In this document: in pieces, positions 1 to 64,000 of the stretch
Position numbering within the stretch: the stretch's first letter is position 1
Layout of the letters: the number at the start of each line of letters is the position of its first letter
NCBI GenBank assembly: GCA_963767005.1
Contig: CAVYCN010000002.1
Coordinates: 128,001-192,000 of the forward strand
Direction: 5' to 3'
DNA: 64,000 nt
Origin: an uncultured Actinomycetes bacterium
GTDB taxonomy: Bacteria; Actinomycetota; Thermoleophilia; UBA2241
The notes under the pieces: model-generated
Told to the model about the DNA's origin: nothing
Databases searched by the model: none
Seen by the model: only the letters and a program-made list of their open reading frames with translations
Translations under genes and position numbers: made by a program

Positions 1-95
1 GCTACGACCACGAGACCGACGCCGGCGAGATGGCCGCGCGCGAGGCGCGCCTGCTCGACGACGCCGACTGGGAGCGCCTGCTTGGCACAGCCTGA
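1..95 (+). CDS. ybeY: rRNA maturation endoribonuclease YbeY, 3' end only (partial)
   Basis: Frame from nt 3 reads YDHETDAGEMAAREARLL...TA* (GYDH...EM...E motif). Canonical position upstream of dgkA-cdd-era. Confidence 0.8.
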   Translation, partial: YDHETDAGEMAAREARLLDDADWERLLGTA

Positions 96-816
96 CGACA
101 GACGCACCTCGCTGCTGCAGAGCTTCAACTTCGCCTTCGAGGGCATCATCCACGTCGTCCGCTCGCAGCGGAACATGAAGATCCACGTGGCGATCGCCAT
201 CGTCGTCCTGGTCTCCGCCTTCTTCTTCGACCTCGACCGCCTCTCGATCGTGGCGCTCTTCGTGGCGATCTCGTTCGTGTTCATCACCGAGATGCTGAAC
301 ACCGCGCTCGAGTACGCGATCGACATCTTCACGTCGCGCTTCGACCCGCGCGCCAAGATCGCGAAAGACCTCGCCGCCGGCGCGGTCCTCGTGGCCACGC
401 TGAACGCGCTCGCCGTCGCCTACCTCGTGTTCTACGCGCGCCTCACGAGCATGCCGCACAACGTGCTGACCAAGGTGCGCGAGACGCCGACCGACGTGAC
501 CGCGATCACCGTCTTCCTGCTCGTGGTCGTGGTGATCGCCGTGAAGGCCCTGACCGGTCGCGGCACGCCGCTGCGCGGCGGCCTGCCGAGCGGCCACGCC
601 GCGGTGGCTTTCGGTGGCTGGGTGGCGATCACGTTTATCGCCGCCGGCACTCACTACGCCCTGTCGATCTCGCTGATCGCCCTGGTGATGGCGTTCCTCA
701 CCGCCCAGAGCCGGGTGCAGTCCGGCATCCACACGTGGCTCGAGGTGACGCTCGGCGGGCTCCTCGGCGCCGGCCTCACGGTGCTCATCTTCCAGCTCTT
801 CTACCCGTTGGTCTGA
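82..816 (+). CDS. dgkA: Diacylglycerol/undecaprenol kinase fused to a PAP2-like phosphatase domain
   Basis: N-half SFNFAFEGI...RNMKIH...EMLNTALE...AKIAKDLAAGAVL (DgkA). C-half GGLPSGHAA and SRVQSGIH (PAP2 motifs). TTG start overlaps ybeY. Confidence 0.85.
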   Translation: MAQPDDRRTSLLQSFNFAFEGIIHVVRSQRNMKIHVAIAIVVLVSAFFFDLDRLSIVALFVAISFVFITEMLNTALEYAIDIFTSRFDPRAKIAKDLAAGAVLVATLNALAVAYLVFYARLTSMPHNVLTKVRETPTDVTAITVFLLVVVVIAVKALTGRGTPLRGGLPSGHAAVAFGGWVAITFIAAGTHYALSISLIALVMAFLTAQSRVQSGIHTWLEVTLGGLLGAGLTVLIFQLFYPLV

Positions 817-1307
817 TGCCGGCGGCGCCGGACAGCGGCAGGACAGCCGGGGGTGCGCCGGGCACGGTCGGGCGCGCGCCGGGCGCAGCCGAGCGCGCGC
901 TCTTTGTGCGCGCCGGCGCGGCGGCCGCGCAAGCCTACGCGCCGTACTCCGGCCTGCGGGTCGGCGCCGCGCTCGCCGCGGCGAGCGGCGCCGTCTATGC
1001 GGGCGTGAACGTCGAGAACGCGTCGTACCCGGTCGGCCTCTGCGCGGAGCGGGCCGCCCTGGCGGCCGCCGTCACGGCCGGCGAGCGCCGTTTCACGGCG
1101 CTCGCCGTCGCCACCGCCTCGGGAGCGCCGATCCTGCCCTGCGGCGCCTGCCTGCAGGCGCTCGCCGAGTTCGGCGACCTCGACCTCGTGTTCGCCCTTC
1201 CGCCGGTCGCGCCGGCCGCCGCCGCCGCCGCCCCGGGCGAGCTGCGTGCCGTCGCGCTGCACGACCTGCTGCGCGTGCCGTTCGTGTTGCCGGGCGCTCC
1301 CGCATGA
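816..1307 (+). CDS. cdd: Cytidine deaminase
   Basis: AYAPYS, NVENASY, CAE and PCGAC motifs. TGATG coupling to the dgkA stop. Confidence 0.9.
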   Translation: MPAAPDSGRTAGGAPGTVGRAPGAAERALFVRAGAAAAQAYAPYSGLRVGAALAAASGAVYAGVNVENASYPVGLCAERAALAAAVTAGERRFTALAVATASGAPILPCGACLQALAEFGDLDLVFALPPVAPAAAAAAPGELRAVALHDLLRVPFVLPGAPA

Positions 1308-1371
1308 GCGCACGATCCGCCCGCTGCACCCCCGCCGGCGCGCCCTGCCGTCCGCGCTCGGCGGAGCCGGC

Positions 1372-2259
1372 ATGAGCGCGCCGTTCCACTCGGGCTTCGT
1401 CGCCGTGCTGGGCCGCCCCAACGTGGGGAAGTCGACCCTGGTCAACCGGCTCGTGGGGCGCAAGGTGAGCATCGTCTCGGACCACCCGCAGACCACGCGG
1501 CGGCGCATCAGCGGCGTGGTCACCGGCGACGCTTTTCAGCTCGTGCTGCTCGACCTGCCCGGCTTTCAGCGGCCCTTCGACTCGCTCACGCGGCGCATGC
1601 AGGCGACCGTCGACGCGACCCTCGCCGAGGTCGACGCCGCGCTCTTCGTGACGAGCGCGACCGAGACGCCGGGCGGCGGCGACCGCTACATCGCCCGCGC
1701 GGTCGCTTCGGCGGCGACGCCGTACGTCGCCGTGCTGAACAAGGTCGATGCGGTCGGCGGCGAGCTGCTCGAGCAGCGCCGCGTGGCCGTGGCGGAGCTG
1801 CTCGATGGGGGAGAGGTGCGGCCGATCAGCGCCCTGCGCGGCGACGGCCTGGGCGACGTCGTGACGGCGCTCCTCGAGGCCATGCCCGAGGGGCCGGTCT
1901 ACTTTCCCGATGGCGAGGTCTCCGACCAGCCGCTCGAGCTGCTCGTCGCCGAGCTCGTGCGCGAGCAGGCCCTGCAGGTGACGCGCGAGGAGGTGCCTCA
2001 CGCCGTGGCCGTCGAGGTCGAGTCGATCGTCGAGCGTCCCGGCGACTCGCTCGTCGAGATCGAGGCCTACCTGATCGTCGAGCACGAGTCGCAGAAGGCC
2101 ATCCTGATCGGCAAGGGCGGACGGGTCGTGAAGCGCATCGGCAGCGGGGCGCGCGCCGAGATCGAGTCGGTGCTCGGCGCGCGCGTCTTTCTGTCGCTGC
2201 GGGTGAAGGTGCGCCGGCACTGGCGGCGCGACGACCGCTACGTGGAGCGGCTGCTCTAG
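1372..2259 (+). CDS. era: GTPase Era
   Basis: GRPNVGKST, PQTTR, DLPG, NKVD and KH domain (EEVPH, IGKGG). Confidence 0.95.
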   Translation: MSAPFHSGFVAVLGRPNVGKSTLVNRLVGRKVSIVSDHPQTTRRRISGVVTGDAFQLVLLDLPGFQRPFDSLTRRMQATVDATLAEVDAALFVTSATETPGGGDRYIARAVASAATPYVAVLNKVDAVGGELLEQRRVAVAELLDGGEVRPISALRGDGLGDVVTALLEAMPEGPVYFPDGEVSDQPLELLVAELVREQALQVTREEVPHAVAVEVESIVERPGDSLVEIEAYLIVEHESQKAILIGKGGRVVKRIGSGARAEIESVLGARVFLSLRVKVRRHWRRDDRYVERLL

Positions 2260-2361
2260 GCCGCGCCCGGGCCCGCCGGGCCCACGGACCCTCTGATATA
2301 CTCGAGCCCGATGACAGGCGCGACCGGCGCGCCCCATGCTCGGGAAGGGACGGTCCGCTCG

Positions 2362-3060
2362 GTGCACGCTGAAGAACTCGCCAAGACCATCGACCACACC
2401 CTCCTGCGCCCCGAAGCCACTGTGGCCGACGTCGAGTTGCTGTGCGCCCAGGCGGCCCAGTACCACTTCGCCGCCGTCTGCGTGCTGCCCCACTGGGTGT
2501 CGCTGTGCCGCCGGCTGCTGGCCGACTCGGACGTCAAGGTCTGCACCGTGATCGGCTTTCCGTACGGCGCCGACGGCGTGCACGCCAAGGTCGCGACCGC
2601 CAAAGACGCCATCGCCCACGGCGCCGACGAGATCGACGTCGTCATGTGCCTGCCGGCCATGCTGTCGGGCGACTTCACCTACGTGCGCAACGAGCTGCGC
2701 GCGGTGGTGCGTGCCGTGCGCGCCGGCGGCGTCAACAACGGCCGTGGGCTCATGCTCGTCAAGGTGATCGTCGAGACGTGCTACCTGTCGACCAAGCTCA
2801 AGAAGATGGCCTGCAAGATCGTCGAGGACACCGGCGCCGACTTCGTGAAGACATCGACGGGGCTCGGTCCGGCCGGCGCCACCGTGCACGACGTCGAGCT
2901 CCTGCGCGACGCGCTGAGCGAGCACGTGGCCGTCAAGGCGGCCGGCGGGGTGCGCACCTACCGCGACGTCGCGCGCCTGATCAACGCCGGCGCGGCCCGC
3001 ATCGGCACGAGCGCGGGCGACCAGATCATGCGCGAGTTCCTGGCCGGCGAGGCCGGTTGA
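2362..3060 (+). CDS. deoC: Deoxyribose-phosphate aldolase
   Basis: IDHTLL, VIGFPYG, GADEIDVV, KVIVET, FVKTSTG, VKAAGG, RIGTS. Start uncertain (GTG 2362 or ATG 2311). Confidence 0.93.
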   Translation: MHAEELAKTIDHTLLRPEATVADVELLCAQAAQYHFAAVCVLPHWVSLCRRLLADSDVKVCTVIGFPYGADGVHAKVATAKDAIAHGADEIDVVMCLPAMLSGDFTYVRNELRAVVRAVRAGGVNNGRGLMLVKVIVETCYLSTKLKKMACKIVEDTGADFVKTSTGLGPAGATVHDVELLRDALSEHVAVKAAGGVRTYRDVARLINAGAARIGTSAGDQIMREFLAGEAG

Positions 3061-3136
3061 CGGGCTCGCCGCGCCGCCGCCTGCAGGCGAACAGGTTTCC
3101 TTCGCCTCTCAAGGTACTAGAATCGTCCATAGACCC

Positions 3137-4861
3137 ATGAGCACCGACCTCGACACGGCGATCGCGCCGGCGCGCCGCGCCGGCCGCGCGCGGCCGGCGC
3201 GACACACCGGCCGCCCGATCGCCTGGCGCACCGTCGCCGTCGCAGCTGCCCTGGTGGGCATCCTCGCCGTGGCCGCCTGGCTGCGCCTCAAGGGCATGGG
3301 CTGGGGGCTGCCCTACAGCTACCAGGACCCCGACGAGCGGGTCGTGCTGATGCACGCCTTCCGCATGTCCCGCGGACATCTCGATCCGGGCTTCTTCCTC
3401 TACCCGTCGCTGCTCTTCGAGGTGATCGGCGCCATCATCCGTCTCGTCGCGCTGGTCTATGCGCCCCACGGCCTGAGCCTCACCTCGACCGCCGCCTTCG
3501 TCACAGACCCCACGCCGTACTACCTGATCGGCCGCGGCGTTGCGGCCGTCTGCGGCGTCGTCTCGGTCTACCTGGTCTATCGCCTCGGCCGCGAAGCCTA
3601 CTCGCGCCCGGTCGGCCTGGTGGCGGCGGCCTTCCTCGCCGTCGTGCCGCTCGCCGTGCGCTACTCGCACCAGGCCGTGACCGACGTGCCGGCCACCATG
3701 CTCGGCCTGCTCGCCCTGCTGCTGTTCGTGCGGGCGGCGCGTCGCCGCGACGCCCGCACCCTGCTGATCGGCGCCGTCGTGACCGGTCTCGCCACCGGCA
3801 CCAAGTACAACCTCGGCATGCTGATCGTGCCGGGCCTCGTCGCCAGCTGGTACGTCTGGCGCGACGACTCGCTGCGACGCACGCTGCGCGCCCTGCCACG
3901 GCACGCCCTCGGGCGCCTGGTCGCGCCCATGCTGCTGGCCTACCTCGTGAGCACGCCCTTCACGCTGCTCGACCCGCACCACTTCGTGACCGACTTCGCC
4001 CGCCAGAACCGCATCGTCGCGCGCGGCTGGCTCGGCTTCGAGCACGTGCACAACGGCTACTGGTACAACCTGAGCGTCAACCTCGTCGCCTCGCTCGGCG
4101 TGGTGCTGCTCCTGCTGGGCATCGCCGGCCTCGTGCTGGCGCTCGTCAGGCGCCGGCCGGCCGACGTGATGCTGGCCTCGTTCACGATCGTCTACTACCT
4201 CTACGTGAGCTCGTGGCACGAGCTCATGGACCGCTACCTGCTGCCGATCGTGCCGCTCCTCGTGCTGCTCGCAGTGCGTCTCTGCGTCGACCTGGCCGGC
4301 GTGCCGCTGGTCCGCCGGCGCCTCGTCGTCGCGGCCGCCGCGGCGGCGCTGCTGCTGGGGGCGGTCGTGCTGCCGGCGCGCGCCTCGATCACCTACTCGC
4401 AGTCGCTGCGCGGCACCGACGTGCGCAGCGTGGCGAAGGTGTGGCTCGAGCGCCACCTGCCGGCCGGCGCCGTCATCGCCGAGGAGCCGTACGGGCCGCC
4501 CCTCGTGACACTCACCGACCTGCCCTACTACAGGGCGGCCCGCCTGTCGCCGCCGGCGTACACGATCTACAGCCTGCCGCTGCCCCTGCCCGGCGCGCGC
4601 GACCCGAGCGACGGCCTGAAGTTCCTCGTGGCCCAGAAGGTCACCTACGTGGTGCTGAGCTCCGAGGTCGACAGCCGGGTGCTTGCGGCGCGCGCCACCT
4701 ACCCGGCTCAGGTCGCCTTCTACGAGATCCTGAGCCGGCGGGCGCAGCTCGTCGCCACGTTCGCGCCGCGCGCCGGCGAGAGCGGCCCGGTGATCACGGT
4801 CTACCGTCTGCCGGCGAGCCTCCGCCACAAGCTCGCGCGCTCGATGCGCAACGCCGCCTAG
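3137..4861 (+). CDS. GT-C / family 39 (ArnT/PMT-like) membrane glycosyltransferase
   Basis: Multi-TM protein with DPDE loop, YPSL, GLATGTKY and DRYLLPIVP motifs. Confidence 0.8.
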   Translation: MSTDLDTAIAPARRAGRARPARHTGRPIAWRTVAVAAALVGILAVAAWLRLKGMGWGLPYSYQDPDERVVLMHAFRMSRGHLDPGFFLYPSLLFEVIGAIIRLVALVYAPHGLSLTSTAAFVTDPTPYYLIGRGVAAVCGVVSVYLVYRLGREAYSRPVGLVAAAFLAVVPLAVRYSHQAVTDVPATMLGLLALLLFVRAARRRDARTLLIGAVVTGLATGTKYNLGMLIVPGLVASWYVWRDDSLRRTLRALPRHALGRLVAPMLLAYLVSTPFTLLDPHHFVTDFARQNRIVARGWLGFEHVHNGYWYNLSVNLVASLGVVLLLLGIAGLVLALVRRRPADVMLASFTIVYYLYVSSWHELMDRYLLPIVPLLVLLAVRLCVDLAGVPLVRRRLVVAAAAAALLLGAVVLPARASITYSQSLRGTDVRSVAKVWLERHLPAGAVIAEEPYGPPLVTLTDLPYYRAARLSPPAYTIYSLPLPLPGARDPSDGLKFLVAQKVTYVVLSSEVDSRVLAARATYPAQVAFYEILSRRAQLVATFAPRAGESGPVITVYRLPASLRHKLARSMRNAA

Positions 4862-5856
4862 CGGATCGCCAGGTAGCTGCCGAAGCCCACCGGGATCGGC
4901 AGCCAGAAGTTGATCAGGCGGTAGACGAGCACCACCGCGATCGCCTGCGGCGACGGCACGTTGAAGCTCACGAGCAGGGTGATGAGCAGGCCCTCGACCG
5001 CCCCCAGACCGCCCGGCGTCGGCGACAGGCTGCCGACCGCGTTGGCCACGGCGTAGCTGACCAGCAGCGCGGCCAGGGCGATGTGATACCCGAGGGCGAG
5101 GAACACGAGGTACAGGCAGAGCAGGTCGAAGACCCAGAACATGCACGAGTAGGCGACCGCCGTGCGCTTGGCGCCGCGGTGGGTGCCCATGCGGCGCATG
5201 GCCGAGAACAGGCTGTCGAGCCACTCGTCGATGTTCTCAGCGCGGATCAGCTCACGCCGGTAGACGCGATTGACGAGAGCGGCGATCTGCGACACCCGGC
5301 GGCGCATCTTGGCGCGGTGCCCGTAGAGGTAGATGCCGTAACCCGACAGCCAGAGCAGGAAGGCGATGAGCACCAGGGCGAAGCCGTAGCTCAGCGGGTT
5401 GACGCGGCTGCTCGACACGACCGACACGAGCGCCACCAGGAACATCACCCAGAGCACGATGTAGGCGAAGAAGTTCTGGGCCGCGATCGCCACGAAGATG
5501 AGGCCGTGGGGTGCGCCCTGTTTGCGCAGCGCGTTGTAGCTCACCACCATGCCGGCCGCGCCGCCGGCCCCGAACAAGTGGCTGAACGACAGGCCGGCGA
5601 GCACGATGTTGAGCACCCGGCGGAACGTGAGGCGCACGTCGAGCACGCCCAGGACGTGGCGGAACAGGTCGGTGTAGCCGATCAGCGAGACCGCCTCGAC
5701 GACGACGGCCACGACGAGCAGCGGCCAGCGCGCCCGGCGCAGCAGGCTCAGGGCGCGCTCGGGCCCGACGAGGCGGGGCAGCAGCAGGTACAGGATGACG
5801 ACGATCAGCACGAACCAGACGACCCTGCGGATCGTCTTTGCCGTCGATCGGCTCAC
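4858..5856 (-). CDS. Lysylphosphatidylglycerol-synthase TM domain / flippase-like membrane protein
   Basis: Hydrophobic ORF with SPTPGGLGAVE and VLVYRLINFW motifs. GTG start inferred at 5856. Confidence 0.8.
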   Translation of the reverse strand: MSRSTAKTIRRVVWFVLIVVILYLLLPRLVGPERALSLLRRARWPLLVVAVVVEAVSLIGYTDLFRHVLGVLDVRLTFRRVLNIVLAGLSFSHLFGAGGAAGMVVSYNALRKQGAPHGLIFVAIAAQNFFAYIVLWVMFLVALVSVVSSSRVNPLSYGFALVLIAFLLWLSGYGIYLYGHRAKMRRRVSQIAALVNRVYRRELIRAENIDEWLDSLFSAMRRMGTHRGAKRTAVAYSCMFWVFDLLCLYLVFLALGYHIALAALLVSYAVANAVGSLSPTPGGLGAVEGLLITLLVSFNVPSPQAIAVVLVYRLINFWLPIPVGFGSYLAIR

Positions 5857-5924
5857 GCGCCCCTGCCGCCGGCTCTCCTCACCGGTCCCTCGCTCCTGCG
5901 GTGCGTCGTTCGCCGCCGGCCCCT

Positions 5925-7094
5925 CTAGGAGAGGAACATCGGCTTGTTCTGGATGTCCCGCATCTTCGGCCGGTACTGTTCGGCGTCGTAGTACTCGGCG
6001 ACGTCGATCTTGCGCTGGCCGCCGGCCACCGTGGCGAGGTCGATCACCTTGTAGCTGCCGCCCTGCAGGGCGACAAGCCGGCCGGTGTTGCCCCTGGCGA
6101 CCTCGTCGGCCGCGAGGATCCCGTACGAGGTCGAGACCATGCGGTCGAGCGTGTCGGGCGCGCCCGAGCGGATGACGTAGCCGAGCTGCTGGAACATGAC
6201 GTTGGTGCCGGTCAGGCGCTTGACCTCGGCAGAGACCGCCTGGCCGATCCCGCCCAGCTTGCGATGGCCGAAGGCGTCGGCCTCGCCGGCCTCGGTCATG
6301 CCGCCGCCCACCGGAACCGCGCCCTCGGAGACCGTCACCAGGGAGTAGTGCGAAGGGTTGGCCTCGCGGTCGGCGGCCAGGAAGCCGGCGACGCGCTCCA
6401 TGTCGAACGGCACTTCGGGGATCAGGGCGCGATCGACGGCCGCGAGGAAGGCGGCGTACAGGCTGGTGCCGCCCGAGTGGCGCCCGAAGAGCTCGATGAT
6501 GCCGATGCGCTCGTGCGAGCCGAGCGAGGTGCGAAAGTTGGTGATCATCTCGACCGAGCGCGTGATCGTGGTCGAGAAGCCGATGCAGTAGTCGGTCCCC
6601 ATGACGTCGTTGTCCATGGTCTTGGGGATGGCGACGGTCGGGAAGCCCTCGCGGCTCAGGCGCTCGGCGAACGACAGCGTGTCCTCGCCGCCGATCGGCA
6701 CGAGCGCGTCGAGGCCGAGGTGGTTGAGCACGCGGATCGTGTGAGCTGTGCAGTCGATCCTGCCGTCGTCGCGGGTGGCACGGTCGCTCGCGCGCACGAA
6801 GGCGGGTACGTCGGCCGGCTTGACGGCCACGGGGTTGGTGCGCGAGCTGTGCAGCACGGTGCCGCCGGTGCGGTCGATCCTGCGCACCGCCTCGCGATCG
6901 AGCTTGACGGTGAAGGCGGCCGTCGTCGCCGGGTCGTCGGGGTCGATGCCCATGACGCTGGCCCAGCCGCGGCGCAGGCCGACGACCTCGATGCCGTGCT
7001 CGGCCGCGCGCCCGACGACCGCCTTGATCGCGACGTTCAGACCGGGGACGTCGCCGCCACCGGTGAGGATGCCGATCCGCCGTACGTTCGCCAT
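5925..7094 (-). CDS. pfkA: 6-phosphofructokinase, probably pyrophosphate-dependent type
   Basis: ILTGGGDVPGLN, GGTVLHSSRTNP, GGEDT, PKTMDND, ELFGR, LGYVIRSG. Confidence 0.9.
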   Translation of the reverse strand: MANVRRIGILTGGGDVPGLNVAIKAVVGRAAEHGIEVVGLRRGWASVMGIDPDDPATTAAFTVKLDREAVRRIDRTGGTVLHSSRTNPVAVKPADVPAFVRASDRATRDDGRIDCTAHTIRVLNHLGLDALVPIGGEDTLSFAERLSREGFPTVAIPKTMDNDVMGTDYCIGFSTTITRSVEMITNFRTSLGSHERIGIIELFGRHSGGTSLYAAFLAAVDRALIPEVPFDMERVAGFLAADREANPSHYSLVTVSEGAVPVGGGMTEAGEADAFGHRKLGGIGQAVSAEVKRLTGTNVMFQQLGYVIRSGAPDTLDRMVSTSYGILAADEVARGNTGRLVALQGGSYKVIDLATVAGGQRKIDVAEYYDAEQYRPKMRDIQNKPMFLS

Positions 7095-7266
7095 TGATCC
7101 TCCAACAGGGTCGGGAGGGGCCCTGACGTGACGACCGCCCCTCCGCTGCCGCTCGCGGTCGGTCCCCGCTCGGGGCGCGCCGGCCGCCGTCCTTACTTAC
7201 CAAGCTCGCAGGAATCTATCACGATGCGGTGCGTGGCGGCGTCGTGACGGGTATGCTGCCGCCGTC

Positions 7267-7908
7267 ATGGCCGTCGACACCCGAGACAGGCCGGCGTCCA
7301 TCGGCGCCGATATCCTCCCGCGCCTCTACGACGCGCTCATGTGGCCCGCCGAGCGGGCGTTCGTGGGGCGCTGGCGTTGGCGCCTGTCCTCGCGTGCCGG
7401 GGCGCGTCGCGCGCGCGTGCTCGAGATCGGCGCCGGCACCGGCGCCGGCTTTCGCTTCATGCCGCCGGGCTGCGAGCTCGTCGCGCTGGAGCCGTCGGCG
7501 GCCATGGCGGCCCGGGCGCAAGCTCGGGCCGCCATGGCCGCCCGCCGGGGCGTGCCGGTGAGCGTCGTCGAGGCGCGCGCCGAGGAGCTGCCCTTCGCCG
7601 ACGCGTCGTTCGACGCCGTCCTTGCGACCTTCGTGTGGTGCAGCGTCGCCGACCCCGTACGGGCCTTCGCCGAGGCGCGCCGCGTGCTGCGGCCCGAGGG
7701 CCGGCTCTATCTGCTCGAGCACGTGCACAACCGCTGGCAGCCCGTCCGCGGTCTGCAGACGTTGTTCGCCCCCGCCTGGCGCCGCGTCGCCGGGGGCTGC
7801 CGGCTCGACCAGGACACGGTCGGCCTGCTGGTCGGCGCCGGCCTGCGCGTCGAGCGGCGCGCCGACCACCTGCTCGGCTGGATCGTCGAGATCGAGGCGC
7901 GGCGTTGA
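7267..7908 (+). CDS. Class I SAM-dependent methyltransferase
   Basis: VLEIGAGTG, LPFADASFD, RRVLRPEG, LEHV. Confidence 0.88.
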   Translation: MAVDTRDRPASIGADILPRLYDALMWPAERAFVGRWRWRLSSRAGARRARVLEIGAGTGAGFRFMPPGCELVALEPSAAMAARAQARAAMAARRGVPVSVVEARAEELPFADASFDAVLATFVWCSVADPVRAFAEARRVLRPEGRLYLLEHVHNRWQPVRGLQTLFAPAWRRVAGGCRLDQDTVGLLVGAGLRVERRADHLLGWIVEIEARR

Positions 7909-7920
7909 GGTAGCAGACAG

Positions 7921-8010
7921 GGGGCGCGGCGTCAGGGGGCGCGGCGTCAGGTGGCGCGGCGTGAGATCGCGCGGCGCGGGGTCGCGCGGCGTGAGGTCAC
8001 GGAGGCGGGG
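7921..8010 (+). repeat. Degenerate 15-bp tandem repeat, 5-6 units, consensus GGGGCGCGGCGTCAG
   Basis: Units at 7921 and 7936 are identical. Units at 7951, 7966, 7981 and 7996 are progressively degenerate. Confidence 0.75.
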
Positions 8011-8218
8011 CGCAAACGGCGCCGGGTTGCCGTCGGCGAGGCGGTGTGGTTCAGTAATACGGCAACGCTACAAGCGCTCCCCCTCGCACACTCCCTTCCA
8101 GTCTGCCGGCACACGTGCGTCGTGTGCGGCCGAACTGCGGGCGCGAGGGGTCGCGCGGCCAGGTCCGCCGGCACAGGTCAGACCGCTGCCGCCGGACACA
8201 TCGCGTCGGAAGGACCAC

Positions 8219-8959
8219 GTGACCGGACGAAAGCGACTCACTGCCGTACTCATAGGCATCACCGCACTCACCGCCTCTTCGGCCCTCGTCTTCTCCCCCG
8301 ACAGCGCTCGCGCCGCGAGCCTGCCCTCCCGCCTCCACCACGCCCGGCACGAGCTGCGTCTCGCGCGGCATCGGCTGCGCCGCGATCGGCTCGCATACGC
8401 CGCCGCCCTGGCGGCCGTAAGCGCGCCGCCGGCGGACGTGGCGCCCAGCGCGACGCCCACCCCCTCGCCGACCGCGAGCGCCTCGTCCGGCGCGACGCCG
8501 AGCGACTCACCCTCGCCGGGCGCGACGCCGAGCGCCGGCCCATCGCCGGCACCGGACCCGTCAGTGTCGCAACTGCGGCTCGCCGTGAAGCGCGACCGGC
8601 GGCGCGTGCGGAGCCTCGCGGCGCTCGTGCATGCGCTGCATCACGAGGCCGAGTTGCGGCGTGCCGCCGCCCACGGCAACTGGATGCCGATGGTGCGCGA
8701 CGCCGCTCGACACGAGCACGTCAACGCCGTCGGCCTGCGCCGCCTCATGTCGCTCGAGTCGGGCGGCGCCGCGCGCGCCGAGAACGGGGCCTACCACGGG
8801 CTCTACCAGTATTGCTGGTCGACCTGGAGATCCGCCTGGAACCCGTGGCGCCACAGCTCGATCTACGACGGTGAGGCCCAGATCCGGGCCACGGCCCTCG
8901 CGATCCACCGCGGCTGGGGCCCACGGATGTGGCCCAACACGTACCCGCGGGCCTTCTGA
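8219..8959 (+). CDS. Secreted lytic transglycosylase / Rpf-like protein with a Pro/Ser/Thr linker
   Basis: SD GGAAGGA before GTG, signal peptide, PSPT linker, C-terminal lysozyme-like LMSLESGG...GLYQY...TW domain. Paralogous to 53041..54021. Confidence 0.72.
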   Translation: MTGRKRLTAVLIGITALTASSALVFSPDSARAASLPSRLHHARHELRLARHRLRRDRLAYAAALAAVSAPPADVAPSATPTPSPTASASSGATPSDSPSPGATPSAGPSPAPDPSVSQLRLAVKRDRRRVRSLAALVHALHHEAELRRAAAHGNWMPMVRDAARHEHVNAVGLRRLMSLESGGAARAENGAYHGLYQYCWSTWRSAWNPWRHSSIYDGEAQIRATALAIHRGWGPRMWPNTYPRAF

Positions 8960-9025
8960 GGTCGTAGGGACGACCCCGTCCGGACCGGCGCCCTGCGGCG
9001 CCGGTCCACGGTGGGTCGACGGGCC

Positions 9026-9072
9026 GGGCGGGGCGGGCGGCGGGCATATGCCCGCCGCCCGCCCCGCCCTTC
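9026..9072. terminator. Perfect 44-bp palindrome between convergent genes (terminator-like)
   Basis: GGGCGGGGCGGGCGGCGGGCAT|ATGCCCGCCGCCCGCCCCGCCC followed by TTT. Confidence 0.7.
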
Positions 9073-9077
9073 GCGTC

Positions 9078-10088
9078 TCAGCTCATGCTCATGAGGTAGC
9101 GCTCGGCCGAGGCCGCCGCGGTCGAGCCCTCGGCCACCGCCGTCGCGATCATCTTGACCTTGCCGGCGTAGTCGGCGAAGTCGCCGGCCGCGTAGAGACC
9201 GGGCGTGCCGGCCTCCATGGCGGAGCTCACCGGCGTGCGGGCGTCGCTGAGCGCGAGCTCCCAGCGCGCGATGCCGTGCAGCTCGGGCACCTGACCGACG
9301 CTCACCATGAGCAGGTCGGCCGGCACCTCGACCGTGGAGTCGTCGGCGAGCGCCACGACTACCCGCTCGAGCCGCTCGGCGCCGGCCAGGCCGACGACCT
9401 CGCCGTTGGTGATCAGCCTGATGTCGGCCTCGTTCAGGCGCTGCTGCGAGAACGCGTAGGCGCTGAAGGCCTCGCGCCGGTGCACGAGCGTGACGTCGGC
9501 CACGGTGCGCAGTGAGAGCGCCGTGTCGAGCGCCGAGTCGCCGCCGCCAACCACGACGACGTGGCGCGCGTCGATGTGCTCGATGGGCGGCAGCCGGTAG
9601 GTGAGCCCGCGGCCCTCGAAGTGCTCCTCGCCGGCGAGGCCCAGGCGACGCGGCATGAAGCGTCCGAGGCCGAGGGCGAGCACGAGCGTGCGAGCCGTCA
9701 CCTCGTCCTCGGGCGCGCCGTCCCGGCGGGTCGCCCCGGCGTCGTCCGTATGGACCGCCCCGGCGTCGTCCAGGTGACCGCCGCCGTCGCCGGTCCTGAT
9801 CGCGAAGTCCGACCCGGCGCGGCCGACGAACTGGACGGGCCGCCATTCCTGCAGTTCTGCGCCGAAGTGCTCGGCCTGGTCGGCGAGCCGGCGGGCGATG
9901 TCGCGCGAGAAGATCTCGGTGTGTCCCGGGAAGTTGGTGACCGGCTTGGTCGGGTAGAGGTTGATGAGCTGCCCGCCGAAGGCCTCGGCCTCGAATACGA
10001 CCGTCGACAGACCCCGCATGCCGCCGTACATGGCGGCGGCCAGGCCGGCCGGCCCGCCGCCGATCACGGCGAGGTCGTAGATTGCCAT
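9078..10088 (-). CDS. TrxB-fold NAD(P)/FAD oxidoreductase, YumC-like ferredoxin-NADP+ reductase
   Basis: IGGGPAGL, GGQLINLYPTK, VVGGGDSALD, HRR, GLYAAGD. No CxxC. SD GAGGAGG. Confidence 0.8.
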   Translation of the reverse strand: MAIYDLAVIGGGPAGLAAAMYGGMRGLSTVVFEAEAFGGQLINLYPTKPVTNFPGHTEIFSRDIARRLADQAEHFGAELQEWRPVQFVGRAGSDFAIRTGDGGGHLDDAGAVHTDDAGATRRDGAPEDEVTARTLVLALGLGRFMPRRLGLAGEEHFEGRGLTYRLPPIEHIDARHVVVVGGGDSALDTALSLRTVADVTLVHRREAFSAYAFSQQRLNEADIRLITNGEVVGLAGAERLERVVVALADDSTVEVPADLLMVSVGQVPELHGIARWELALSDARTPVSSAMEAGTPGLYAAGDFADYAGKVKMIATAVAEGSTAAASAERYLMSMS

Positions 10089-10251
10089 GTGTCCCTCCTC
10101 ACTCATGCGTACGCGGAGTGGTCTCGTGCGCGAGTATCCCACCGGCGGGCGGCTCGCAACCGAGGTGGGGAGGGGACGTGTGGCGCATGCGGTCGAGGGG
10201 CCGCTCGGCGGCGGCGCCGGCGGCGCCGCCGAGCGGCCGGTGCGAAGTGGC

Positions 10252-10257
10252 TATAAT
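10252..10257 (+). promoter_or_regulatory. -10 box for the tRNA-Leu transcript
   Basis: Perfect TATAAT in GC-rich context, about 77 nt upstream of the tRNA. Confidence 0.5.
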
Positions 10258-10333
10258 GACTCGCTGCCCGCCGCCCGGCGGCCGCGGGCCAGCTCGTGGG
10301 TGCGCGGTGTCGCGCCTCGTTTCTCTCGATCGT

Positions 10334-10422
10334 GCCGGAGTGGCGGAACTGGCAGACGCGCCGGACTCAAAATCCGGTGCCACTTGCGTGGCGTGCGGGT
10401 TCAACCCCCGCCTCCGGCACCA
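10334..10422 (+). tRNA. tRNA-Leu (anticodon CAA)
   Basis: Acceptor GCCGGAG/CTCCGGC, discriminator A, encoded CCA. Anticodon arm CCGGA-CTCAAAA-TCCGG, long variable arm, T-arm GCGGGTTCAACCCCCGC. Confidence 0.95.
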
Positions 10423-10526
10423 CGACCCTCACCGGCGAGAGAAGATCAAGGGTGCGGATATCCGCGCCAGGGACCGCGACGAGTCGCGGCAGCGCCTCGG
10501 GCGGCCGCCCCGAACCACCCTCGTCT

Positions 10527-11615
10527 CTACAGCGCCGCCTCGAGCAGCCGCTGCAGCTCGGCGGCGCTCGGCGCGGGCGCCGGTCGGGCGAGCTCGGCAC
10601 GCCGCGCGGCCGCGACGACGATGCTCGGGAGGTCGTCCGCGGCGACGCCGAGCTGGGAGAGTCGCGTCACGCTCGACAGCGCCGCCAGATCGGCGATGGC
10701 CCGGGCGGCGGCGTCGTCGCCGCCGGCCGCGACGGCCTGGGCAAAGGGCGCGAGGGCGTCGTGCGCGCGGGGCAGCACCCGACGGAAGGTGTGCGGCAGC
10801 ATGACGGCGTTTACGGCGGCGTGAGGCGCTCCGGTCAGGCCCACGATCGTCTGGCAGAGCACATGGTGGAGACCCATGCCGGTGGCGTCGAGTGCGTACC
10901 CGGCGAGCAAGGCGCCGAAGGCGAGGTGGTCGCGCTCGGCGCCCTGCTCGCCGGCCGTACGCCGGCCCTCCAGGTGAGCCGCCGCTTCGAGGTGCTGCGT
11001 GATCAGGCCCGCGGCCCGTACCGCGGCCGCGTCGCTGGCCGGGCCGGCTTCCGGCCCATAGCGCGCCTCCATCGCGTGGGCGAGCGCGTTCATCGCGCTC
11101 GCCGCGAGGTCGGGCAGGGGCTGCGACGCGGACAGGCCGGGGTCGTTCACGACCAGGCGGGGCCGCCGGGGGGCGGCGCCCGAGCCGTCGGTCAGGGGAC
11201 GGTGGCCCGCGGTCATCTCCGCCCCGGACAGCGTGGTCGGCAGCGCCGCGACCTGCAGCTCGAAGGCGGCAGCGAGCGCCTTGGCGACGTCGATCACACG
11301 CCCGCCGCCGATCGCGACGATCGCGTCGACGGCGGGGCCGGCGAAGGCCGCGGCCACCGCCGACGCGGTCTCGGGAACGGGTCCGAGCGGCGCCGCGATG
11401 ACGGCGCTTGCGGCGGCGGCAAGGTTCGCCGGCGCGAGCTGGCCGTGCGAGCCGGTCAGGAGGATGAAGGGGGCGAGGCCCTCGGCGGCGACCAGGTCAC
11501 CGGCCCACGCCGCCGATCCGCGGCCGTAGCAGATCAGGCGCTCGCCGTCGCGCCAGCGGAAGGGTGCCGCCGAGACGGCCGCGTCGAGGCTCGCGATCGT
11601 CGGGTCCTTGCTCAC
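10527..11615 (-). CDS. Iron-containing alcohol dehydrogenase family, maleylacetate reductase-like
   Basis: IGGGRVIDVAK, PTTLSGAE, NALAHAMEA, MGLHHVLCQ, PHAAVNAVMLP. Confidence 0.8.
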   Translation of the reverse strand: MSKDPTIASLDAAVSAAPFRWRDGERLICYGRGSAAWAGDLVAAEGLAPFILLTGSHGQLAPANLAAAASAVIAAPLGPVPETASAVAAAFAGPAVDAIVAIGGGRVIDVAKALAAAFELQVAALPTTLSGAEMTAGHRPLTDGSGAAPRRPRLVVNDPGLSASQPLPDLAASAMNALAHAMEARYGPEAGPASDAAAVRAAGLITQHLEAAAHLEGRRTAGEQGAERDHLAFGALLAGYALDATGMGLHHVLCQTIVGLTGAPHAAVNAVMLPHTFRRVLPRAHDALAPFAQAVAAGGDDAAARAIADLAALSSVTRLSQLGVAADDLPSIVVAAARRAELARPAPAPSAAELQRLLEAAL

Positions 11616-11706
11616 CGTCGACTCCTGGAGCGCCCGGACTCCTGTGCGTGTGCCGAAGCCTCTCAGGCCAGTGTGCGCCGAAATCCGCCGAACGTCGACG
11701 TTTGAG

Positions 11707-12363
11707 CTACGCCGCCAGGCGATCGCCCAGCAGCCCGCGCAGGGTGACGGCCAGGTGCGCGACGAAGTCGTGGTCGATCGCGTGCAGCATGGCGCTCTCG
11801 CGCAGCTCGACCTCGAGGCCGGCCGCGCTCAGCTCCCGGGCCGCGGCGCGGCCGAGCTCCACGGGGATGACCGGATCGTAGACGCCGTGGCCGATCGCGA
11901 CCGGCACGTCGCGGTGGCCCCCGAGGTCGAGCACGAAGCCGTCGACCTCGGGGATGAACCCGCTGAGCGCGATGAGCGCCGCCGGCGAGGGCCGGCCCTC
12001 GCCCAGGCCGGCGGCGTACGCCATGACGGCGCCCTGCGAGAAGCCGCCGAGGATGGTGGCGTCGAGGCCCACGCCGGTCAGCGCCGGCAGGTCGTCGAGG
12101 CGGGCGCAGAGACGCCCGTAGGTCTCGAGGAAGGTGACGCGGTCGGGCCGGCCGACCGCGCCCGACACATACCAGTGCCGGCCGCCGGGAGGCAGCCGCA
12201 GCGGGGCGCGGATCGTGACGCCCACGAGTCGCCGGTCGGGGTCGAGGGCATGCACGAGCGGCACGAGGTCGCGTTCGTCGGCGCCGCGGCCGTGCAGCAG
12301 CACGAGGGCGCCGGCCGGCCGCGCCGGCCGCTGCGCGACCGCGATATTGAGCCCGCCGTTCAC
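11707..12363 (-). CDS. Phospholipase/carboxylesterase (MhqD-like alpha/beta hydrolase)
   Basis: LLHGRG, GFSQG nucleophile elbow, HGVYDPVIP, MLHAID. Confidence 0.85.
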   Translation of the reverse strand: MNGGLNIAVAQRPARPAGALVLLHGRGADERDLVPLVHALDPDRRLVGVTIRAPLRLPPGGRHWYVSGAVGRPDRVTFLETYGRLCARLDDLPALTGVGLDATILGGFSQGAVMAYAAGLGEGRPSPAALIALSGFIPEVDGFVLDLGGHRDVPVAIGHGVYDPVIPVELGRAAARELSAAGLEVELRESAMLHAIDHDFVAHLAVTLRGLLGDRLAA

Positions 12364-13283
12364 GCCGCGGCCCGGCGTGAACGCGGATCGACCAGGACGG
12401 GCAGCTCACGCTCGAGGCGTGGACGCAGGTGCTCGTACCGCGCCGGCAGGCGCAGGACCTCGCCGAGGCGGTCGAACGACTCGTCGACGGCGAAGCCGGG
12501 GCCGAGCGTGGCGATCTCGAACAGCACACCGCTCGGCTCGCGGAAGTACACCGAGTGGAAGTACGTGCGGTCGATGATCGGGGTGGCGTGCAGCCCGGCC
12601 GCGAGCAGCCGCTCGCGCCAGGCGGGCTGGTCGGCGTCGGGCACGGCCCAGGCGATGTGGTGGACCGTGCCGGCGCCCTGGTATGCCCAGGTGCGCGGCG
12701 CGGCGTCGTAGACATACGAAGACGAGCGGCCGCCGCCGGCCGCCACCCAGGCGGTCGCTCCAGGGGCGAAGCCGAGCGTCTGTTCGAGCGTGGCCGCGCT
12801 CGTCTGCGGCGCCCCGCTGTAGGCGCGGACGCCGGCGAATCCGCGCAAGGCGTGACGCGGCGGTATGTCCGCCACGGCCGCGGCGAGCGGCGCCTCCGAC
12901 GCGTCCGACACGACGAGCTCGAGGGCAAGGCCCTCGGGGTCGTCGAAGCGCAGGCTGCCGCCCGTGTGCTCGGTGCGCGCACCGGCCGCTTCCAGCCGGC
13001 GCTCCCAGAAGTCGAGGGCGGGCTCGTCGGCCACGCGCCAGACGATGCGATGGATCATGCCCTCGCCGGCGATGCCGCGCGGCACGCCGGGGTAGGCGAA
13101 GAACGTGAGGATGCTGCCCGGCGTACCGCGGTCGTCGCCGTAGTACAGGTGGTAGGTCTCGGGGTCGTCGAAGTTGACGGTCTTCTTCACGAACCGCAGG
13201 CCGAGCGTCCCCGCGTAGAACGAGAGGTTGGCCTGCGCGTCGGCGGTGATCGCCGTGATGTGGTGGATGCCCTGGAGTTCCAT
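12360..13283 (-). CDS. VOC-family ring-cleaving dioxygenase (MhqO/PcpA/LinE-like)
   Basis: GIHHITAI, KKTVNFDD..YHLYY, GTVHHIAW, DRTYFHSVYFREPSGVLFEIAT. Confidence 0.9.
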   Translation of the reverse strand: MELQGIHHITAITADAQANLSFYAGTLGLRFVKKTVNFDDPETYHLYYGDDRGTPGSILTFFAYPGVPRGIAGEGMIHRIVWRVADEPALDFWERRLEAAGARTEHTGGSLRFDDPEGLALELVVSDASEAPLAAAVADIPPRHALRGFAGVRAYSGAPQTSAATLEQTLGFAPGATAWVAAGGGRSSSYVYDAAPRTWAYQGAGTVHHIAWAVPDADQPAWRERLLAAGLHATPIIDRTYFHSVYFREPSGVLFEIATLGPGFAVDESFDRLGEVLRLPARYEHLRPRLERELPVLVDPRSRRAAA

Positions 13284-13410
13284 TGCTTCGCTCCCGCACT
13301 CCCGCTAGGTCGGATCACCTGGCATATACCCCGCGGGGAACCTGCCGGCGTGAGGGTGGGTGGGAGGCTGGCCTGGGGCGCCGGGACCGACCGACGGCGA
13401 CGGCGAAGGA

Positions 13411-16400
13411 TCAGCGGCCGGCGGTAGCCACCGCGGCCGCGGTGGCCGGCGCGCACATGAACCGGTTGCGGCCGCTCAGCTTGGCGGCGGCGAGCGCATC
13501 GTCTGCCTGCTGGAGCAGGTCGTCCTTGCTCAACGCGCCGTCGCCGAGGACGGCGACGCCGATGCTCACCGTGAGCCGCCGCCGATCGCCGATCAGGCGC
13601 GCCTGCTCGACCCTCGTGCGAATGCGTTCGGCGACCTCGACGGCCACGTCCAGGCCGCTGCCGTGGAGGACCACGGCGAGCTGGTCGCCGCCGTAGCGCG
13701 CGGCGATGTCGGACGAGCGGATCGAGCCGGACACGATACGGGCGAGCTCGCGCAGGGCCTCGTCGCCCTCGGGGTGTCCGCGGCGGTCGTTGAACTGCTT
13801 GAAACGATCGAGGTCGGCGAACAGCAGGGCGAGCGGCGCGCCGGTCTCCAGTGCGAGCGCGACCTCGACGGCGAGGCGCTCCTGCAGGTGGCGGTGGTTG
13901 TACAGGCCGGTGAGCGAGTCGGTGATGGCGTCGATCTCGGAGCGGCTCACGCGCAGCGCGGCCGAGTGGGCCAGGCCGGCGAACGTCTCGCTCACGTCGC
14001 TGCTCACGGCGGCGAGGCGGTCGACGCCCAGGGGAGAGGCGCCGGCGGAGACGAGCGCCGCGACGGCGCCGGTCTCGTCGCGGATGGGCGCGGCGCTCGC
14101 GATCCACGTGCCGCGGCTGTCGACCGTGACGATCGTGGCCGACTGGCGGCGCCCGGCGAAGGCGTCGAGCTCGAGATCGTCGGAGAAGCCGGTGTCGCCG
14201 AGCGGGATGTGCAGCTCGGGACGCGCCTCGCCGTCGACGATCACGGCGCGGCGGCGGTCGTCGATCGCGACCTCGGTGACGAGGCGCTGCACGTCGGGGT
14301 GGGCTGCCCGCACGGCCGCGAGGGTCGCCTGGATGGCTCGATACTCGGGGCAGCTCTCGTCGGCGCTCTCGCACGCGAGGCTGTTGTCGCGCGCCGGGAT
14401 CAGGGCGGCCGCTTCGGCGGCCGCCGCAGCGGCGCGCCGCTGCTGGCGGGCAAGGCGGCGCAGCATCCTCACCATGGCGTCGACCATGGCCGGGTCGAAC
14501 TGGGTGCCACGGCAGCGCTCGAGCTCGGTGACGCACTCCCTGAAGGTCAGCGCCCGGCGGTAGACGCGCCGCGACGACATCGCGTCGTAGCAGTCGACCA
14601 CGCAGAGCAGGCGGGCGAGCTCCGGGATGCCGGCGCCCGCGAGGCCGGCCGGGTAGCCCCGTCCGTCGTAGCGCTCGTGGTGGTGACGCACGGCCGCCAC
14701 GAGCGGCGCGTCGAGCAGGGGCTCGATGATCTCGGCGCTCACCACCGGGTGCTGGCGCATGAGCTCCCACTCCTCGTCGGACAGGGCGCCCGGCTTGAGC
14801 AGCACGCGGTCGGAGACGGCGATCTTGCCGATGTCGTGCAGGTAGGCGATCTCCTCGACCTGCTGCACGGTCTTCTCGGGCAGGCCGAGCTCCCTGGCCA
14901 GCAGCACCGCGTAGACGGCGACGCGGGTGGTGTGGCCCAGCGTGTAGTAGTCCTTGGCCGTGAGGGCCGACGAGAGCGCCCGCAGGTTGCCCAGGTGCAG
15001 GCGGCGGACGTTCTCGTAGAGCCGCGCGTTGCGCACGGCCAGCGAGAGCTGTGCGCCCACCGCGGCGAACAGCGAGCGGTCCTGCGGCGAGAAGGTGCCC
15101 TCACTCGCGCTGCCGAGCACCAGGATGCCGATCAGCCGGTCCTCCTCGAAGAGGCCGACGGCGGCGGCGCTGCGCAGCCCGACGAGCGTACGGCCAGAGA
15201 ACGGCAGCTCGTCGGGCAGGCTCAGCAGAGCGGCCCGCTCGCGCTCGAGGCGAGCGACGAAGCCGGCGTCGATCATGGAGAAGTCGATGCCGGCGAGCTG
15301 GCTGTGTTCCTGAGTCGTGTAGACGACATCGACGGGCCGACCCGGTTCGGGCTCGAGCAGGAGCGTGCCCTGCTCGAAGGGGGTGACGCGGCGCAACTGG
15401 GCGATCGTGGCCGCGGCGATGTCGGCTACGTCGAGGCTGGCGACCGAGGCGCGCGCGACGTCGTTCAACAGCATGGCCTCGTCGGTGCGCTGGCGCAGGC
15501 CCGCGACGAGGCGGGCGTTGTGCAGCGCGATGGCCGCCTGCTCGGCGATGCCGGTGGCGAGCTCGACCTCGTCCGCGCTGAAGTGCCGCTCGTGCGCGGT
15601 CTCGATCAGCACGAGGACCCCGAGGGGCTGGTCGCCGAAGTACAGCGGCACGTTCAGACACGTCTTCTCGCCCCAGTCCTCCATGGACTCGCGCACGTCT
15701 GCGGGCAGGTCGAGGTCGGAGACGCTCTCGATCAGTGTCGTGCGGCTGCTCAGGAGCTCGCGGTCGGACGGCCAGTCGCTCAGCGGGAACGCGGTGCCGG
15801 TGTTGTCGTGGTCGTAGGAGTTCTCGCTGTACAGCACGAGGGCCGTCAGCGTGTCGGCCGCGGCGTCGAAGTCGTAGATGACACACTCGGGGCAGCCGAG
15901 CGCTTCCGCGGCGGTGCGCGCGACGGTCGACAGGACATCGTCGAAGACGAGCCGCGACGTGATCGCCTTGCCGGCGTCGATGAGCGACGCGAGCCGCCGC
16001 GCCCGTTCGGTCTGCTCGCGGTAGAGCTCGGCGTTCTCGATGGCCAGGGCGGCCACGCCGGCCATCGCCCGGGCGGTCGCGACCTCGTCGGGCGAGAAGA
16101 CGCGGCCTTCCCGGCGGTCGGCGAGCTTGATCGTGCCCGTGACCGCGCCCTTGAGGATCATGGGGACGACCAGCACGCACTGCTCGTCCCATTCGAGCAT
16201 CGCCGCACGCTGCGCCCGGCTCACGATGGGATCGTCAGGCGAGGCGACCACGATGGGCTCGTGCGTCTCGATCACGCGTCGGTCGGCGTGCCACTCGGAC
16301 AGCGCCACGCGCTTTCCGTCCCACTCGTGGCAGCGCGTGTCGCCGACGAACGACATGACGTCGACGAGGCTGTCGCCGTCGAGGCGGTAGATGTCGCAGC

Positions 16401-17856
16401 AGGCCGTCACGCTGAAGAGCTCCACGAAGCGGCGCGCCGTCGTCTCGAGCACGGCCTCGACCTCACGCATCGACGACAGCTCACGACTCAGCTCGTTGAC
16501 GAGGGTCTCGCGGCGCCCGCGCACGGCGAGCTCGTCCCGGCGCTTTTCGAGGTCTTCGAACAGCCGGGCGTTTCTGATCGCCACGGCCGCCTGCTCGCCG
16601 AGCGCGCGGACGAGCTCGAGGTCGTCGTCCGAGTAGCGCGCCTCGAACTCGGTCTCGGTGATCACCATGAGGCCGACGCGATCCGGGCCGGCACGCAGCG
16701 GCACGGTCAGGCAGCTCCGTTCGCCCCACTCCTCCATCGAGGCGCGGCTGGCGGGGTCGAGCCCGGGGTCGGACAGACACTCGAAGAGGGTCTCGCCGTG
16801 CTCGATGAACCCGGCCGGCAGCGCGTACCCGGACAGCGGCTGCGACACACCGACCTCCAGATAGCCGGACGGCTGGGTCTCGTAGATGCCGCAGGGTGTG
16901 ATCGTGTCGCGCGCGGAGTCGTACTCGAAGATGGTGCAGTTGTTGGCGCCCAGGCTCTCGCAGGCCTTGCGTGCCAGCATGTTCAGGACCTCGCTCACGA
17001 CGAGGCTCGATGAGATGGCGCGGCTGGCTTCGACCAGCGAGGCGAGGCGCTCGGAGCGCTCGGTCTGCTGGCGATAGAGGTCGGCGTTCTGGATGGCGAG
17101 GGCGGCCACGCCGGCCAGGGCGGCGCAGACGGCCACGTCGTCGTCGCTGAAGCGCCGCTCCTCGCCGAGCTGCCCCAGCTCGACCGCGCCGATCGCCGCG
17201 TCGCGGGCGATCATCGGCACGATCATGCAGGAGCGCTCGTCCCATTCGATCATGGTCCGGCGCTCGGTGTCGGACAGGCGCGGGTCGTCGATCGAGGTCA
17301 CGACGACCGGCGCGCGGGTCTCGAGCGCGAGGCGGCTCAGGTTCCAGTCCGCCAGGGCGAAGCGCCGGTCGTCCCACTCGTGGGCGAACTCGCCCCGCCG
17401 GACCGACGCCACGCAGACGAAGTCGTCCCCGTCCAAGCGGTAGATGTCGCAGTCGTTCACGTCGAGGAGCTCGACGAAGCGGCGGGCGCTCGTCTCGAGG
17501 ACGCGCTCGAGGTCGAGGCTCGACGACAGGTCGAGCGCCATCTCGGCCGTCAGGCGCTGCCGTCGTTCACGCTGGGCGCGCTCGCTCGTCGCCGCCCGCG
17601 CGCCGGAGCGCGGCGCCGAGGGCGGCGTCGCGGCGTTTGGGGCGGAAACGTGCGCCAGGTGAGCCGGAGCGGAGGCTGAGTCAGGGACCCGGTCGGCCTC
17701 AAGGTGTTCGAGGTCGGCGCGCCGGAACCGCCGCTGGCCGCCGGGCGTGCGGCGGCAGGGGAGCTCGCCGGCGTCGCTCCAGCGACGCACCGTGGCGACG
17801 CTGAGCCCCAGCAGTTCGGCCGCCTGGGTGATGCCCAGCCAGCCGTCGGTCGGCAT
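13411..17856 (-). CDS. c-di-GMP signalling protein: HTH - 5x GAF - HD-GYP - Cache-like - degenerate GGDEF
   Basis: N-terminal AAELLGLSVATVRRW..G.LP..RTPGGQRRF, five GAF units ending A(I/L/V)xNA.L, HDIGK/HHERYDGRGYP, and DLDRFKQFND..GH..GD with RYGGDQL. SD GGAAGGGG before ATG 17856. Confidence 0.88.
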   Translation of the reverse strand: MPTDGWLGITQAAELLGLSVATVRRWSDAGELPCRRTPGGQRRFRRADLEHLEADRVPDSASAPAHLAHVSAPNAATPPSAPRSGARAATSERAQRERRQRLTAEMALDLSSSLDLERVLETSARRFVELLDVNDCDIYRLDGDDFVCVASVRRGEFAHEWDDRRFALADWNLSRLALETRAPVVVTSIDDPRLSDTERRTMIEWDERSCMIVPMIARDAAIGAVELGQLGEERRFSDDDVAVCAALAGVAALAIQNADLYRQQTERSERLASLVEASRAISSSLVVSEVLNMLARKACESLGANNCTIFEYDSARDTITPCGIYETQPSGYLEVGVSQPLSGYALPAGFIEHGETLFECLSDPGLDPASRASMEEWGERSCLTVPLRAGPDRVGLMVITETEFEARYSDDDLELVRALGEQAAVAIRNARLFEDLEKRRDELAVRGRRETLVNELSRELSSMREVEAVLETTARRFVELFSVTACCDIYRLDGDSLVDVMSFVGDTRCHEWDGKRVALSEWHADRRVIETHEPIVVASPDDPIVSRAQRAAMLEWDEQCVLVVPMILKGAVTGTIKLADRREGRVFSPDEVATARAMAGVAALAIENAELYREQTERARRLASLIDAGKAITSRLVFDDVLSTVARTAAEALGCPECVIYDFDAAADTLTALVLYSENSYDHDNTGTAFPLSDWPSDRELLSSRTTLIESVSDLDLPADVRESMEDWGEKTCLNVPLYFGDQPLGVLVLIETAHERHFSADEVELATGIAEQAAIALHNARLVAGLRQRTDEAMLLNDVARASVASLDVADIAAATIAQLRRVTPFEQGTLLLEPEPGRPVDVVYTTQEHSQLAGIDFSMIDAGFVARLERERAALLSLPDELPFSGRTLVGLRSAAAVGLFEEDRLIGILVLGSASEGTFSPQDRSLFAAVGAQLSLAVRNARLYENVRRLHLGNLRALSSALTAKDYYTLGHTTRVAVYAVLLARELGLPEKTVQQVEEIAYLHDIGKIAVSDRVLLKPGALSDEEWELMRQHPVVSAEIIEPLLDAPLVAAVRHHHERYDGRGYPAGLAGAGIPELARLLCVVDCYDAMSSRRVYRRALTFRECVTELERCRGTQFDPAMVDAMVRMLRRLARQQRRAAAAAAEAAALIPARDNSLACESADESCPEYRAIQATLAAVRAAHPDVQRLVTEVAIDDRRRAVIVDGEARPELHIPLGDTGFSDDLELDAFAGRRQSATIVTVDSRGTWIASAAPIRDETGAVAALVSAGASPLGVDRLAAVSSDVSETFAGLAHSAALRVSRSEIDAITDSLTGLYNHRHLQERLAVEVALALETGAPLALLFADLDRFKQFNDRRGHPEGDEALRELARIVSGSIRSSDIAARYGGDQLAVVLHGSGLDVAVEVAERIRTRVEQARLIGDRRRLTVSIGVAVLGDGALSKDDLLQQADDALAAAKLSGRNRFMCAPATAAAVATAGR

Positions 17857-18027
17857 GGTTGTGCCCCTTCCCATGCTCTCTACTGTCGGCAGCGACTCGT
17901 GCAAACCTGAGCAACTCGCTCAAAGCTGCGCAGGTGTCGAGCGCCGGTCGGCGGGCCGACCGTCGTGTCGGGACGCTTTCCCGCGGCTAGAATCACTCGG
18001 ACGGACGAGGCGAGCGGCGAGGCGGAC

Positions 18028-19434
18028 GTGGGGGAGGACGAGCGGCAGGCGCCGGGTAGCGAGCGCACAGGCGACGACCCCCTGGCCATGGACGCGGCCG
18101 ACATGCGCGCCCTCGGTTACTGGGTGGTCGACCGCGTCGTGGAGCATCTCGAGCGCTTGCCCGACGAGCCGGCGATCGTGACGGTCGCGCCCGACGACCT
18201 CGCCGCCGCGCTCGGCGGCCCGCCGCCGCTCGACGGCGGCGATCCCCTGGCCGCCATGGAGACGCTCGTGACCGTGGCCCTTGCCGCCATGCAGCACGGC
18301 GACCACCCGCGCTACTTCGCCCGCGTGCCCGGGCCTTCGTCGTATCCGGGCGTGCTCGGCGACTGGCTGGCCACCGGGTTCAACGCGATCGCCTCGTCGT
18401 GGGTGGGGAGCTCGGGCGTGTCGGCGGTCGAGCTCGTGGCGCTGGACTGGCTGCGGGCGCTGCTGGGCCTGCCCGAGGGAGCCGAGGGCCTCATGACGAG
18501 CGGCGGCTCGCTCGCCAACCTGACGGCGCTCGCGGCCGCCCGCGCCGCGGCCGGACCCGGCGTGTGCTACCTGTCCGACCAGACCCATGCTTCGATCATG
18601 CGGGCGCTGTCCGTGCTCGGCTTTGCGGCCGACGAGGTGCGCGTGCTGCCGACCGGCGCCGACCTGCGCCTGGCGACGGCGGACCTGCCGGCGGCGATCG
18701 CCGCCGACAGGTCCGCCGGCCGGCGCCCCGGCTTTGTCGTGGCCACGGCCGGCACCACCAACACCGGCGCCGTCGACCCGCTCGCGGAGCTCTCCGCACT
18801 CTGCCGCGCCGAGGGGCTCTGGCTCCACGTCGACGGCGCCTACGGCGCCGCGGCCGCGCTCTGCGAGGAGGGTCGCCGGCACTTGGGCGGCCTCGATCTG
18901 GCCGACTCCGTCGTCGTCGATCCGCACAAGTGGCTTTTCCAGCCCTACGACCTGGGCTGCGTGTTCGTGCGCCGTCCGGGCGTGCTGGCAAACGCCTTTC
19001 GCATGACGCCCGAGTACCTGGCCGACGCGACCGGCGGGGGAGAGGTCGACCTTCGCGACCGCGGCCCCGAGCTCACGCGCCGGGGACGGGCGCTCAAACT
19101 GTGGTTGACCTTCAAGGTCTACGGCTCACGCCGCCTGGGCGCGGCGGTCGCGCGCGGCATCGAGAACGCCGAGCACGCCGAGCGGCTGATCGCGGCCGAC
19201 CCCGGCTGGCGGGTGGTCACGCCGGCGCAGCTCGCCATCGTGACCTTCGCGCCGCTCGACGCCGGCGACGATACCTGCCGGGCGCTCGCCGAGCGCGTCG
19301 CGCGCTCCGGCGTGGCGGCCCTCACCAGCACGCGCCTGCACGGCCGCCCCGTGTTACGCCTGTGCACGATCAACCCGCGGACCACGCCGGCCGACGTCGC
19401 GCGCACACTCGCGGCGCTCGGTGTCCGCGTCTAG
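18028..19434 (+). CDS. PLP-dependent group II decarboxylase (aromatic-L-amino-acid decarboxylase-like)
   Basis: HPRYFA, SGGSLANL, TAGTTNTGAVD, WLHVDGAYG, DPHKW. Start uncertain (18028 or 18088). Confidence 0.88.
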   Translation: MGEDERQAPGSERTGDDPLAMDAADMRALGYWVVDRVVEHLERLPDEPAIVTVAPDDLAAALGGPPPLDGGDPLAAMETLVTVALAAMQHGDHPRYFARVPGPSSYPGVLGDWLATGFNAIASSWVGSSGVSAVELVALDWLRALLGLPEGAEGLMTSGGSLANLTALAAARAAAGPGVCYLSDQTHASIMRALSVLGFAADEVRVLPTGADLRLATADLPAAIAADRSAGRRPGFVVATAGTTNTGAVDPLAELSALCRAEGLWLHVDGAYGAAAALCEEGRRHLGGLDLADSVVVDPHKWLFQPYDLGCVFVRRPGVLANAFRMTPEYLADATGGGEVDLRDRGPELTRRGRALKLWLTFKVYGSRRLGAAVARGIENAEHAERLIAADPGWRVVTPAQLAIVTFAPLDAGDDTCRALAERVARSGVAALTSTRLHGRPVLRLCTINPRTTPADVARTLAALGVRV

Positions 19435-19598
19435 GCACGGGCTGCTCCGCGGCGTGACAGGCGCGGCGACTTGAGGCAGAGTGGGCACGAGGAGCGCGCC
19501 GCTCGACCCGGTGTCACCGCGCCGCCGCCGCCCGGGCGTGACGCCCCTGCGCCGGACCGCCGCGACGACGACCGAAGCGAGGCGAAGGACTTGACGAC

Positions 19599-20174
19599 GT
19601 GAACGGCTACGACCTGATCGTGCTGGCGGCGCTGGCGCTGCTCGCGTTCCTCGGCCTGCGCCGCGGCCTGGTGGGCGAGCTCGTCGGCCTGGCGGCCTTC
19701 GTCGTCGCCCTGGCGCTTGCCTTCCGCTACGACGGTCCGGTCGGAGCCGCGCTGCGACGCCTGCCCGGCCATCTCACAGCGACGCAGGCGCGCATCGCCG
19801 CCTTCATCCTGATCGTGGTCGTCGTCGATGTGGTCGCGGCCCTGATCGCGCGGCGCCTCGGGCGGCTGCTCTCACGCGTGCCGGTGCTGGGCACCGTCAA
19901 CCGTGTCGGCGGCCTCGTCGTCGGCCTCGTGACCGCCCTCATCGGCGTGTGGCTGGTGACGAGCGCGCTGCTCGTGCTGCCCACCACCTACGTGCCCTGG
20001 GCGGCGACCGTGCACCGTTCCGAGACGGCGCGTCTGCTGCCGAGCGTGACTCCGCGCTGGGACCGTGAGCTTCATGCCTACGTCGAGAACTTCACGGCCG
20101 GTCGTGGCGCTCCGAGCCTGGAGCGCGAGCTGCGTCTGCTCTCGCGGGGCAAGTCGAGCGGCGCGTCGCGCTGA
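19599..20174 (+). CDS. CvpA family membrane protein
   Basis: D-x-I-V start, GLRRGLVGE, NRVGGLVVG, four TM segments. SD GAAGGA. Confidence 0.8.
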   Translation: MNGYDLIVLAALALLAFLGLRRGLVGELVGLAAFVVALALAFRYDGPVGAALRRLPGHLTATQARIAAFILIVVVVDVVAALIARRLGRLLSRVPVLGTVNRVGGLVVGLVTALIGVWLVTSALLVLPTTYVPWAATVHRSETARLLPSVTPRWDRELHAYVENFTAGRGAPSLERELRLLSRGKSSGASR

Positions 20175-20292
20175 GCGCGGCACGGCCTCGTGCGAGGCCC
20201 GTCGCTGGATGACGCATCTGCTCGGGGACGGCGCGACGCCGCGGCGACGTGACGCGCGCGGGCGACGCGCAAGCGGGGGCGAGCCGGCGAGC

Positions 20293-20643
20293 CTAGCAGG
20301 CGGCGGCGATGGCGGCCGCCCTGGTCGTGAACATCGCAAAGACGCGGTCGAGGCCGACCAGGGCGAAGACGTTCGTCATCGCCTCGTTGGGGCAGACGAT
20401 CGACAGCGAGCCGTGACGGGCCTGCTTGGCGCCGCTCACCAGCACGCCCAGGCCGGTGGAGTCGAGCGAGGTCGCCTGGGTGAGGTCGACGATCACATGG
20501 CGGACCCCCTGGGCGATCACGTTGAGCAGGAGCTCCTTGAAATGAGGGCCGGCGTAGACGTCGACGTCGCCGTCGAGGGCCAGCACGGCCACGTTCTTCG
20601 CGGGTTTGATGATCTCGGCGCGGAACTGCGGGTCGCTCTTCAC
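20293..20643 (-). CDS. STAS-domain anti-sigma factor antagonist (RsbV-like)
   Basis: LDGDVDVY, VIVDL...LDSTGLGVLV, VFALVGLD. SD AAAGGAGG before GTG 20643. Confidence 0.88.
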   Translation of the reverse strand: MKSDPQFRAEIIKPAKNVAVLALDGDVDVYAGPHFKELLLNVIAQGVRHVIVDLTQATSLDSTGLGVLVSGAKQARHGSLSIVCPNEAMTNVFALVGLDRVFAMFTTRAAAIAAAC

Positions 20644-20920
20644 AGTGGGACCTCCTTTGCCGTAGGCGGCGCGGCTCGCTGGACTAGTGGTGTGAGCCGC
20701 CGCTTTCCCGTGCGTGGTCGCCTGTGGGTGGCTTGGCGGTCGAGGCGGGTCGACCGGCTGCGGATCGGGACACCATATCACGTCGCGCAAGGGCGGCGAG
20801 GCTGGTCGAGCCCGGCCGGCGTGGGCGGGCCGGCACCGACACCCCGCCGGGCCACAGGCGTGCTCGGGGCCGTTGGGCGGGCCTTGAGGGCGCGTCAGGC
20901 GCCGGAAATCGTGTCGGGCG

Positions 20921-21583
20921 CTAGGACGAGGTGCCCGAGATGAGGTGCAGCTCCATGGCCTTGACGACGGCTTCGGAGCGGCTGCGCACGCCGAGCTTGC
21001 GGTAGATCGACGAGACGTGGTTCTGCACCGTCTTGGTCGACAGGAAGAGCTGCCCCGCGATCTGCGCGGCGGTCTGGGGCGTGGCCAGCAGGCGCAGCAC
21101 CTGGAGCTCCCGTTCGGACAGGTCGAGGCGGCGCCGCTCGTAGTCGCCGGGCGCGTAGTCGAGGCCGGTCACGCCGCCGGCGAGCCCCTCGGTGACCGAG
21201 CCGCCGAAGGCGCTGCCGCCGCCGGCGACCAGGTGGATGGCGCCGATCAGCTGGGCGGGGTCGGCGTCCTTGGCGATGTAGCCGCGGGCGCCGGCGGTGA
21301 TCGCGCTGAACAGCGCGTCGCGGTCATCACGGCCGCTCACGATGATGACCTTCACGTCGTCGCCGCGCTGCTTGAGGCGCTCCGAGGTGGCGAGGCCGTC
21401 GAGCCGGCCCGGCATGGAGATGTCGAGCAGCAGCACCGCGCCCGGGTTGGCCCGCACGGCCTCGAGGGCCTCGTCGCCGGTCGCGGCCTCGGCCACCACG
21501 GCGATGCCCTCGGCCTCGAGCAGCTGGGCAAGGCCGGCGCGCCACAGGGCATGGTCGTCGGCGATGATGACGCGCACGCTCAC
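20921..21583 (-). CDS. NarL/LuxR family response regulator
   Basis: IADDH, LLDISMP, GYIAK, LSERELQVL...FLSTKTVQNHVSSIYRKL. Confidence 0.93.
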   Translation of the reverse strand: MSVRVIIADDHALWRAGLAQLLEAEGIAVVAEAATGDEALEAVRANPGAVLLLDISMPGRLDGLATSERLKQRGDDVKVIIVSGRDDRDALFSAITAGARGYIAKDADPAQLIGAIHLVAGGGSAFGGSVTEGLAGGVTGLDYAPGDYERRRLDLSERELQVLRLLATPQTAAQIAGQLFLSTKTVQNHVSSIYRKLGVRSRSEAVVKAMELHLISGTSS

Positions 21584-22965
21584 GCGCGCCGACCCACGAG
21601 CAGCGACAGAGCGTCGATCAGGTCGTCCATGTCAAAAGGCTTCGCCATGAACCAGGCGTTGTCCTTGCGCGCGACCGAAAGAGCAGCGGCCGCCGTGTCG
21701 TCGCTGCTGACAACGAGCACCGGCAGCGTCGCCAGACGAGCGGCCGCCTCGACGCCGTCGATGCCGGGCAGGTGGTAGTCGAACACGCCGCAGTCGACGT
21801 TCAGGTCGGCCGCGCGGTCGACCACATCGTCGGCGCGGGCCGCCGTCTCGACGGCGCAGCCGGCCTCGCGCAGCGCGGCCGCCACGGCCTGGGCGAGGGG
21901 CTCGTCGTCGTCGACGACCAGCACGCGCCGGCCGTCGAGCCGGCCGCGGTCGGCGATCGGCAGGCGCACGGTGAACACGGCGCCGCGGTCGCCGCGGTCG
22001 GCGGCCGAGACGTCGCCGCCGGCTTCGAGCGCGAGGCGCCGCACGAGCCAGAGCCCCAGGCCGGTGCCCTGCGACTTGGTCGAAAAGAAGGGCGCGAAGA
22101 CGTCGCCGTCGGGCAGCCCCGGGCCGCGGTCGGCCACGGTGACCAGCGCGGCGCCGCGCGCGAAGCCGACGGTCACCTCGACCGGGCCGGCGCCGTCGCT
22201 CACCTCGACGGCGTTGTTCACGAGGTTGCCGACGATCGACGACAGGGCGGCGTGGTCGAGTGTCACGCGGGCGTCGCCCGTCACGCTCAGGCGCAGTTCC
22301 ATGTCGGGCGCGCGCAGGCGCTGCTCCTCCATGATCGCGGCGATCGACGTCGCGAGGGAGGTCAGGTGGAGGCCGGCACCGCTGGCCGCCGCGCCGGCCA
22401 TCGAGTGCAGGATGGTCGACAGGCGCGACTGGCATTCGGCGAGCTCGGCCCCGATCACGTCGAGATTGCCGAGCGCCGGTCCCTCGCCCGGCACCTGGCG
22501 GCGCAGGAGGCCGACGTACAGGCCGATCGTCGCGAGCGGCGACTTGAGCTCGTGGGCCATGGCGCTCGCCAGGCGGCCGGCGTCGGCCACCTGGCGCTCG
22601 GCCTCGGCGCGGCGCTCGCGGTCGAGGGTATCGGTCAGGTCGGTGAAGATCATCGCCACGATGGGCGGATCGCCGAGCAGGTGGAGGCCGTAGCCGACCG
22701 TGCGCCGTCCGCCGCCCGTGTCGACCTCGACCTGGGCGCGCGCCTGGCCGCGCCCGCTGGCGCGCCCCGCGGCCAGCGCCTCGGCGATCGCCCGCAGCGG
22801 CTGGTCGCCGGTGGCGAGGTCGGCGCAGGCGCGCGACAGCACGCGGTCGGCGGGCACACCGAGAATCTCCTGGGCGGCGTGGTTGTAGAGCGACACGACG
22901 CCGTCGTGGTCGACGGCGATCACGCCGGTGCCCATCTGCTCGAGGACGATGTCCGCCAGTGTCAC
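21580..22965 (-). CDS. Soluble hybrid sensor kinase PAS-HisKA-HATPase-REC
   Basis: PAS (GVIAVD..G....YNHAA), AHELKSPL, NLVNNA, DRGPG, FFSTK..GTGLGL, REC VVDDD/FDYHLP/KPF. No TM segment. GTG start inferred. Confidence 0.88.
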   Translation of the reverse strand: MTLADIVLEQMGTGVIAVDHDGVVSLYNHAAQEILGVPADRVLSRACADLATGDQPLRAIAEALAAGRASGRGQARAQVEVDTGGGRRTVGYGLHLLGDPPIVAMIFTDLTDTLDRERRAEAERQVADAGRLASAMAHELKSPLATIGLYVGLLRRQVPGEGPALGNLDVIGAELAECQSRLSTILHSMAGAAASGAGLHLTSLATSIAAIMEEQRLRAPDMELRLSVTGDARVTLDHAALSSIVGNLVNNAVEVSDGAGPVEVTVGFARGAALVTVADRGPGLPDGDVFAPFFSTKSQGTGLGLWLVRRLALEAGGDVSAADRGDRGAVFTVRLPIADRGRLDGRRVLVVDDDEPLAQAVAAALREAGCAVETAARADDVVDRAADLNVDCGVFDYHLPGIDGVEAAARLATLPVLVVSSDDTAAAALSVARKDNAWFMAKPFDMDDLIDALSLLVGRRA

Positions 22966-23064
22966 TGCCGACTCCCGGATCGCGGCCCCAGCGCCGAGGC
23001 GCTGCGGCGCCAAGTCTAGCCCAACGATGGTCCGGGTGGGGGCGCGTATGCGAGGACGCCGAGC

Positions 23065-23097
23065 GACTGCGTCGTCGGCGCTCAGGCTGGCGCGGCT
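23065..23097 (-). repeat. Dispersed intergenic repeat (29-bp-period family), copy 1
   Basis: Reverse complement AGCCGCGCCAGCCTGAGCGCCGACGACGCAGTC is 26/33 identical to 46016-46048. Confidence 0.55.
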
Positions 23098-24567
23098 CTA
23101 GTGAACGGTGAGGGTGCTCGCGGCGACGCACGCCTGCGTGTTGCCGGCGGCGTCGGTGGCGGCGACGGTGTAGCGGTAGCGGCCGGTCGCAAGGCGGCAG
23201 AGGAAGCGGGCCACATGGCCGGTGTTGAGCGCGACGCGGTGCGCGCTGATGGTCTTGACCAGGCGGCCGCCGGCCGTCCTGACCGTGATCGTCACGTCGG
23301 CGGTCTGCGGGACCGGGCCCGCCTCGGCGACCGAGTAGGAGAGCGTGGCCGTGCGGCCGCGGATCGCCCTGGCCGGCGCGGCGGCCGGTGCGGGGACGGC
23401 AGTGTCGATGCCGACGCTGCAGACCTTGACGGCCTCGCGGTTGCCGGCGACGTCGACGGAGCGGTACAGGATGGTGTGCAGGCCGTCGTTCGAGCGGTCG
23501 GCCGGCGCGGCGACGGTGAGCGACGTGCCGGCCGTCCAGGGGCCCTGGTCGACCTTGTACTCGGTGTAGGCCACGCCGCTGTCGTCGGTCGCCGCGAAGG
23601 CGACCGTGACCGCCTGGTCGTGCCAGGCGCCGTCGGCGCCGGTCACGGTGGTCGTCGGGGCCGTGGCGTCGCCGGCGCAGCGGCTCACGGTGAAGCCGGC
23701 GCCATCGGCGCCAAGCTGCGAAGCACCGGCCACGACGGCGCCGTCGCGGGCTACCATCGTGATGCGCCGGTGCGGGGTGGCGCTGAGCGGGCGACCGTCG
23801 ACGGCGCAGCCGCTGAAGGCGACCGCGTCAAAGCCGGCGAGCGGGATCAGGCGGGAGAGCGAAGCGTCCGTGGGCGCCTCGGCGACGATCTCGGCCGACG
23901 ACGGCGTGACCGCCGCGCCGCTCTGCGTGGTGCTGAACGTCGCGCCGGTGGTCTCGTCGGTCAACGTGAGCGTGTACGAGCCGTGGCCGTCGGTGACGAC
24001 CGAGGCGCTCAGTGTGTCGCCGGCGACGACGGCGAGGGTGGCGATCCGCGCCTCGGGCTGCGGATACATCTCATACCAGGCGTAGCAGGTGACCTGGCCG
24101 TCGCGGCTGAGGGCGGCGGTGCCGATCTGCTCGGCCGTGGCGCTGCCGTCGCCGTCGAGGCCGACCCAGAAGCTCGCCGCCTGCAGGCCGGCGTCGCCGG
24201 GCTGCACGGCGGGCTCCACCCAGGTCGCGGCGACGCTCGTGAAGCCGCCGGTGGCGTCGTAGCCGGCCCAGTTGAGGGCGGTGACGCCGGTCGTGGCGTC
24301 GGAGGAGTCGCCGGTCACGCCGCAGCGCGCGGTGTGGGGGAGAGGGGCGCGCTGCAGGGGAGTGGCGCAGGCCGCGATGGCGAGGGTCGATGTCGGGCAA
24401 GGCGCCATCGCGGCCTGCCCCGTGCCTGAGCGGGAGAGGGTGCTGCTCAGATCCTGCGGCGTGCCGGCGAGCGCGGGCGCGCTCCAGAAAAGGGTGAGAG
24501 CGCCAAGGGCCGCGGTGAGGACTGCTGCCAGCCGGGTCGTCCGCCGCTTCTGTGCCCTTGCGTTCAC
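23098..24567 (-). CDS. Secreted G1-family glutamic peptidase with Ig-like and basic C-terminal domains
   Basis: Signal peptide, LNWAGY, FWVGLDG, EQIGT, YAWYEMYP, SAEIVAEAP, then a DATAPTT...YRSVDVAGN Ig-like unit. SD GGAGG. Confidence 0.85.
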   Translation of the reverse strand: MNARAQKRRTTRLAAVLTAALGALTLFWSAPALAGTPQDLSSTLSRSGTGQAAMAPCPTSTLAIAACATPLQRAPLPHTARCGVTGDSSDATTGVTALNWAGYDATGGFTSVAATWVEPAVQPGDAGLQAASFWVGLDGDGSATAEQIGTAALSRDGQVTCYAWYEMYPQPEARIATLAVVAGDTLSASVVTDGHGSYTLTLTDETTGATFSTTQSGAAVTPSSAEIVAEAPTDASLSRLIPLAGFDAVAFSGCAVDGRPLSATPHRRITMVARDGAVVAGASQLGADGAGFTVSRCAGDATAPTTTVTGADGAWHDQAVTVAFAATDDSGVAYTEYKVDQGPWTAGTSLTVAAPADRSNDGLHTILYRSVDVAGNREAVKVCSVGIDTAVPAPAAAPARAIRGRTATLSYSVAEAGPVPQTADVTITVRTAGGRLVKTISAHRVALNTGHVARFLCRLATGRYRYTVAATDAAGNTQACVAASTLTVH

Positions 24568-24801
24568 TGCCCCTCCGGTGCCGCCCTGTGTGGGCCACTC
24601 CTTCCTTGCAGGAGCGTCGTCGACCGGCGCGCAGCCCGGTCTCGATAGGGCGCCCTCCCGTACTTGCGGGGCAGGGAACGCAGCGCCGGGGGCGAATGCG
24701 GCGCGACGGGGAGCGGTGTGCCGTCCGGCTCGGCCCGTCAGGGCCCCGACCGCCGCTCGGCCAGGCTCAACGGGAGGCTCGAGGGCGGCCTGCGGTCCAT
24801 A

Positions 24802-24828
24802 CCTAGTGTGTACTTAGTATTCACTAGG
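24802..24828. promoter_or_regulatory. AT-rich inverted repeat, candidate operator between divergent secreted-protein genes
   Basis: CCTAGTG-TG-TACT-T-AGTA-TT-CACTAGG, an AT-rich island in GC-rich DNA. Confidence 0.55.
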
Positions 24829-24936
24829 GACTAAACAGATGTCCCATGCATGCACGGGCTCGCGGAGCCGATGAGACGGAGTGAGAAGCACCAACGGGCG
24901 GCAGGCGCGTCTGCCGTCGTTCAGGCGGAGGTAGGA

Positions 24937-27900
24937 ATGGCAACGGTCCACAAGACGGCTCGCCGAGTCGGCGTGCTCGTCGCGCTCGCGACGATCCTCA
25001 CGGCGCTCGCGCTCTGGGCGAGTCCGGCCCAGGCAGCCGGTACCCCCAGCGCCGTGGCCAACCTCGTCTCGACCACGCATCCCAGCCAGTCCACCTGGTA
25101 CCCGCTGACGAACGCGGCCTTCACCTGGAGCGCCGCGACCGAGAGTGGCGGCACGATCGCCGGCTACTCGTTCACCTTCGACCAGAACGCGAGCGGCCTG
25201 CCCCCTGTCCTGTCCGGGGCGGCGCTGTCGTATGGGGCAAGAGTCAACTACACCGTGGGATCGAGCCCGGCCGAGATCCGCGTCGCCGACCTGAACGGCG
25301 ACGGGAAGCTCGACCTCGTGGCCGAGAACTCGGGCGCCAACACCGTGAGCGTGCTGCTCGGCAACGGCGACGGGACGTTCAAGGCGGCGGTCAACTACAC
25401 GACCGACAGCAACCCGTGGTCGCTGCAGGTCGGCGACGTCAATGGCGACGGCAAGCTCGACATCGTCACCTGCAACGAGTCGGCCAGCACGGTCAGCGTG
25501 CTGCTCGGCAACGGCGATGGCACGTTCAAGTCGGCGGTCAACTACACGACCGGCAGCGGTACGTCGCCGGAGTGCATGCGTCTGGGCGATCTGACCGGCG
25601 GCGGCAGTCTCGACATCATCACGGCCAACGCCGGCACCAACAACATCAGCGTGCTGAAGAACAACGGCAACGGCACCTTCGCCGCTCCCGTCATGTACAG
25701 CACCGCGACGCACCCGACCTCGATCGCCATCGGCGACCTGAACGGCGACGGCAAGCAGGACGTGGTGACGGCCAACTACGAGACGAACAACGTGAGCGTG
25801 CTCATAGGCAACGGCGACGGCACCTTCAAGGCGGCCGTCAACGACGCCTGCGGCACGACGCCGCAGACGGTCGAGCTCGCCGACTGCAACGGCGACGGTC
25901 ATCTCGACATCGTCACCGCCAACTACGACGGCACGGCGAGCGTGCTCCTGAACAAGGGCGACGGCACCTTCGCCACGCACGTCGACTACGCGACCGGGGC
26001 CGGCCCCTACTCGCTCTCGCTGGCCGACCTGAACCACGACGGCTACGTCGACATCGTGACCGTGAACCACACGGCCAACACGGTGAGCGTGCTGCTCGGC
26101 AACGGCGACGGCACCTTCCAGGCGCACAGCGACTACAGCACCGGCAACGGCCCCTTCTGGGTCGGCCTCGGTGACTTCAACGGCGACGGCTACGGCGACA
26201 TCGCCGTGACCAACTACACAGACGGCACCGTGAGCGTGCTCCTGGGCAGCGGCTACTACCGGCCGGCCTCGGGCAAGCTCGCCGCCTCGTTCAGTGGCGT
26301 CCACGACGGCACCTGGTACTTCCACGTGCGCGCGATCGACACCGCGGGCGTCGCCGGCCCGCCGAGCAGCTACCAGATCAATGTCGACACGGTCGCGCCC
26401 GTGACCACGGCGGCCGGCCTGCAAGGCTCGGCCTCGACCGGCTGGATCAACACCCAGACCGTGACGCTGACCGCGACCGACACCACGCCGGGCGTGGCCA
26501 CCTCGGGCGTGGCCACCACGTACTACACGCTCGACGGCACTCAGCACACCTACAGTGGCCCGTTCCAGGTGAACACGGCCGGTAGTCACACGATCACGTA
26601 CTGGTCGGTCGACAAGGCGGGCAACACCGAAGGCGCCCACACCGGCTACGTGAACATCGACCTGGCCGCACCGACGACCACGGCCACCACGAACCCCACG
26701 GGCTGGACCAACGGCTCCGTGCAGGTGACCCTCGCGGCGAGCGACACAGGCGGCTCCGGCGTGGACGACGACCTCCTACAAGATCGGCAACGGCGATCCG
26801 CAGACCTACAGCGGCCCGTTCACCGTCTCGAACGCCACGCCGATCGCGTACTGGTCGACCGACAAGGCCGGCAACGTCGAGTCGCAGAAGAGCCTCACAC
26901 CGATGATCGACACCGTCGCGCCGGTCACGACGGCCACGACGAACCCCAGCGGCTGGACCGACGGCGATGTCACCGTGACCCTGTCGGCCACCGACGACGG
27001 CGGCTCGGGCCTCGACACGACCTACTATCAGGTCGGCAGCGGCTCCGTGAAGACCTACGGTGATCCGTTCACGGTCTCGTCCGCGGCGCAGGTCACCTAC
27101 TGGTCGACCGACAACGCCGGCAACGAGGAGACTCATCACACCCTCACGCCGCAGATCGACCTCACGGCGCCGGTCACGACCGCCGCGACCGACCCCAGCG
27201 GCTGGACCAACGGCGATGTCACGGTGACCCTGTCGGCCACCGACGACGGCGGCTCCGGCCTCGACGCGACCTACTACAGGATCGGCGACGCAGATCCGCA
27301 GACCTACTCCGCTCCGTTCATCGTCTCCGACGCGACCCCGGTCACCTACTGGTCGACCGACAAGGCCGGCAACGAGGAACAGCCCGAGACGCTCACGCCG
27401 CAGATCGACCTCACGGCGCCGGTCACCACGGCGACGATGGACCCGTCGGGCTGGACCGACCACGACGTGACGGTGACCCTCGCGGCGAGCGACACAGGCG
27501 GCTCCGGCGTGGACACGACCTCCTACAAGATCGGCAACGGCGATCCGCAGACCTACAGCGGCCCGTTCACCGTCTCGAACGCCACGCCGATCGCGTACTG
27601 GTCGACCGACACGGCCGGCAACGTCGAAGACGCGACGAGCAACATGCTCACGCCGCAGATCGACACGACGGCGCCGGTCGTGACCGACGACGTCGCGACC
27701 GCCTGGCAGCATTCCGCCCAGAAGGTCACCATCAGCGCGTCCGACGAAGGTGGCTCCGGACTTGCCTCGCTGTCGTGCACGGTCGACGGCGTCGACCAGC
27801 AGCTGCCGGCCGCCGGCGGGAGCTTCACAGTCGCCGCTCAGGGCGTCCACACCATCGTCTACTCGGCGACCGACAACGCCGGCAACCAGAGCACGCCGGT

Positions 27901-29830
27901 GACCAGGGAGCTGCGCATCGACACCACGGCGCCGGTCACCACGGCGACGACGGATCCGAGCGGCTGGAGCAAGGGCTCGGTCACGGTCACCCTCGCGGCG
28001 ACCGATACGGGCGGCTCCGGCCTCGACACCACCTACTACAGGATCGGCGACGGCGACCGGCAGACCTACAGCGCTCCGTTCGAGGTCTCCGACGCGACCC
28101 CGGTCACCTACTGGTCGACCGACAAGGCCGGCAACGCAGAGGACGCGACGGGTAACGTGCTCACGCCGCAGATCGACACCACGGCGCCGGTCACGAGCTC
28201 GGCCGACCTCAGTACGAACGACGACTCCGACTGGCAGCCGGTCTCCGAGGTCGACGTGGTGCTGGCCGCGACCGACACGCAGTCGGGCGTGGCGCAGACC
28301 TACTATCGCCTTGGCTCGAGCGGTCCGTTCAGCCCCTACACAGAGGCGCTCCCGATCTCCGGAGACGGCTCCCACGAAATCGATTACTACTCGGTCGACA
28401 ACGTCGGTAACCCCGAGAAGACCGAGGAGGGCTGGGTCAACATCGACGCCACGCCGCCGACGATCGACGTGAGCGGCCTGCAGTCGGCTCCCGACAGCGG
28501 CTGGCAGACGACCGCCCAGCAGGTGACGCTCGAAGCGCGCGATACCGGCTCGGGCGTGGCCGCGGTCACGTATGCGATCGACGGTGTCGCGCAGCCCGCC
28601 TACGCCCAGCCGTTCACGGTGAGCGGTGACGGCTCGCACGTCGTCACCTACTCCGCGGTCGACGAGGCCGGGAACGTGGCGAGCGGCTACGGCTACGTGA
28701 ACATCGACACGATGGCGCCGCAGACGACGGCCTCGCCCAACGTGGTGGCCGCGCCCGACACCGACTTCGTGCTCGACGCCCAGGACGTGACGCTGACCGC
28801 GTCAGACGGCGAGAGCGGTGTGGCCCATACCTACTACACGCTCGACGGTGGGCCCCAGACCGACTACACCGTGCCGTTCACGGTCGCCGGCGTGGGCTCG
28901 CACACGATCACCTACTGGTCGGTCGACGCCCTCGGCAACCGTGAGGACCCGCACACCGGCTACGTGAACATCGCGCCGGCCGAGGCGCTGCTCACGCTCG
29001 CCACGGGCCTGTCCTCGAACGCTCACAGCGGCTGGACGGCGACGCCGGTGACCGTGGAGCTCACGGCCAACGACGCCGCCCAGCAGAGCGGCACCTACTC
29101 CGTCGTCACGCACTACCGGATCGACGGTAGCGGCTGGCAGACCTACAGCGCGCCGTTCGACATCTCGGCGTCGGGCTCGCATCGCGTCGAGTACTACTCG
29201 AGCGACAGCCTTGGCGCGACCGAGCAGACCAACACCGGCTACGTGAACATCGACACGACGCCGCCGGTGACCGTTGCGAGCGGCCCGACTACGCCGCAGC
29301 GCACTGCCACGGTCGTGACGCTGAACCCGAGCGACGCGCAGTCCGGCGTGGCGTCGACCTTCTACGCGCTCGACAAGCAGGCGCCGCAACGCGGCACGAC
29401 CGTTGTCGTGCCGGCGCCGTCGAACCACTCGATGGACGGCGTCCACACCATCAGCTACTACTCGGTCGACGAGGCCGGCAACGTCGAGGCGGCGCATGTG
29501 TTCACGGTCCGCATCGACACGATCCGTCCGGTGTTCACCTACCGTGGCGCGACGAGCTTCACGGCGCGCAGGAACGGCACGCTCAAGCTGAAGCTGCGGG
29601 CGCGCGACGCCGGCGGCACCTGCACGCTGGTCGTGAAGCTCACCCGCAAGGTCGGGAAGAAGGTCACGACCTACCAGCGCACCGTCGTTGCGCGGCACAC
29701 GAGCAACTGGCAGACGGTCAAGCTGGGCCTGCGCGGCCTGCCGCGCGGCAAGTACACGGTCGTGCTCAGGCTGAGCGACCCGGCTGGCAACCTGTCGACG
29801 GCCAAGACGATCCACCTGACCGTCTCATAG
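24937..29830 (+). pseudogene. Giant secreted FG-GAP beta-propeller + about 12 Ig-like repeats + basic C-terminal domain (about 1630 aa if repaired), frameshifted at 26767
   Basis: Signal peptide, seven D(L/V/F/C)NGDG..D blades and DTTAPVTT...YWSTDKAGN repeats continue across ORFs 24850..27063 and 26903..29830. Extra G at 26767 relative to the otherwise identical copy at 27472-27611. Confidence 0.85.
26724..27611 (+). repeat. 140-bp intragenic direct repeat (26724-26864 and 27472-27611)
   Basis: The copies are identical except GTGGACGACGACC versus GTGGACACGACC. Confidence 0.9.
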
Positions 29831-29887
29831 GATCGAGTGAGAGGACGGCGGACGCCGGCTGAAAGCCGGCGCCCGCCCAAGCGACGT

Positions 29888-29927
29888 CGCGGCGGGCGGC
29901 GGTCCCTGGGGACCGCCGCCCGCCGCG
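29888..29927. terminator. GC-rich hairpin between convergent genes
   Basis: CGCGGCGGGCGGCGGTCCC-TG-GGGACCGCCGCCCGCCGCG. Confidence 0.65.
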
Positions 29928-31133
29928 TCACTTCTCGAGCGGCTCCGCCGTGACCTCGCCCGACGACGCCGGCTGTGGGCCGGCGGCCGCGGCACGGAGC
30001 CGCCGGCGCAGCGGGCGGACGGCGCTCGCCGCCGCGGCCCGCGCCGCGGCGGCGAGCGCGCCGCCCGACCACGCGAGGTACGAGCGGTCGATGCCGCGGC
30101 TGCCCGTCGCCCTGTTGAGCCGGAGCGCCAGGTGCGCGATCGCCGGCCAGGTCGAGGGCGCGATGGTGCAGAGCCGGGTCGCCTGACGCCGCCAGTCGGC
30201 GAGCAGCGCGCCGGCCGTACCGCCCGGCGCGCCCGGCGTGGCCGCGATGGCCGGCAAGGCGTCGGCGAGCGCCCGCGCGGCCTCGAAGCAGGCGGCGCGC
30301 CTGCCGCCTCGGGGTCTGATGCCCCACAGGCAGCCGGCGGCCGCCGGCGACACCGGCCGGCCGCAGGCCGCCGCCAGCGCGCCGCGCGAGGTCTCGATGA
30401 TCGTCCAGCGGTGAGCGCCCGTGCGTGTCGCGGTGAGCCCGCGCGGGTTGTCGCGATAGCCGATCAGCACATCGGGGAGCTGGGCGAGGCCCGTCGAGGC
30501 CGCGAGCGCCACCCAGAGCGCGTAGTCCTGCCCGTTGCGATGGTCCTCTGGATAGCCTCCGGCCGCGAGGGCGAGGTCGCGACGCATAACGACGGACGAG
30601 TGGGCGATGACGTTGCCCGTGAGCAGGCGCCAGCGTAGCTGGGCGTCGTCGGCGGCGAGGTGGGCCGCGCCGAGCACATTGCCCTGCGGGTCGAGGCGGT
30701 CGAAGGCCGTGCCGAGCAGCCCGCACTCGGGGTGAACGGCCAGATAGGCGACCTGGCGCTCGAGCCGCGTCGGGTACGACACGTCGTCGGCGTCGAGGAT
30801 CGCCACCAGGGCGCCACGGGCGGCCTGCAGGCCGCGGTTGCGCGCGGCGCCCGCGCCGACGTTGCTCGCGAGCCTGATCAGGCGCACGCGCGGGTCGTCG
30901 TAGGAGGCCGCGATGCGGGCCGTGTCGTCGCGTGAGGCGTCGTCGATCACGAGCAGCTCGAAGTCGGTGAAGGTCTGGGCGAGACAGCTCGCGATCGCCG
31001 CGCCGATCGTCGCCGCGGCGTCGTGTGCGGCCATGACGACGGAGACCGCGGGCTCGCGACCGTCCCTCGCCGACGCGGCGGGCGGCGCAGGCCCAGGTGG
31101 GGCGGTGGCCGGATCGTCGTGGCGGGCGGGCAT
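29928..31133 (-). CDS. GT2 family glycosyltransferase
   Basis: VSVVMAAHD, LLVIDDASRD, GAGAARN, ILDADD, GQDYALW. Confidence 0.9.
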   Translation of the reverse strand: MPARHDDPATAPPGPAPPAASARDGREPAVSVVMAAHDAAATIGAAIASCLAQTFTDFELLVIDDASRDDTARIAASYDDPRVRLIRLASNVGAGAARNRGLQAARGALVAILDADDVSYPTRLERQVAYLAVHPECGLLGTAFDRLDPQGNVLGAAHLAADDAQLRWRLLTGNVIAHSSVVMRRDLALAAGGYPEDHRNGQDYALWVALAASTGLAQLPDVLIGYRDNPRGLTATRTGAHRWTIIETSRGALAAACGRPVSPAAAGCLWGIRPRGGRRAACFEAARALADALPAIAATPGAPGGTAGALLADWRRQATRLCTIAPSTWPAIAHLALRLNRATGSRGIDRSYLAWSGGALAAAARAAAASAVRPLRRRLRAAAAGPQPASSGEVTAEPLEK

Positions 31134-31138
31134 CGACG

Positions 31139-32947
31139 TCAGCTGTAGATCTGGTAGTCGAAGAGCTTGCGGTACGCGCCGTCCTGGTCGAGCAGCTCGT
31201 CGTGGCTGCCGCGCTCGGCGATCACGCCGTGGTCGAGCACGACGATCTGGTCGGAGCGCTGCACGGTCGACAAGCGGTGGGCGATCACGATCAGCGTCTT
31301 GCGGTGGCGGACGCCGTCGAGCGCCTGCTGGATGAACTGCTCGGACTCGGAGTCGAGCGCGCTCGTGGGCTCGTCGAGGATGAGGACCTCGGGGTCCTGC
31401 AGAAAGACGCGGGCGAGGGCGAGGCGCTGGCGCTCGCCGCCCGACAGCCGCACGCCGCGGTCGCCGACATTGGTCTCGAGGCCGTTCGGCAGGTTCTCGA
31501 CAAAGGACCAGGCGAAGCTCGCCTCGAGCGCGTGCTGGACCTCGTCGGCCGTCGGCTCGCGCTCGAGGCCGTAGACCAGGTTGTTGGCGATCGTGTCGTT
31601 GAACAGCAGGGCGTCCTGGGTCATGAAGCCGATCGCCCGGCGCAGGGAACGCAACTCGAACTCCTGCAGGGGCCGGCCGTCGAGCAGCACCTGGCCATGG
31701 ACCGGGTCGCGCAGGCGCGGGATGAGGTCGACGAGCGTCGACTTGCCCGAGCCCGAGCGGCCGACGATCGCCGTCTGCGAGCGGCAGGGGATCTCGAGGT
31801 CGACACCCTTGAGGACGAGCTCACCGGTCTCGTCGCCGTAAGCGAAGCTCACGTTCTCGAAGCTGATGCCCTGCTCGAGGCTGCGGAAGGGCGTGGTGCC
31901 GCCCACGATGCGGCGCGACGCCTCGGCGCGGTTCAGCACGTCGTGGACGAAGTGCAGGCTGTCGATGTTGGCCGACAGCGCCTGGCGCCCGTTGTTGAAG
32001 ACCTTCACGTTCACGTTGAGCAGCAGCAGGATCACGATGAACAGGCCGATCGTGGCGAGGTTGGCGTGGAGCGCCACGACGCCGAGGAAGATGATGGCGA
32101 AGGCCGTGAGCATCTCGAGCGGGTCGAGTGTGACCTCGACGATGCCGCCCTGGATGAGGATGCGACGCTGCGCCTCGCCGAACCGCCTGACGACGCTGGT
32201 GACGTTGGCGGTCTCGCGCTCCTCCTGGCCGAGCATCTTGATGAGCCGCAGGCCGCCGATGCGCTCGGAGATGACGGCGTAGGTCTCGTTGTTGAGCTGG
32301 GCCGTGTCACGGCCCAGGGCGCGCGAGCGCTTGATGGCGCGGTTCACGAGCAACGAGATGCCGATCAGCGCGGCGATCGTGATCAGCGCCAGCTTGAGCT
32401 GCAGCAGGAGCAGCACGGCCACGTACATGAGGATGAGCCCTCCGGTCGAGATCTGGCCGAGCGTGAGGGTGATGGCGCCGCCGCCGCGCTGCACCTGGGC
32501 GGTGAGGGTGCTGACGAGGGCGCTGCTGCTCTCGCTCACGACGAACGAGAGGTCGCCGTGGACGAGCGCCGCGAAGCCGCGCGAGCGCAGCCGCACCATC
32601 GCCTTCTGGAGCACATGCGACGAGTACCACACGTTCGTCAGGTACACGATCTCGCGCAGGATGATGGGCACGAAGGCCAGCACCAGCAGGTTGAACAGCG
32701 AGACCTGCAGACCGAGCGCGCCCAGCAGCCGGTAGAGGAAGGCGCCGAAGAGACCGCCCTTGTGGCTCGCGTTGCCGTACTGGATGTACTGCAGCACCGG
32801 CGACAGCATACCGGCGGACACGGCCTGGCAGGCGGCCACGATCACCGACAGCGCGACCAGCACGACGATCTCGCGGTTGGTGATCGACAGGAGGGTCGAG
32901 AGCTCGCTGAGCGGCAGGAGCCGACGTCGCTTTCTTGGACCGGTCAC
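31139..32947 (-). CDS. ABC exporter TMD-NBD fusion (MsbA/PglK/HepA-like, possible glycan flippase)
   Basis: GRSGSGKST, LSGGERQR, ILDEPTSALD, IAHRLST, N-terminal TM helices. GTG start inferred. Co-oriented with the GT2 gene. Confidence 0.9.
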   Translation of the reverse strand: MTGPRKRRRLLPLSELSTLLSITNREIVVLVALSVIVAACQAVSAGMLSPVLQYIQYGNASHKGGLFGAFLYRLLGALGLQVSLFNLLVLAFVPIILREIVYLTNVWYSSHVLQKAMVRLRSRGFAALVHGDLSFVVSESSSALVSTLTAQVQRGGGAITLTLGQISTGGLILMYVAVLLLLQLKLALITIAALIGISLLVNRAIKRSRALGRDTAQLNNETYAVISERIGGLRLIKMLGQEERETANVTSVVRRFGEAQRRILIQGGIVEVTLDPLEMLTAFAIIFLGVVALHANLATIGLFIVILLLLNVNVKVFNNGRQALSANIDSLHFVHDVLNRAEASRRIVGGTTPFRSLEQGISFENVSFAYGDETGELVLKGVDLEIPCRSQTAIVGRSGSGKSTLVDLIPRLRDPVHGQVLLDGRPLQEFELRSLRRAIGFMTQDALLFNDTIANNLVYGLEREPTADEVQHALEASFAWSFVENLPNGLETNVGDRGVRLSGGERQRLALARVFLQDPEVLILDEPTSALDSESEQFIQQALDGVRHRKTLIVIAHRLSTVQRSDQIVVLDHGVIAERGSHDELLDQDGAYRKLFDYQIYS

Positions 32948-33292
32948 CGCACTCCCTGCAGCCAGACGACGAGACGGGCCGCCCGCGAAAGGGCCCGAGC
33001 GAGCCGCCTGACACTGCGGGCGCCGGCGGCCGGGCTTCGTGCGGGTGCGGCCCGACACAGTCTAGACGCTCGCGGGCCGCACCCTCAACTCGGAGCCGGG
33101 CCGTGAACGGCCCGGCGCCGCTCGCAGATCCGGCGGCAGGCAGGCAAGAGCGCCTTGCTCGCCACCGCCAGAGTATGATTGCGCGGCCACTGGGCGAGCC
33201 GAGCCCTCGGCCGGGCATGGCGATCGCTCCCGAGGCGTTGTGGGCGGCGCCCGCAAGGGGTCGCGAGTACAGGTGAGGACGGGGGCGAGCAG

Positions 33293-34795
33293 ATGAGCGA
33301 AAACGGGGCGACACACGAGCTGGCCCGCGATCAGGTCGGCCTCATGGCGGCGCTCTTCCAGTCGATCACCTCGATGGCCCCCGGGGCCGCCATCGCGGCG
33401 TCGGTCCCGCTCGGCGCGGCCTTCGCCGGCGGTGCGCTGCCGCTGTCGGTCCTGATCGCCTTCGTCGGCATCCTCTTCACGGCGGGCGCCATCGGGCAGC
33501 TCGCCAAGCACATCCCCGCGGCCGGCTCCGTCGCGACCTACAACGCCGTCGGTCTCTGGCCGCCGATCGGCTTCATGGTCGGCTGGGCGTACGCCGCCGT
33601 CGAGGTGCTGATCGTGCCGCTCGTCATGCTCCAGCTCGGCTACACCGTGGCCGGCGAGTGGCACTCCGAGAGCGCCGGCTTTCCGCTCGGCGCCTGGTGG
33701 GTCTTCATGCTGGCCGGCACGATCCTGGTCTGCTGGCTCGTGTACCGTGGCGTCAGGACATCGACCGAGACCGGCGTCTGGCTCGGCTTCGTCGAGATCA
33801 TCGTGTTCCTCACGCTGGCGATCGTCCTGATCGTGAAGGCCGGCGATCACAACACCCTGGCGGTCTTCGGCACGCACTACGCCAACGCCAAGGGCTTCAC
33901 CGGCTTCTCGGGGGTGTTCGCCGGCGCGGTCGGCGCCCTCCTTGCCTTCTCGGGGTTCGAGGCGGCCGCTCCGCTCGCCGAGGAGACCAGGAACCCGCGT
34001 CGCAACGTGCCGCGCGCCGTGATCGGCGCGACCGTCGCGATCGGCGCGCTCTACATCTTCACCACGTATGCGGCCGACGTCGCCTTCGGGCCGAGCAAGT
34101 TCCTCGGCTTCGCCTCGTCGGCCAACGGCGTGCCCTGGGACGGCCTGGCGCGCACCGTGTCGGGCGTGTTCTGGCTGCTCGTCCTGATCGCCATCATCAA
34201 CTCGACGCTCGCCAACGCGAACTCGGGCACCAACGTCTTCACGCGCACGGCGTACGCGTTCGGCCGGGTGGGCGCCTTCCCGCGCGTCTGCGCCGACCTG
34301 CACCCGAAGTTCAAGTCGCCGCGTGTCGGCGTGCTGATCGAGCTCGTCCTGAGCTGCTCGCTGGGCCTGGGCCTGGGGCTCAAGTACTCGCCCCAGGTCG
34401 CCTTCGGCATCATCGGCACCGGCCTCGTCGTCATGGTCGTGCCGGTCTACATGATCACGAACCTCGCCTGCATCGGGTACTTCGCGCGGCACCGCAAGGA
34501 GGAACAGCACCTGCTCTACCACGTGGTCGTGCCGCTGGTCGGCTTCGCCTTCCTGCTGCCCGGTTTCATGAGCGCGGCCGGCATCACCGGCGTCCCCGGC
34601 CTCAAGTTCATCGTGGCCCTCGCCTCGCCGTACAAGTACGCGGCCTACGGCATGGCGGCGTGGGCCGTCGTCGGCGTGATCGTGCTGCTCGTGCTGAACT
34701 CGCGCAACGCCCGCGCCGTGGCCGCCGTGGCCCAGATCCATTTCGAGGACGACGTCACCGTCGCCGCACCGGGAGCGGCCCCAAAGGGCAAGTAG
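33293..34795 (+). CDS. APC family amino acid/polyamine permease
   Basis: QSITSMAPG, IPAAGS, FSGFEAAAPLAEETRNPRRNVPRA, about 12 TM segments. Confidence 0.9.
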   Translation: MSENGATHELARDQVGLMAALFQSITSMAPGAAIAASVPLGAAFAGGALPLSVLIAFVGILFTAGAIGQLAKHIPAAGSVATYNAVGLWPPIGFMVGWAYAAVEVLIVPLVMLQLGYTVAGEWHSESAGFPLGAWWVFMLAGTILVCWLVYRGVRTSTETGVWLGFVEIIVFLTLAIVLIVKAGDHNTLAVFGTHYANAKGFTGFSGVFAGAVGALLAFSGFEAAAPLAEETRNPRRNVPRAVIGATVAIGALYIFTTYAADVAFGPSKFLGFASSANGVPWDGLARTVSGVFWLLVLIAIINSTLANANSGTNVFTRTAYAFGRVGAFPRVCADLHPKFKSPRVGVLIELVLSCSLGLGLGLKYSPQVAFGIIGTGLVVMVVPVYMITNLACIGYFARHRKEEQHLLYHVVVPLVGFAFLLPGFMSAAGITGVPGLKFIVALASPYKYAAYGMAAWAVVGVIVLLVLNSRNARAVAAVAQIHFEDDVTVAAPGAAPKGK

Positions 34796-34829
34796 TGGGG
34801 TAACGACCGCAGTTCGAGGAGGCACAGGC

Positions 34830-35732
34830 ATGACAACGCTCACCGTGAGCAAGGACCACAGCATCCTGCGGATGTCGCGCCACGCGGCGCCGGTGGCGCG
34901 CATCGCCTCGGGTGACAGCATCCGGCTCGAGACGGCCGACTGCTTTTCGGACCAGGTCACCGGGCCGGCCGACGTCAGGGGCCTCGACTGGGACACGGTC
35001 AACCCGGCCACCGGCCCGATCCTGATCGAGGACGCCGGGCCCGGCGACGTGCTCGCCGTGCGCATCGAGCGCCTCGAGACGAGCGGCCACGGCATCATGT
35101 GCACCGGCGGCGGCTGGGGCGTGCTCGGCGACCGCATCGACGAGCTGACCTGGCGCTTCCTCGACGTCGGCAGCGCCGGCGCGAGCTGGGAAGGCGGCCC
35201 GGCCGTGCCGCTCAAGCCCATGATCGGCGTCATCGGCGTGGCGCCGGCCGGCGCCGACGTGCCGTGTGGCACGCCGGGTCCGCACGGCGGCAACATGGAC
35301 ACCCGCCTGATCGGCGAGGGCGCCACGCTGTACCTGCCCGTGCAGGTGCCCGGCGCGCTGCTCGCCGCCGGCGACCTGCACGCCGCCATGGGCGACGGCG
35401 AGGTCGCCGTGACCGGCGTCGAGGTGGCCGGAGCCGTCACGCTGCGGGTGACGCTGCGCCGCGACCTGCGGCTGAGCGACCCGGTGGTCGAAAACGACGA
35501 GCTCGTCGCCGCCATCGCGTCGGCCGCGACGCTCGACGAGGCGGCCGCCCTGGCGACCCGTGCCATGGCCGACCTGCTCCACGAGCGCCTCGGCCTCGAC
35601 ATGGCCGAGGCCGTGATGCTCATGAGCGCGGGCGGCCACGTGCGCGTTTCGCAGATGGTCGACCCGCTGCGTACCGTGCGGTTCGAGATGCCCAAGGCGC
35701 TCTACGAGTCGTCCCACGGGGCGCTGCTGTAG
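34830..35732 (+). CDS. Acetamidase/formamidase family protein
   Basis: NPATGPI, PMIGVIGVAP, PGPHGGNMD, GDLHAAMGDGEV. SD GAGGAGG. Confidence 0.9.
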   Translation: MTTLTVSKDHSILRMSRHAAPVARIASGDSIRLETADCFSDQVTGPADVRGLDWDTVNPATGPILIEDAGPGDVLAVRIERLETSGHGIMCTGGGWGVLGDRIDELTWRFLDVGSAGASWEGGPAVPLKPMIGVIGVAPAGADVPCGTPGPHGGNMDTRLIGEGATLYLPVQVPGALLAAGDLHAAMGDGEVAVTGVEVAGAVTLRVTLRRDLRLSDPVVENDELVAAIASAATLDEAAALATRAMADLLHERLGLDMAEAVMLMSAGGHVRVSQMVDPLRTVRFEMPKALYESSHGALL

Positions 35733-35739
35733 GCCGGCG

Positions 35740-35775
35740 GGCGGCGGTGGCCGGCTGCAGCCGGCCACCGCCGCC
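35740..35775. terminator. Perfect 36-bp palindrome after the amidase gene
   Basis: GGCGGCGGTGGCCGGCTG|CAGCCGGCCACCGCCGCC. Confidence 0.6.
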
Positions 35776-36057
35776 GATCGCCGCGAGGACCCGGCCAAAA
35801 CGGGTACACTTACCGGTGAAAGCGCCGACTCTCAGAGGCGCACAGATTGGCACATGCCGATCGCCCGGCGCACAGCGGCGAAGCGCCCTGGCACCGGGGG
35901 ACGGACCGGTCTGTGAGGACCCCGCCTTCAGTACGAAATAGAGCGACTTCTACTGGTTGCAGCACATGGCGGCGTCCCGTAGGCTTGTGCCGTCCGAGCG
36001 AAGCTCAGGTGTGCACAGATTCCACCATGAGCCACAACCCAGAGGCTAGGGAGAGAC

Positions 36058-37269
36058 ATGAAGGAACGGAATCTTCTCGAGGATCTGGTCGCGGTCAGTC
36101 CCGGCATGGAGATCTGGTGGGATTCTTCGCCGGTCATCTTCGGCAACTGGTGCAAGAAGATGCTCGCGAAGGCCGAGCCCGGCGACCAGGGCACGCTCAA
36201 GGCCCAGTTCGCCCGCATGTACGACACCGGCGACCCGCAGCATCAGCTCTTCCGCGGCGTCACCACCAACCCGCCCCTTTCGCTCGCGGCCTTCAAGGAC
36301 GACCCGCCCTACTGGCGGGCCGTGGCCGCCGACATCCTCAAGCAGCACAGCGACCTCGACGTCGAGGGCCTCTTCTGGGTGCTCTACAAAGAGGTCGTCA
36401 AGCGCGGTTCCGACATGTTCCTGCCGCTCTTCGAGGCCTCGGGCCACAAAGAGGGCTTCCTCTCCGGCCAGTGCGACCCGCGCAGCGCCTTCGACAAGGA
36501 CGCCATGCTCAAGCAGGCCGCCGAGATCCACGCGGTCAACCCGAACGTCATGGTCAAGGTGCCCGGCACCGCCGAGGGCTACGAAGTGATCGAGGAGCTC
36601 ACGGCACAGGGCATCGCCACCAACAACACGCTCACCTTCGTGCTGCCCCAGCTCATGGACTGCGCCAAGTCGGTCATGCGCGGCCTCGAGAGGGCCCGCG
36701 CCAACGGCGTCGACCTCTCGAACTGGCGCTCGGTCATCACGCACATGGAGGCCCGCTACGGCGACCTCGGCGGCCTGCGCGAGTTCGGCGCCGAGAAGGG
36801 CATCGAGGTCACCGAGGGCGAGGTCCGCCTGGCCGAGCTTGCCATCTTCAAGAAGGCCTACCGGATCCTGAGCGAGCGCGCCTACCAGAGCAAGATGCTG
36901 TCCTGCTCCCTGCGCGTGGGCCCGACGGTCGATGGCAAGCTGCGTCTCTGGCACCTCGAAGAGAAGGCCGGCGCGGCCGTCGTCGTCACCTGCCCGCCGA
37001 GCTTCATCGACGAGTGCATCAACTTCCCGGATGCCGAGAACATCAGGTTCGAGCCGCACCGCATCGACGTCGATCCGCCGAAGGCGGTCATGGACAAGCT
37101 CATGCGCATCCCGTACTTCGAGCGCGCTTACGAAGAGGACGGCTACACGAGGGCCGAGTACAACACTCATCCCGCTCTCATGAAGACTGCCGACGCGTTC
37201 TCAAAGGCGACGCAGGAGATGGTCGACTTCGCCGCGAGCTGCCTCGAGGGCAGCCGCGTCAGCGCCTGA
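36058..37269 (+). CDS. Divergent transaldolase-fold (class I Schiff-base aldolase) protein
   Basis: WWDS, GVTTNPP, VMVKVPGT and NNTLTF retained. SGQCDP and THMEAR replace the canonical SIEVSP and SFFVSR. Confidence 0.85.
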   Translation: MKERNLLEDLVAVSPGMEIWWDSSPVIFGNWCKKMLAKAEPGDQGTLKAQFARMYDTGDPQHQLFRGVTTNPPLSLAAFKDDPPYWRAVAADILKQHSDLDVEGLFWVLYKEVVKRGSDMFLPLFEASGHKEGFLSGQCDPRSAFDKDAMLKQAAEIHAVNPNVMVKVPGTAEGYEVIEELTAQGIATNNTLTFVLPQLMDCAKSVMRGLERARANGVDLSNWRSVITHMEARYGDLGGLREFGAEKGIEVTEGEVRLAELAIFKKAYRILSERAYQSKMLSCSLRVGPTVDGKLRLWHLEEKAGAAVVVTCPPSFIDECINFPDAENIRFEPHRIDVDPPKAVMDKLMRIPYFERAYEEDGYTRAEYNTHPALMKTADAFSKATQEMVDFAASCLEGSRVSA

Positions 37270-37298
37270 CTTCTAGGCCCGACGAAAGGACGATGAGA

Positions 37299-38399
37299 AT
37301 GGCGAACGAGACCAAGCAGGTTCAGGACCTGTTCGTGCCCTGGCTCCTCACGGCGCCCGAGTACAACACGAGCATCCTCGACAAGGCCTGGGCGCAGCCT
37401 GAGATGGGCCGCATGATGCTGAACGAGAACCCGGTGCCGCCGTCCGAGAAGGTCGTCGAGGCGATCACCGAGATCGCCAAGAAGGGTAACCGCTACCCCG
37501 ACCGCATGTACCGGCTGCGCAGCAAGCTGGGCGCCCTGCACGGGGTCGCGGCCGAGAACATCGCCGTCGCCAACGGCTCGTCCGAGACGATCGACGCGAT
37601 GATGCGCATCTTCCTGAAGCCGGGCGACGAGTTCCTCTGCTCGATCCCGACCTTCGAGATGTTCCCCTCGCGGGCCGGCCTGTGCGGCGCCAGCACGGTC
37701 CAGGTGCCGCTCCGTGAGCCCGACCTGCAGTACGACGTGCCGGGCATGCTCGACGCCGTGAACGACAGGACCAAGCTCATCCTCATCATCAACCCGAACA
37801 ACCCGACGGGCATCTTCATCGACGACGCCGACCTCATCAAGTTCTGTGAGCTCGGCATCCCGCTCTGCATCGACGAGGCCTACCTCGACTACCACCCGCA
37901 GGTCGGCGCCAAGATCGATCTCGTCAAGAAGTATCCGCACGTGTTCCTGTCGCACACGTTCTCGAAGGCCTTCGGCCTGGCCGGCGTGCGCTTCGGCTAC
38001 GTCGTCGGCTCGCCCGACGTCATCGAGGCCTTCAACCTCATGTACCTGCCGTGGAACGTGAGCCTGCTGGCCCAGGCCGCCGCCGAGGTCATCCTCGACA
38101 CCGGCGAGGTCAAGGCGAAGGTCGTCTACAACAACGAGTGGATGGCCACCTTCGTCAAGGAGCTCGAAGCGGTCGGCTGCAAGCCGTTCGCGCCGCACGG
38201 CAACTACATGCTGATCGACGCCTCGGCGAGCGGCAAGACGAGCGCCGAGATCGTCCAGGCCGGCGCCGACATGGAAAAGCTCTTCCTCAAGACCATCAAG
38301 CCGATCAACGGCAAGGAAGGCTACTTCCGCATCACGCCCGGTACGCCCGAGGAGTGCGAGCGCTTCGTGCGCTTCGTGCGCAACTACTTCGGCAAGTAG
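37299..38399 (+). CDS. HisC-like fold-type I PLP enzyme (aminotransferase), divergent
   Basis: LNENP, NRYPD, NGSSE, NPNNPTG, IDEAY, HTFSKAFGLAGVRFG, RITPG. SD AAAGGA. Confidence 0.85.
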   Translation: MANETKQVQDLFVPWLLTAPEYNTSILDKAWAQPEMGRMMLNENPVPPSEKVVEAITEIAKKGNRYPDRMYRLRSKLGALHGVAAENIAVANGSSETIDAMMRIFLKPGDEFLCSIPTFEMFPSRAGLCGASTVQVPLREPDLQYDVPGMLDAVNDRTKLILIINPNNPTGIFIDDADLIKFCELGIPLCIDEAYLDYHPQVGAKIDLVKKYPHVFLSHTFSKAFGLAGVRFGYVVGSPDVIEAFNLMYLPWNVSLLAQAAAEVILDTGEVKAKVVYNNEWMATFVKELEAVGCKPFAPHGNYMLIDASASGKTSAEIVQAGADMEKLFLKTIKPINGKEGYFRITPGTPEECERFVRFVRNYFGK

Positions 38400-38440
38400 T
38401 GGGCAACGCGGACGAGAGCGTCCGTCGCCCGTAGGCAGGC

Positions 38441-38475
38441 CATGCCCTCCCCCCGTGGAGCGGGGGGAGGGCATG
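38441..38475. terminator. Strong hairpin between the PLP enzyme and tkt (a second hairpin lies at 38401-38430)
   Basis: CATGCCCTCCCCCCG-TGGAG-CGGGGGGAGGGCATG. Confidence 0.55.
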
Positions 38476-38516
38476 TGCGCAAGATGGGGACGACAAGGGA
38501 CAGCGAAAGGACACCC

Positions 38517-40556
38517 ATGAGCCCTGAGGCGAGCGCTTTGACCCTCGAAGAGCGGTGCGTCGACACCGTCCGGTTCCTCGCCGTCGACGGCGTGGAGAAG
38601 GCCAAGTCGGGCCATCCCGGCATGCCCATGGGGGCCGCGCCCGTGGCGCACACGCTCTTCACCCGCCACCTGCGCTTCGACCCGGCCGACCCGGCCTGGC
38701 CCGATCGCGACCGCTTCGTGCTGTCGGCCGGTCACGCCAGCATGCTGCTCTACGCGATGCTGCACCTGACCGGCTACGACCTGACGCTCGACGACCTGCG
38801 CGCCTTCAGGCAGTGGGGCAGCAAGACGCCGGGGCATCCCGAGTACGGCCACACGCCCGGCGTCGAGACCACGACCGGCCCTCTGGGCCAGGGTCTCGCC
38901 AACGCCGTCGGCATGGCCATGGCCGAGCGCTTTCTGGCCGCCACCTTCAACGGCGACGGCCCCGCCGTGGTCGATCACTTCACCTACGTGCTGGCCGGCG
39001 ACGGCTGCATGATGGAGGGGATCACGAGCGAGGCCGCCTCGCTCGGCGGTCACCAGAAGCTCGGCAAGCTGGTCGTCCTCTACGACGACAACCACGTGAC
39101 GATCGACGGCTCGACCGACCTCGCCTTCACCGAGGACGTCTGCGCCCGCTACGCCGCCTACGGCTGGCACGTGCAGAAGGTCGCCGACGGCACCGACCTG
39201 GACGCCGTCGACGCGGCCATCGCGGCGGCCAAGGCCGAGACCGACCGGCCCTCCATCATCGCCGTGCGCACCCACATCGGGTTCGGCTCGCCGCACAAGC
39301 AGGACAAGGCCGCTGCGCACGGCGCGCCGCTCGGCGCCGACGAGGTCAAGCTGACCAAGGAGGCCCGCGGCTGGCCGCTCGAGCCCACGTTCTTCGTGGC
39401 CGACGACGTCAGGGAGTTCTACGGTCAGGCCGCGCGACGCGGCGCGGCCGCGCATGCGGCGTGGCGCGAGCGTCACGCCGCCTGGAGCGCGGCCGACCCG
39501 ACCCGCGCCGCCGCCTGGTCGGCCGCCTGGAGCCGTGAGCTGCCGACCGGCTGGGACGCCGACCTGCCGGCCTACGCCGCCGGCGATGACCCGATCGCCA
39601 CGCGCTCGGTGTCGGGTAAGGTCATCAACGCCCTCGCGCCGCATCTGCCGACCCTGATCGGCGGCTCGGCCGACCTCGCGCCGTCCAACAACACGCTCAT
39701 CAAGGACGTGGCCGACCTGCAGGCCGCCACGCCGGCGGGGCGCAACCTGCACTTCGGCGTGCGCGAGCTCGCCATGGCGGCCATCGGCAACGGCCTGGCG
39801 GCCCACGGCGGCATCCGGCCCTACGTGGCGACGTTCTTCGTGTTCGTCGACTACATGCGGCCGGCCATGCGCCTGTCGGCGCTCATGGGCCTGCCCGTCA
39901 CGTACATCCTCACGCACGACAGCGTGGGCGTGGGCGAGGACGGCCCGACGCACCAGCCGATCGAGCACCTCGCCATGCTGCGCGCCACGCCGAACTTCAT
40001 CGACCTGCGTCCGGCCGACGCGGCCGAGACGGTCGAGGCCTGGCGGATCGCGATCGAAGAGGGATCGGCGCCGGTCGGCCTCATGCTGACGCGTCAGAAC
40101 CTGCCGGTGATCGACCGCGCGGTCTACGGTGCGGCCGGCGGCGTGCGGCGCGGCGCCTACGTGCTCGCCGACTCAGGCGTCGGCGCACCCGACGTCATCC
40201 TGCTGGCGAGCGGCAGCGAGGTGCATCTGGCCCTCGCCGCCTACGAGCGCCTGATCGCCGAGGGCGTGCGTGCCCGCGTCGTGAACCTGGCGTCGTTCCG
40301 CCTGTTCGAGCGTCAGGATGCCGCCTATCGCGAGTCCGTGCTGCCGGCGGCCTGCCGTTGCCGCCTGGCCGTCGAGGCCGCCGCGAGCTTCGGCTGGGAC
40401 CGCTGGGTGGGCGACGGCGGCGAGATCATCGCCATCGATCGCTTCGGCGCCTCGGCGCCGGCCGGCACCATCTTCGCCGAGCTCGGCTTCAGCGTCGACA
40501 ACGTCTATGAGCGCGCCAAGGCGCTCGTCGGCGCCGCGACCGCGCCGGTCGTCTAG
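38517..40556 (+). CDS. tkt: Transketolase
   Basis: [57 protein letters not shown]. Confidence 0.97.
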
Positions 40557-40572
40557 GCGGGACGAGACCACC

Positions 40573-40622
40573 CGGCGGCGGGACGGCGCGGCCCCGAACG
40601 GGGCCGCGCCGTCCCGCCGCCG
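40573..40622. terminator. Inverted repeat with 24-bp arms after tkt
   Basis: CGGCGGCGGGACGGCGCGGCCCCG-AA-CGGGGCCGCGCCGTCCCGCCGCCG. Confidence 0.65.
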
Positions 40623-40685
40623 CATCTCGAGACGTCCTGCCGGTCCCACTGTCCGGCCACTGCCCCCGGCGGGCATACTGGCGGC

Positions 40686-41153
40686 ATGTTCGGTTCCCGC
40701 ATGTTCCGGCGGCGCCAGGACGGCGTGGCCGTCAACGACGAGGAGATCGAGGGCTTGCGCGAGCTCTACCGCGGACTGGGCCCCGGCTTTCCACCGGCCG
40801 GGTCGCGGCTGTTCGACGACGAGGCCGGGACCGGCGGCAGCGAGTGGCATGTGAAGGTCTTCGGCCGGGTCGCCCGGTGCCTGCGGGCCGGCGATCTCAC
40901 GAGCACCGACCTGTTCGCCCTGCCGGGTAGCTGGGAGGTCATGCGGGCCGAGATCAGGGGGTTGCGGGCCGGACGCGACACGGTCACCGTGAGCGGCTTC
41001 CTGTACTGTCGACCGCGCGGTAGCTGGGAACACCTGCGCCTGCCGCTGCTGCACGTCTGGACGCTGCGCCTGGGCCGGGCGCTACGCTTCGAGAACCTCC
41101 TCGACGGCATCGAGCTGAGCCTCGCCGAGGGCGCGGCGAGCCGCGCCGCCTGA
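40686..41153 (+). CDS. NTF2/SnoaL-like fold protein
   Basis: C-terminal D.V.VSG...G....P.LHVWTLR.G....FE pattern typical of SnoaL_2-like proteins. Confidence 0.55.
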   Translation: MFGSRMFRRRQDGVAVNDEEIEGLRELYRGLGPGFPPAGSRLFDDEAGTGGSEWHVKVFGRVARCLRAGDLTSTDLFALPGSWEVMRAEIRGLRAGRDTVTVSGFLYCRPRGSWEHLRLPLLHVWTLRLGRALRFENLLDGIELSLAEGAASRAA

Positions 41154-41194
41154 CCCCGCGTCCCCTGACTCCGCGCCGCCTGACTCCGTAGCGC
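41150..41194 (-). repeat. Three degenerate 15-bp tandem units related to the 7921 array
   Basis: CTGACCCCGCGTCCC / CTGACTCCGCGCCGC / CTGACTCCGTAGCGC versus the reverse complement CTGACGCCGCGCCCC. Confidence 0.55.
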
Positions 41195-41231
41195 CGCTGG
41201 TGGCCCGGCGTCGGCTCATCCGACCGTCCGC

Positions 41232-41930
41232 CTACCAGCCGACCCGCCCGCCGTCGCGCGCGACCTTGTCGCGGCAGACGTGGCCGATGGCGTCGAGCAC
41301 TGTGCGCGCCACGAGGTGGCTGACCGGGGTCGCCGGGCCGGCGTAGGGCAGAGGGGTGCCGCGCCCGGTGCAGGCGACGACGACGGCGTCGGTCGACGTG
41401 CCGGTCGCCCGGTCGCCGTCCGGCGTGCGCACGTCCCACTCCGCGAGCACGGCCGTCTTCGCCTCGGTCGCCGTGATGACGGCGTTGACCATCGCCGCGT
41501 CGGTGAGGCGGCCGTCGACCAGCACGATCGCGTTGATGGTGCCGGGCGCGAGCGGCGCCGGAGGCGTGAGCCCCGCGCGCGCCGTGTTGCTGAGGCCGAC
41601 CGACACCACGCTCGCCACGGTGAGGTCGGCGGCGCGGGCGACGCTGAGGCGGGCTTGCTGCGTCGCCGCGGCCGTCATGAGGCCGACGAAGCCGTCGCCG
41701 ACGCCGAGACCCGCGGCAAAGGCAGCGAGCTCGGCCTGGGGCGACGAGTCGGGAGCGACATCGTCGACGTGCATGTTGACGACGTCGCACGTGCGGGCGA
41801 AGCCGCCGCATGCCAGGGCGGAGCTCAGCACGTACAGGGGCCGGTCGCTGCGTACGAGCACGGCGCGCTCGTCGACGGTCACGACGACGCCGGGGATGGT
41901 GGTGTCGAGCTGGTCGAGCGGGCGACTCAC
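41232..41930 (-). CDS. cbiZ: Adenosylcobinamide amidohydrolase
   Basis: LSSA..GG, GLMTAA, GLSN, PGTIN, NAVITATEAK, ATGTSTDAV. GTG start inferred at 41930. Confidence 0.85.
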   Translation of the reverse strand: MSRPLDQLDTTIPGVVVTVDERAVLVRSDRPLYVLSSALACGGFARTCDVVNMHVDDVAPDSSPQAELAAFAAGLGVGDGFVGLMTAAATQQARLSVARAADLTVASVVSVGLSNTARAGLTPPAPLAPGTINAIVLVDGRLTDAAMVNAVITATEAKTAVLAEWDVRTPDGDRATGTSTDAVVVACTGRGTPLPYAGPATPVSHLVARTVLDAIGHVCRDKVARDGGRVGW

Positions 41931-42061
41931 TGGTCGGCGACCTCGGTCGTATCGGCGACGGCAGGGGCGCGCGCCATCGTACCTCACGGGGCGGGCCGCC
42001 GTCGCCCGGCGGCCGCACCGCGGTTGACGGCGGCGCGCGGCCTGCACTAGCCTCCGCGTCC

Positions 42062-43012
42062 GTGATCCCGACGCCCGCCATCGCCGCGCTGACCGTGCTC
42101 CTCGCCGGCCTGCTCGACGTCGCCTGCGGCGAGCCGCCGAACGCGCGGCATCCCGTCGCCTGGCTGGGCCGGCTCGTCGCCCTGCTCGAACGACGCGCCC
42201 CGCGCGGACGGCCGCGCGCGGAGCTGGCCTACGGCGTGCTCGTGGTGGTGGTCGCCACGGCCGCGGCCGCAGCGGTCGGCCTGGGCCTCGCCTACGGGCT
42301 GGCGCGCCTGCCCTGGTGGCTCGCGCTGCCGGCCGGCGCCGTCGCGCTGAAGGTGAGCTTCTCGCTGCGCGGCCTCGTCGGCGCCGGCCGCGTCGTGCAG
42401 CGCGCCCTTGGGACCGACGACGACGCCGCACGCGCGGGCCTGCTCGCCCTCGTGAGCCGGTCGCGCGATCTCACGCCGCCGCAGGTCGCCTCGGCGGCGA
42501 TCGAGTCGCTCGCCGAGAACCTCTCGGACAGCGTCGTCGCGCCGCTGCTGTTCTACGTCGTGTTGGGGCTCCCCGGCGCCCTGGCCTACCGCGCCGTGAA
42601 CACGCTCGACGCGATGATCGGCTACCACGGCCGCTACGAGTATCTGGGCAAGGTGGCCGCGCGGCTCGACGACGTCGCCAACCTGGTACCGGCGCGGCTG
42701 ACGGGGCTCCTGATCGTGGCCTTCGCCGGCCTGCGCGGCAGAGGGCGGGCGGCGCTCGCCGCGCTGCGTGACGAGCGCCGCCTGTCGTCGAGTCCCAACA
42801 AGCTCTGGACGATCGCTCCCATGGCGGCCGCCCTGGGCGTGCGCCTGGAGAAGCCGGGTACGTACGCCGTCGGACCCGGCGACCGGCCGCCCACGGCGGA
42901 GACCATCGGCGCCGCGGCCGTGCTCGTGTGGGCGGGCGGCGCGGTGGCGCTGGCCGCCGCGGCGGCCGGCGCGGCGCTCGTCGTGGCCCTACTCGGCGGC
43001 GGGTTGTTCTAG
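42062..43012 (+). CDS. cbiB: Adenosylcobinamide-phosphate synthase
   Basis: GEPPNARHPVAWLG, LVSR, IESLAENLSDSVVAPLLF, YRAVNTLDAMIGY, ARLDDVANLVPARL, SPN. Confidence 0.93.
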   Translation: MIPTPAIAALTVLLAGLLDVACGEPPNARHPVAWLGRLVALLERRAPRGRPRAELAYGVLVVVVATAAAAAVGLGLAYGLARLPWWLALPAGAVALKVSFSLRGLVGAGRVVQRALGTDDDAARAGLLALVSRSRDLTPPQVASAAIESLAENLSDSVVAPLLFYVVLGLPGALAYRAVNTLDAMIGYHGRYEYLGKVAARLDDVANLVPARLTGLLIVAFAGLRGRGRAALAALRDERRLSSSPNKLWTIAPMAAALGVRLEKPGTYAVGPGDRPPTAETIGAAAVLVWAGGAVALAAAAAGAALVVALLGGGLF

Positions 43013-44328
43013 CTCACGAGCCGTTCGATGAGGTCGGCGCCGGCGACGTTGCCGGGATCGGCCCTGATCGCGGCGGCGATCGTCGCCATGCGCCGGCGCA
43101 ACGGCGTGTCGGCAAGCAGCCGCTCGACGGCGCCGACGAGCTCGTCCTCGGTCCAGTCGTAGGTCGCCAGGCGTGCGCCGTAGCCGGTCTCGGCGATGTG
43201 CTGGGCGTTGTCGTACTGGTCCCAGAAGAGCGGCAGGGCGATCATCGGCAGGCCAAAGTGGAAGCCCTCGCAGACCGTGTTGTTGCCGCCGTGGGTGATC
43301 AGCAGGTTGCAGTGCGGCAGCACCGACGGCTGCGGCAGGAACTCCTCGCCGTACATGCGAGGCCCGAGTTCCAGGCGCTCGTGCAGGGGGCCCATCGAGA
43401 CGACGACCCGGTGCGCGGTGGTGGCCAGGGCGTCGATCAGGCGCTGCATGAGGGCGAGGTCCATGCAGCCCAGCGAGCCGAGCGACAGGTAGATCACCTC
43501 ACCGTCGCCGGGCAGGCGCTCGTCGAGGTCGAAGGGGGCCTCGCCCGAGCGCACCGACGACTCGAGCCGGTGCCAGGTGGCGTCGAGTGGCCGCGCCCGC
43601 GAGTAGTCGACGGCGGCGGGGTACTCGTAGAGGTTGAGCCAGGGTGAGGCCGTGTTGAACTCGTCGGGCGGGCAGGCCGCGACGCCGACCGAGGCGCGGA
43701 ACTCGTTGTGCTCGCCCAGCAGGTCGCGGTGGACGCGGTGGTACTCGTCGCGGAAGGCGGCCCAGCCGCCGCGGTCGCAAAGCGGCAGGCCCGAGAGGGC
43801 CGGGGGCAGGTCGGGGTCGCGCATCTCCAGGGGATTGCACGACACGACCCGCACCCACGGCGCGCCGGCCAGCTCGATCGCGGGGTAGCCGGTGACGTTG
43901 TCGGTGACCACGACGTCGGGCCGCACGTCGTCCCAGATCGCCATCACCGTCTCGTGCGAGTGCTGCTCGCCGGCCACGAGCTCCTGCCAGATGGGCAGCG
44001 TGACCGTCTCGATCTGCTCGATCGTCGGTTTGCGAAACTCGGGCGCGGTGACACGGATGAACTCGCTCCAGGGGTCGGCGGCGTCGGTGGGAGCGGCCGC
44101 GCCGGCGGAGTCGGCCGCGGCGGCGGGGGAGTCGGCGGTCGGCGCCATGCGAAAGTGGCGCTCCTCGAAGCCGCGCGCGGCGAGCACGCCGGCGAACGAC
44201 TCGTCGACCACGAACACGATCCGATGCCCCCGGTCGCGCAGGACCCCGGCCATCGCGGCGCAGTTGTTGGTGGGCCCCCAGGCCCCCGGCTCGGGGAAGA
44301 ACGCGATCGTCTTGCCCGCCTCGCCCAC
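43009..44328 (-). CDS. GT1/UGT (MGT-like) glycosyltransferase
   Basis: FLPQ..VLP....LITHGGNNTVCEG...GLP.IALPLFWDQYDNA signature. SD AAGGAGG before GTG. Confidence 0.88.
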   Translation of the reverse strand: MGEAGKTIAFFPEPGAWGPTNNCAAMAGVLRDRGHRIVFVVDESFAGVLAARGFEERHFRMAPTADSPAAAADSAGAAAPTDAADPWSEFIRVTAPEFRKPTIEQIETVTLPIWQELVAGEQHSHETVMAIWDDVRPDVVVTDNVTGYPAIELAGAPWVRVVSCNPLEMRDPDLPPALSGLPLCDRGGWAAFRDEYHRVHRDLLGEHNEFRASVGVAACPPDEFNTASPWLNLYEYPAAVDYSRARPLDATWHRLESSVRSGEAPFDLDERLPGDGEVIYLSLGSLGCMDLALMQRLIDALATTAHRVVVSMGPLHERLELGPRMYGEEFLPQPSVLPHCNLLITHGGNNTVCEGFHFGLPMIALPLFWDQYDNAQHIAETGYGARLATYDWTEDELVGAVERLLADTPLRRRMATIAAAIRADPGNVAGADLIERLVS

Positions 44329-44430
44329 GGCGCCCTCCTTTTCAGATACGCTTCGTACCATCGTACGACAGGGTGACCGTCGCGTCAGGAGGGCAAGGAT
44401 CGACACCGCCCGCGACGCTCACGTGGCGTC

Positions 44431-44470
44431 CGACGACGTCGTGCTTGCCTGAGTGGCGAAGACGAAGTCG
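44431..44470 (+). repeat. Dispersed intergenic repeat (29-bp-period family), copy 2
   Basis: GACGACGTC (44432) and GACGAAGTC (44461) lie 29 bp apart. 29/40 ungapped identity to 46010-46049. Confidence 0.5.
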
Positions 44471-44543
44471 AAGGGCACCTGGTCGCCCTGCGTGACAGCG
44501 TGACGGGGCTCGACATGCGCCCCTGAAGGGAGGTTCGGACCCC

Positions 44544-46004
44544 ATGACCGACACAGGCAGCGCGCGCCCCGAGGGCGCCACGACGGGCACCCAGTCGGCC
44601 GTCTACTGGTTCGGCGGCGATCCTCGCTGGCAGGGCGGTCAGCTCCCGCCGCTGACGCAGACGCTGCGCGCCGACGTGTGCGTCGTCGGCGGCGGGTTCA
44701 GCGGTCTGTGGACCGCGTACTGGCTCAAGCGGCTCGCTCCCGCGGTCGAGGTCGTCCTGCTCGAGCGCGAGTTCTGCGGCGCGGGCGCCTCGGGCCGCAA
44801 CGGCGGCTGGGTCAACGGCTGGGAGGACTCGATCGGCAAGCTCGTGAGCCGCTTCGGCGAGCACGACGGCACGTGGCTGCTCGACGCGTCGGTGCAGGGC
44901 ACCGAGGCCATGCGCGAGGCCGTCGCGGCTGGCGGGATCGATTGCGACCTGACCTTCAACGGAGCCGTCACCATCGCCATGTCTCAGGCCCAGCTCGACG
45001 GCCTGCGCGACCTGCCGGAGGCGGCCGAGCGTGTCGGTCGTGGCGACCTGCTGCGGGCGCTCAGCGCCGACGAGGCGCGCGCGGCCTGCGGCTCGCCGCG
45101 CGCCATGGGCGGCGTGCTGCTCGCGCGGGCCGGCAGCGTGCAGCCGGCGCTGCTCGTGCAAGGGTTGCGCCGGCTCGCCCTCGAGGCCGGCGTCAAGGTC
45201 TTCGAGGCGACGCCGATGACGCGCCTCGAGCGTACGCTGCCGGCCGTCGTCGAGACGCCGGCGGGCAGCGTGGTGGCCGATCGCGTGGTCCTCACCTGCG
45301 GCCCCTGGATGGCCGCGGTGCGCGAGCTGCGTCGCACGCTCTTCGTCATCCCCTCGCACGTGGTCGCTTCGGCGCCCGACGCCGCGACGCTCGACGCCAT
45401 GGGCTGGCTCCACGGGCGTCCGTTCGCCGACGGGCGCACCGCGGTGCACTACGGGCAGCGCACCGGCGACGACCGGCTCGTGTTCGGTCGCGGCGGCGGC
45501 CGCTTGGGCTTCGGCGGCCATATCATCCCGGCGCACTTCCACGACCGCGCCGAGATCACCGAGATCACCGCCGACCTGTACGACGGGTTCCCGGACGCTC
45601 GCAGCCTGACGATCGAATGGGAGTGGGGAGGGCCGGTCGAGCGCACGCAGCACGGCACGCCCTGGGTCGGCACGCTCGGCCGGCACGGCAACATCCACTA
45701 CGGCACCGGCTTCTCCGGCAACGGCGTGTGCCCGACGCAGCTCATCGGTCGCACCCTGGCCTCGGTCGCGCTCGACCTGCGCGACGACTACGCGGCGTCG
45801 CCGCTCGTCAGCGAGCCGCCCTCGTACCTGCCGCCGGAGCCCGTCCGCTCGGTCGGCGCGCGGGCGGTGCGCGCGGCGATCAACCGCTGCGAGGAGCAGG
45901 CCGATCAGGGCCGCGAGGCCGACGCCGTCTCGCGCCTCGTGAGCCGCGGCCTCGACTTCTCGATGCCGCGGATCAAGCTGCCGTGGCCGGGAGGTCGCGA
46001 TTAG
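44544..46004 (+). CDS. FAD-dependent oxidoreductase, DAO/PuuB (gamma-glutamylputrescine oxidase-like) family
   Basis: VVGGGFSGLWTA, GASGRNGG, VQPA.L..GL, WGGP, GFSGNGV, PPEP.R. Confidence 0.85.
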   Translation: MTDTGSARPEGATTGTQSAVYWFGGDPRWQGGQLPPLTQTLRADVCVVGGGFSGLWTAYWLKRLAPAVEVVLLEREFCGAGASGRNGGWVNGWEDSIGKLVSRFGEHDGTWLLDASVQGTEAMREAVAAGGIDCDLTFNGAVTIAMSQAQLDGLRDLPEAAERVGRGDLLRALSADEARAACGSPRAMGGVLLARAGSVQPALLVQGLRRLALEAGVKVFEATPMTRLERTLPAVVETPAGSVVADRVVLTCGPWMAAVRELRRTLFVIPSHVVASAPDAATLDAMGWLHGRPFADGRTAVHYGQRTGDDRLVFGRGGGRLGFGGHIIPAHFHDRAEITEITADLYDGFPDARSLTIEWEWGGPVERTQHGTPWVGTLGRHGNIHYGTGFSGNGVCPTQLIGRTLASVALDLRDDYAASPLVSEPPSYLPPEPVRSVGARAVRAAINRCEEQADQGREADAVSRLVSRGLDFSMPRIKLPWPGGRD

Positions 46005-46077
46005 GCGCGCGACGAAGTCACGCCTGCCTGAGCGTCAGCGACGTAGTCTCCTGACGGGTCAGGCGCGCGACGAACTC
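46003..46077 (+). repeat. Dispersed intergenic repeat (29-bp-period family), copy 3
   Basis: Cores GACGAAGTC (46011), GACGTAGTC (46040) and GACGAACTC (46069). Confidence 0.6.
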
Positions 46078-46249
46078 GACCGTCGGCCCAGCTTCGCGGG
46101 TCGACAAGACGGCCAGATACGGGGGTCTCAGGCGGCCAGAGGGCAGCGACGCCGATGCTTGCAGTGACGTCGGCGTCTTGCCACACTCAAGACCAGGAAC
46201 AGCCAGGGCAGGCTCGCGCCTGCGTCCTTCCACACATCACGAGGTCGGC

Positions 46250-48703
46250 ATGTTCGAAGTCCTCTCCAACGAGGAGATCGCTCCTCGCCTGCACCGCCTG
46301 ATCGTCTCGGCGCCGCGCGTGGCCCGCTCGCGCAAGCCCGGCCAGTTCGTCATCGTGCGCGCCGCCCCGGGCGACGAGCGCATCCCCCTGACGATCGCCG
46401 ACGACGACCCCGAAGAGGGCACCATCACGCTCATCATCCAGGCCGTCGGCATCAGCACCGAGCGCATCTGCGCCGTGGCCGCCGGCGGCGAGCTGGCCGA
46501 CGTGGCCGGACCTTTGGGTCAGCCCACCCACATCGCCCGCCTCGGCCGGGTGGTCTGCGTGGGCGGCGGGGCCGGCACCGCCGTGCTCTACCCGCTGGCC
46601 AAGGCCCTGGCCGCCGCCGGCAACGAGCTCATCACGATCATCGGCGGGCGCAGCGCCCCCTACGTGGTGCTGGCCGACGAGCTCGGCGCCTTCTCATCAG
46701 AGCTCTATCTGACGACCGAAGACGGCTCCCTGGGCGAGACCGGCTTTGTCACGGCGCCGCTGGCGCGGCTGCTGGCCGAGACCGGCGAGCGCCATCCGGC
46801 GGCCGTCTATGCCGTCGGTCCGGTGCCCATGATGAAGGCCGTCTGTGCCCTCACCGCCAAGACCGCGACCGCGACCGTGGTCAGCCTCAACCCGCTCATG
46901 GTCGACGGCACCGGCATGTGCGGCGGCTGTCGCGTCACGGTCGGCGGCCAGACCCGCTTCGCCTGCGTCGACGGCCCCGAGTTCGACGGCCTGCTCGTCG
47001 ACTTCGACGAGCTCGCCGGCCGCCAGGCCACCTACCACGAGCTCGACAGCCACGGCTGCCGCCTGGTGGCCGCCGCCGACGCCCTGGTCGAGGCCGACGC
47101 CGCTCCTGTTTCCACCGCCCCGGCCCCGTCCGCCGCGGTCGCCGAGCCTGCCCCTGGCGCGACTCCCAGAGCCGCAGCCGCGACCCCCGCCGCCGCGCCC
47201 GAGCCCGCCCCCGCGACCCCCGAGGTCGAACTGGTCCCCGGCGCCCCCCTGACGGCCAAGCAGCGCATGGCGATCGGCCGCGTCGCCATGCCGGCCCAGG
47301 ACGCCGCCCGGCGCGCCCACAACTTCAGCGAGGTCAACCTCGGCCTGACGGCCGCCGACGCGATCCGCGAGGCCAACCGCTGCCTGGCCTGCAAGAACTC
47401 ACCCTGCGTGGCCGGCTGCCCGGTCGAGGTGCGCATCCCCGCCTTCCTGACCGCCCTGGCGGCCGCCGACTTCGCCGCCGCCGCCCAGCTGCTGCTCACC
47501 GACAACGCCCTGCCGGCCACCACCGGCCGGGTCTGCCCCCAGGAGACCCAGTGCGAGGGCGTCTGCCTGCGCGGCAAGAAGGGCGAGCCCGTGGCGATCG
47601 GCTGGCTCGAGCGCTTCGTGGCCGACTGGGCCGCCGAGCACCTGCCCTTCGAGGTCCCCGAGGTCACGCCCTCCGGCAAGAACGTCGCCGTGGTGGGCGC
47701 CGGCCCCGGTGGGCTGACCGTGGCCGGCGAGCTCGCCCGCGCCGGACACAAGGTCCACGTCTTCGAGGCCTTGCACGACACCGGCGGCGTGCTGCGCTAC
47801 GGCATCCCCGAGTTCCGCCTGCCCAAGAAGATCGTCGATGCCGAGGTCGCCAACCTGCGCCGCCTGGGGGTCGAGATCGAGTGCGACGTGATCGTCGGGC
47901 GCACCCTCACCGTCGACCAGCTCGCCGCCCAGTTCGACGCCGTCTTTGTGGCCAACGGCGCCGGCCTGCCGATGTTCTTAAACGTGCCCGGCGAGAACCT
48001 GAAGGGCGTCTACTCGGCCAACGAGTACCTGACCCGGGTCAACCTCATGGGCGCCTGGCAGGAGCGCGAGGGCGGCACGCCGATCATGCGCGCCGCCCGC
48101 GTCGTGGTCTTCGGCGGCGGCAACGTGGCGATGGACTCGGTGCGCACCGCCAAGCGCCTGGGCGCCGCGGCGGCGATCTGCGCCTACCGGCGCACGCGCG
48201 CCGAGATGCCGGCCCGCATCGAGGAGATCGCTCACGCCGAAGAGGAGGGCATCGACTTCCACTTCCTCGTGGCGCCGCTTGGCATCGAAGGCGACCAGAG
48301 CGGCTGGGTGCGCGCCGTGCGCCTGCAGCGCATGGCGCTCGGCGAGCCCGACGACTCCGGTCGGCGGCGGCCGGTGCCGCTGCCCGGATCCGAGTTCGAG
48401 CTGGCCTGCGACGCCGTGGTCGTGGCCCTGGGCACGGTGGCCAACCCGCTGCTCACCGAGGCCACCCCGCAGATCGCCACCAACCGCTGGGGCAACATCA
48501 CAACCGACGAGCACCACGCCACCAGCCTGCCCGGCGTCTGGGCCGGCGGCGACATCGTGCGCGGCGGCGCCACCGTGATCCTGGCGATGGGCGACGGCAA
48601 GGCCGCGGCCCGCTCGATCGACGCCTACCTGCGCGGCCAGAGCAGCGCGGCGGAGCCGACGCAGGACGGCGGGGCCGGCGCACCGGTCGGCGAGGCGAGC
48701 TGA
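46250..48703 (+). CDS. Fused NfnA(SudB)-NfnB(SudA/GltD-like) NADH-dependent ferredoxin:NADP+ oxidoreductase
   Basis: N-domain PGQFVI, ERIPLT, GPLG, GPVPMM, DGTGMCGGCRV...ACVDGPEFD, then a Pro/Ala linker. C-domain RCLACK..PC..GCP, GRVCPQE.QCE..C, GAGPGG, GGGNVAMD, AGGDIV.GGATVILAM. Confidence 0.88.
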   Translation: MFEVLSNEEIAPRLHRLIVSAPRVARSRKPGQFVIVRAAPGDERIPLTIADDDPEEGTITLIIQAVGISTERICAVAAGGELADVAGPLGQPTHIARLGRVVCVGGGAGTAVLYPLAKALAAAGNELITIIGGRSAPYVVLADELGAFSSELYLTTEDGSLGETGFVTAPLARLLAETGERHPAAVYAVGPVPMMKAVCALTAKTATATVVSLNPLMVDGTGMCGGCRVTVGGQTRFACVDGPEFDGLLVDFDELAGRQATYHELDSHGCRLVAAADALVEADAAPVSTAPAPSAAVAEPAPGATPRAAAATPAAAPEPAPATPEVELVPGAPLTAKQRMAIGRVAMPAQDAARRAHNFSEVNLGLTAADAIREANRCLACKNSPCVAGCPVEVRIPAFLTALAAADFAAAAQLLLTDNALPATTGRVCPQETQCEGVCLRGKKGEPVAIGWLERFVADWAAEHLPFEVPEVTPSGKNVAVVGAGPGGLTVAGELARAGHKVHVFEALHDTGGVLRYGIPEFRLPKKIVDAEVANLRRLGVEIECDVIVGRTLTVDQLAAQFDAVFVANGAGLPMFLNVPGENLKGVYSANEYLTRVNLMGAWQEREGGTPIMRAARVVVFGGGNVAMDSVRTAKRLGAAAAICAYRRTRAEMPARIEEIAHAEEEGIDFHFLVAPLGIEGDQSGWVRAVRLQRMALGEPDDSGRRRPVPLPGSEFELACDAVVVALGTVANPLLTEATPQIATNRWGNITTDEHHATSLPGVWAGGDIVRGGATVILAMGDGKAAARSIDAYLRGQSSAAEPTQDGGAGAPVGEAS

Positions 48704-48843
48704 GGGACACGGCCGACGAAGGCCGCCCTGAGCAGGCAGAACAGCGGGTGGGGGCGAGCCGTCCGTTCTGATACCATGACCGGGTGTGGCGGCGGGGGGT
48801 CCGTGGCCGCACCGTTCGAGCGACCGACCACGAAAGGGTTCTC

Positions 48844-49527
48844 ATGGCCGTCCGCATCCTCGGTCTCGACTGCAGCCCACGCGACGGGAGCAACAGCGGG
48901 CTCCTGCTGACGCATTCCTTCGCACGGCTCGCCGATGCCTATCCCGGCGAGGTCGAGCACGACATCATCACCCTGCGTGAGCTGCACATCGAGGCCTGCC
49001 GGGCCTGCAATATCTGCGGCAAGACCAAGGACGGCAAGTACGTGCCTTGTATCCAGGCGGGCAAGGACGACGTCCAGCCGGTGCTCGACGCCATGGTGGT
49101 CGCCGACGGCATCGTGGTCGCGACGCCCGTGTACTTCGGCCTGCCGTCCGACCTGTTCGCGCGCTTCGTCATGCGGACCCGGGTGCTGCGCCATCAGGAC
49201 TTCCGCTTGGCCGATCGGCCGGTCGGCGTCATGGCGACCGCCGGGCGGCGCTCCGGCGGCGCCGAGACGACCATCCTGGCCACCTGGCTGCCGTTCGTGC
49301 GCAACGGCTGCCTGGTCGTGGGCAACGGCGACGCCACGTCGCAGTTCGGCGCCTACGGCTGGGCCGGCGGGCGCGGCCAGATCCTGACCGACGAATGGGG
49401 CATGGAGCAGGGCTTCCAGACCGCCGAGCGGGTCTTCACGGTGGCCCGCGTGGTGCAAGCCGGAGCCGCCGCGCTGGGCGTCGAGAACGGCATGACGTTC
49501 TCGTACTCGTCGGGCACCCGCTCCTGA
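48844..49527 (+). CDS. Iron-sulfur flavoprotein (Isf/multimeric flavodoxin family)
   Basis: CSPR..SNS, CRACNIC...C cluster motif, ADGIVVATPVYFG, GGAETT. Confidence 0.85.
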   Translation: MAVRILGLDCSPRDGSNSGLLLTHSFARLADAYPGEVEHDIITLRELHIEACRACNICGKTKDGKYVPCIQAGKDDVQPVLDAMVVADGIVVATPVYFGLPSDLFARFVMRTRVLRHQDFRLADRPVGVMATAGRRSGGAETTILATWLPFVRNGCLVVGNGDATSQFGAYGWAGGRGQILTDEWGMEQGFQTAERVFTVARVVQAGAAALGVENGMTFSYSSGTRS

Positions 49528-49559
49528 CCGACGAAGACCACGACAGACTGGTGGAGGAC

Positions 49560-49814
49560 ATGAGCGACGCCGACAAGATCCTCGAGTTCATCCGCGACGA
49601 GGCCGTCGACACGCCGCCCGAGCGCATCGACGCCGACACGTCGCTGTTTCGCGACCAGCTCCTCGACTCGATGAGTCTCACCAGCCTCATCACGTTCCTC
49701 GAGGACGAGTTCGCCATCAAGGTCGGGGCCATGGACGTGGTGTTCGAGAACCTCGACACCGTCAACCACATGCTGGCGTTCATCGAGCGCAAGAAGGCGG
49801 CGGTCGGTGGCTGA
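49560..49814 (+). CDS. Acyl carrier protein (DltC-like)
   Basis: SD GGAGG. 84-aa acidic protein with TSLF....LDSM (phosphopantetheine Ser), FLEDEF and ENLDT. Confidence 0.88.
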   Translation: MSDADKILEFIRDEAVDTPPERIDADTSLFRDQLLDSMSLTSLITFLEDEFAIKVGAMDVVFENLDTVNHMLAFIERKKAAVGG

Positions 49815-50061
49815 ACCGGCCGCCACGCCGGCGACCGCCATGCGCGGCGACGCGCCGTCGCCCGAACACCTCGCGTCGCCGGCCGACGGCCGCGCGGCCG
49901 TCGCCGACTCCGGCGCCACCGCCCGCCGCGCGTCGCTGCGGGTCGGCTACGTGCTCGGTCTTGCCGTGCAGGTCCTGTTCTGGTTCCTGATCTTCATGGC
50001 GATCGCGGTCGCGGTCGGCGCAGGCGGACACCTCACCGAGTTCCGGTACGTCGGCTTCTAG
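49807..50061 (+). CDS. DltX-like small membrane protein with a C-terminal tyrosine motif
   Basis: Overlaps the ACP stop. One TM helix followed by GAGGHLTE-FRYVGF*. Lies between the ACP and the ligase/MBOAT genes. Confidence 0.72.
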   Translation: MAEPAATPATAMRGDAPSPEHLASPADGRAAVADSGATARRASLRVGYVLGLAVQVLFWFLIFMAIAVAVGAGGHLTEFRYVGF

Positions 50062-50077
50062 ACGGCTGCCCGGACCT

Positions 50078-51544
50078 GTGGACAGCGCCGTCGCCACCCT
50101 GCTCGAGCTCGCCGCGGACGATCCGGCGCGGCCGCTCCTGCTCACCGAGGGCCGTACGCTCACTTACGGCGAGTTCGCCGGCCGGGCGGCCAGCCTCGCT
50201 GCCGCCTTGCGGACGGCCGGCCTGGGGCGTGGCGACCGGGTCGCTACCCTGATCGAAGACTACGACGCCTTCTTCCTTTCGATGTTCGCGGTGTGGCTCG
50301 CGGGCGGTGTTCTCGTGCCCCTCAACACGAGCCTGCCCGCAGCCGACGTCGACTGGCTGCTCGACAAGGCGCGGCCGCGCCTGCTACTGGTCACGACCGG
50401 CGCCGCCGGCCCGCGCCGCGGGGTGTCCTGCCTGACCGTCGCGGCCGAGGGGCCCGGCGCCGAGCCCGGCGGCTGCCTGTCGACCGCCGCCGACGAGCTC
50501 GCCATGATCATGTTCACGTCGGGCACGACCGGGGTGCCCAAGGGCGTGTGTCACACGCTGCGCGCGACCTCCGGGAACGCCGGTCGCGTGGCCGGCGTGC
50601 TCGGCCTGAACGCCGCCGACCGCATCTTCATCAACACGCCGCCCTACTTCACGAGCGGCATCTGTCACTTTCTGACGCTCCTGGCGGCCGGCGGCAGCAC
50701 GGTCGGCCGGCGCGGCTTCTTCTTCGGCGACGGCCTGCTCGCCGAGCTGATTGAGCTCGGCTGCACCGGCTTCGGCGGCGCGCCGGCCCACCTCGTGCGG
50801 GTGGTCGGACCGCTCGACGAGGCGCCCGCGACGTCGGGGCTGCGCTTCTGGGTGAGCTCGGGCGACCACCTCGCGCTCGAGACGATCGAGCGTGTCGGCC
50901 GGCTGCTGCCCGACGTACGGCTCTTCAACATGTACGGCCTGACCGAGGTCGGTGGGCGTCTCTGCGTGCTCCCGCCCGACGAGCTCGAGCGGCGCCGGGG
51001 GTCGGTGGGCCGCCCGCTGCCCGGGATGATCGTGACGGTGCGCGACGCGGACGGGCAGGCGCTACCCGACGGCACCGAGGGTGAGCTCTACGTGAGCGGT
51101 CCGCTCCTCATGCAGGCCTACCTCGACGAGCCCGACATCACGGCCGCCACGCTCACCCCGCACGGCCTGCGCACCGGCGACTTCGGCCGCCGCGACGCCG
51201 ACGGCTTCGTGTGGGTCGCGGGCCGCCGCGACGACATCATCAAGCGCGGCGGCGAGAAGGTCTCGATCGTGCACATCCAGGAGGCGCTGCGCGCGCTCGG
51301 CACGTTCGCCGACGTCGCGGTGGTCGCGGCCGACGACGCCATCCTGGGCCACGTGCCGGTGGCCTTCGTCGTCCCGGCCGACGGGCTGCCGCTCAAGCGC
51401 ACGGCGGTGATGCGCGAGCTGCGCACCGTGCTGCCGTCGACCTCGCTGCCGAGCCGCATCGTGCCGCTCGATGAGATCCCGCGCACCGGCTCGGGCAAGG
51501 CGATCCGCGCCGAGTTGCTGCGCCTGGCCGCACGCGACGTGTAA
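50078..51544 (+). CDS. AMP-forming acyl ligase (ANL family, DltA position)
   Basis: MFTSGTTGVPKG, NMYGLTE, LRTGD, GRRDDIIKRGGEKV, PRTGSGK. Confidence 0.9.
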   Translation: MDSAVATLLELAADDPARPLLLTEGRTLTYGEFAGRAASLAAALRTAGLGRGDRVATLIEDYDAFFLSMFAVWLAGGVLVPLNTSLPAADVDWLLDKARPRLLLVTTGAAGPRRGVSCLTVAAEGPGAEPGGCLSTAADELAMIMFTSGTTGVPKGVCHTLRATSGNAGRVAGVLGLNAADRIFINTPPYFTSGICHFLTLLAAGGSTVGRRGFFFGDGLLAELIELGCTGFGGAPAHLVRVVGPLDEAPATSGLRFWVSSGDHLALETIERVGRLLPDVRLFNMYGLTEVGGRLCVLPPDELERRRGSVGRPLPGMIVTVRDADGQALPDGTEGELYVSGPLLMQAYLDEPDITAATLTPHGLRTGDFGRRDADGFVWVAGRRDDIIKRGGEKVSIVHIQEALRALGTFADVAVVAADDAILGHVPVAFVVPADGLPLKRTAVMRELRTVLPSTSLPSRIVPLDEIPRTGSGKAIRAELLRLAARDV

Positions 51545-51553
51545 GGCGGCGTA

Positions 51554-52894
51554 GTGCAGATCTTCTTCAGCTGGATCCTGGTCCCGGTGATCGTCGTGGC
51601 GGTGCCGCTGTTCTGGCTCGTGCTGCGACGCGAGGCGCACCGCCTGTGGTTCCTGATCGTCGGCTCGCTCGCGCTGCTCGCGCTGCTCAACCCGGCCTTC
51701 GCCGTCGTGTCGGTGTGCCTGGTCGTGGCCACGCACCAGCTCGTCGAGCAGTTGCGCGCCAAGCGCCTGTCGGTGGGGCGCGCCGTGCTCATCGGCGTCC
51801 TCGGGGCGATCGTGGTGCTCGCCCTGGGCAAGTACGGCCAGCGCATGGTCGGCGGCCTGTGGGGCACCGACGACTGGGTCTACACGCGGATCGCCATGCC
51901 GCTCGGCGTGAGCTACTTCGCCTTCCGCCTGCTGCAGTACGTCTTCGACCAGGCCCGTGGCGTGCTCACCGAGAACTCGCTGCTGCGCTTGGCCGCCTTT
52001 GTCTGCTTCCTGCCGACCTTCGCCGCCGGTCCCATCGAGACCTACCAGGGCTTCTACGGCAAGCGCAGCACGAGCTTCGACCGCGACCTCTTCTACCAGG
52101 GCCTGCGGCGCATCGCCATCGGCTACTTCAAGAAGGTCTTCGTCGAGAGCTTCTTCCTGGCCATCTACATCGCGCCCGAGGTGCGCGCCCCGCTCACGCC
52201 GGGCTGGCATTTCAGCACGGCACGGCCGCTGCAGGCCGCCGGCTTTGTGATCTTCGCCTTCCTGCGCGCCTACATCGACCTGTCGGCCTACACCGACCTC
52301 GCCATCGGCTTCTCGCGCCTGTTCGGGTTCCGCATCATGGAGAACTTCAACAACCCGCTCCTGAAGCGCAACCTGAGCGAGTTCTGGCGCTCGTGGCACA
52401 TCTCACTGTCGACCTGGTGCCGCAACAACGTGTACTTCCCGGTGTTCGGCGCGACCCGCAAGGTCTGGCTCGGCCTCTACTCGAGCATGATCGTCATGGG
52501 CCTCTGGCACTACGTCGACCTCAACTGGTTCTCGTGGGCCCTGTGGCACGGCACCGGCCTCGTCGTCGTGAGCTGGTGGCTCGCGCGCAAGAAGGCCTTC
52601 CGCAAGGCTCACCGCGGCAACGCTTTCTGGAGCCGCAGCTCGTGGCGTCACGCGTTGCTGTCGCCGCTCTGGTACGTCATGACGTTCTGCTACGTGGCGC
52701 TCGGCTACGCCTTTGTGGGCACGCCCAACATCACGGTCGCCCTGCGTGTGCTGACCGGTGCGATCGCCGGGCCCGTTGTGTGGCTCGCCCGGCACGGCCT
52801 CGAGGGTCTCGTCATGCTGCTCGTCGTGGTCGCCGTGGCCGTCGCGGTCACGGCCGTCGTGACCGCTGTGCGGCGCCGACCGCAGCCGGCCTGA
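51554..52894 (+). CDS. MBOAT O-acyltransferase (DltB/AlgI/PatA-like)
   Basis: PLGVSYFAF, AAGPI, YIDLSAYTDLAIG, ENFNNP, EFWRSWHISLSTW, MGLWH. Confidence 0.93.
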   Translation: MQIFFSWILVPVIVVAVPLFWLVLRREAHRLWFLIVGSLALLALLNPAFAVVSVCLVVATHQLVEQLRAKRLSVGRAVLIGVLGAIVVLALGKYGQRMVGGLWGTDDWVYTRIAMPLGVSYFAFRLLQYVFDQARGVLTENSLLRLAAFVCFLPTFAAGPIETYQGFYGKRSTSFDRDLFYQGLRRIAIGYFKKVFVESFFLAIYIAPEVRAPLTPGWHFSTARPLQAAGFVIFAFLRAYIDLSAYTDLAIGFSRLFGFRIMENFNNPLLKRNLSEFWRSWHISLSTWCRNNVYFPVFGATRKVWLGLYSSMIVMGLWHYVDLNWFSWALWHGTGLVVVSWWLARKKAFRKAHRGNAFWSRSSWRHALLSPLWYVMTFCYVALGYAFVGTPNITVALRVLTGAIAGPVVWLARHGLEGLVMLLVVVAVAVAVTAVVTAVRRRPQPA

Positions 52895-53040
52895 GGGGTC
52901 TTTGCGAGGGGGCGGGGGCGCCCGCGGCGGTGTCGCTGCTTGGCAACTTCTGTGAGCATGTGATACTGTGCCGGCTCACGACGTGAGCGGCCCCTGCTGC
53001 CGCCTGTGATCTTGCGCTCGCACGACCCGGAGGCGACGCG

Positions 53041-54021
53041 ATGAAGATCGACAGAGCATTCAGATGTGTGGTCGTTCTTTCGGTCCTTTCGACCCTTCTC
53101 CTTCTCGTCGTCGCCTCGTCGGCGTCGGCGAGCTCGCTCACCAATGCGACGGCCCAGGCGCGGGCGGTCTCCGCGCAGGTGAGCGCCCTCGACCTGCAGG
53201 TCGACCAGACGGTCAACGCCTACGCGGCCGCCGTGCAGCGTCTCACCGCCATTCAGGCGCAGGTGGGCGCGAACCGCGCCGCGCTCAGCCTCGACCGGTA
53301 CCAGCTCACCATGGCCCAGCAGCAGCTCGCCCAGCACCTCGTGCTCGCCTACAAGGGCGGCGGCGACGGCGTGCTCAACGCCGTGTTCCAGGCGGGCAGC
53401 TTCAGCGACCTGCTCACGCGGCTCGACTACGTACAGCACCTGACCGGCGACGACGCGACCCTGATCCAGGCGGTGCGGCAGCACCGCCGTCAACTCGACG
53501 CGACGGGCAGGGCCCTGCAGAAGGAGCTCAAAAGCGCCGAGACGACGGCGGCCGACCTCACCGCCGCGCGCGACCGGGTCGACGGGGAGCTGAGCGCGCG
53601 CCAGGCGCTGCTGCACGGTCTGAAGGACACGGTCGCGCGACTGGTGGCCGCGCAGCGGACGGTGACGCCCGTCGTGACGACATCCGCCAGCACGCCGGCG
53701 CCGCCCTCGACGGCCGGCGACGGCGGCGGCCCCTGGTGGCCGGCGATCAAGGCCGCCGCCGCCGCCGACGGCATCTGGGCCGAGGGCCTCTACCGGCTGA
53801 TGATGGCCGAGTCGGGCGGGTGCTGCACGGCCTCCAACGGGGTCGACCTCGGCCTCTTCCAGTACGCGACCGGCACCTGGAAGGGCGCCTGGAACCCCTG
53901 GCGCTCGGCGAGCATCTTCGACGGCGGCGCCCAGATCAGGGCGACCGCGCTCGCCGTCCACCTGGGCTACGGCCCGGCGTGGTGGCCCACCACGTACCCC
54001 TGGGCCTTCTCGCGCCAGTAG
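53041..54021 (+). CDS. Secreted PcsB/CwlO-type coiled coil + lytic transglycosylase/Rpf-like domain
   Basis: Signal peptide, AYKGG...SFSDLL.RLDY coiled coil, C-terminal LMMAESGG...GLFQY..TW domain. SD GGAGG. Confidence 0.8.
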   Translation: MKIDRAFRCVVVLSVLSTLLLLVVASSASASSLTNATAQARAVSAQVSALDLQVDQTVNAYAAAVQRLTAIQAQVGANRAALSLDRYQLTMAQQQLAQHLVLAYKGGGDGVLNAVFQAGSFSDLLTRLDYVQHLTGDDATLIQAVRQHRRQLDATGRALQKELKSAETTAADLTAARDRVDGELSARQALLHGLKDTVARLVAAQRTVTPVVTTSASTPAPPSTAGDGGGPWWPAIKAAAAADGIWAEGLYRLMMAESGGCCTASNGVDLGLFQYATGTWKGAWNPWRSASIFDGGAQIRATALAVHLGYGPAWWPTTYPWAFSRQ

Positions 54022-54032
54022 GCCGCCGCACA

Positions 54033-54077
54033 ACTCCGTCGTCGGCGTTCGGGCCGGCGTGACTTGGTCGCGCGCCT
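54033..54077 (-). repeat. Dispersed intergenic repeat (29-bp-period family), copy 4
   Basis: Reverse complement AGGCGCGCGACCAAGTCACGCCGGCCCGAACGCCGACGACGGAGT is 37/45 identical to 46003-46047. Confidence 0.65.
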
Positions 54078-54346
54078 GGTCCGCGCCGCGCGCCGCTCAC
54101 CCGCCTGAGGCTCCGCCGCACTCGCCCGAGCGCCGCTCGCGCCACCCTCTCCGTCGCACGACGCGACCGAGCCCCAACCTGAGCAGAACGGCCGCGACGG
54201 CCTCGGTAGTCGCTGCGCCGAATCGGGGATAGTAGGCACGATGAGCGGCGGCCGGCCGGCGGCCGAAGGGCAGCGCGGCCGGCGCGGCTCATCGTGAAGG
54301 GGGTGGCCGCACGATCGGCCCATCCTTCGACGGCGAGGGAGTGCAT

Positions 54347-55510
54347 ATGGCATACGACGACAGCAAGCTTGCCGCGCTGGCGGACTTCGGCCAGAGCGTC
54401 TGGCTCGACTTCATCAGCCGCGACATCCTGCGTTCGGGCCGTCTCGACGAGCTCGTCGCGCGGGGCGTGACCGGGATGACCACCAATCCCACGATCTTCC
54501 AGAAGGCGATCGCTCAGGGCGACGCCTACGACGAGGAGATCGCCGAGCTCGCCGAGCAGGGTCGTTCGGCCGCCGAGATCGCCGACGCGCTGATCGTCTC
54601 CGACGTGCGCGCGGCCTGCGACCTGCTGCGCCCGGTCTACGACGGCAGCGCTCACCGCGACGGTTACGTGTCGATCGAAGTGTCGCCCGAGGTCGCCTAC
54701 GACACGCGGGCGACGCTGCGTGAGGCGCGACGCCTGCACGACGCGGTCGGGCGTCCCAATGTCATGGTCAAGATCCCCGGCACGCCGCCCGGGATCGCCG
54801 CCGTCCGCCAGGCCGTCGCGGCCGGCCTGCACATCAACATCACCCTGCTCTTCGCGATCGCCGCCTACGAGCGCGTGATCGACGCCTTCCAGGGCGGACT
54901 CGAGGAGCGCGTCGCCCGGGGCGAGCCGATCGACGACGTGCACTCGGTGGCGAGCTTCTTCGTGTCGCGCATCGACGCGAAGGCCGACCGCGAGATCGAC
55001 GACCGTCTGAGCGGCGAGGTCGACGCCGTGGTGCGCGAGCGGCTCGAGGGCCTGCGCGCCAGCCTCGCTCTGGCCAACGCCCGTCTCGCCTACGGGCGCT
55101 TCAACGAGTCGCTGTCGTCGGACCGCTGGCACCGTCTGGCCGAACGCGGGGCGCACCCGCAACGGCTGCTGTGGGCCAGCACGAGCACCAAGGATCCGCG
55201 ATACGATGATCTGCTGTACGTCGACAACCTGATCGGGCGACGCACCGTCGACACCGTGCCCGAGGAGACGCTCAACGCCTTCCTCGACCACGGCGTGGTC
55301 CGCCGGACGCTCGGCCGCGACGCCGACGACGAGGCCCGCGCCCGGGTGGAGCGGGCGGCGGCCCTCGGGGTCGACCTGCGCACGATCACCGGCGAGCTGC
55401 AGGCCGAGGGCGTGCGTCTGTTCAGCGACTCGTTCGAGGGGCTGCGCGACACCGTCGAACGCAAACGTGCCGAGCTCCTGGCCGGCGAGGAGAGGAGGCT
55501 GAGTGCCTAG
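54347..55510 (+). CDS. tal: Transaldolase
   Basis: SVWLD, GMTTNPTIF, VSIEVSP, VMVKIP, NITLLF, SVASFFVSR, QRLLWASTSTK. Confidence 0.95.
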   Translation: MAYDDSKLAALADFGQSVWLDFISRDILRSGRLDELVARGVTGMTTNPTIFQKAIAQGDAYDEEIAELAEQGRSAAEIADALIVSDVRAACDLLRPVYDGSAHRDGYVSIEVSPEVAYDTRATLREARRLHDAVGRPNVMVKIPGTPPGIAAVRQAVAAGLHINITLLFAIAAYERVIDAFQGGLEERVARGEPIDDVHSVASFFVSRIDAKADREIDDRLSGEVDAVVRERLEGLRASLALANARLAYGRFNESLSSDRWHRLAERGAHPQRLLWASTSTKDPRYDDLLYVDNLIGRRTVDTVPEETLNAFLDHGVVRRTLGRDADDEARARVERAAALGVDLRTITGELQAEGVRLFSDSFEGLRDTVERKRAELLAGEERRLSA

Positions 55511-57182
55511 CGACCCGGTGCTCGAAGCGATCGATCGGCGACTGCAGAGCTTCGACGACGAGCGCTTCGGCGAGCGGCTGTTCGAGCACGACGCGACACT
55601 CTGGAAAGACGACCCGCGACACGGCGCGATCATCGCGCAGGCCCTCGGCTGGCTGACGATCGCCGACGACATGAGGACACGGAGCGGCGACCTGCTCGGC
55701 TTCGCCGCGCAGGTCGCCGCCGAAGGCTACCGCGACGCGGTGCTGCTCGGCATGGGCGGCTCGAGCCTTGCGCCCGAGGTGCTGCGCCGCACCTTCGGGG
55801 TGGCCGACGGCTATCTCGACCTGCGCATCTGCGACTCGACCGACCCGGCCGCCGTGCGCGCCGTCGAGGAGGCGGTCGACCTCGAGCATACGCTGTTCAT
55901 CGTCTCGAGCAAGTCGAGCGGCACCACCGAGACGGCCTCGTTCCACGCCTACTTCCACGAGCGCCTGTGCGGGCTCGTCGGCGACGAGGCGGCCGGCCGC
56001 CACTTCGTGGCGATCACCGATCCCGACACCGCGCTGCACGAGGAGGCGCTGGCCCAGGGCTTTCGCGCCGTCTTTCTGAACCCGCCCGACATCGGCGGGC
56101 GCTACTCGGCCCTGTCGTATTTCGGTCTCGTGCCGGCCGCCCTCATCGGCCTCGACATCGACCGCCTGCTCGAGCGCGCCGCGTCGGTCGCGGCGCAGTG
56201 CCGCGACGGCGGCCCGGCGCGCGAGCACCCGGCCTTCAAGGTCGGCGTCGCGCTGGGCGAGCTCGCCCTCGCCGGCCGCGACAAGGTGACGTTCTTCCTG
56301 TCGCCCGCGATCGCCGCGCTCGGCGCCTGGCTCGAGCAGCTCCTGGCCGAGAGCACGGGCAAGGAGGGTACCGGTCTCGTGCCGATCGACGGCGAGCCGC
56401 CCGGCCCGCCCGAGGCCTACGGTGAGGACAGGGTGTTCGTGTACCTCGCCCTCGAGGGCGAGTCCGACGAGCGCCGTGGCGAGGCGCTGCAGGCGCTCGC
56501 CGCCGCCGGGCAGCCGACCATGACGCTGACGCTCAGCGACCTCTGGGACGTGGGCGCCGAATTCGTGCGCTGGGAGATGGCCGTGGCGGCCGCCGGCGCG
56601 GTGCTCGGCATCGACCCCTTCGACCAGCCCAACGTTCAGGAGAGCAAGGACAACACCAGACGGCTGCTCGCCGTCTACGAGGCCGAGGGCAGCCTGCCGG
56701 CGCCGCCCACGGCGGCCGGCCGGCCGCTCACCGTGGCGGTCGGCGACCCCGGCCTCCGCGACGCGCTGCGCGGGCTGCTCGGCGTGGTGCGGCCCGGCGA
56801 CTACGTGGCGCTGCAGGCCTACGTGCCGCCGGGCGAGCGCCACCAGCGCATCCTGCAGGGCGTCAGGCTTCTGCTGCGCGACCGCTTCCACGTGGCCACG
56901 ACGCTGGGCTACGGGCCCCGCTTCCTGCACTCGACCGGCCAGCTCCACAAGGGCGGCCGGCCCGACGGCGTGTTCCTGCAGCTCACCTGCGGCGAGCGCG
57001 GCGATCTGCCGATCCCGGGGCAGCCCTACACGTTCGGGCTCCTCGTGCAGGCGCAGGCGCGCGGCGATCTCGAGGCGCTCGCCTCGCGCGGACTGCGCGT
57101 GCTGTCGGTCGACCTCGGCTCCGAGCCGCTGGCCGGCCTCACGACCCTGGGCGGCGCCGTGGCGGAGCTGCTGCGGGGCTGA
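55503..57182 (+). CDS. pgi: Glucose-6-phosphate isomerase (Tal-Pgi C-terminal type)
   Basis: GMGGSSL, SSKS.GTTET, IGGRYSALS, EQLLAESTGK, PFDQPNVQESK, GPRFLHSTGQLHKGG. Own SD GGAGG. Confidence 0.9.
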   Translation: MPSDPVLEAIDRRLQSFDDERFGERLFEHDATLWKDDPRHGAIIAQALGWLTIADDMRTRSGDLLGFAAQVAAEGYRDAVLLGMGGSSLAPEVLRRTFGVADGYLDLRICDSTDPAAVRAVEEAVDLEHTLFIVSSKSSGTTETASFHAYFHERLCGLVGDEAAGRHFVAITDPDTALHEEALAQGFRAVFLNPPDIGGRYSALSYFGLVPAALIGLDIDRLLERAASVAAQCRDGGPAREHPAFKVGVALGELALAGRDKVTFFLSPAIAALGAWLEQLLAESTGKEGTGLVPIDGEPPGPPEAYGEDRVFVYLALEGESDERRGEALQALAAAGQPTMTLTLSDLWDVGAEFVRWEMAVAAAGAVLGIDPFDQPNVQESKDNTRRLLAVYEAEGSLPAPPTAAGRPLTVAVGDPGLRDALRGLLGVVRPGDYVALQAYVPPGERHQRILQGVRLLLRDRFHVATTLGYGPRFLHSTGQLHKGGRPDGVFLQLTCGERGDLPIPGQPYTFGLLVQAQARGDLEALASRGLRVLSVDLGSEPLAGLTTLGGAVAELLRG

Positions 57183-57266
57183 CCGAGCACGGCGACGAGG
57201 CGGCGGCCGGCTTTGAGCCGGCCGCCGCCCGCGCCTCGACACCCGACGAGACAAAGGAGACGGCAC

Positions 57267-58166
57267 ATGGAACTGGCGATGGTCGGCCTCGGTCGCATGG
57301 GCGGCAACATGGCGCGGCGCTTGCTGCGCGGCGGGCACCGCGTCGTCGTCTGGAACCGCACGTTCGCCAAGGCGCAGGAGCTCGAGAGCGCGGGCGCCGA
57401 GGCGGTCGAGCGGCTTGAGGACGTGCCCGGCAAGCTCACGGCGCCGCGCGCGATCTGGGTGATGCTGCCGTACGGAGCTCCTACAGACGAGGCCATCGAC
57501 GCGCTCGTGCCGCACCTCGACCGCAACGACGTCGTGATCGACGGCGGCAACTCGCCCTATCAGCACGACATCGAGCGCGGCGCCCGGCTCGAGACGCAGG
57601 GCCTCCGCTACCTCGACGCCGGTACGAGCGGCGGCGTGTGGGGGCTCGAGGTCGGCTACTGCCTGATGGTGGGCGGCGACCGCAGCGCCTTCGAGCAGAT
57701 CGAGCCGGCGCTCGCCACGCTGGCGCCGCCCGGCCACGGCTACGAGTACTGTGGCGGCCACGGCGCCGGTCACTTCGTGAAGATGGTCCACAACGGCATC
57801 GAGTACGGCATGATGCAGGCCTACGGCGAGGGCTTCGAGCTGCTCGCGGCGAGCGGCTACGACCTCGACCTCTCGTCGATCGCCGACCTCTGGAACCAGG
57901 GCAGCGTGGTGCGCTCGTGGCTGCTCGAGCTGGCCGTCGACGCCTTCCGCAAGGACCCCGGCCTCGAGCAGATCAGCGGCTACGTCGAGGACACCGGCGA
58001 GGGCCGCTGGACGGTGCAGCAGGCGATCGAGCGCGGCGTGCCCATGCCGGTGATCGCCCTGTCGCTGTTCATGCGCTTCCGCTCGCGGCAGGACGACTCG
58101 TTCTCGGGCAAGGTGCTGGCCGCGCTGCGCAACGAGTTCGGCGGTCACGCCGTGAAGGCCAGATGA
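57267..58166 (+). CDS. gnd: 6-phosphogluconate dehydrogenase, short (YqeC-type) form
   Basis: [39 protein letters not shown]. Confidence 0.93.
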
Positions 58167-58239
58167 ACGGCGCCGGACTGCGCCCGCCGCGTGGCGGGCG
58201 GCCGGGCGGTCAAGCGCGGCCGGCGAGGGACGGACGGCC

Positions 58240-59853
58240 ATGGACGTGATCGGCTACGACGAGTCCGAGACGCCGCTGCGCGAGGCGCCCGGCACGACGC
58301 CGGTCGAGTCGCCGCTCACCCTCGAGCGTCGTCCCGAGCCCTGCACGATCGTGCTGTTCGGCGTGACCGGCGACCTCGCCAGTCGCAAGCTGATCCCGGC
58401 TCTGTACGACCTCGCCTGCCACAACGTGCTGCCGCGGCGCTTCGCCCTGGTCGGCTACGGGCGCAAGGCCATGAGCGACCCCGACATGAAAGCGCTCTCG
58501 CGCGAGGCCATCGACAGCTTCTTCGGCTCCGGCACGGCCGAGACGCGCACCTGTAACGACATGCTCGACACGGTGCACTACGTGCAGGGCGAGTTCAACG
58601 ACGCGGCCGGCTACGAGCGCCTCGCCGACACGCTCGACGAGCTCGATCGCGACAAGCACACGGCCGGCAACCGCATCTTCTACCTCGCCACGCCGCCGAG
58701 CCTGTTCCCGGTCATCATCGAGCGGCTCGGCGCCGCCGGCCTGAACCGCGGCGGCGCGACCGGCGCCCCCGAGGAGCACGGCGAGGACCATGGCTGGGTG
58801 CGCGCCGTGATCGAGAAGCCGTTCGGCAGCGACCTCGACGGCGCCCGCGCGCTGAACGCCGTCGTGCGCAAGGTCTTCGACGAGAGCCAGGTGTACCGCA
58901 TCGACCACTATCTGGCGAAGGAGACGGTGCAGAACATCCTGGTCTTCCGCTTCGCCAACGGCATCTTCGAGCCGGTCTGGAACCGGCGCTACGTCGACCA
59001 CGTGCAGATCACGGCGGCCGAGACGCTCGGCGTCGAGCACCGCGGCGCCTACTACGAGGAGTCCGGCGCGCTGCGCGACATGATCCAGAACCACCTGCTG
59101 CAGCTCCTCACCCTGACGGCCATGGAGCCGCCGGTCGCCTTCGACGCCGACGCCGTGCGCGACGAGAAGGTCAAGGTGATCAGGGCGATCAGGCCGATCC
59201 CGATCGAGCGCGTCGACCAGTACGCCGTGCGCGGCCAGTACGTCGAGGGCACGATCGGCGGCGAGATCGTGCCGGGCTACCGCCAGGAGGAACGCGTGGC
59301 GCCCGACTCGACGGTCGAGACCTTCGCCGCCGTCAAGTTCCTGATCGACAACTGGCGCTGGCAGGGCGTGCCGTTCTACCTGCGCACCGGCAAGCGCCTG
59401 CCGGGTCACGTGACCGAGATCGCCATCCAGTTCAAGCGGCCGCCGTTCCTGCTGTTCAAGGACGCCGACGTGCCGGGCGACCGCGTACCGGCCAACCTGC
59501 TGATCGGCCACATCCAGCCGCGCGAGGGTTTCTCGCTGCGGTTCGAGGCCAAGGTGCCGGGCCAGGCCATCCGCCTGCAGCCCGTCGAGATGGACTTCGA
59601 CTACGGCTCGCAGCTCTCCGAGCTGCCCTTCAGCGCCTACGAGACGCTGCTGCTCGACTGCATGGTCGGCGACCAGACGCTGTTCAACCGCGACGACCAG
59701 GTCGAGGAGGCCTGGCGCGTGGTGAACCCGATCCTCGAAGCGTGGTACCGCTCGGGTCCCGGGGCCGTGTCGATCTACGAGGCCGGCACGTGGGGCCCCG
59801 AGGCCGCCGAAGGTCTCGTGGCGAGCGACGGCCGCGCCTGGCGGCGCCCGTGA
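58240..59853 (+). CDS. zwf: Glucose-6-phosphate 1-dehydrogenase
   Basis: [42 protein letters not shown]. Confidence 0.96.
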
Positions 59854-60620
59854 GCGCCGCGCTCGGCACCTCGCTCGAGGTGCTGCCCGACGCCGCCGCG
59901 GTGGCCCGCCGCGGCGCCGACCTGCTGGCCGCCGCCGCGCAGGAGGCCGCCGCGGCGCGCGGCGCCTGCACCGTGGCCTTGTCGGGCGGCGACTCGCCGC
60001 GGCCGCTCTACGCGCTGCTCGCCCGCCAGCAGTTCGCCCAGAAGATCCCCTGGCGGCGCGTGCACCTGTACTGGGGCGACGAGCGCTGCGTGCCGCCCGA
60101 TAGCGAGCGCAGCAACTACGCCATGGCGCGCGAGGCCTTCATCCGCCACGTGCCGATCCCCGAGCAGAACGTGCACCGCATGCGCGGCGAGGACGACCCC
60201 GACGAGGCGGCGAGGGCGTACGAACGGCTGCTCGCGCAGCCGCCCGCCCTCGCCGCCCACTCCACCGCCGACCTGCCGGTGATCGACCTCGTACTGCTCG
60301 GTCTCGGCCCCGACGGCCACACCGCGTCGCTGTTCCCGCACTCGCCGGCGCTCGCCGTCGAAGATCGGCTCTGCGTCGCGAACGAGGGCGAGGGCACGGG
60401 GCAGAGGTTGACCATGACCTACCCGGTCGTGAATGCCGCGCGACGCGTCGTGTTCGTCGTGACCGGCGCCGCCAAGGCCGGCATGGTGGCCGAGGTGCTC
60501 GAGGGCCTGCGCGCGCCCGAGGCGATCCCCGCCCAGGGGGTCGCGCCGGTTCACGGCGCCCTCACCTGGCTGCTCGACGAGGCCGCGGCGAGCGAGCTGA
60601 GCGAGCGGGGAGGCGGCTGA
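59850..60620 (+). CDS. pgl: 6-phosphogluconolactonase
   Basis: ALSGG.SP, GDERCVP...[21 protein letters not shown] overlap with zwf. Confidence 0.93.
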
Positions 60621-60726
60621 GCACACGCTCTCGGATCATCGACCGGCGGCGCCCTTTCGTGCGCTCTGCGAGTGGAGGCATCGCTGCCCGTCGGACGTAG
60701 TATGGTTCTGACGAGAGGAGCGCCTC

Positions 60727-60864
60727 ATGGGGAACATCGCCTGGAGTTTGATCATCTGGACCGCCGTCACGTTCGTCGTGATGGTGGGGCTCGTCGTCGG
60801 TGTGGCGATCTGGCTGGCCAGACGCGTTCGGGGGCGAACGCGAACAGGCGCGCCGAGGGCCTGA
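60727..60864 (+). CDS. Small single-TM membrane protein (45 aa), not in the ORF track
   Basis: SD GAGAGGAG before ATG. MGNIAWSLIIWTAVTFVVMVGLVVGVAIWLARRVRGRTRTGAPRA*. Confidence 0.6.
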   Translation: MGNIAWSLIIWTAVTFVVMVGLVVGVAIWLARRVRGRTRTGAPRA

Positions 60865-60927
60865 CGGCAGGCGCAGCGCGCGCCGATGCGGGGAGCCGAG
60901 GACGAGTGTCTGGCCTTCGCCGTGCGG

Positions 60928-60936
60928 TGGTATCCT
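60928..60936 (+). promoter_or_regulatory. Extended -10 promoter of rnpB
   Basis: TG-G-TATCCT just upstream of the P1 5' strand. Confidence 0.55.
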
Positions 60937-60939
60937 GTC

Positions 60940-61322
60940 CGAGCAAGCCAGGTGGCCGCGGCGCGGCCGCGTCTTCCGTCTCCTCGGAGCGGACGAGGCG
61001 CCGCGTCGAGGAAAGTCCGGACACCACAGAGCAGGGCGCTGGATAACGTCCAGGCGGCGAAAGCCGACGGCAGCGCAACAGAGAGCAGACCGCCAGCGGC
61101 CCCTTCGGGGGTGCGGGCAAGGGTGAAACGGTGAGGTAAGAGCTCACCAGCGGTCCTGGCGACAGGCCGGCTCGGCAAGCCCCGCCCGGTGCAAGACCAA
61201 ATAGGGAGGCGTTCGAGGGTTGCTCGCCCGAAGCCTCCGGGTCGGTCGCACGAGCCCCGCGGCAACGCGGTGGCCCAGATGGATGGCCACTCAACGACAG
61301 AATCCGGCTTATCGGCTTGCTG
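60940..61322 (+). ncRNA. rnpB: RNase P RNA, class A
   Basis: GAGGAAAGTCCGG, CAACAGAGAGCAGACCG, GGGTGAAACGGTGAGGTAAGAGC, GCAAGACCAAATAG, ACAGAATCCGGCTTAT. P1 AGCAAGCC/GGCTTGCT. Confidence 0.96.
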
Positions 61323-61324
61323 AC

Positions 61325-61359
61325 GAAAGCCCCGCCGCGCAGCTGACGGCGGGGCTTTC
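61325..61359 (+). terminator. Intrinsic terminator of rnpB
   Basis: GAAAGCCCCGCCG-9 nt-CGGCGGGGCTTTC. Confidence 0.75.
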
Positions 61360-61378
61360 CATAAAGAGGGGGAGTGAG

Positions 61379-61909
61379 GTGAGCGCGGCGCCCACAGCGG
61401 CCGAGGTGATCGCCCGTCTGGGACTCGAGCCGCACCCCGAGGGCGGCTATTTCCGCGAGACCTATCGTTCGGCCGCCACGGTCGATGCCCCGCAGGGCCG
61501 GCGCGCCGCGGCGACCGCCATCGCGTTCCTGCTCACCGCCGGGCGCCCGAGCCGCTTCCACCGCCTCATCTCCGACGAGCTCTGGGCCTGGCAGGGCGGC
61601 GCGCCGCTCGAGCTGTGGCTGCTCGAGCAGGACGGCACGGCACGCGCCGTCGTCCTGGGCTCGAGCAGCGAGCGGGCCGCGGCCCTGCCGGCGGTGCGCG
61701 TGCCGGCCGGCGTCTGGCAGGCGGCCCGCGTGACCGCGCCGGCGGCCGGGGAGCCGGCCCGCGCGACCGCGCCTGCGGCGGCCGACTGGGCGCTCGTGTC
61801 GTGCGTCGTCACGCCGGGCTTCGACCACGCCGACTTTGCGCTCGGGCGGCGCGAGGTGCTCGCGGCGGGCTGGCCCCAGGCCGCCGCCGTGGTCGAGGAG
61901 CTCACGTAG
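61379..61909 (+). CDS. Cupin_5 (DUF985) family protein
   Basis: LGLEPHPEGGYFRETYRS, TAIAFLL, FHRL.SDE.W, VPAGVWQAA, LVSCVVTPGFD. Confidence 0.88.
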   Translation: MSAAPTAAEVIARLGLEPHPEGGYFRETYRSAATVDAPQGRRAAATAIAFLLTAGRPSRFHRLISDELWAWQGGAPLELWLLEQDGTARAVVLGSSSERAAALPAVRVPAGVWQAARVTAPAAGEPARATAPAAADWALVSCVVTPGFDHADFALGRREVLAAGWPQAAAVVEELT

Positions 61910-61974
61910 GGCGATTGTGCCGCTCCGGCGCGGCGCGTATCCTTGCTTGGACCAACCTTGTCCAAGGAGGCCAC

Positions 61975-62352
61975 GTGGCCCGTGCACTCACGCCCGACGA
62001 GCTCACCCGGTATCCGTGGGCCAGCCGGATCGGCGACTACGTCCCGGTCGGCCGGCTGCGCACGACGGCCGTGCTGATCGGCGTCGGCGGCCTCCTGGTG
62101 CTCCTGCTGGGCTGCATCGTGTCGCTGGCCGCCGCCGAGAACATCCGCCATGCGGTGACCATGAGTCACTGGGGCACCGCGGCCGGTGTGTACGGCGGCA
62201 TCGCGCTCTCCGCCGTCGGCGCCGTGCTCGGCGTCGTCACGCTGGTGCAGTGGTTCTCGCGCCGTGGCTCGATCGCGCCACTCCTGTGGTCGCTCGGCGC
62301 GTTCGTGCCGGTGCTCGTGATCGTGTTCCTGATCCGGCCGGCCATCCACTGA
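61975..62352 (+). CDS. Hypothetical 3-TM membrane protein
   Basis: SD AAGGAGG before GTG, three hydrophobic segments, GC3-biased codons. Confidence 0.65.
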   Translation: MARALTPDELTRYPWASRIGDYVPVGRLRTTAVLIGVGGLLVLLLGCIVSLAAAENIRHAVTMSHWGTAAGVYGGIALSAVGAVLGVVTLVQWFSRRGSIAPLLWSLGAFVPVLVIVFLIRPAIH

Positions 62353-62455
62353 CCGTCGCGGCGCGCGCCGCGGCGCGAGCGGCGTCGCCGGCAACGTCCG
62401 CGGCGCGGAGCGGCCGGCTCCGTCCGGATGGCCTGCTAGCGTAGGACACGCCACC

Positions 62456-64000
62456 ATGCCGACCGCCTCGCACACCCACGACTCTCTGCTCCGCCTCGGG
62501 GGCCGCGCGCGGCTCGAGTCCGGCCTCGCCGACTGGATCGCCGCCGTCAAGGCCGGCGACCCGCTGCGCCGCGTCGTCGTGGTGACCGGCTCCAGCCTGG
62601 CCTGCGGTCACCTCGCTCGGGTCGTGGCGGCCCGCCTCGGCGCCCACGCCGGCGTGCGCTTCGTCTCGATCCACAGCCTGGCGCGTGAGCTGGCCGGTCC
62701 GGCCCTCGAACTCGATGGCCTGCATCTGCTCACGCCCCTGTTGCGCGAACGCCTGGTGGCGAGCCTGTCCGGCGCCCACACCGGCGCCGACTCCTTCTTC
62801 GGCCCGGTGGCGCGCACGCCCGGCCTGCCGCGCGCCCTCACGCGCAGCATCGACGACCTGCGCGAAGCCGGCGTGCCGCCCGCCGCCCTCGGTGCCGCCC
62901 GCTCGCCGCGGGTCGCCGCGCTCGCGGCGCTCTACGGCGACTACGTCGTCGCTCTGCAGCGGCGCCGTCTGGTCGACGACGCCGGCCTGTACGCGCTGGC
63001 GGCGGGCGCCGTCGACGAAGGCCGGCCACCGCTCGACCCGGGCACGCCGGTCGCCGTCTACGGGCTCTACGACCTGCCCGCCATGCAGGCCGGCCTCATC
63101 GCGGCACTGCCGGCCGGACGGCCGCTCGCCGCGTTCGTGCCGTGGGGCGCCGGCGTCGAGCCCTATGCCGCCCCGGCACGAGCCTTCTTCGAGGGGCTCG
63201 GCCTGCCGATCGCCGAGCCCGGCGCGGGCGCCGACCAAGTCGCCGCTGTGAGCGTACTGGCCGTCACCGACGACGTCGCCCAGCGGCGCGCGGCCTGTGG
63301 CGCCGTGCTGCGCGCGGCGGCCGGCGGCGTCGCGTTCCACGACATGGCGGTGCTCGTGCACGACGCCTCCGGCCGTGCGCACATGGCCGCGGCGCTCTCC
63401 GGGTACGACGTGCCGGTCGCGGCGCACGGACCAGCCGGCGACGTCGCGTCGCGCACCTGCCGGCTGCTGCTCGACTGCCTCGCGCCGGCGGCCGGCCGGG
63501 CGCTGCGGCGCGACACAGTGATCGACCTGGCCGCCACGGCGCCGCGCCTCGCGGTGCCCGCCGATGCCGCGACGGTCGCCCTGTGGGACGACCTCTCGCG
63601 CCGGGCCCGCATCGTAGCCGACGACGAGTGGCTCAGCCGCCTCGGACGCCTCGAGCGGGCGATCGCGTGGCGCGCCGGGCTCGGCGACGACGGCGACGAG
63701 AGCGCTCCCGACGGCGGGCACCGGGCAGGGTCGAGCGCGGCCGGCGACGCCGGCCGCGCGGCGGCCGCCGAGGCGCTTGCCGCCGCCGCCTCGCTGCGCG
63801 AGCTCGTCGCCCGCCTGGCCGGGCTGCGCCGCCGTCTGGTCGGCGCGCGGAGCTGGCCGCAGGCGGTCAAGACCTTCCTCGACGGCGCGCAGACGCTCTG
63901 CGGCGTGGCGACCGGCGAGCCCGCCGCGCTGGCGCTCGCCGGCCTCGCCGACCTCCGCCTGGTCGACGACGGGCCTCCCGGCGAGGGCTTCGCGGCGGTC
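62456..64000 (+). CDS. AddB-like helicase/nuclease subunit, N-terminal part (partial, runs off the window)
   Basis: Open frame from ATG 62456 to the end. VKAGDPLRRVVVVTGS..., IDDLREAG, VYGLYDL and DMAVLV resemble the inactive helicase module of AddB/PD-(D/E)XK proteins. Confidence 0.6.
   Translation, partial: MPTASHTHDSLLRLGGRARLESGLADWIAAVKAGDPLRRVVVVTGSSLACGHLARVVAARLGAHAGVRFVSIHSLARELAGPALELDGLHLLTPLLRERLVASLSGAHTGADSFFGPVARTPGLPRALTRSIDDLREAGVPPAALGAARSPRVAALAALYGDYVVALQRRRLVDDAGLYALAAGAVDEGRPPLDPGTPVAVYGLYDLPAMQAGLIAALPAGRPLAAFVPWGAGVEPYAAPARAFFEGLGLPIAEPGAGADQVAAVSVLAVTDDVAQRRAACGAVLRAAAGGVAFHDMAVLVHDASGRAHMAAALSGYDVPVAAHGPAGDVASRTCRLLLDCLAPAAGRALRRDTVIDLAATAPRLAVPADAATVALWDDLSRRARIVADDEWLSRLGRLERAIAWRAGLGDDGDESAPDGGHRAGSSAAGDAGRAAAAEALAAAASLRELVARLAGLRRRLVGARSWPQAVKTFLDGAQTLCGVATGEPAALALAGLADLRLVDDGPPGEGFAAV

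Follow-up and report, generated by a model that had tools for sequence, protein, structure and literature searches.

In a 64,000-nucleotide stretch of DNA from an uncultured bacterium (hereafter the window, meaning the whole stretch analysed), we identify a module of genes encoding a transaldolase-fold protein (TALx), a HisC-like PLP aminotransferase and transketolase (tkt), and find it conserved in uncultured soil and sediment bacteria. Judged by its sequence, TALx matches neither the transaldolase nor the fructose-6-phosphate aldolase (FSA) residue pattern. Inferring substrates from the neighboring genes, we propose with moderate confidence that the module assimilates the carbon of phosphoethanolamine, via glycolaldehyde phosphate and xylulose 5-phosphate, into the pentose phosphate pathway. 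A search of mostly non-subscription literature found no published description of such a module. The first-pass annotation of this DNA had posited an undescribed transaminase and transaldolase-fold pair tied to the pentose phosphate pathway, which is upheld here, acting on an amino-sugar or amino-polyol, which is not: the neighbors point instead to a two-carbon aminoethyl phosphate.

Organization and conservation of the module

The genes considered are the following, all on the forward strand.

33293..34795, +, APC amino-acid/amine permease; upstream local neighbor, not core (close homologue in 3/80 loci)
34830..35732, +, acetamidase/formamidase-family gene (PF03069); upstream local neighbor, not core (4/80 loci)
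36058..37269, +, TALx, transaldolase-fold protein of the Gln/Met clade; ORF of 403 aa with a PF00923 match
37299..38399, +, HisC-like (subfamily I-beta) PLP aminotransferase with remodelled substrate pocket; 366 aa from ATG 37299 (alternative ATG 37293)
38517..40556, +, transketolase, third module gene in Thermoleophilia; TIGR00232 885 bits, over cut-off (48/80 loci)
54341..55510, +, canonical transaldolase (E113, F207), comparison gene outside the module; NF002881 463.6 bits, passing the cut-off of 367

The PLP ORF begins 29 bp past the TALx stop at 37269, as originally reported, and the transketolase ORF, longest from 38442, has a ribosome-binding site at ATG 38517. The interval 35600-40800 yielded neither a sigma-70 promoter match nor an excess of terminators. 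The PLP gene lies within the TALx locus in 76 of 80 related loci (TALx stands without it in L056, L063 and L065), and of 50 family genomes 33 have both genes and 17 have neither, a count over genomes that are kin and not independent; the co-occurrence of TALx with this PLP clade is thus borne out. An apparent TALx-PLP fusion in L051 was rejected: its junction is out of frame and so likely reflects a sequencing frameshift. Both proteins are rich in Lys, as had been noticed (TALx 6.0% and PLP enzyme 6.3%, versus 0.2-2.6% in 13 other window proteins), and the GC3 of their genes is ordinary (0.93 and 0.97).

TALx departs from both transaldolase and FSA

TALx matches the PF00923 profile with E=3e-29, and its predicted model (pLDDT 97.6) finds its best structural matches among transaldolases (TM-score 0.68-0.70); the barrel fold, Schiff-base Lys, Asp and TTNP motif of the PF00923 superfamily are all present. 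Protein atlas clusters label it just "transaldolase family". It is 27% identical to the canonical transaldolase of the window, a gene correctly recognized earlier with a start at 54347, which is the next ATG of an ORF beginning at 54341. Motifs found in TALx are WWD22SS, TTNP, SGQ138CDP, MVK167VP, NNT191L and T228H229M230E231AR233, which supply, with T69, N71, N189, S284 and R286, the key residues D22, Q138, Schiff-base K167, T191, T228, H229, M230, E231 and R233.

Sites were numbered by alignment with E. coli TalB and FsaA (both from MG1655); the "E93Q" variant of PDB 7OEY was dropped as a reference for the acid/base Glu because its E93 is a different residue. TALx shares its fold with transaldolase (EC 2.2.1.2; TalB and the long plant/actinobacterial type, C. 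glutamicum 3R5E and N. gonorrhoeae 3CLM) and retains the equivalents of TalB D17, T33, N35, K132, N154, T156, R181, S226 and R228, in agreement with the first description, which listed Asp, TTNP, the Schiff-base Lys (MVKVP) and NxTL as kept. The TalB C1-hydroxyl and phosphate sites (N154, S176, R181, S226, R228) are matched by N189, T228 (a conservative change; Ala129 in FsaA), R233, S284 and R286. TALx differs from transaldolase, however, in that the canonical acid/base Glu (TalB E96) is absent, Q138 aligning there and with FsaA Q59; the canonical Phe (TalB F178, FsaA Y131) is likewise absent and replaced by M230; and a His (H229, at TalB P177) and a Glu (E231) stand alongside. The Gln-for-Glu exchange claimed earlier therefore holds, as does the pairing of Gln with Tyr in FSA. 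The THMEAR motif said to occupy the Phe site is also there, although Met230 alone, and not His-Met, fills that site, His229 falling one position earlier.

All of 149 close homologues have the same residues at eight of these sites (Q138, T228, H229, M230, E231, R233, S284, R286), so that the pattern is not due to chance; Q138 is also invariant across an 82-sequence alignment, and H229 and E231 are missing from distant module-linked members. TALx is 20-22% identical to these reference transaldolases and falls in a clade separate from them, in a quick tree whose five short FSA-like rows are poorly aligned. It scores below every cut-off of the NCBIfam transaldolase models (best 106.7 bits versus 367) and reaches 36.4 bits on the FSA model TIGR00875 (cut-off 245.95). 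With FsaA it has in common the family, the Schiff-base Lys and the Gln at the acid/base site, whereas Met230 replaces Tyr131, Asn189 and Thr228 replace Leu107 and Ala129, and the chain is 403 rather than 220 aa long.

Gln138 in place of the acid/base Glu, combined with Met230 at the Phe/Tyr switch, thus appears to set TALx apart from both enzymes. Because it has no Tyr and a TalB-type C1 site (N189, T228), it resembles a transferase rather more than an aldolase of the FSA type. Ordinary transaldolase chemistry should be severely impaired without the acid/base Glu, which counts against the predicted transfer; His229/Glu231 or the substrate phosphate are candidates to replace it as acid/base catalyst. 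TALx accordingly raises a question of mechanism, namely how catalysis would proceed in a transaldolase fold without the transaldolase Glu or the FSA Tyr.

The PLP enzyme has a remodelled HisC-like pocket

The subfamily I-beta PLP-binding residues and the anion site expected of a HisC are present in the PLP enzyme. As characterized in passages of PMC4703992, from which the roles of the HisC pocket residues were also taken, HisC and the aromatic aminotransferase ArAT of subfamily I-beta have in common with it N167, D192, Y195, K223 (the PLP Lys), R231 and R344. The hydrophilic imidazole pocket, formed in M. tuberculosis HisC by Asn103, Tyr127, Met129 and Tyr261, is not kept, the corresponding residues being S95, F119, M121 and W252; in terms of the same passages, the pocket Asn/Asp, Tyr and Tyr have become Ser95, Phe119 and Trp252, and Arg322 has become Lys331. 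Such a change on the imidazole side, with anion-binding N167 and R344 retained, is expected for a substrate without that side chain. An amino-alcohol O-phosphate is the substrate of HisC and the predicted one of the PLP enzyme.

NGSSE, FEMF and HTFSK, singled out earlier as altered HisC-like residues, all occur, although the His of HTFSK is not a conserved change (H in 83 and V in 34 of 120 PLP homologues); the invariant changes are NGSSE, F119, W252 and K331. Trp252 replaces the pocket Tyr in 120 of 120 close module-linked PLP enzymes and in 9 of 9 loci having that column.

Unlike HisC, the enzyme falls below the hisC cut-off (TIGR01141, 248.5 bits versus 276.55) and has no his genes for company: none was identified among the window ORFs scanned, as first stated, and hisB, hisA and hisF were not found in the 100%-complete source genome. 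The cut-off alone is a weak criterion, since one distant module PLP enzyme exceeds it (289.6 bits). A separate canonical hisC, the other point raised by the first-pass annotation, exists over cut-off and elsewhere in the genome in 30 of 34 carriers, though not in the source genome; four of eight such genes fetched adjoin cmk or aro genes, and none of six aligned carrier HisC proteins has Trp at the 252 site. These counts, the absence of hisB, hisA and hisF here and the Trp252 pocket rule out the PLP gene as the sole hisC. A CobD or cobalamin role was also rejected, given a low score on the CobD threonine-phosphate decarboxylase model (TIGR01140, 148.3 bits versus a cut-off of 290.55) and a CbiZ and CbiB-like neighborhood in 5 of 80 loci. 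CbiZ and a CbiB-like gene are found 1-3 kb further downstream in the window.

Recurring neighbors point to choline-type head groups

Across the 80 loci, recurring neighbors include transketolase (48 + 7 loci), N-demethylases (27), choline/ethanolamine kinase (14), a PhnS2-like binding protein (10) and alanine dehydrogenase (9). The N-demethylases are either MttB/MtbB/MtmB-like or GcvT-type plus ETF. The binding protein, whose best match is TIGR03261 (334 bits, under cut-off), belongs to an aminoethylphosphonate-type ABC importer (PhnS2/T2/U2-like). Alanine dehydrogenase always directly follows TALx, lying between TALx and the PLP gene in eight loci; the ninth stops at a contig end. One locus (L060) carries on a single strand APH kinase, MttB, corrinoid protein, MtmB, choline kinase, TALx, PLP enzyme and tkt, and another (L005) repeats this order with a permease added before TALx. 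A kinase, demethylase, importer or alanine dehydrogenase was present in only 38 of the 80 loci, many of which are short contigs. In the source genome the kinase and demethylase are not adjacent to the module but about 125 kb away, its MttB/MtbB/MtmB-like methyltransferases lying at G000:C2:292-321 kb.

The association extends to whole genomes: choline/ethanolamine kinase occurs in 30 of 33 TALx-positive versus 4 of 17 TALx-negative family genomes, and among Desulfobacterota a PF01633 kinase is found in 10 of 16 genomes that carry the PLP gene versus none of three that lack it. The same partners accompany TALx proteins of distant subclades, 39-55% identical, in L104, L105, L107, L108, L136, L138, L143, L148 and L158. 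EutB was found in none of 35 genomes, and CutC was not found in the one genome searched. The kinase, N-demethylase, importer and alanine dehydrogenase neighbors across lineages are what suggest a two-carbon aminoethyl phosphate, derived from choline or ethanolamine, as substrate.

Proposed pathway

In the proposed route, choline or N-methylethanolamines would be phosphorylated by choline/ethanolamine kinases and the phosphorylated head group demethylated, in Thermoleophilia by MttB/MtbB/MtmB-like corrinoid methyltransferases and in Syntrophales by the GcvT-type dehydrogenase with ETF. The PLP enzyme would transaminate phosphoethanolamine to glycolaldehyde phosphate, with pyruvate as the probable amino acceptor, recycled by alanine dehydrogenase. 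With a ketose phosphate as donor, TALx would then pass a dihydroxyacetone unit to glycolaldehyde phosphate; transaldolase products being 3S,4R (as stated in a portion of PMC3962226), the product with this acceptor would be D-xylulose 5-phosphate, which transketolase would carry into the non-oxidative pentose phosphate pathway. The predicted net conversion, 3 glycolaldehyde phosphate to 2 glyceraldehyde 3-phosphate plus Pi, would be redox-neutral and free of a B12 lyase. In the mostly non-subscription literature searched, we found neither a published transaldolase accepting glycolaldehyde phosphate nor a published phosphoethanolamine transaminase.

A broader proposal, which we advance tentatively and consider somewhat doubtful as a whole, is that complete anaerobic choline use without a B12 lyase takes place, the phosphorylated head group losing all three methyls, in part to a pyrrolysine methyltransferase, and what is left of its carbon passing through glycolaldehyde phosphate to the pentose phosphate pathway. 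On this view the widespread Gln/Met clade would form a third catalytic type within the transaldolase family and specialize in glycolaldehyde phosphate. This would extend to rhizobial operons, in which the compound could be freed from a tetrulose phosphate by a thiamine-dependent dehydrogenase.

Soils and sediments are rich in choline and ethanolamine head groups, for which the known anaerobic routes, to our knowledge, lead to trimethylamine (CutC) or acetaldehyde (EutBC), or halt after one demethylation (Mth). Ethanolamine is catabolized by the EutBC ammonia-lyase or by an amino-alcohol kinase plus phospho-lyase, and PhnW transaminates aminoethylphosphonate to a two-carbon aldehyde with pyruvate as acceptor. 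These systems share with the predicted route the same or an isosteric substrate and a kinase-first logic; they proceed to acetaldehyde with loss of phosphate, whereas the predicted route would retain oxygen and phosphate and enter at xylulose 5-phosphate. If correct, it would let anaerobes use the whole choline or ethanolamine molecule without releasing trimethylamine, give a natural role to glycolaldehyde phosphate, a metabolite known mostly from prebiotic chemistry, and call for the renaming of thousands of "transaldolase" and "histidinol-phosphate aminotransferase" labels.

Phosphorylation of choline before MttB demethylation has a precedent in the MthK/MthB pair of the Eubacterium limosum Mth system, which, as parts of PMC12155760 describe it, acts on a phosphorylated amino alcohol with a kinase, an MttB-family methyltransferase and a corrinoid protein (MthK/MthB/MthC/MthA). 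Gene types like these, matched at family level only, precede the module in L060 and L005 and also occur elsewhere in the source genome. According to the same parts, E. limosum Mth takes off one methyl and its product is expelled, whereas here there are further demethylases and a putative carbon-assimilating module; neither a transaldolase nor an aminotransferase figures in the main text of that paper.

Alternative readings

Phosphoethanolamine might undergo other chemistry: the PLP enzyme could be a phospho-lyase yielding acetaldehyde, ammonia and Pi, or glycolaldehyde phosphate could be dephosphorylated or condensed with DHAP (to xylulose 1,5-bisphosphate, followed by a HAD phosphatase), with TALx an FSA-like aldolase. 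The FsaA-type Q138, a HAD gene near the module in eight loci, class II aldolase and HAD genes flanking distant members (L095, L136, L145) and a HAD-TAL fusion (P0134) agree with this. We consider it unlikely, as the FSA catalytic Tyr is missing, N189 and T228 are TalB-type, an alanine dehydrogenase next to the PLP gene points to transamination, D22 to a hydroxylated donor and not acetaldehyde, and the phospho-lyases known to us are class III aminotransferases, none HisC-like. A passage of PMC6099348 names D6 among the donor-pocket residues.

Slightly less probable is transamination of a larger amino-alcohol or amino-sugar phosphate (serinol phosphate, aminopropanediol phosphate or a 2-amino-polyol 1-phosphate) to a ketose phosphate that TALx would cleave or transfer. 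HisC chemistry does turn R-CH(NH2)-CH2-OP into R-CO-CH2-OP, the linked kinases are assigned at family level only, many loci have DeoR or GntR regulators (34/80 and 23/80) of the sort usual in sugar-phosphate operons, and other Gln/Met subclades lie in polyol and sugar operons (L095, L097, L137). The Trp252 that every examined module-linked PLP enzyme has in place of the pocket Tyr nevertheless favors a smaller substrate, choline-type head groups would suit the N-demethylases and the PhnS2-like importer, and neither a sugar transporter nor a sugar kinase is among the annotated recurring neighbors.

That 2-aminoethylphosphonate and its N-methyl forms are the substrates, with phosphonoacetaldehyde as TALx acceptor, seems improbable, even though the Syntrophales importer best matches PhnS2/PhnT2/PhnU2, an aminoethylphosphonate transporter, a GntR regulator scores on PhnF/PhnR models and one distant locus (L101) has a phosphonate-binding ABC system. 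All importer and regulator scores are below cut-off, the co-occurring kinases would be pointless for a phosphonate, no C-P cleaving enzyme is among the annotated recurring neighbors, and a phosphonate sugar that cannot be metabolized would result.

We give marginally less credence to the end of a glycine-betaine route (betaine to glycine, serine and, by transamination, hydroxypyruvate, used as transketolase donor or converted to glycerate). The 2-hydroxyacid dehydrogenase and glycerate kinase that immediately precede TALx in L003 and L004, their presence with a GcvT-SHMT fusion in the methylamine island of the source genome, and the similarity of GcvT/ETF to dimethylglycine dehydrogenase would fit; yet this context occurs in only 2 of 80 loci, leaves the choline kinases, PhnS2-like importer and TALx unexplained, and serine transaminases usually belong to class V.

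No PF00923 match other than TALx occurs in 15 of 19 Desulfobacterota genomes, which, with the PLP-less loci, suggests that TALx may serve there as a housekeeping transaldolase, either additionally or for the most part. As a general account, a chance pairing of an ordinary F6P/E4P transaldolase having another catalytic solution with a HisC or aromatic aminotransferase (F119 being an aromatic-aminotransferase residue in an excerpt of PMC4703992), to which the lack of an over-cut-off hisC in the source genome and the one distant PLP enzyme above that cut-off also lend something, is the least probable of all, because over-cut-off hisC genes exist elsewhere in most carriers, the six aligned having no Trp at the 252 site, hisB, hisA and hisF are absent here, all 15 Thermoleophilia carriers own other transaldolase-family genes, and the perfect match in presence and absence of TALx and PLP genes, together with shared regulators, argues for one pathway.

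Conservation of the transaldolase-aminotransferase-transketolase module

The transaldolase-fold protein TALx, the adjoining HisC-like aminotransferase (PLP enzyme) and a transketolase are encoded in the window as follows:

36058-37269, plus strand: TALx, a 403-residue ORF matching PF00923
37299-38399, plus strand: PLP enzyme, a 366-residue ORF, 29 bp after TALx
38517-40556, plus strand: transketolase (tkt), the third module gene

The module is real and conserved, and is no annotation artefact. Among 80 loci from metagenome-assembled genomes of Thermoleophilia/Actinomycetota and Desulfobacterota/Deltaproteobacteria (68-92% identity), the PLP gene lies within the locus in 76; of the remaining four, one is cut off by the end of its contig within alanine dehydrogenase, and the PLP gene is truly absent from the others (L056, L063, L065). 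TALx and the PLP gene occur together in the same 33 of 50 genomes sampled from the source family (at least 85% completeness) and are both missing from the other 17, so that the pairing proposed in the first-pass annotation held in both samples. In a class-wide sample TALx was present in 12 of 151 genomes, all of the source genome's family. A transketolase then follows the module in 48 of 52 actinobacterial loci; in seven Desulfobacterales-type loci another transketolase lies ahead of it.

The two proteins are also, as first noticed by eye, richer in Lys than their neighbours (6.0% for TALx and 6.3% for the PLP enzyme vs 0.2-2.6% in 13 other proteins of the window), and their GC3 is normal. Elsewhere in the window are a tal-pgi-gnd-zwf operon (54341-59853), in which tal and pgi overlap but are distinct ORFs, each matching one half of the bifunctional Tal/Pgi model NF007080; a minus-strand CbiZ (PF01955) and a divergent plus-strand CbiB-like ORF downstream of tkt (41232-43012), the L001 homologue of the latter matching PF03186; and two large repeat proteins (24850-29830; FG-GAP and Ig-like/chitobiase repeats), probably surface proteins.

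Fold and active site of TALx

No curated transaldolase or fructose-6-phosphate aldolase (FSA) model scored TALx above cut-off (best 106.7 vs 367 bits), and its identity to the canonical Tal of the window is 27%. The AlphaFold model (pLDDT 97.6) best matches long-type transaldolases (TM-score 0.68-0.70, 20-22% identity). Alignment with the E. coli TalB and FsaA sequences of MG1655 places D22, T69, N71, K167, N189, T191, R233, S284 and R286 among retained residues, and Q138 at the site of TalB E96 (FsaA Q59), bearing out the Glu-to-Gln exchange noted at the acid/base position. T228 occupies the site of TalB S176 (FsaA A129), H229 that of P177, M230 that of F178 (FsaA Y131) and E231 that of V179; the earlier residue reading thus stands overall, except that the Phe site holds Met alone, not His-Met. 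Glu96 of transaldolase has a catalytic role, and E96Q variants exist in the PDB, judging by entry titles. The mapped residues are invariant in all 149 close homologues. Gln and Met persist in a wider 82-sequence alignment at identities down to 25% (the Gln/Met clade), across which His229 and Glu231 vary.

A second TALx-clade copy is present in some genomes (L224 3693-4901 in G003; G108:C88; G150:C27); in that of G003, Tyr and Leu replace His229 and Glu231. The source genome, G000, has a third transaldolase-family gene that is short and FsaA-like (C13:20949-21500; 35% to FsaA), and similar short genes of relatives (L219-L222, L227) have an atypical motif at the position of the Tyr.

The PLP enzyme is distinct from HisC

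The PLP enzyme scores 248.5 bits against TIGR01141 (cut-off 276.55), a threshold that is no clean separator because one distant module member scores 289.6. That it might be the working HisC is ruled out by an over-cut-off hisC elsewhere in 30 of 34 carrier genomes and by the gene content of G000 (100% complete), in which we found no over-cut-off hisC, and no hisB, hisA or hisF either; a hisZ-like gene, hisG and hisD are left. Eight separate-hisC regions were fetched: four of the genes adjoin cmk or aro genes, and none of the six alignable proteins has the Trp of the module enzyme. With residue roles taken from PMC4703992, the anion site retains N167 and R344, with K331 for the second Arg, and the imidazole side now carries S95, F119 and W252. 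W252 and K331 occur in 120 of 120 close homologues, and Trp at the 252 site also in distant module-linked members. The increased bulk of this pocket residue points to a smaller amino-alcohol phosphate as the putative substrate.

The decay of the histidine pathway in G000 shows at C6:168-171 kb (L090), C11:70.7-71.9 kb (L091) and C2:284.5-289 kb; hisG is divergent, C11 has an isolated second hisD homologue, and the hisC present in the aro operon of relatives is missing from that of G000.

Association with choline and ethanolamine genes

At least one of a kinase, demethylase, importer or alanine dehydrogenase occurs in 38 of the 80 loci: choline/ethanolamine kinase in 14, demethylases (MtbB-like in 15, MttB in three, MtmB-like in two), a PhnS2-like binding protein with PhnT2/PhnU2-like partners in 10 (best matches, under cut-off) and alanine dehydrogenase in nine. 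A GcvT-type dehydrogenase with ETF is found in 10, and regulators are of the DeoR (34) or GntR (23) type. Locus L060 reads, on one strand, APH kinase-MttB-corrinoid-MtmB-kinase-TALx-PLP-tkt, and genes of this type (62-90% identity) recur in G000 about 125 kb from the module (C2:292-321 kb):

G000:C2:292538-321223 (L098, L099): methylamine/choline island

Its MtbB-like gene is split by an in-frame TAG (296252-297658), and tRNA-Pyl lies on contig C3. The island also holds two choline/ethanolamine kinases, APH kinase-MttB-corrinoid-MtmB, glycerate kinase, 2-hydroxyacid dehydrogenase, a 949-residue GcvT-SHMT fusion ORF, a transketolase/PDH-E1-like ORF, a metallophosphoesterase-like gene and unannotated conserved genes. 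By tallies of related, non-independent genomes, 30 of the 33 family genomes carrying TALx encode the kinase, against 4 of the 17 lacking TALx, and a PF01633 kinase occurs in 10 of 16 Desulfobacterota that have the PLP gene and in none of the three that lack it. EutB was found in none of 35 genomes (E. coli control positive), and CutC was not found in the one genome searched.

A predicted route to xylulose 5-phosphate

From the observed genes, residues, fold and linkage we infer, as the best mechanism and at about even odds, a route from phosphoethanolamine through glycolaldehyde phosphate to xylulose 5-phosphate. Choline or methylated ethanolamines would be phosphorylated and demethylated to phosphoethanolamine, the first of these steps having a precedent in MthK/MthB of E. 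limosum (PMC12155760). The PLP enzyme, applying HisC chemistry to a side-chain-free substrate, would yield glycolaldehyde phosphate and alanine, the latter recycled by alanine dehydrogenase. TALx, whose C1 site is of the TalB type and which lacks the FSA Tyr, could then move dihydroxyacetone from F6P or S7P; as transaldolases obey a 3S,4R rule (PMC3962226), the predicted product is D-xylulose 5-phosphate. Transketolase and the non-oxidative pathway would regenerate the donor, and by our arithmetic three glycolaldehyde phosphate would give two glyceraldehyde 3-phosphate and Pi. Since the gene that consistently accompanies the PLP gene is TALx rather than transketolase, we favour TALx as the recipient of the aldehyde.

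The sole-copy genomes (15 of 19 Desulfobacterota have no PF00923 match other than TALx, whereas all 15 Thermoleophilia genomes have further ones) and the three loci truly without a PLP gene suggest that TALx can do ordinary transaldolase work, which fits the transfer chemistry yet weakens the case for a dedicated role. The importer of module loci points as well to aminoethylphosphonate as substrate. A hydroxyacid dehydrogenase and glycerate kinase adjoining the module in two of 80 loci allow a serine/hydroxypyruvate route.

The phosphoethanolamine route shares its logic with MthK/MthB and PhnW, and its enzymes belong to known families; what is predicted to be new is the pathway, together with a natural Gln/Met active site. 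The literature searched, which included few subscription papers, yielded no description of the module, of a function for the Gln/Met clade or of a phosphoethanolamine transaminase, and no support for a transaldolase acting on glycolaldehyde phosphate, a combination likewise missing from passages of PMC9961378 and PMC8208507.

The wider Gln/Met clade

Of the 80 matches listed, 61 metagenome loci were used, L162-L180 (26-35% identity to the query) being set aside. In these 61, distant TALx subclades with 39-55% identity are once more found beside the PLP gene, alanine dehydrogenase, the importer, kinases, GcvT/ETF and transketolase, and in a quick tree such distant module-type loci fall in at least three separate branches. 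In other branches the operon is acetoin-dehydrogenase-like and also contains genes for triose-phosphate isomerase, RpiB, phosphoglycolate phosphatase, class II aldolase and HAD proteins (Shinella plasmids; L102, L137, L149), and still others adjoin inositol or other sugar-acid genes. The Gln/Met transaldolase lies within E1alpha-E1beta-E2-E3 operons of this kind in L095 (9957-18499), L096, L102, L137 and L149, accompanied by gph, a TIM-barrel gene, tpi and, in some cases, rpiB; our guess is that their products cleave a tetrulose phosphate to glycolaldehyde phosphate. Shinella offers a cultured host carrying such an operon.

Transaldolase domains of this or related clades are also fused to a HAD hydrolase, a xylose-isomerase-like TIM barrel or an M24 peptidase (proteins P0134, P0238, P0235). 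A long-branch Gln/Met transaldolase (L152 983-2230; L159 5866-7200) is accompanied by HAD, SDR, sulfotransferase-looking and MFS-looking genes, named from their N-termini, in a conserved grouping that resembles a biosynthetic cluster.

Follow-up and report, generated by a model that had tools for sequence, protein, structure and literature searches.

A five-gene operon of uncultured Thermoleophilia encodes a candidate Dlt-type acyl relay with a predicted dicarboxylate donor

A 64,000-nucleotide stretch of DNA from an uncultured Thermoleophilia bacterium (the window) contains an operon that, on balance, probably encodes a Dlt-type acyl relay, in which a dicarboxylate donor, a tyrosine-bearing microprotein and separately encoded SGNH proteins would serve to acylate a surface glycan other than teichoic acid. 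This assignment is built from conserved residues, gene neighbourhoods and structure models. The five ORFs are all co-oriented on the + strand at positions 48844-52894, and the start of the 84-residue ORF (49807) overlaps the stop of the carrier protein (ACP) gene by 8 nt. A preliminary description had claimed such a five-gene operon, and the ORFs and the LDSM, FRYVGF, PPYFTSG and GLWH motifs are all where it placed them. The five genes and the one that follows them are:

48844-49527, + strand: flavodoxin-fold FMN protein; Pfam PF03358 (FMN_red), E=7e-19; CX2CX2CX10C motif
49560-49814, + strand: stand-alone carrier protein (DltC role); PF00550 (PP-binding), E=5e-8; Ser37 of LDSM as phosphopantetheine site
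49807-50061, + strand: 84-residue microprotein with one TM segment (DltX role); FRYVGF at 50041-50058, Tyr81 codon at 50047-50049
50078-51544, + strand: adenylate-forming acyl:ACP ligase (DltA role); PPYFTSG; Thr192, Arg294, Ser260 and Ser261
51554-52894, + strand: DltB-like MBOAT; putative catalytic His319 (GLWH), second His282; no fused C-terminal FxYxxF
53041-54021, + strand: secreted coiled-coil protein with a lysozyme/SLT-like C-terminal domain; CC_PcsB, E=3e-7; weak SLT, E=0.04

The five genes are real and are inherited together within one Thermoleophilia family. All five occur in 53 of the 55 complete related loci, that is, those with sufficient flanking DNA, so that the synteny proposed as a check holds among relatives, and the MBOAT is present in 44 of 50 genomes of the family. 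The Dlt-like architecture of ACP, ligase, MBOAT and Tyr shuttle is likewise supported by the five genes, their conservation and their intact catalytic residues. The elements of the general MBOAT–SGNH Tyr-shuttle class, namely the MBOAT His, the Tyr of FxYxxF and an SGNH Ser-Asp-His, are all encoded in the genome. Literature searches of limited reach found no paper on this operon. An NfnAB-like oxidoreductase encoded upstream (46178-48703) was considered as a part of the system and set aside, as it adjoins only 3 of 21 loci.

The ligase carries the evidence for the nature of the donor. Its pocket residues (Thr192, Arg294, Ser260 and Ser261) are invariant in 121 of 121 sequences, and Thr192 aligns with the amine-binding Asp of DltA and VinN. 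In VinN, Asp230 binds the amine while Ser299 and Arg331 bind the distal carboxylate (PMC7756342, PMC12186527). Arg294 aligns with Arg331 of VinN across a one-residue gap, the VinN residue lying one position earlier in the loop, and falls in register with the Arg of Cfa5; DltA has no Arg at this position. Cfa5 belongs to the family of AmcH (NF058661), which loads only 2-oxoglutarate onto its ACP (PMC10698177), and the traits of AmcH and Cfa5 are present here: no Asp, an Arg in the strand after YGxTE and a stand-alone ACP as partner. The best PDB match of the pocket segment is VinN, and among 18,950 NCBIfam models the segment ranks TIGR03098 (exosortase-associated, with a VinN-type pocket) first, followed by AmcH. 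The AmcH model scores 42 and 111 bits on fragments of the ligase, against a cut-off of 370, and neither it nor any DltA model is among the best 25 NCBIfam matches of the whole ligase. Apart from the gate, 8 of 10 code positions of the pocket are different in DltA, with only position 299 and the catalytic Lys in common. Judged by its pocket, the ligase is not DltA, and the non-D-Ala, non-amino-acid donor proposed in the preliminary description is supported. The lack of an amine-binding Asp, the invariant Arg294 and the VinN/AmcH-like pocket together point to a C4-C5 dicarboxylate without an amine group as the likely donor (2-oxoglutarate, succinate, malate, fumarate or a close relative), although the pocket code narrows the substrate without fixing it. 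The ligase has no close orthologue in 300 other genomes of the phylum, a set that includes the unpublished genomes G264, G308, G346 and G375 (best score 258 bits versus 849); those four genomes bear on nothing else stated here.

The carrier protein and the microprotein were each found in 76 of 80 loci. NCBIfam matches of the carrier are weak (ornithine-lipid ACP, AmcB and DltC, all under cut-off), with DltC models giving 29 and 21 bits against cut-offs of 68 and 52; an AcpS homologue is encoded on contig C3. The microprotein has one hydrophobic segment and a C-terminal FRYVGF that fits the FxYxxF acyl-shuttle motif. It is a coding gene: across 73 distinct sequences its last nine codons (LTEFRYVGF) show 145 synonymous and 5 non-synonymous differences, and with its presence in nearly all loci this establishes the conservation on which the earlier proposal depended. 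As a control for chance, only 1 of 48,234 six-frame ORFs of at least 30 residues in the genome ends in FxYxxF, namely the microprotein itself. The 84-residue ORF has no Pfam or NCBIfam family, and a search with it returned 513 unannotated clusters at E≤10. Since it has no sequence-level or profile match to DltX, the microprotein would play the DltX role without membership of Pfam DltX.

The MBOAT is the only one in the genome of the window. DltB is its best NCBIfam match, at 139 bits against a cut-off of 375, and it is therefore called DltB-like rather than DltB; its PDB matches are DltB (8JEM and 6BUG, E=6e-37). His282 and His319 are invariant in 19 of 19 MBOATs, and His319 aligns with the GFWH motif of DltB. 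A fused FxYxxF tail occurs in none of 65 operon MBOAT orthologues, while other MBOATs of these genomes carry it, as expected if the microprotein supplies the motif (PMC12148441).

The absence of DltD noted in the preliminary description is correct for the operon copy in the window, where no SGNH gene follows the MBOAT, but wrong for the genome and the family. Of the 55 complete related loci, 54 have an SGNH gene within the operon or next to it, and in 47 this gene stands between ligase and MBOAT, its stop and start codons often overlapping those of its neighbours. The SGNH genes are unlinked to the operon in the genome of the window and in its closest relative, and the three membrane-anchored copies in the genome of the window are:

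C2:10180-11301: SGNH family protein
C12:155107-156189: SGNH family protein
C4:387866-389146: SGNH family protein

Operon-linked copies in congeners share 59% identity with one of these three orphans and 66-69% with another. The family has an N-terminal TM segment and Ser87, Asp331 and His334 invariant in 29 of 29 sequences. It was identified by fold only, as sequence searches gave no name: Foldseek ranks DltD (3BMA) first for the structure model (pLDDT 95) at E=2.5e-6, and the ESM look-alikes of the family include clusters bearing DltD and DUF1574, while no sequence-level match to DltD was found and Pfam DltD was not hit. The genome likewise has no canonical dltD by Pfam, as the earlier description required, and no dltX-, dltC- or dltD-like genes by tblastn with a set of real DltX, DltC and DltD sequences. 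For the other partners that had been suggested, DHHW has no match in the genome, and the one weak AlgX match, to the AlgX/AlgJ partner, is a soluble 220-residue GDSL esterase and was rejected. In genomes G027, G033 and G122, which lack the SGNH family, the MBOAT and the flavoprotein are missing as well. The neighbourhoods of the dispersed SGNH genes are unrelated and name no acceptor. Of 20 regions surrounding SGNH or MBOAT genes outside the operon, about 15 were inspected and showed no polysaccharide cluster.

The genome of the window, which is 100% complete, has no match to TagB/TagF (PF04464), absent from 48 and present in 2 of 50 family genomes, or to the sulfatase/LtaS family (PF00884). 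Because neither a teichoic-acid polymerase nor LtaS was found, the acceptor is likely another glycan, such as a lipoglycan, a wall polysaccharide or peptidoglycan. The genome carries four LCP ligases, 5 GT87 matches (4 over cut-off) and 10 GT-C (PMT_2) matches. A mycobacterial-type phosphatidylinositol lipoglycan is unsupported, as no myo-inositol-phosphate synthase was found.

We take a flavodoxin fold with a compact four-cysteine motif to define proteins of the Isf or FLR type, and the predicted Fe–S flavoprotein combines the two. In 66 of 66 full-length orthologues the motif takes the form CX2CX2CX8-12C, with all four cysteines invariant, and the only PDB match is flavone reductase (7D38), over the N-terminal ∼105 residues at E=2e-11. 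The protein is thus iron-sulfur-flavoprotein- or flavone-reductase-like and could possibly carry out redox tailoring of the ACP-bound acyl group. Flavoprotein and MBOAT are co-inherited in 49 of 50 genomes of the family. An obligatory redox role, as part of the earlier proposal, is weakened because 2 of 70 operons lack the flavoprotein, as does one 95%-complete genome in which the rest of the operon is retained.

We propose that the ligase charges the carrier protein with a C4-C5 dicarboxylic acid free of amine groups, which it would activate at one carboxyl while the other, to judge from the pocket residues, would be held by Arg294. While bound to the ACP, the acid may be reduced or desaturated by the flavoprotein, the weakest step of the scheme. 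The MBOAT would then move the acyl group onto the Tyr of the microprotein, and SGNH proteins would likely hand it on to a surface glycan that is not teichoic acid, the order ACP to Tyr to Ser to polymer being modelled on DltXABCD and PatAB. A single donor module would likely serve several SGNH transferases, dispersed in the genome and differing in their acceptors. Such transfer would yield a half-ester that keeps one carboxylate free and, as a dicarboxylate would take the place of D-alanine, would likely add negative rather than positive charge, reversing the effect of Dlt. A fuller version, plausible but more doubtful than the relay itself, is a charge-reversed Dlt system in which a dicarboxylate of the TCA cycle (of the 2-oxoglutarate or succinate type), possibly redox-edited by the Fe–S flavoprotein, passes through interchangeable dispersed SGNH proteins to several glycans, giving an anionic surface to actinobacteria devoid of teichoic acids.

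Alternatives to the donor start from the ligase as a whole, for which generic acyl-CoA ligases and MenE rank first (fatty-acyl-CoA ligases, feruloyl-CoA synthetase, MenE) and a quick tree gives no clear placement, grouping the family with neither VinN nor Cfa5 (support 28). The same relay might therefore use a monocarboxylic, hydroxy or aryl acid. The flavoprotein, whose co-inheritance and ene-reductase-like character fit such a role, could possibly form or reduce this acid on the ACP, and Arg294 would be structural or bind a hydroxyl or keto group. We consider this reading rather unlikely: in a comparison with generic acyl-CoA ligases, the gate residue was His in 12 of 12 of these and none of the 12 had Arg at the Arg294 position, and the pocket segment favours TIGR03098 and AmcH. 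A divergent system transferring an amino acid (D-Ala, Gly or Asp), with the amine recognised in the absence of the canonical Asp, would accord with the overall dltXABCD architecture, with DltB as the closest solved MBOAT and with the resemblance of the pocket to Asp-activating VinN. It is very improbable in view of the invariant Thr in place of Asp, the divergence from the DltA pocket, and the lack of dltX-, dltC- or dltD-like genes and of teichoic-acid polymerases.

Other alternatives concern the end of the relay. Acylation of peptidoglycan with any acid, in the manner of PatAB and controlling a lytic transglycosylase, is a minority possibility that concerns just the acceptor and leaves room for a dicarboxylate donor. 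MBOAT–SGNH pairs O-acetylate peptidoglycan (PMC12148441), the genome has no teichoic-acid polymerase, and 46 of 80 loci have a secreted SLT/lysozyme-like gene at their flank, which lies upstream in 38 of 61 and, in the loci nearest the genome of the window, downstream. However, the SLT assignment is weak, gene order is common to kin so that adjacency amounts to few independent events, and genomes with as many as 13 SGNH matches point to several acceptors. The gene at 53041-54021 is not a core part of the operon, though often adjacent; a promoter scan places a promoter-like site before it (52940-52967). The SGNH proteins might instead be stand-alone esterases, with an acylated lipid, protein or microprotein as the end product of the MBOAT. 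Their unlinked genes in the window's genome and its closest relative speak for this, as does VIA-align, which places generic esterases first for the SGNH model (TesA, Z=16.3, rmsd 2.5 over 166 residues; PatB, Z=13.8) and has no DltD among its best 50 matches. It is nonetheless improbable, since SGNH genes lie inside most operons, often with overlapping stop and start codons, the family is nearly confined to the operon-bearing family (43 of 46 genomes versus 1 weak match in 204 others), and FxYxxF is a known shuttle to SGNH transferases (PMC12148441).

Among MBOAT–SGNH pathways, Dlt is described as the one that uses both a carrier protein and a separate microprotein, which the others lack (PMC12148441). 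Here the two occur together without D-alanine or detectable teichoic-acid genes, which suggests that the Dlt design serves for acyl export in general. For this design a dicarboxylate donor, if true, would be new chemistry, with negative charge added rather than masked, and the operon gives an entry point to the envelope chemistry of an uncultured lineage of actinobacteria represented by many metagenome-assembled genomes.

DltXABCD of Bacillota (reference operon L191, Latilactobacillus curvatus) has the same adenylating ligase, stand-alone carrier, short tail-less MBOAT, separate one-TM microprotein ending in FxYxxF and membrane-anchored SGNH protein. Unlike DltA, the ligase here has no amine-binding Asp and carries an Arg of the dicarboxylate type, the microprotein and SGNH proteins have no detectable sequence similarity to DltX and DltD, a flavoprotein is added, and several, partly dispersed SGNH paralogues occur in a host without detectable teichoic-acid polymerases. 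The PatAB and AlgI-type MBOAT–SGNH O-acetyltransferases share the MBOAT His, Tyr hexapeptide shuttle and SGNH transferase, but use acyl-CoA and a hexapeptide fused to the MBOAT in place of a carrier protein and separate microprotein. AmcH/Cfa5 and VinN/AfcQ/BolO are likewise stand-alone acyl:ACP ligases with an aromatic gate residue and an Arg in the strand after YGxTE, and Cfa5 also has a small hydroxyl residue in place of Asp; they differ in sequence (∼29% identity, below family cut-offs) and in starting natural-product pathways rather than feeding a trans-membrane acylation relay. SucT, which succinylates mycobacterial envelope polysaccharides, is a single acyltransferase, presumably of the AT3 family, for which we know of no carrier protein, MBOAT or Tyr shuttle. 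Micrococci carry a succinylated lipomannan. Both modifications resemble the outcome predicted here, anionic dicarboxylate half-esters on actinobacterial glycans.

All five co-oriented genes of the preliminary description were recovered where it had placed them, with intergenic gaps of 32, -8, 16 and 9 nt, and a Pfam search names four of the five, the exception being the microprotein.

48844-49527, co-oriented with the other four: flavodoxin-fold protein (flavoprotein; ORF and Pfam)
49560-49814, co-oriented: carrier protein (ACP; ORF and Pfam)
49807-50061, co-oriented: microprotein of 84 residues ending FRYVGF (ORF)
50078-51544, co-oriented: adenylating enzyme (ligase; ORF and Pfam)
51554-52894, co-oriented: MBOAT (ORF and Pfam; best NCBIfam match DltB, under the cut-off)

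The host genome containing the window is 3.44 Mb and 100% complete. Directly upstream of the operon (46178-48703, +) lies a fused NfnAB/glutamate-synthase-small-subunit-like oxidoreductase, which adjoins it in just 3 of 21 loci and is split in one. A non-coding stretch elsewhere in the window (about 60700-61150, -), flanked by a 6-phosphogluconolactonase-like gene and a cupin gene, has motifs resembling those of an RNase P RNA gene and may be one.

A ligase-based scan of the genome collection yielded 89 loci, the best 80 of which were retained. Within 7 kb of the ligase, the ACP and microprotein are present in 76 of these 80, the flavoprotein in 72 and the MBOAT in 70, most missing genes being explained by contig ends; where enough DNA was available on both flanks, all five occur together in 53 of 55 loci. 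Among 50 genomes of one Thermoleophilia family, the MBOAT orthologue is found in 44 and the flavoprotein in 43 (both in 43, the MBOAT alone in G022, neither in six); the profiles were made from this same family, and related genomes do not count as independent cases; the figures therefore reflect inheritance and not repeated origin. The named relatives are Thermoleophilia or unclassified Actinomycetota MAGs, and 300 further genomes of the phylum yielded no close orthologue of the ligase. Rearranged operons (loci L033 and L051 in genomes G002 and G005, L102 and L118) have the microprotein, alone or together with an SGNH gene, relocated ahead of the flavoprotein, the SGNH gene placed between flavoprotein and ACP, or a tandem second block of flavoprotein, ACP, microprotein and SGNH genes.

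The microprotein ORF is a genuine gene. The LTEFRYVGF tail is retained in 71 of 77 matches (single-residue variants in five, another ending in one), and the last nine codons of 73 distinct sequences differ from the window by 145 synonymous and 5 non-synonymous changes, confirming that it is coding and conserved. Of the 48,234 six-frame ORFs in the host genome, the microprotein alone ends in FxYxxF, described as an acyl-shuttle motif common to DltX and PatA (PMC12148441). Profile comparison with real DltX revealed no similarity beyond motif and layout. None of 65 operon MBOATs ends in its own FxYxxF, although other MBOATs of the relatives do carry the motif. These include PatA/AlgI-type MBOATs that end in a fused FxYxxF and have a partner gene of their own alongside (L161, 7377-12783; L121, 2724-5423); in L121 the pair lies directly upstream of the Dlt-like operon.

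The ligase pocket, its positions chosen by standard adenylation numbering, comprises gate Phe191 with Thr192, Ser193, Cys196, Gly233, Val259, Ser261, Met285, Gly293, Arg294 and Lys474; all 121 sequences compared share Thr192, Ser193, Ser260, Ser261 and Arg294. D-alanine is an unlikely donor because DltA has Asp at the Thr192 position and differs in the remaining pocket, in agreement with the non-D-alanine donor originally proposed. Used by itself as the query, the pocket segment has VinN as its best PDB match (E 3e-6); of 18,950 NCBIfam models, an exosortase-associated ligase ranks first and AmcH next. VinN-type enzymes are described as holding the amine by Asp230 and the second carboxylate by Ser299/Arg331 (PMC7756342, PMC12186527). 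AmcH is reported to load 2-oxoglutarate onto its ACP but none of succinate, malate, fumarate, citrate, Asp and Glu (PMC10698177). In Cfa5, an AmcH family member, Ser replaces the Asp and an Arg is in register with Arg294, whereas 12 generic acyl-CoA ligases have Arg there in no case and His at the gate in all. From this pocket we infer an amine-free dicarboxylate as the predicted donor class. Contrary to this reading, whole-protein and fold searches place generic ligases and MenE first, the ligase tree does not group the family with VinN or Cfa5, identity to Cfa5 is just 29%, and the VinN Arg lies one residue earlier than Arg294. Proteobacterial cassettes of ACP, ligase, AsnB and NadE occur near polysaccharide genes (L189, 6486-11576; L190; L194; L195); some of their ligases, too, lack the Asp but retain the Arg, which would fit loading of a dicarboxylate that is then amidated.

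The absence of DltD noted initially does not hold as a lack of partner. Of 55 complete loci, 54 have, inside the operon or adjoining it, a gene for a membrane-anchored SGNH protein (350-400 residues, N-terminal TM helix), which in 47 loci separates ligase from MBOAT; the one locus lacking it is that of the closest relative of the host genome. Three members lie in the host genome, unlinked to the operon:

C2:10180-11301: SGNH protein (host contig C2)
C12:155107-156189: SGNH protein (host contig C12)
C4:387866-389146: SGNH protein (host contig C4)

The C2 and C12 copies share 59% and 66-69% identity with operon-linked copies of congeners. All 29 sequences compared retain Ser87, Asp331 and His334. 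Foldseek places DltD first for the structure model (pLDDT 95); a second aligner confirms the SGNH fold with TesA first and no DltD among its best 50, and no sequence-level match to DltD was found, Pfam DltD included. We thus take this for an SGNH protein in a probable DltD role and not a member of Pfam DltD. Of 46 other genomes in the bacterial family, 43 have it, with 1-13 matches each, some contributed by a shorter related family; 204 other genomes of the class gave one weak match. The shorter proteins (about 300 residues; L157, 7542-8447; L158, 6793-7683; L159, 6940-7839; L160, 6405-7355) have several scattered copies in relatives and none was found in the host genome.

The flavoprotein keeps its four-Cys motif in all 66 full-length copies, and its sole match in a PDB sequence search is FLR, described as an FMN ene-reductase (PMC7862272), over the N-terminal third of FLR. 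The redox tailoring suggested in the preliminary description may consist in reduction or desaturation of the ACP-bound acid. Among the 70 operons for which upstream DNA was available, 2 have no flavoprotein gene, so the protein is either not indispensable or replaceable. Two flavodoxin-like paralogues of the host genome (C17:5401-5985 and C6:2498-3082) lie on separate contigs and score identically; the assembly may hold this segment twice, through duplication or redundancy.

Neither TagB/TagF-type polymerase nor sulfatase/LtaS-family genes were found in the host genome. Within the family, TagB/TagF occurs in 2 of 50 genomes and sulfatase-family genes of any kind in 39; 10 genomes with the operon MBOAT have none of the latter. 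Wall glycopolymers and lipid-linked glycosylation are likely in the host, whose genome has four LCP ligases, five GT87 matches and ten PMT_2 matches, although no inositol-phosphate synthase was found in it. In 46 of 80 loci the operon adjoins a gene for a secreted SLT-like protein, on a side that varies by genus, which makes peptidoglycan a candidate acceptor. The window encodes two members of a family of secreted proteins whose short C-terminal domain is lysozyme/SLT-like and barely recognized by Pfam, at 53041-54021 (+), following the operon, and at 8564-8959 (C2:136564-136959); across genera, one copy of this family accompanies the operon on one flank or the other.

We propose a relay whose genes, residues and linkage are observed and whose order is taken by analogy from Dlt and PatAB. 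The ligase would use ATP and a dicarboxylate to form acyl-S-ACP (AcpS is present in the host genome), His319 of the MBOAT would pass the acyl group from ACP to Tyr81 of the microprotein on the outer face, and acyl-Tyr81 would be transferred through the SGNH Ser to a surface-glycan hydroxyl, leaving a free carboxylate. A literature search, whose reach did not extend to a 2023 paper on the Dlt mechanism, returned no paper on the operon. The system likely works like DltXABCD and is a member of the MBOAT-SGNH Tyr-shuttle class, but it is not a dlt operon, since its ligase is not of the DltA type and the teichoic-acid genes sought were not found. It is a real variant of the Dlt-like relay, and gives a specific and easily tested prediction, that of a charge-reversed Dlt relay.
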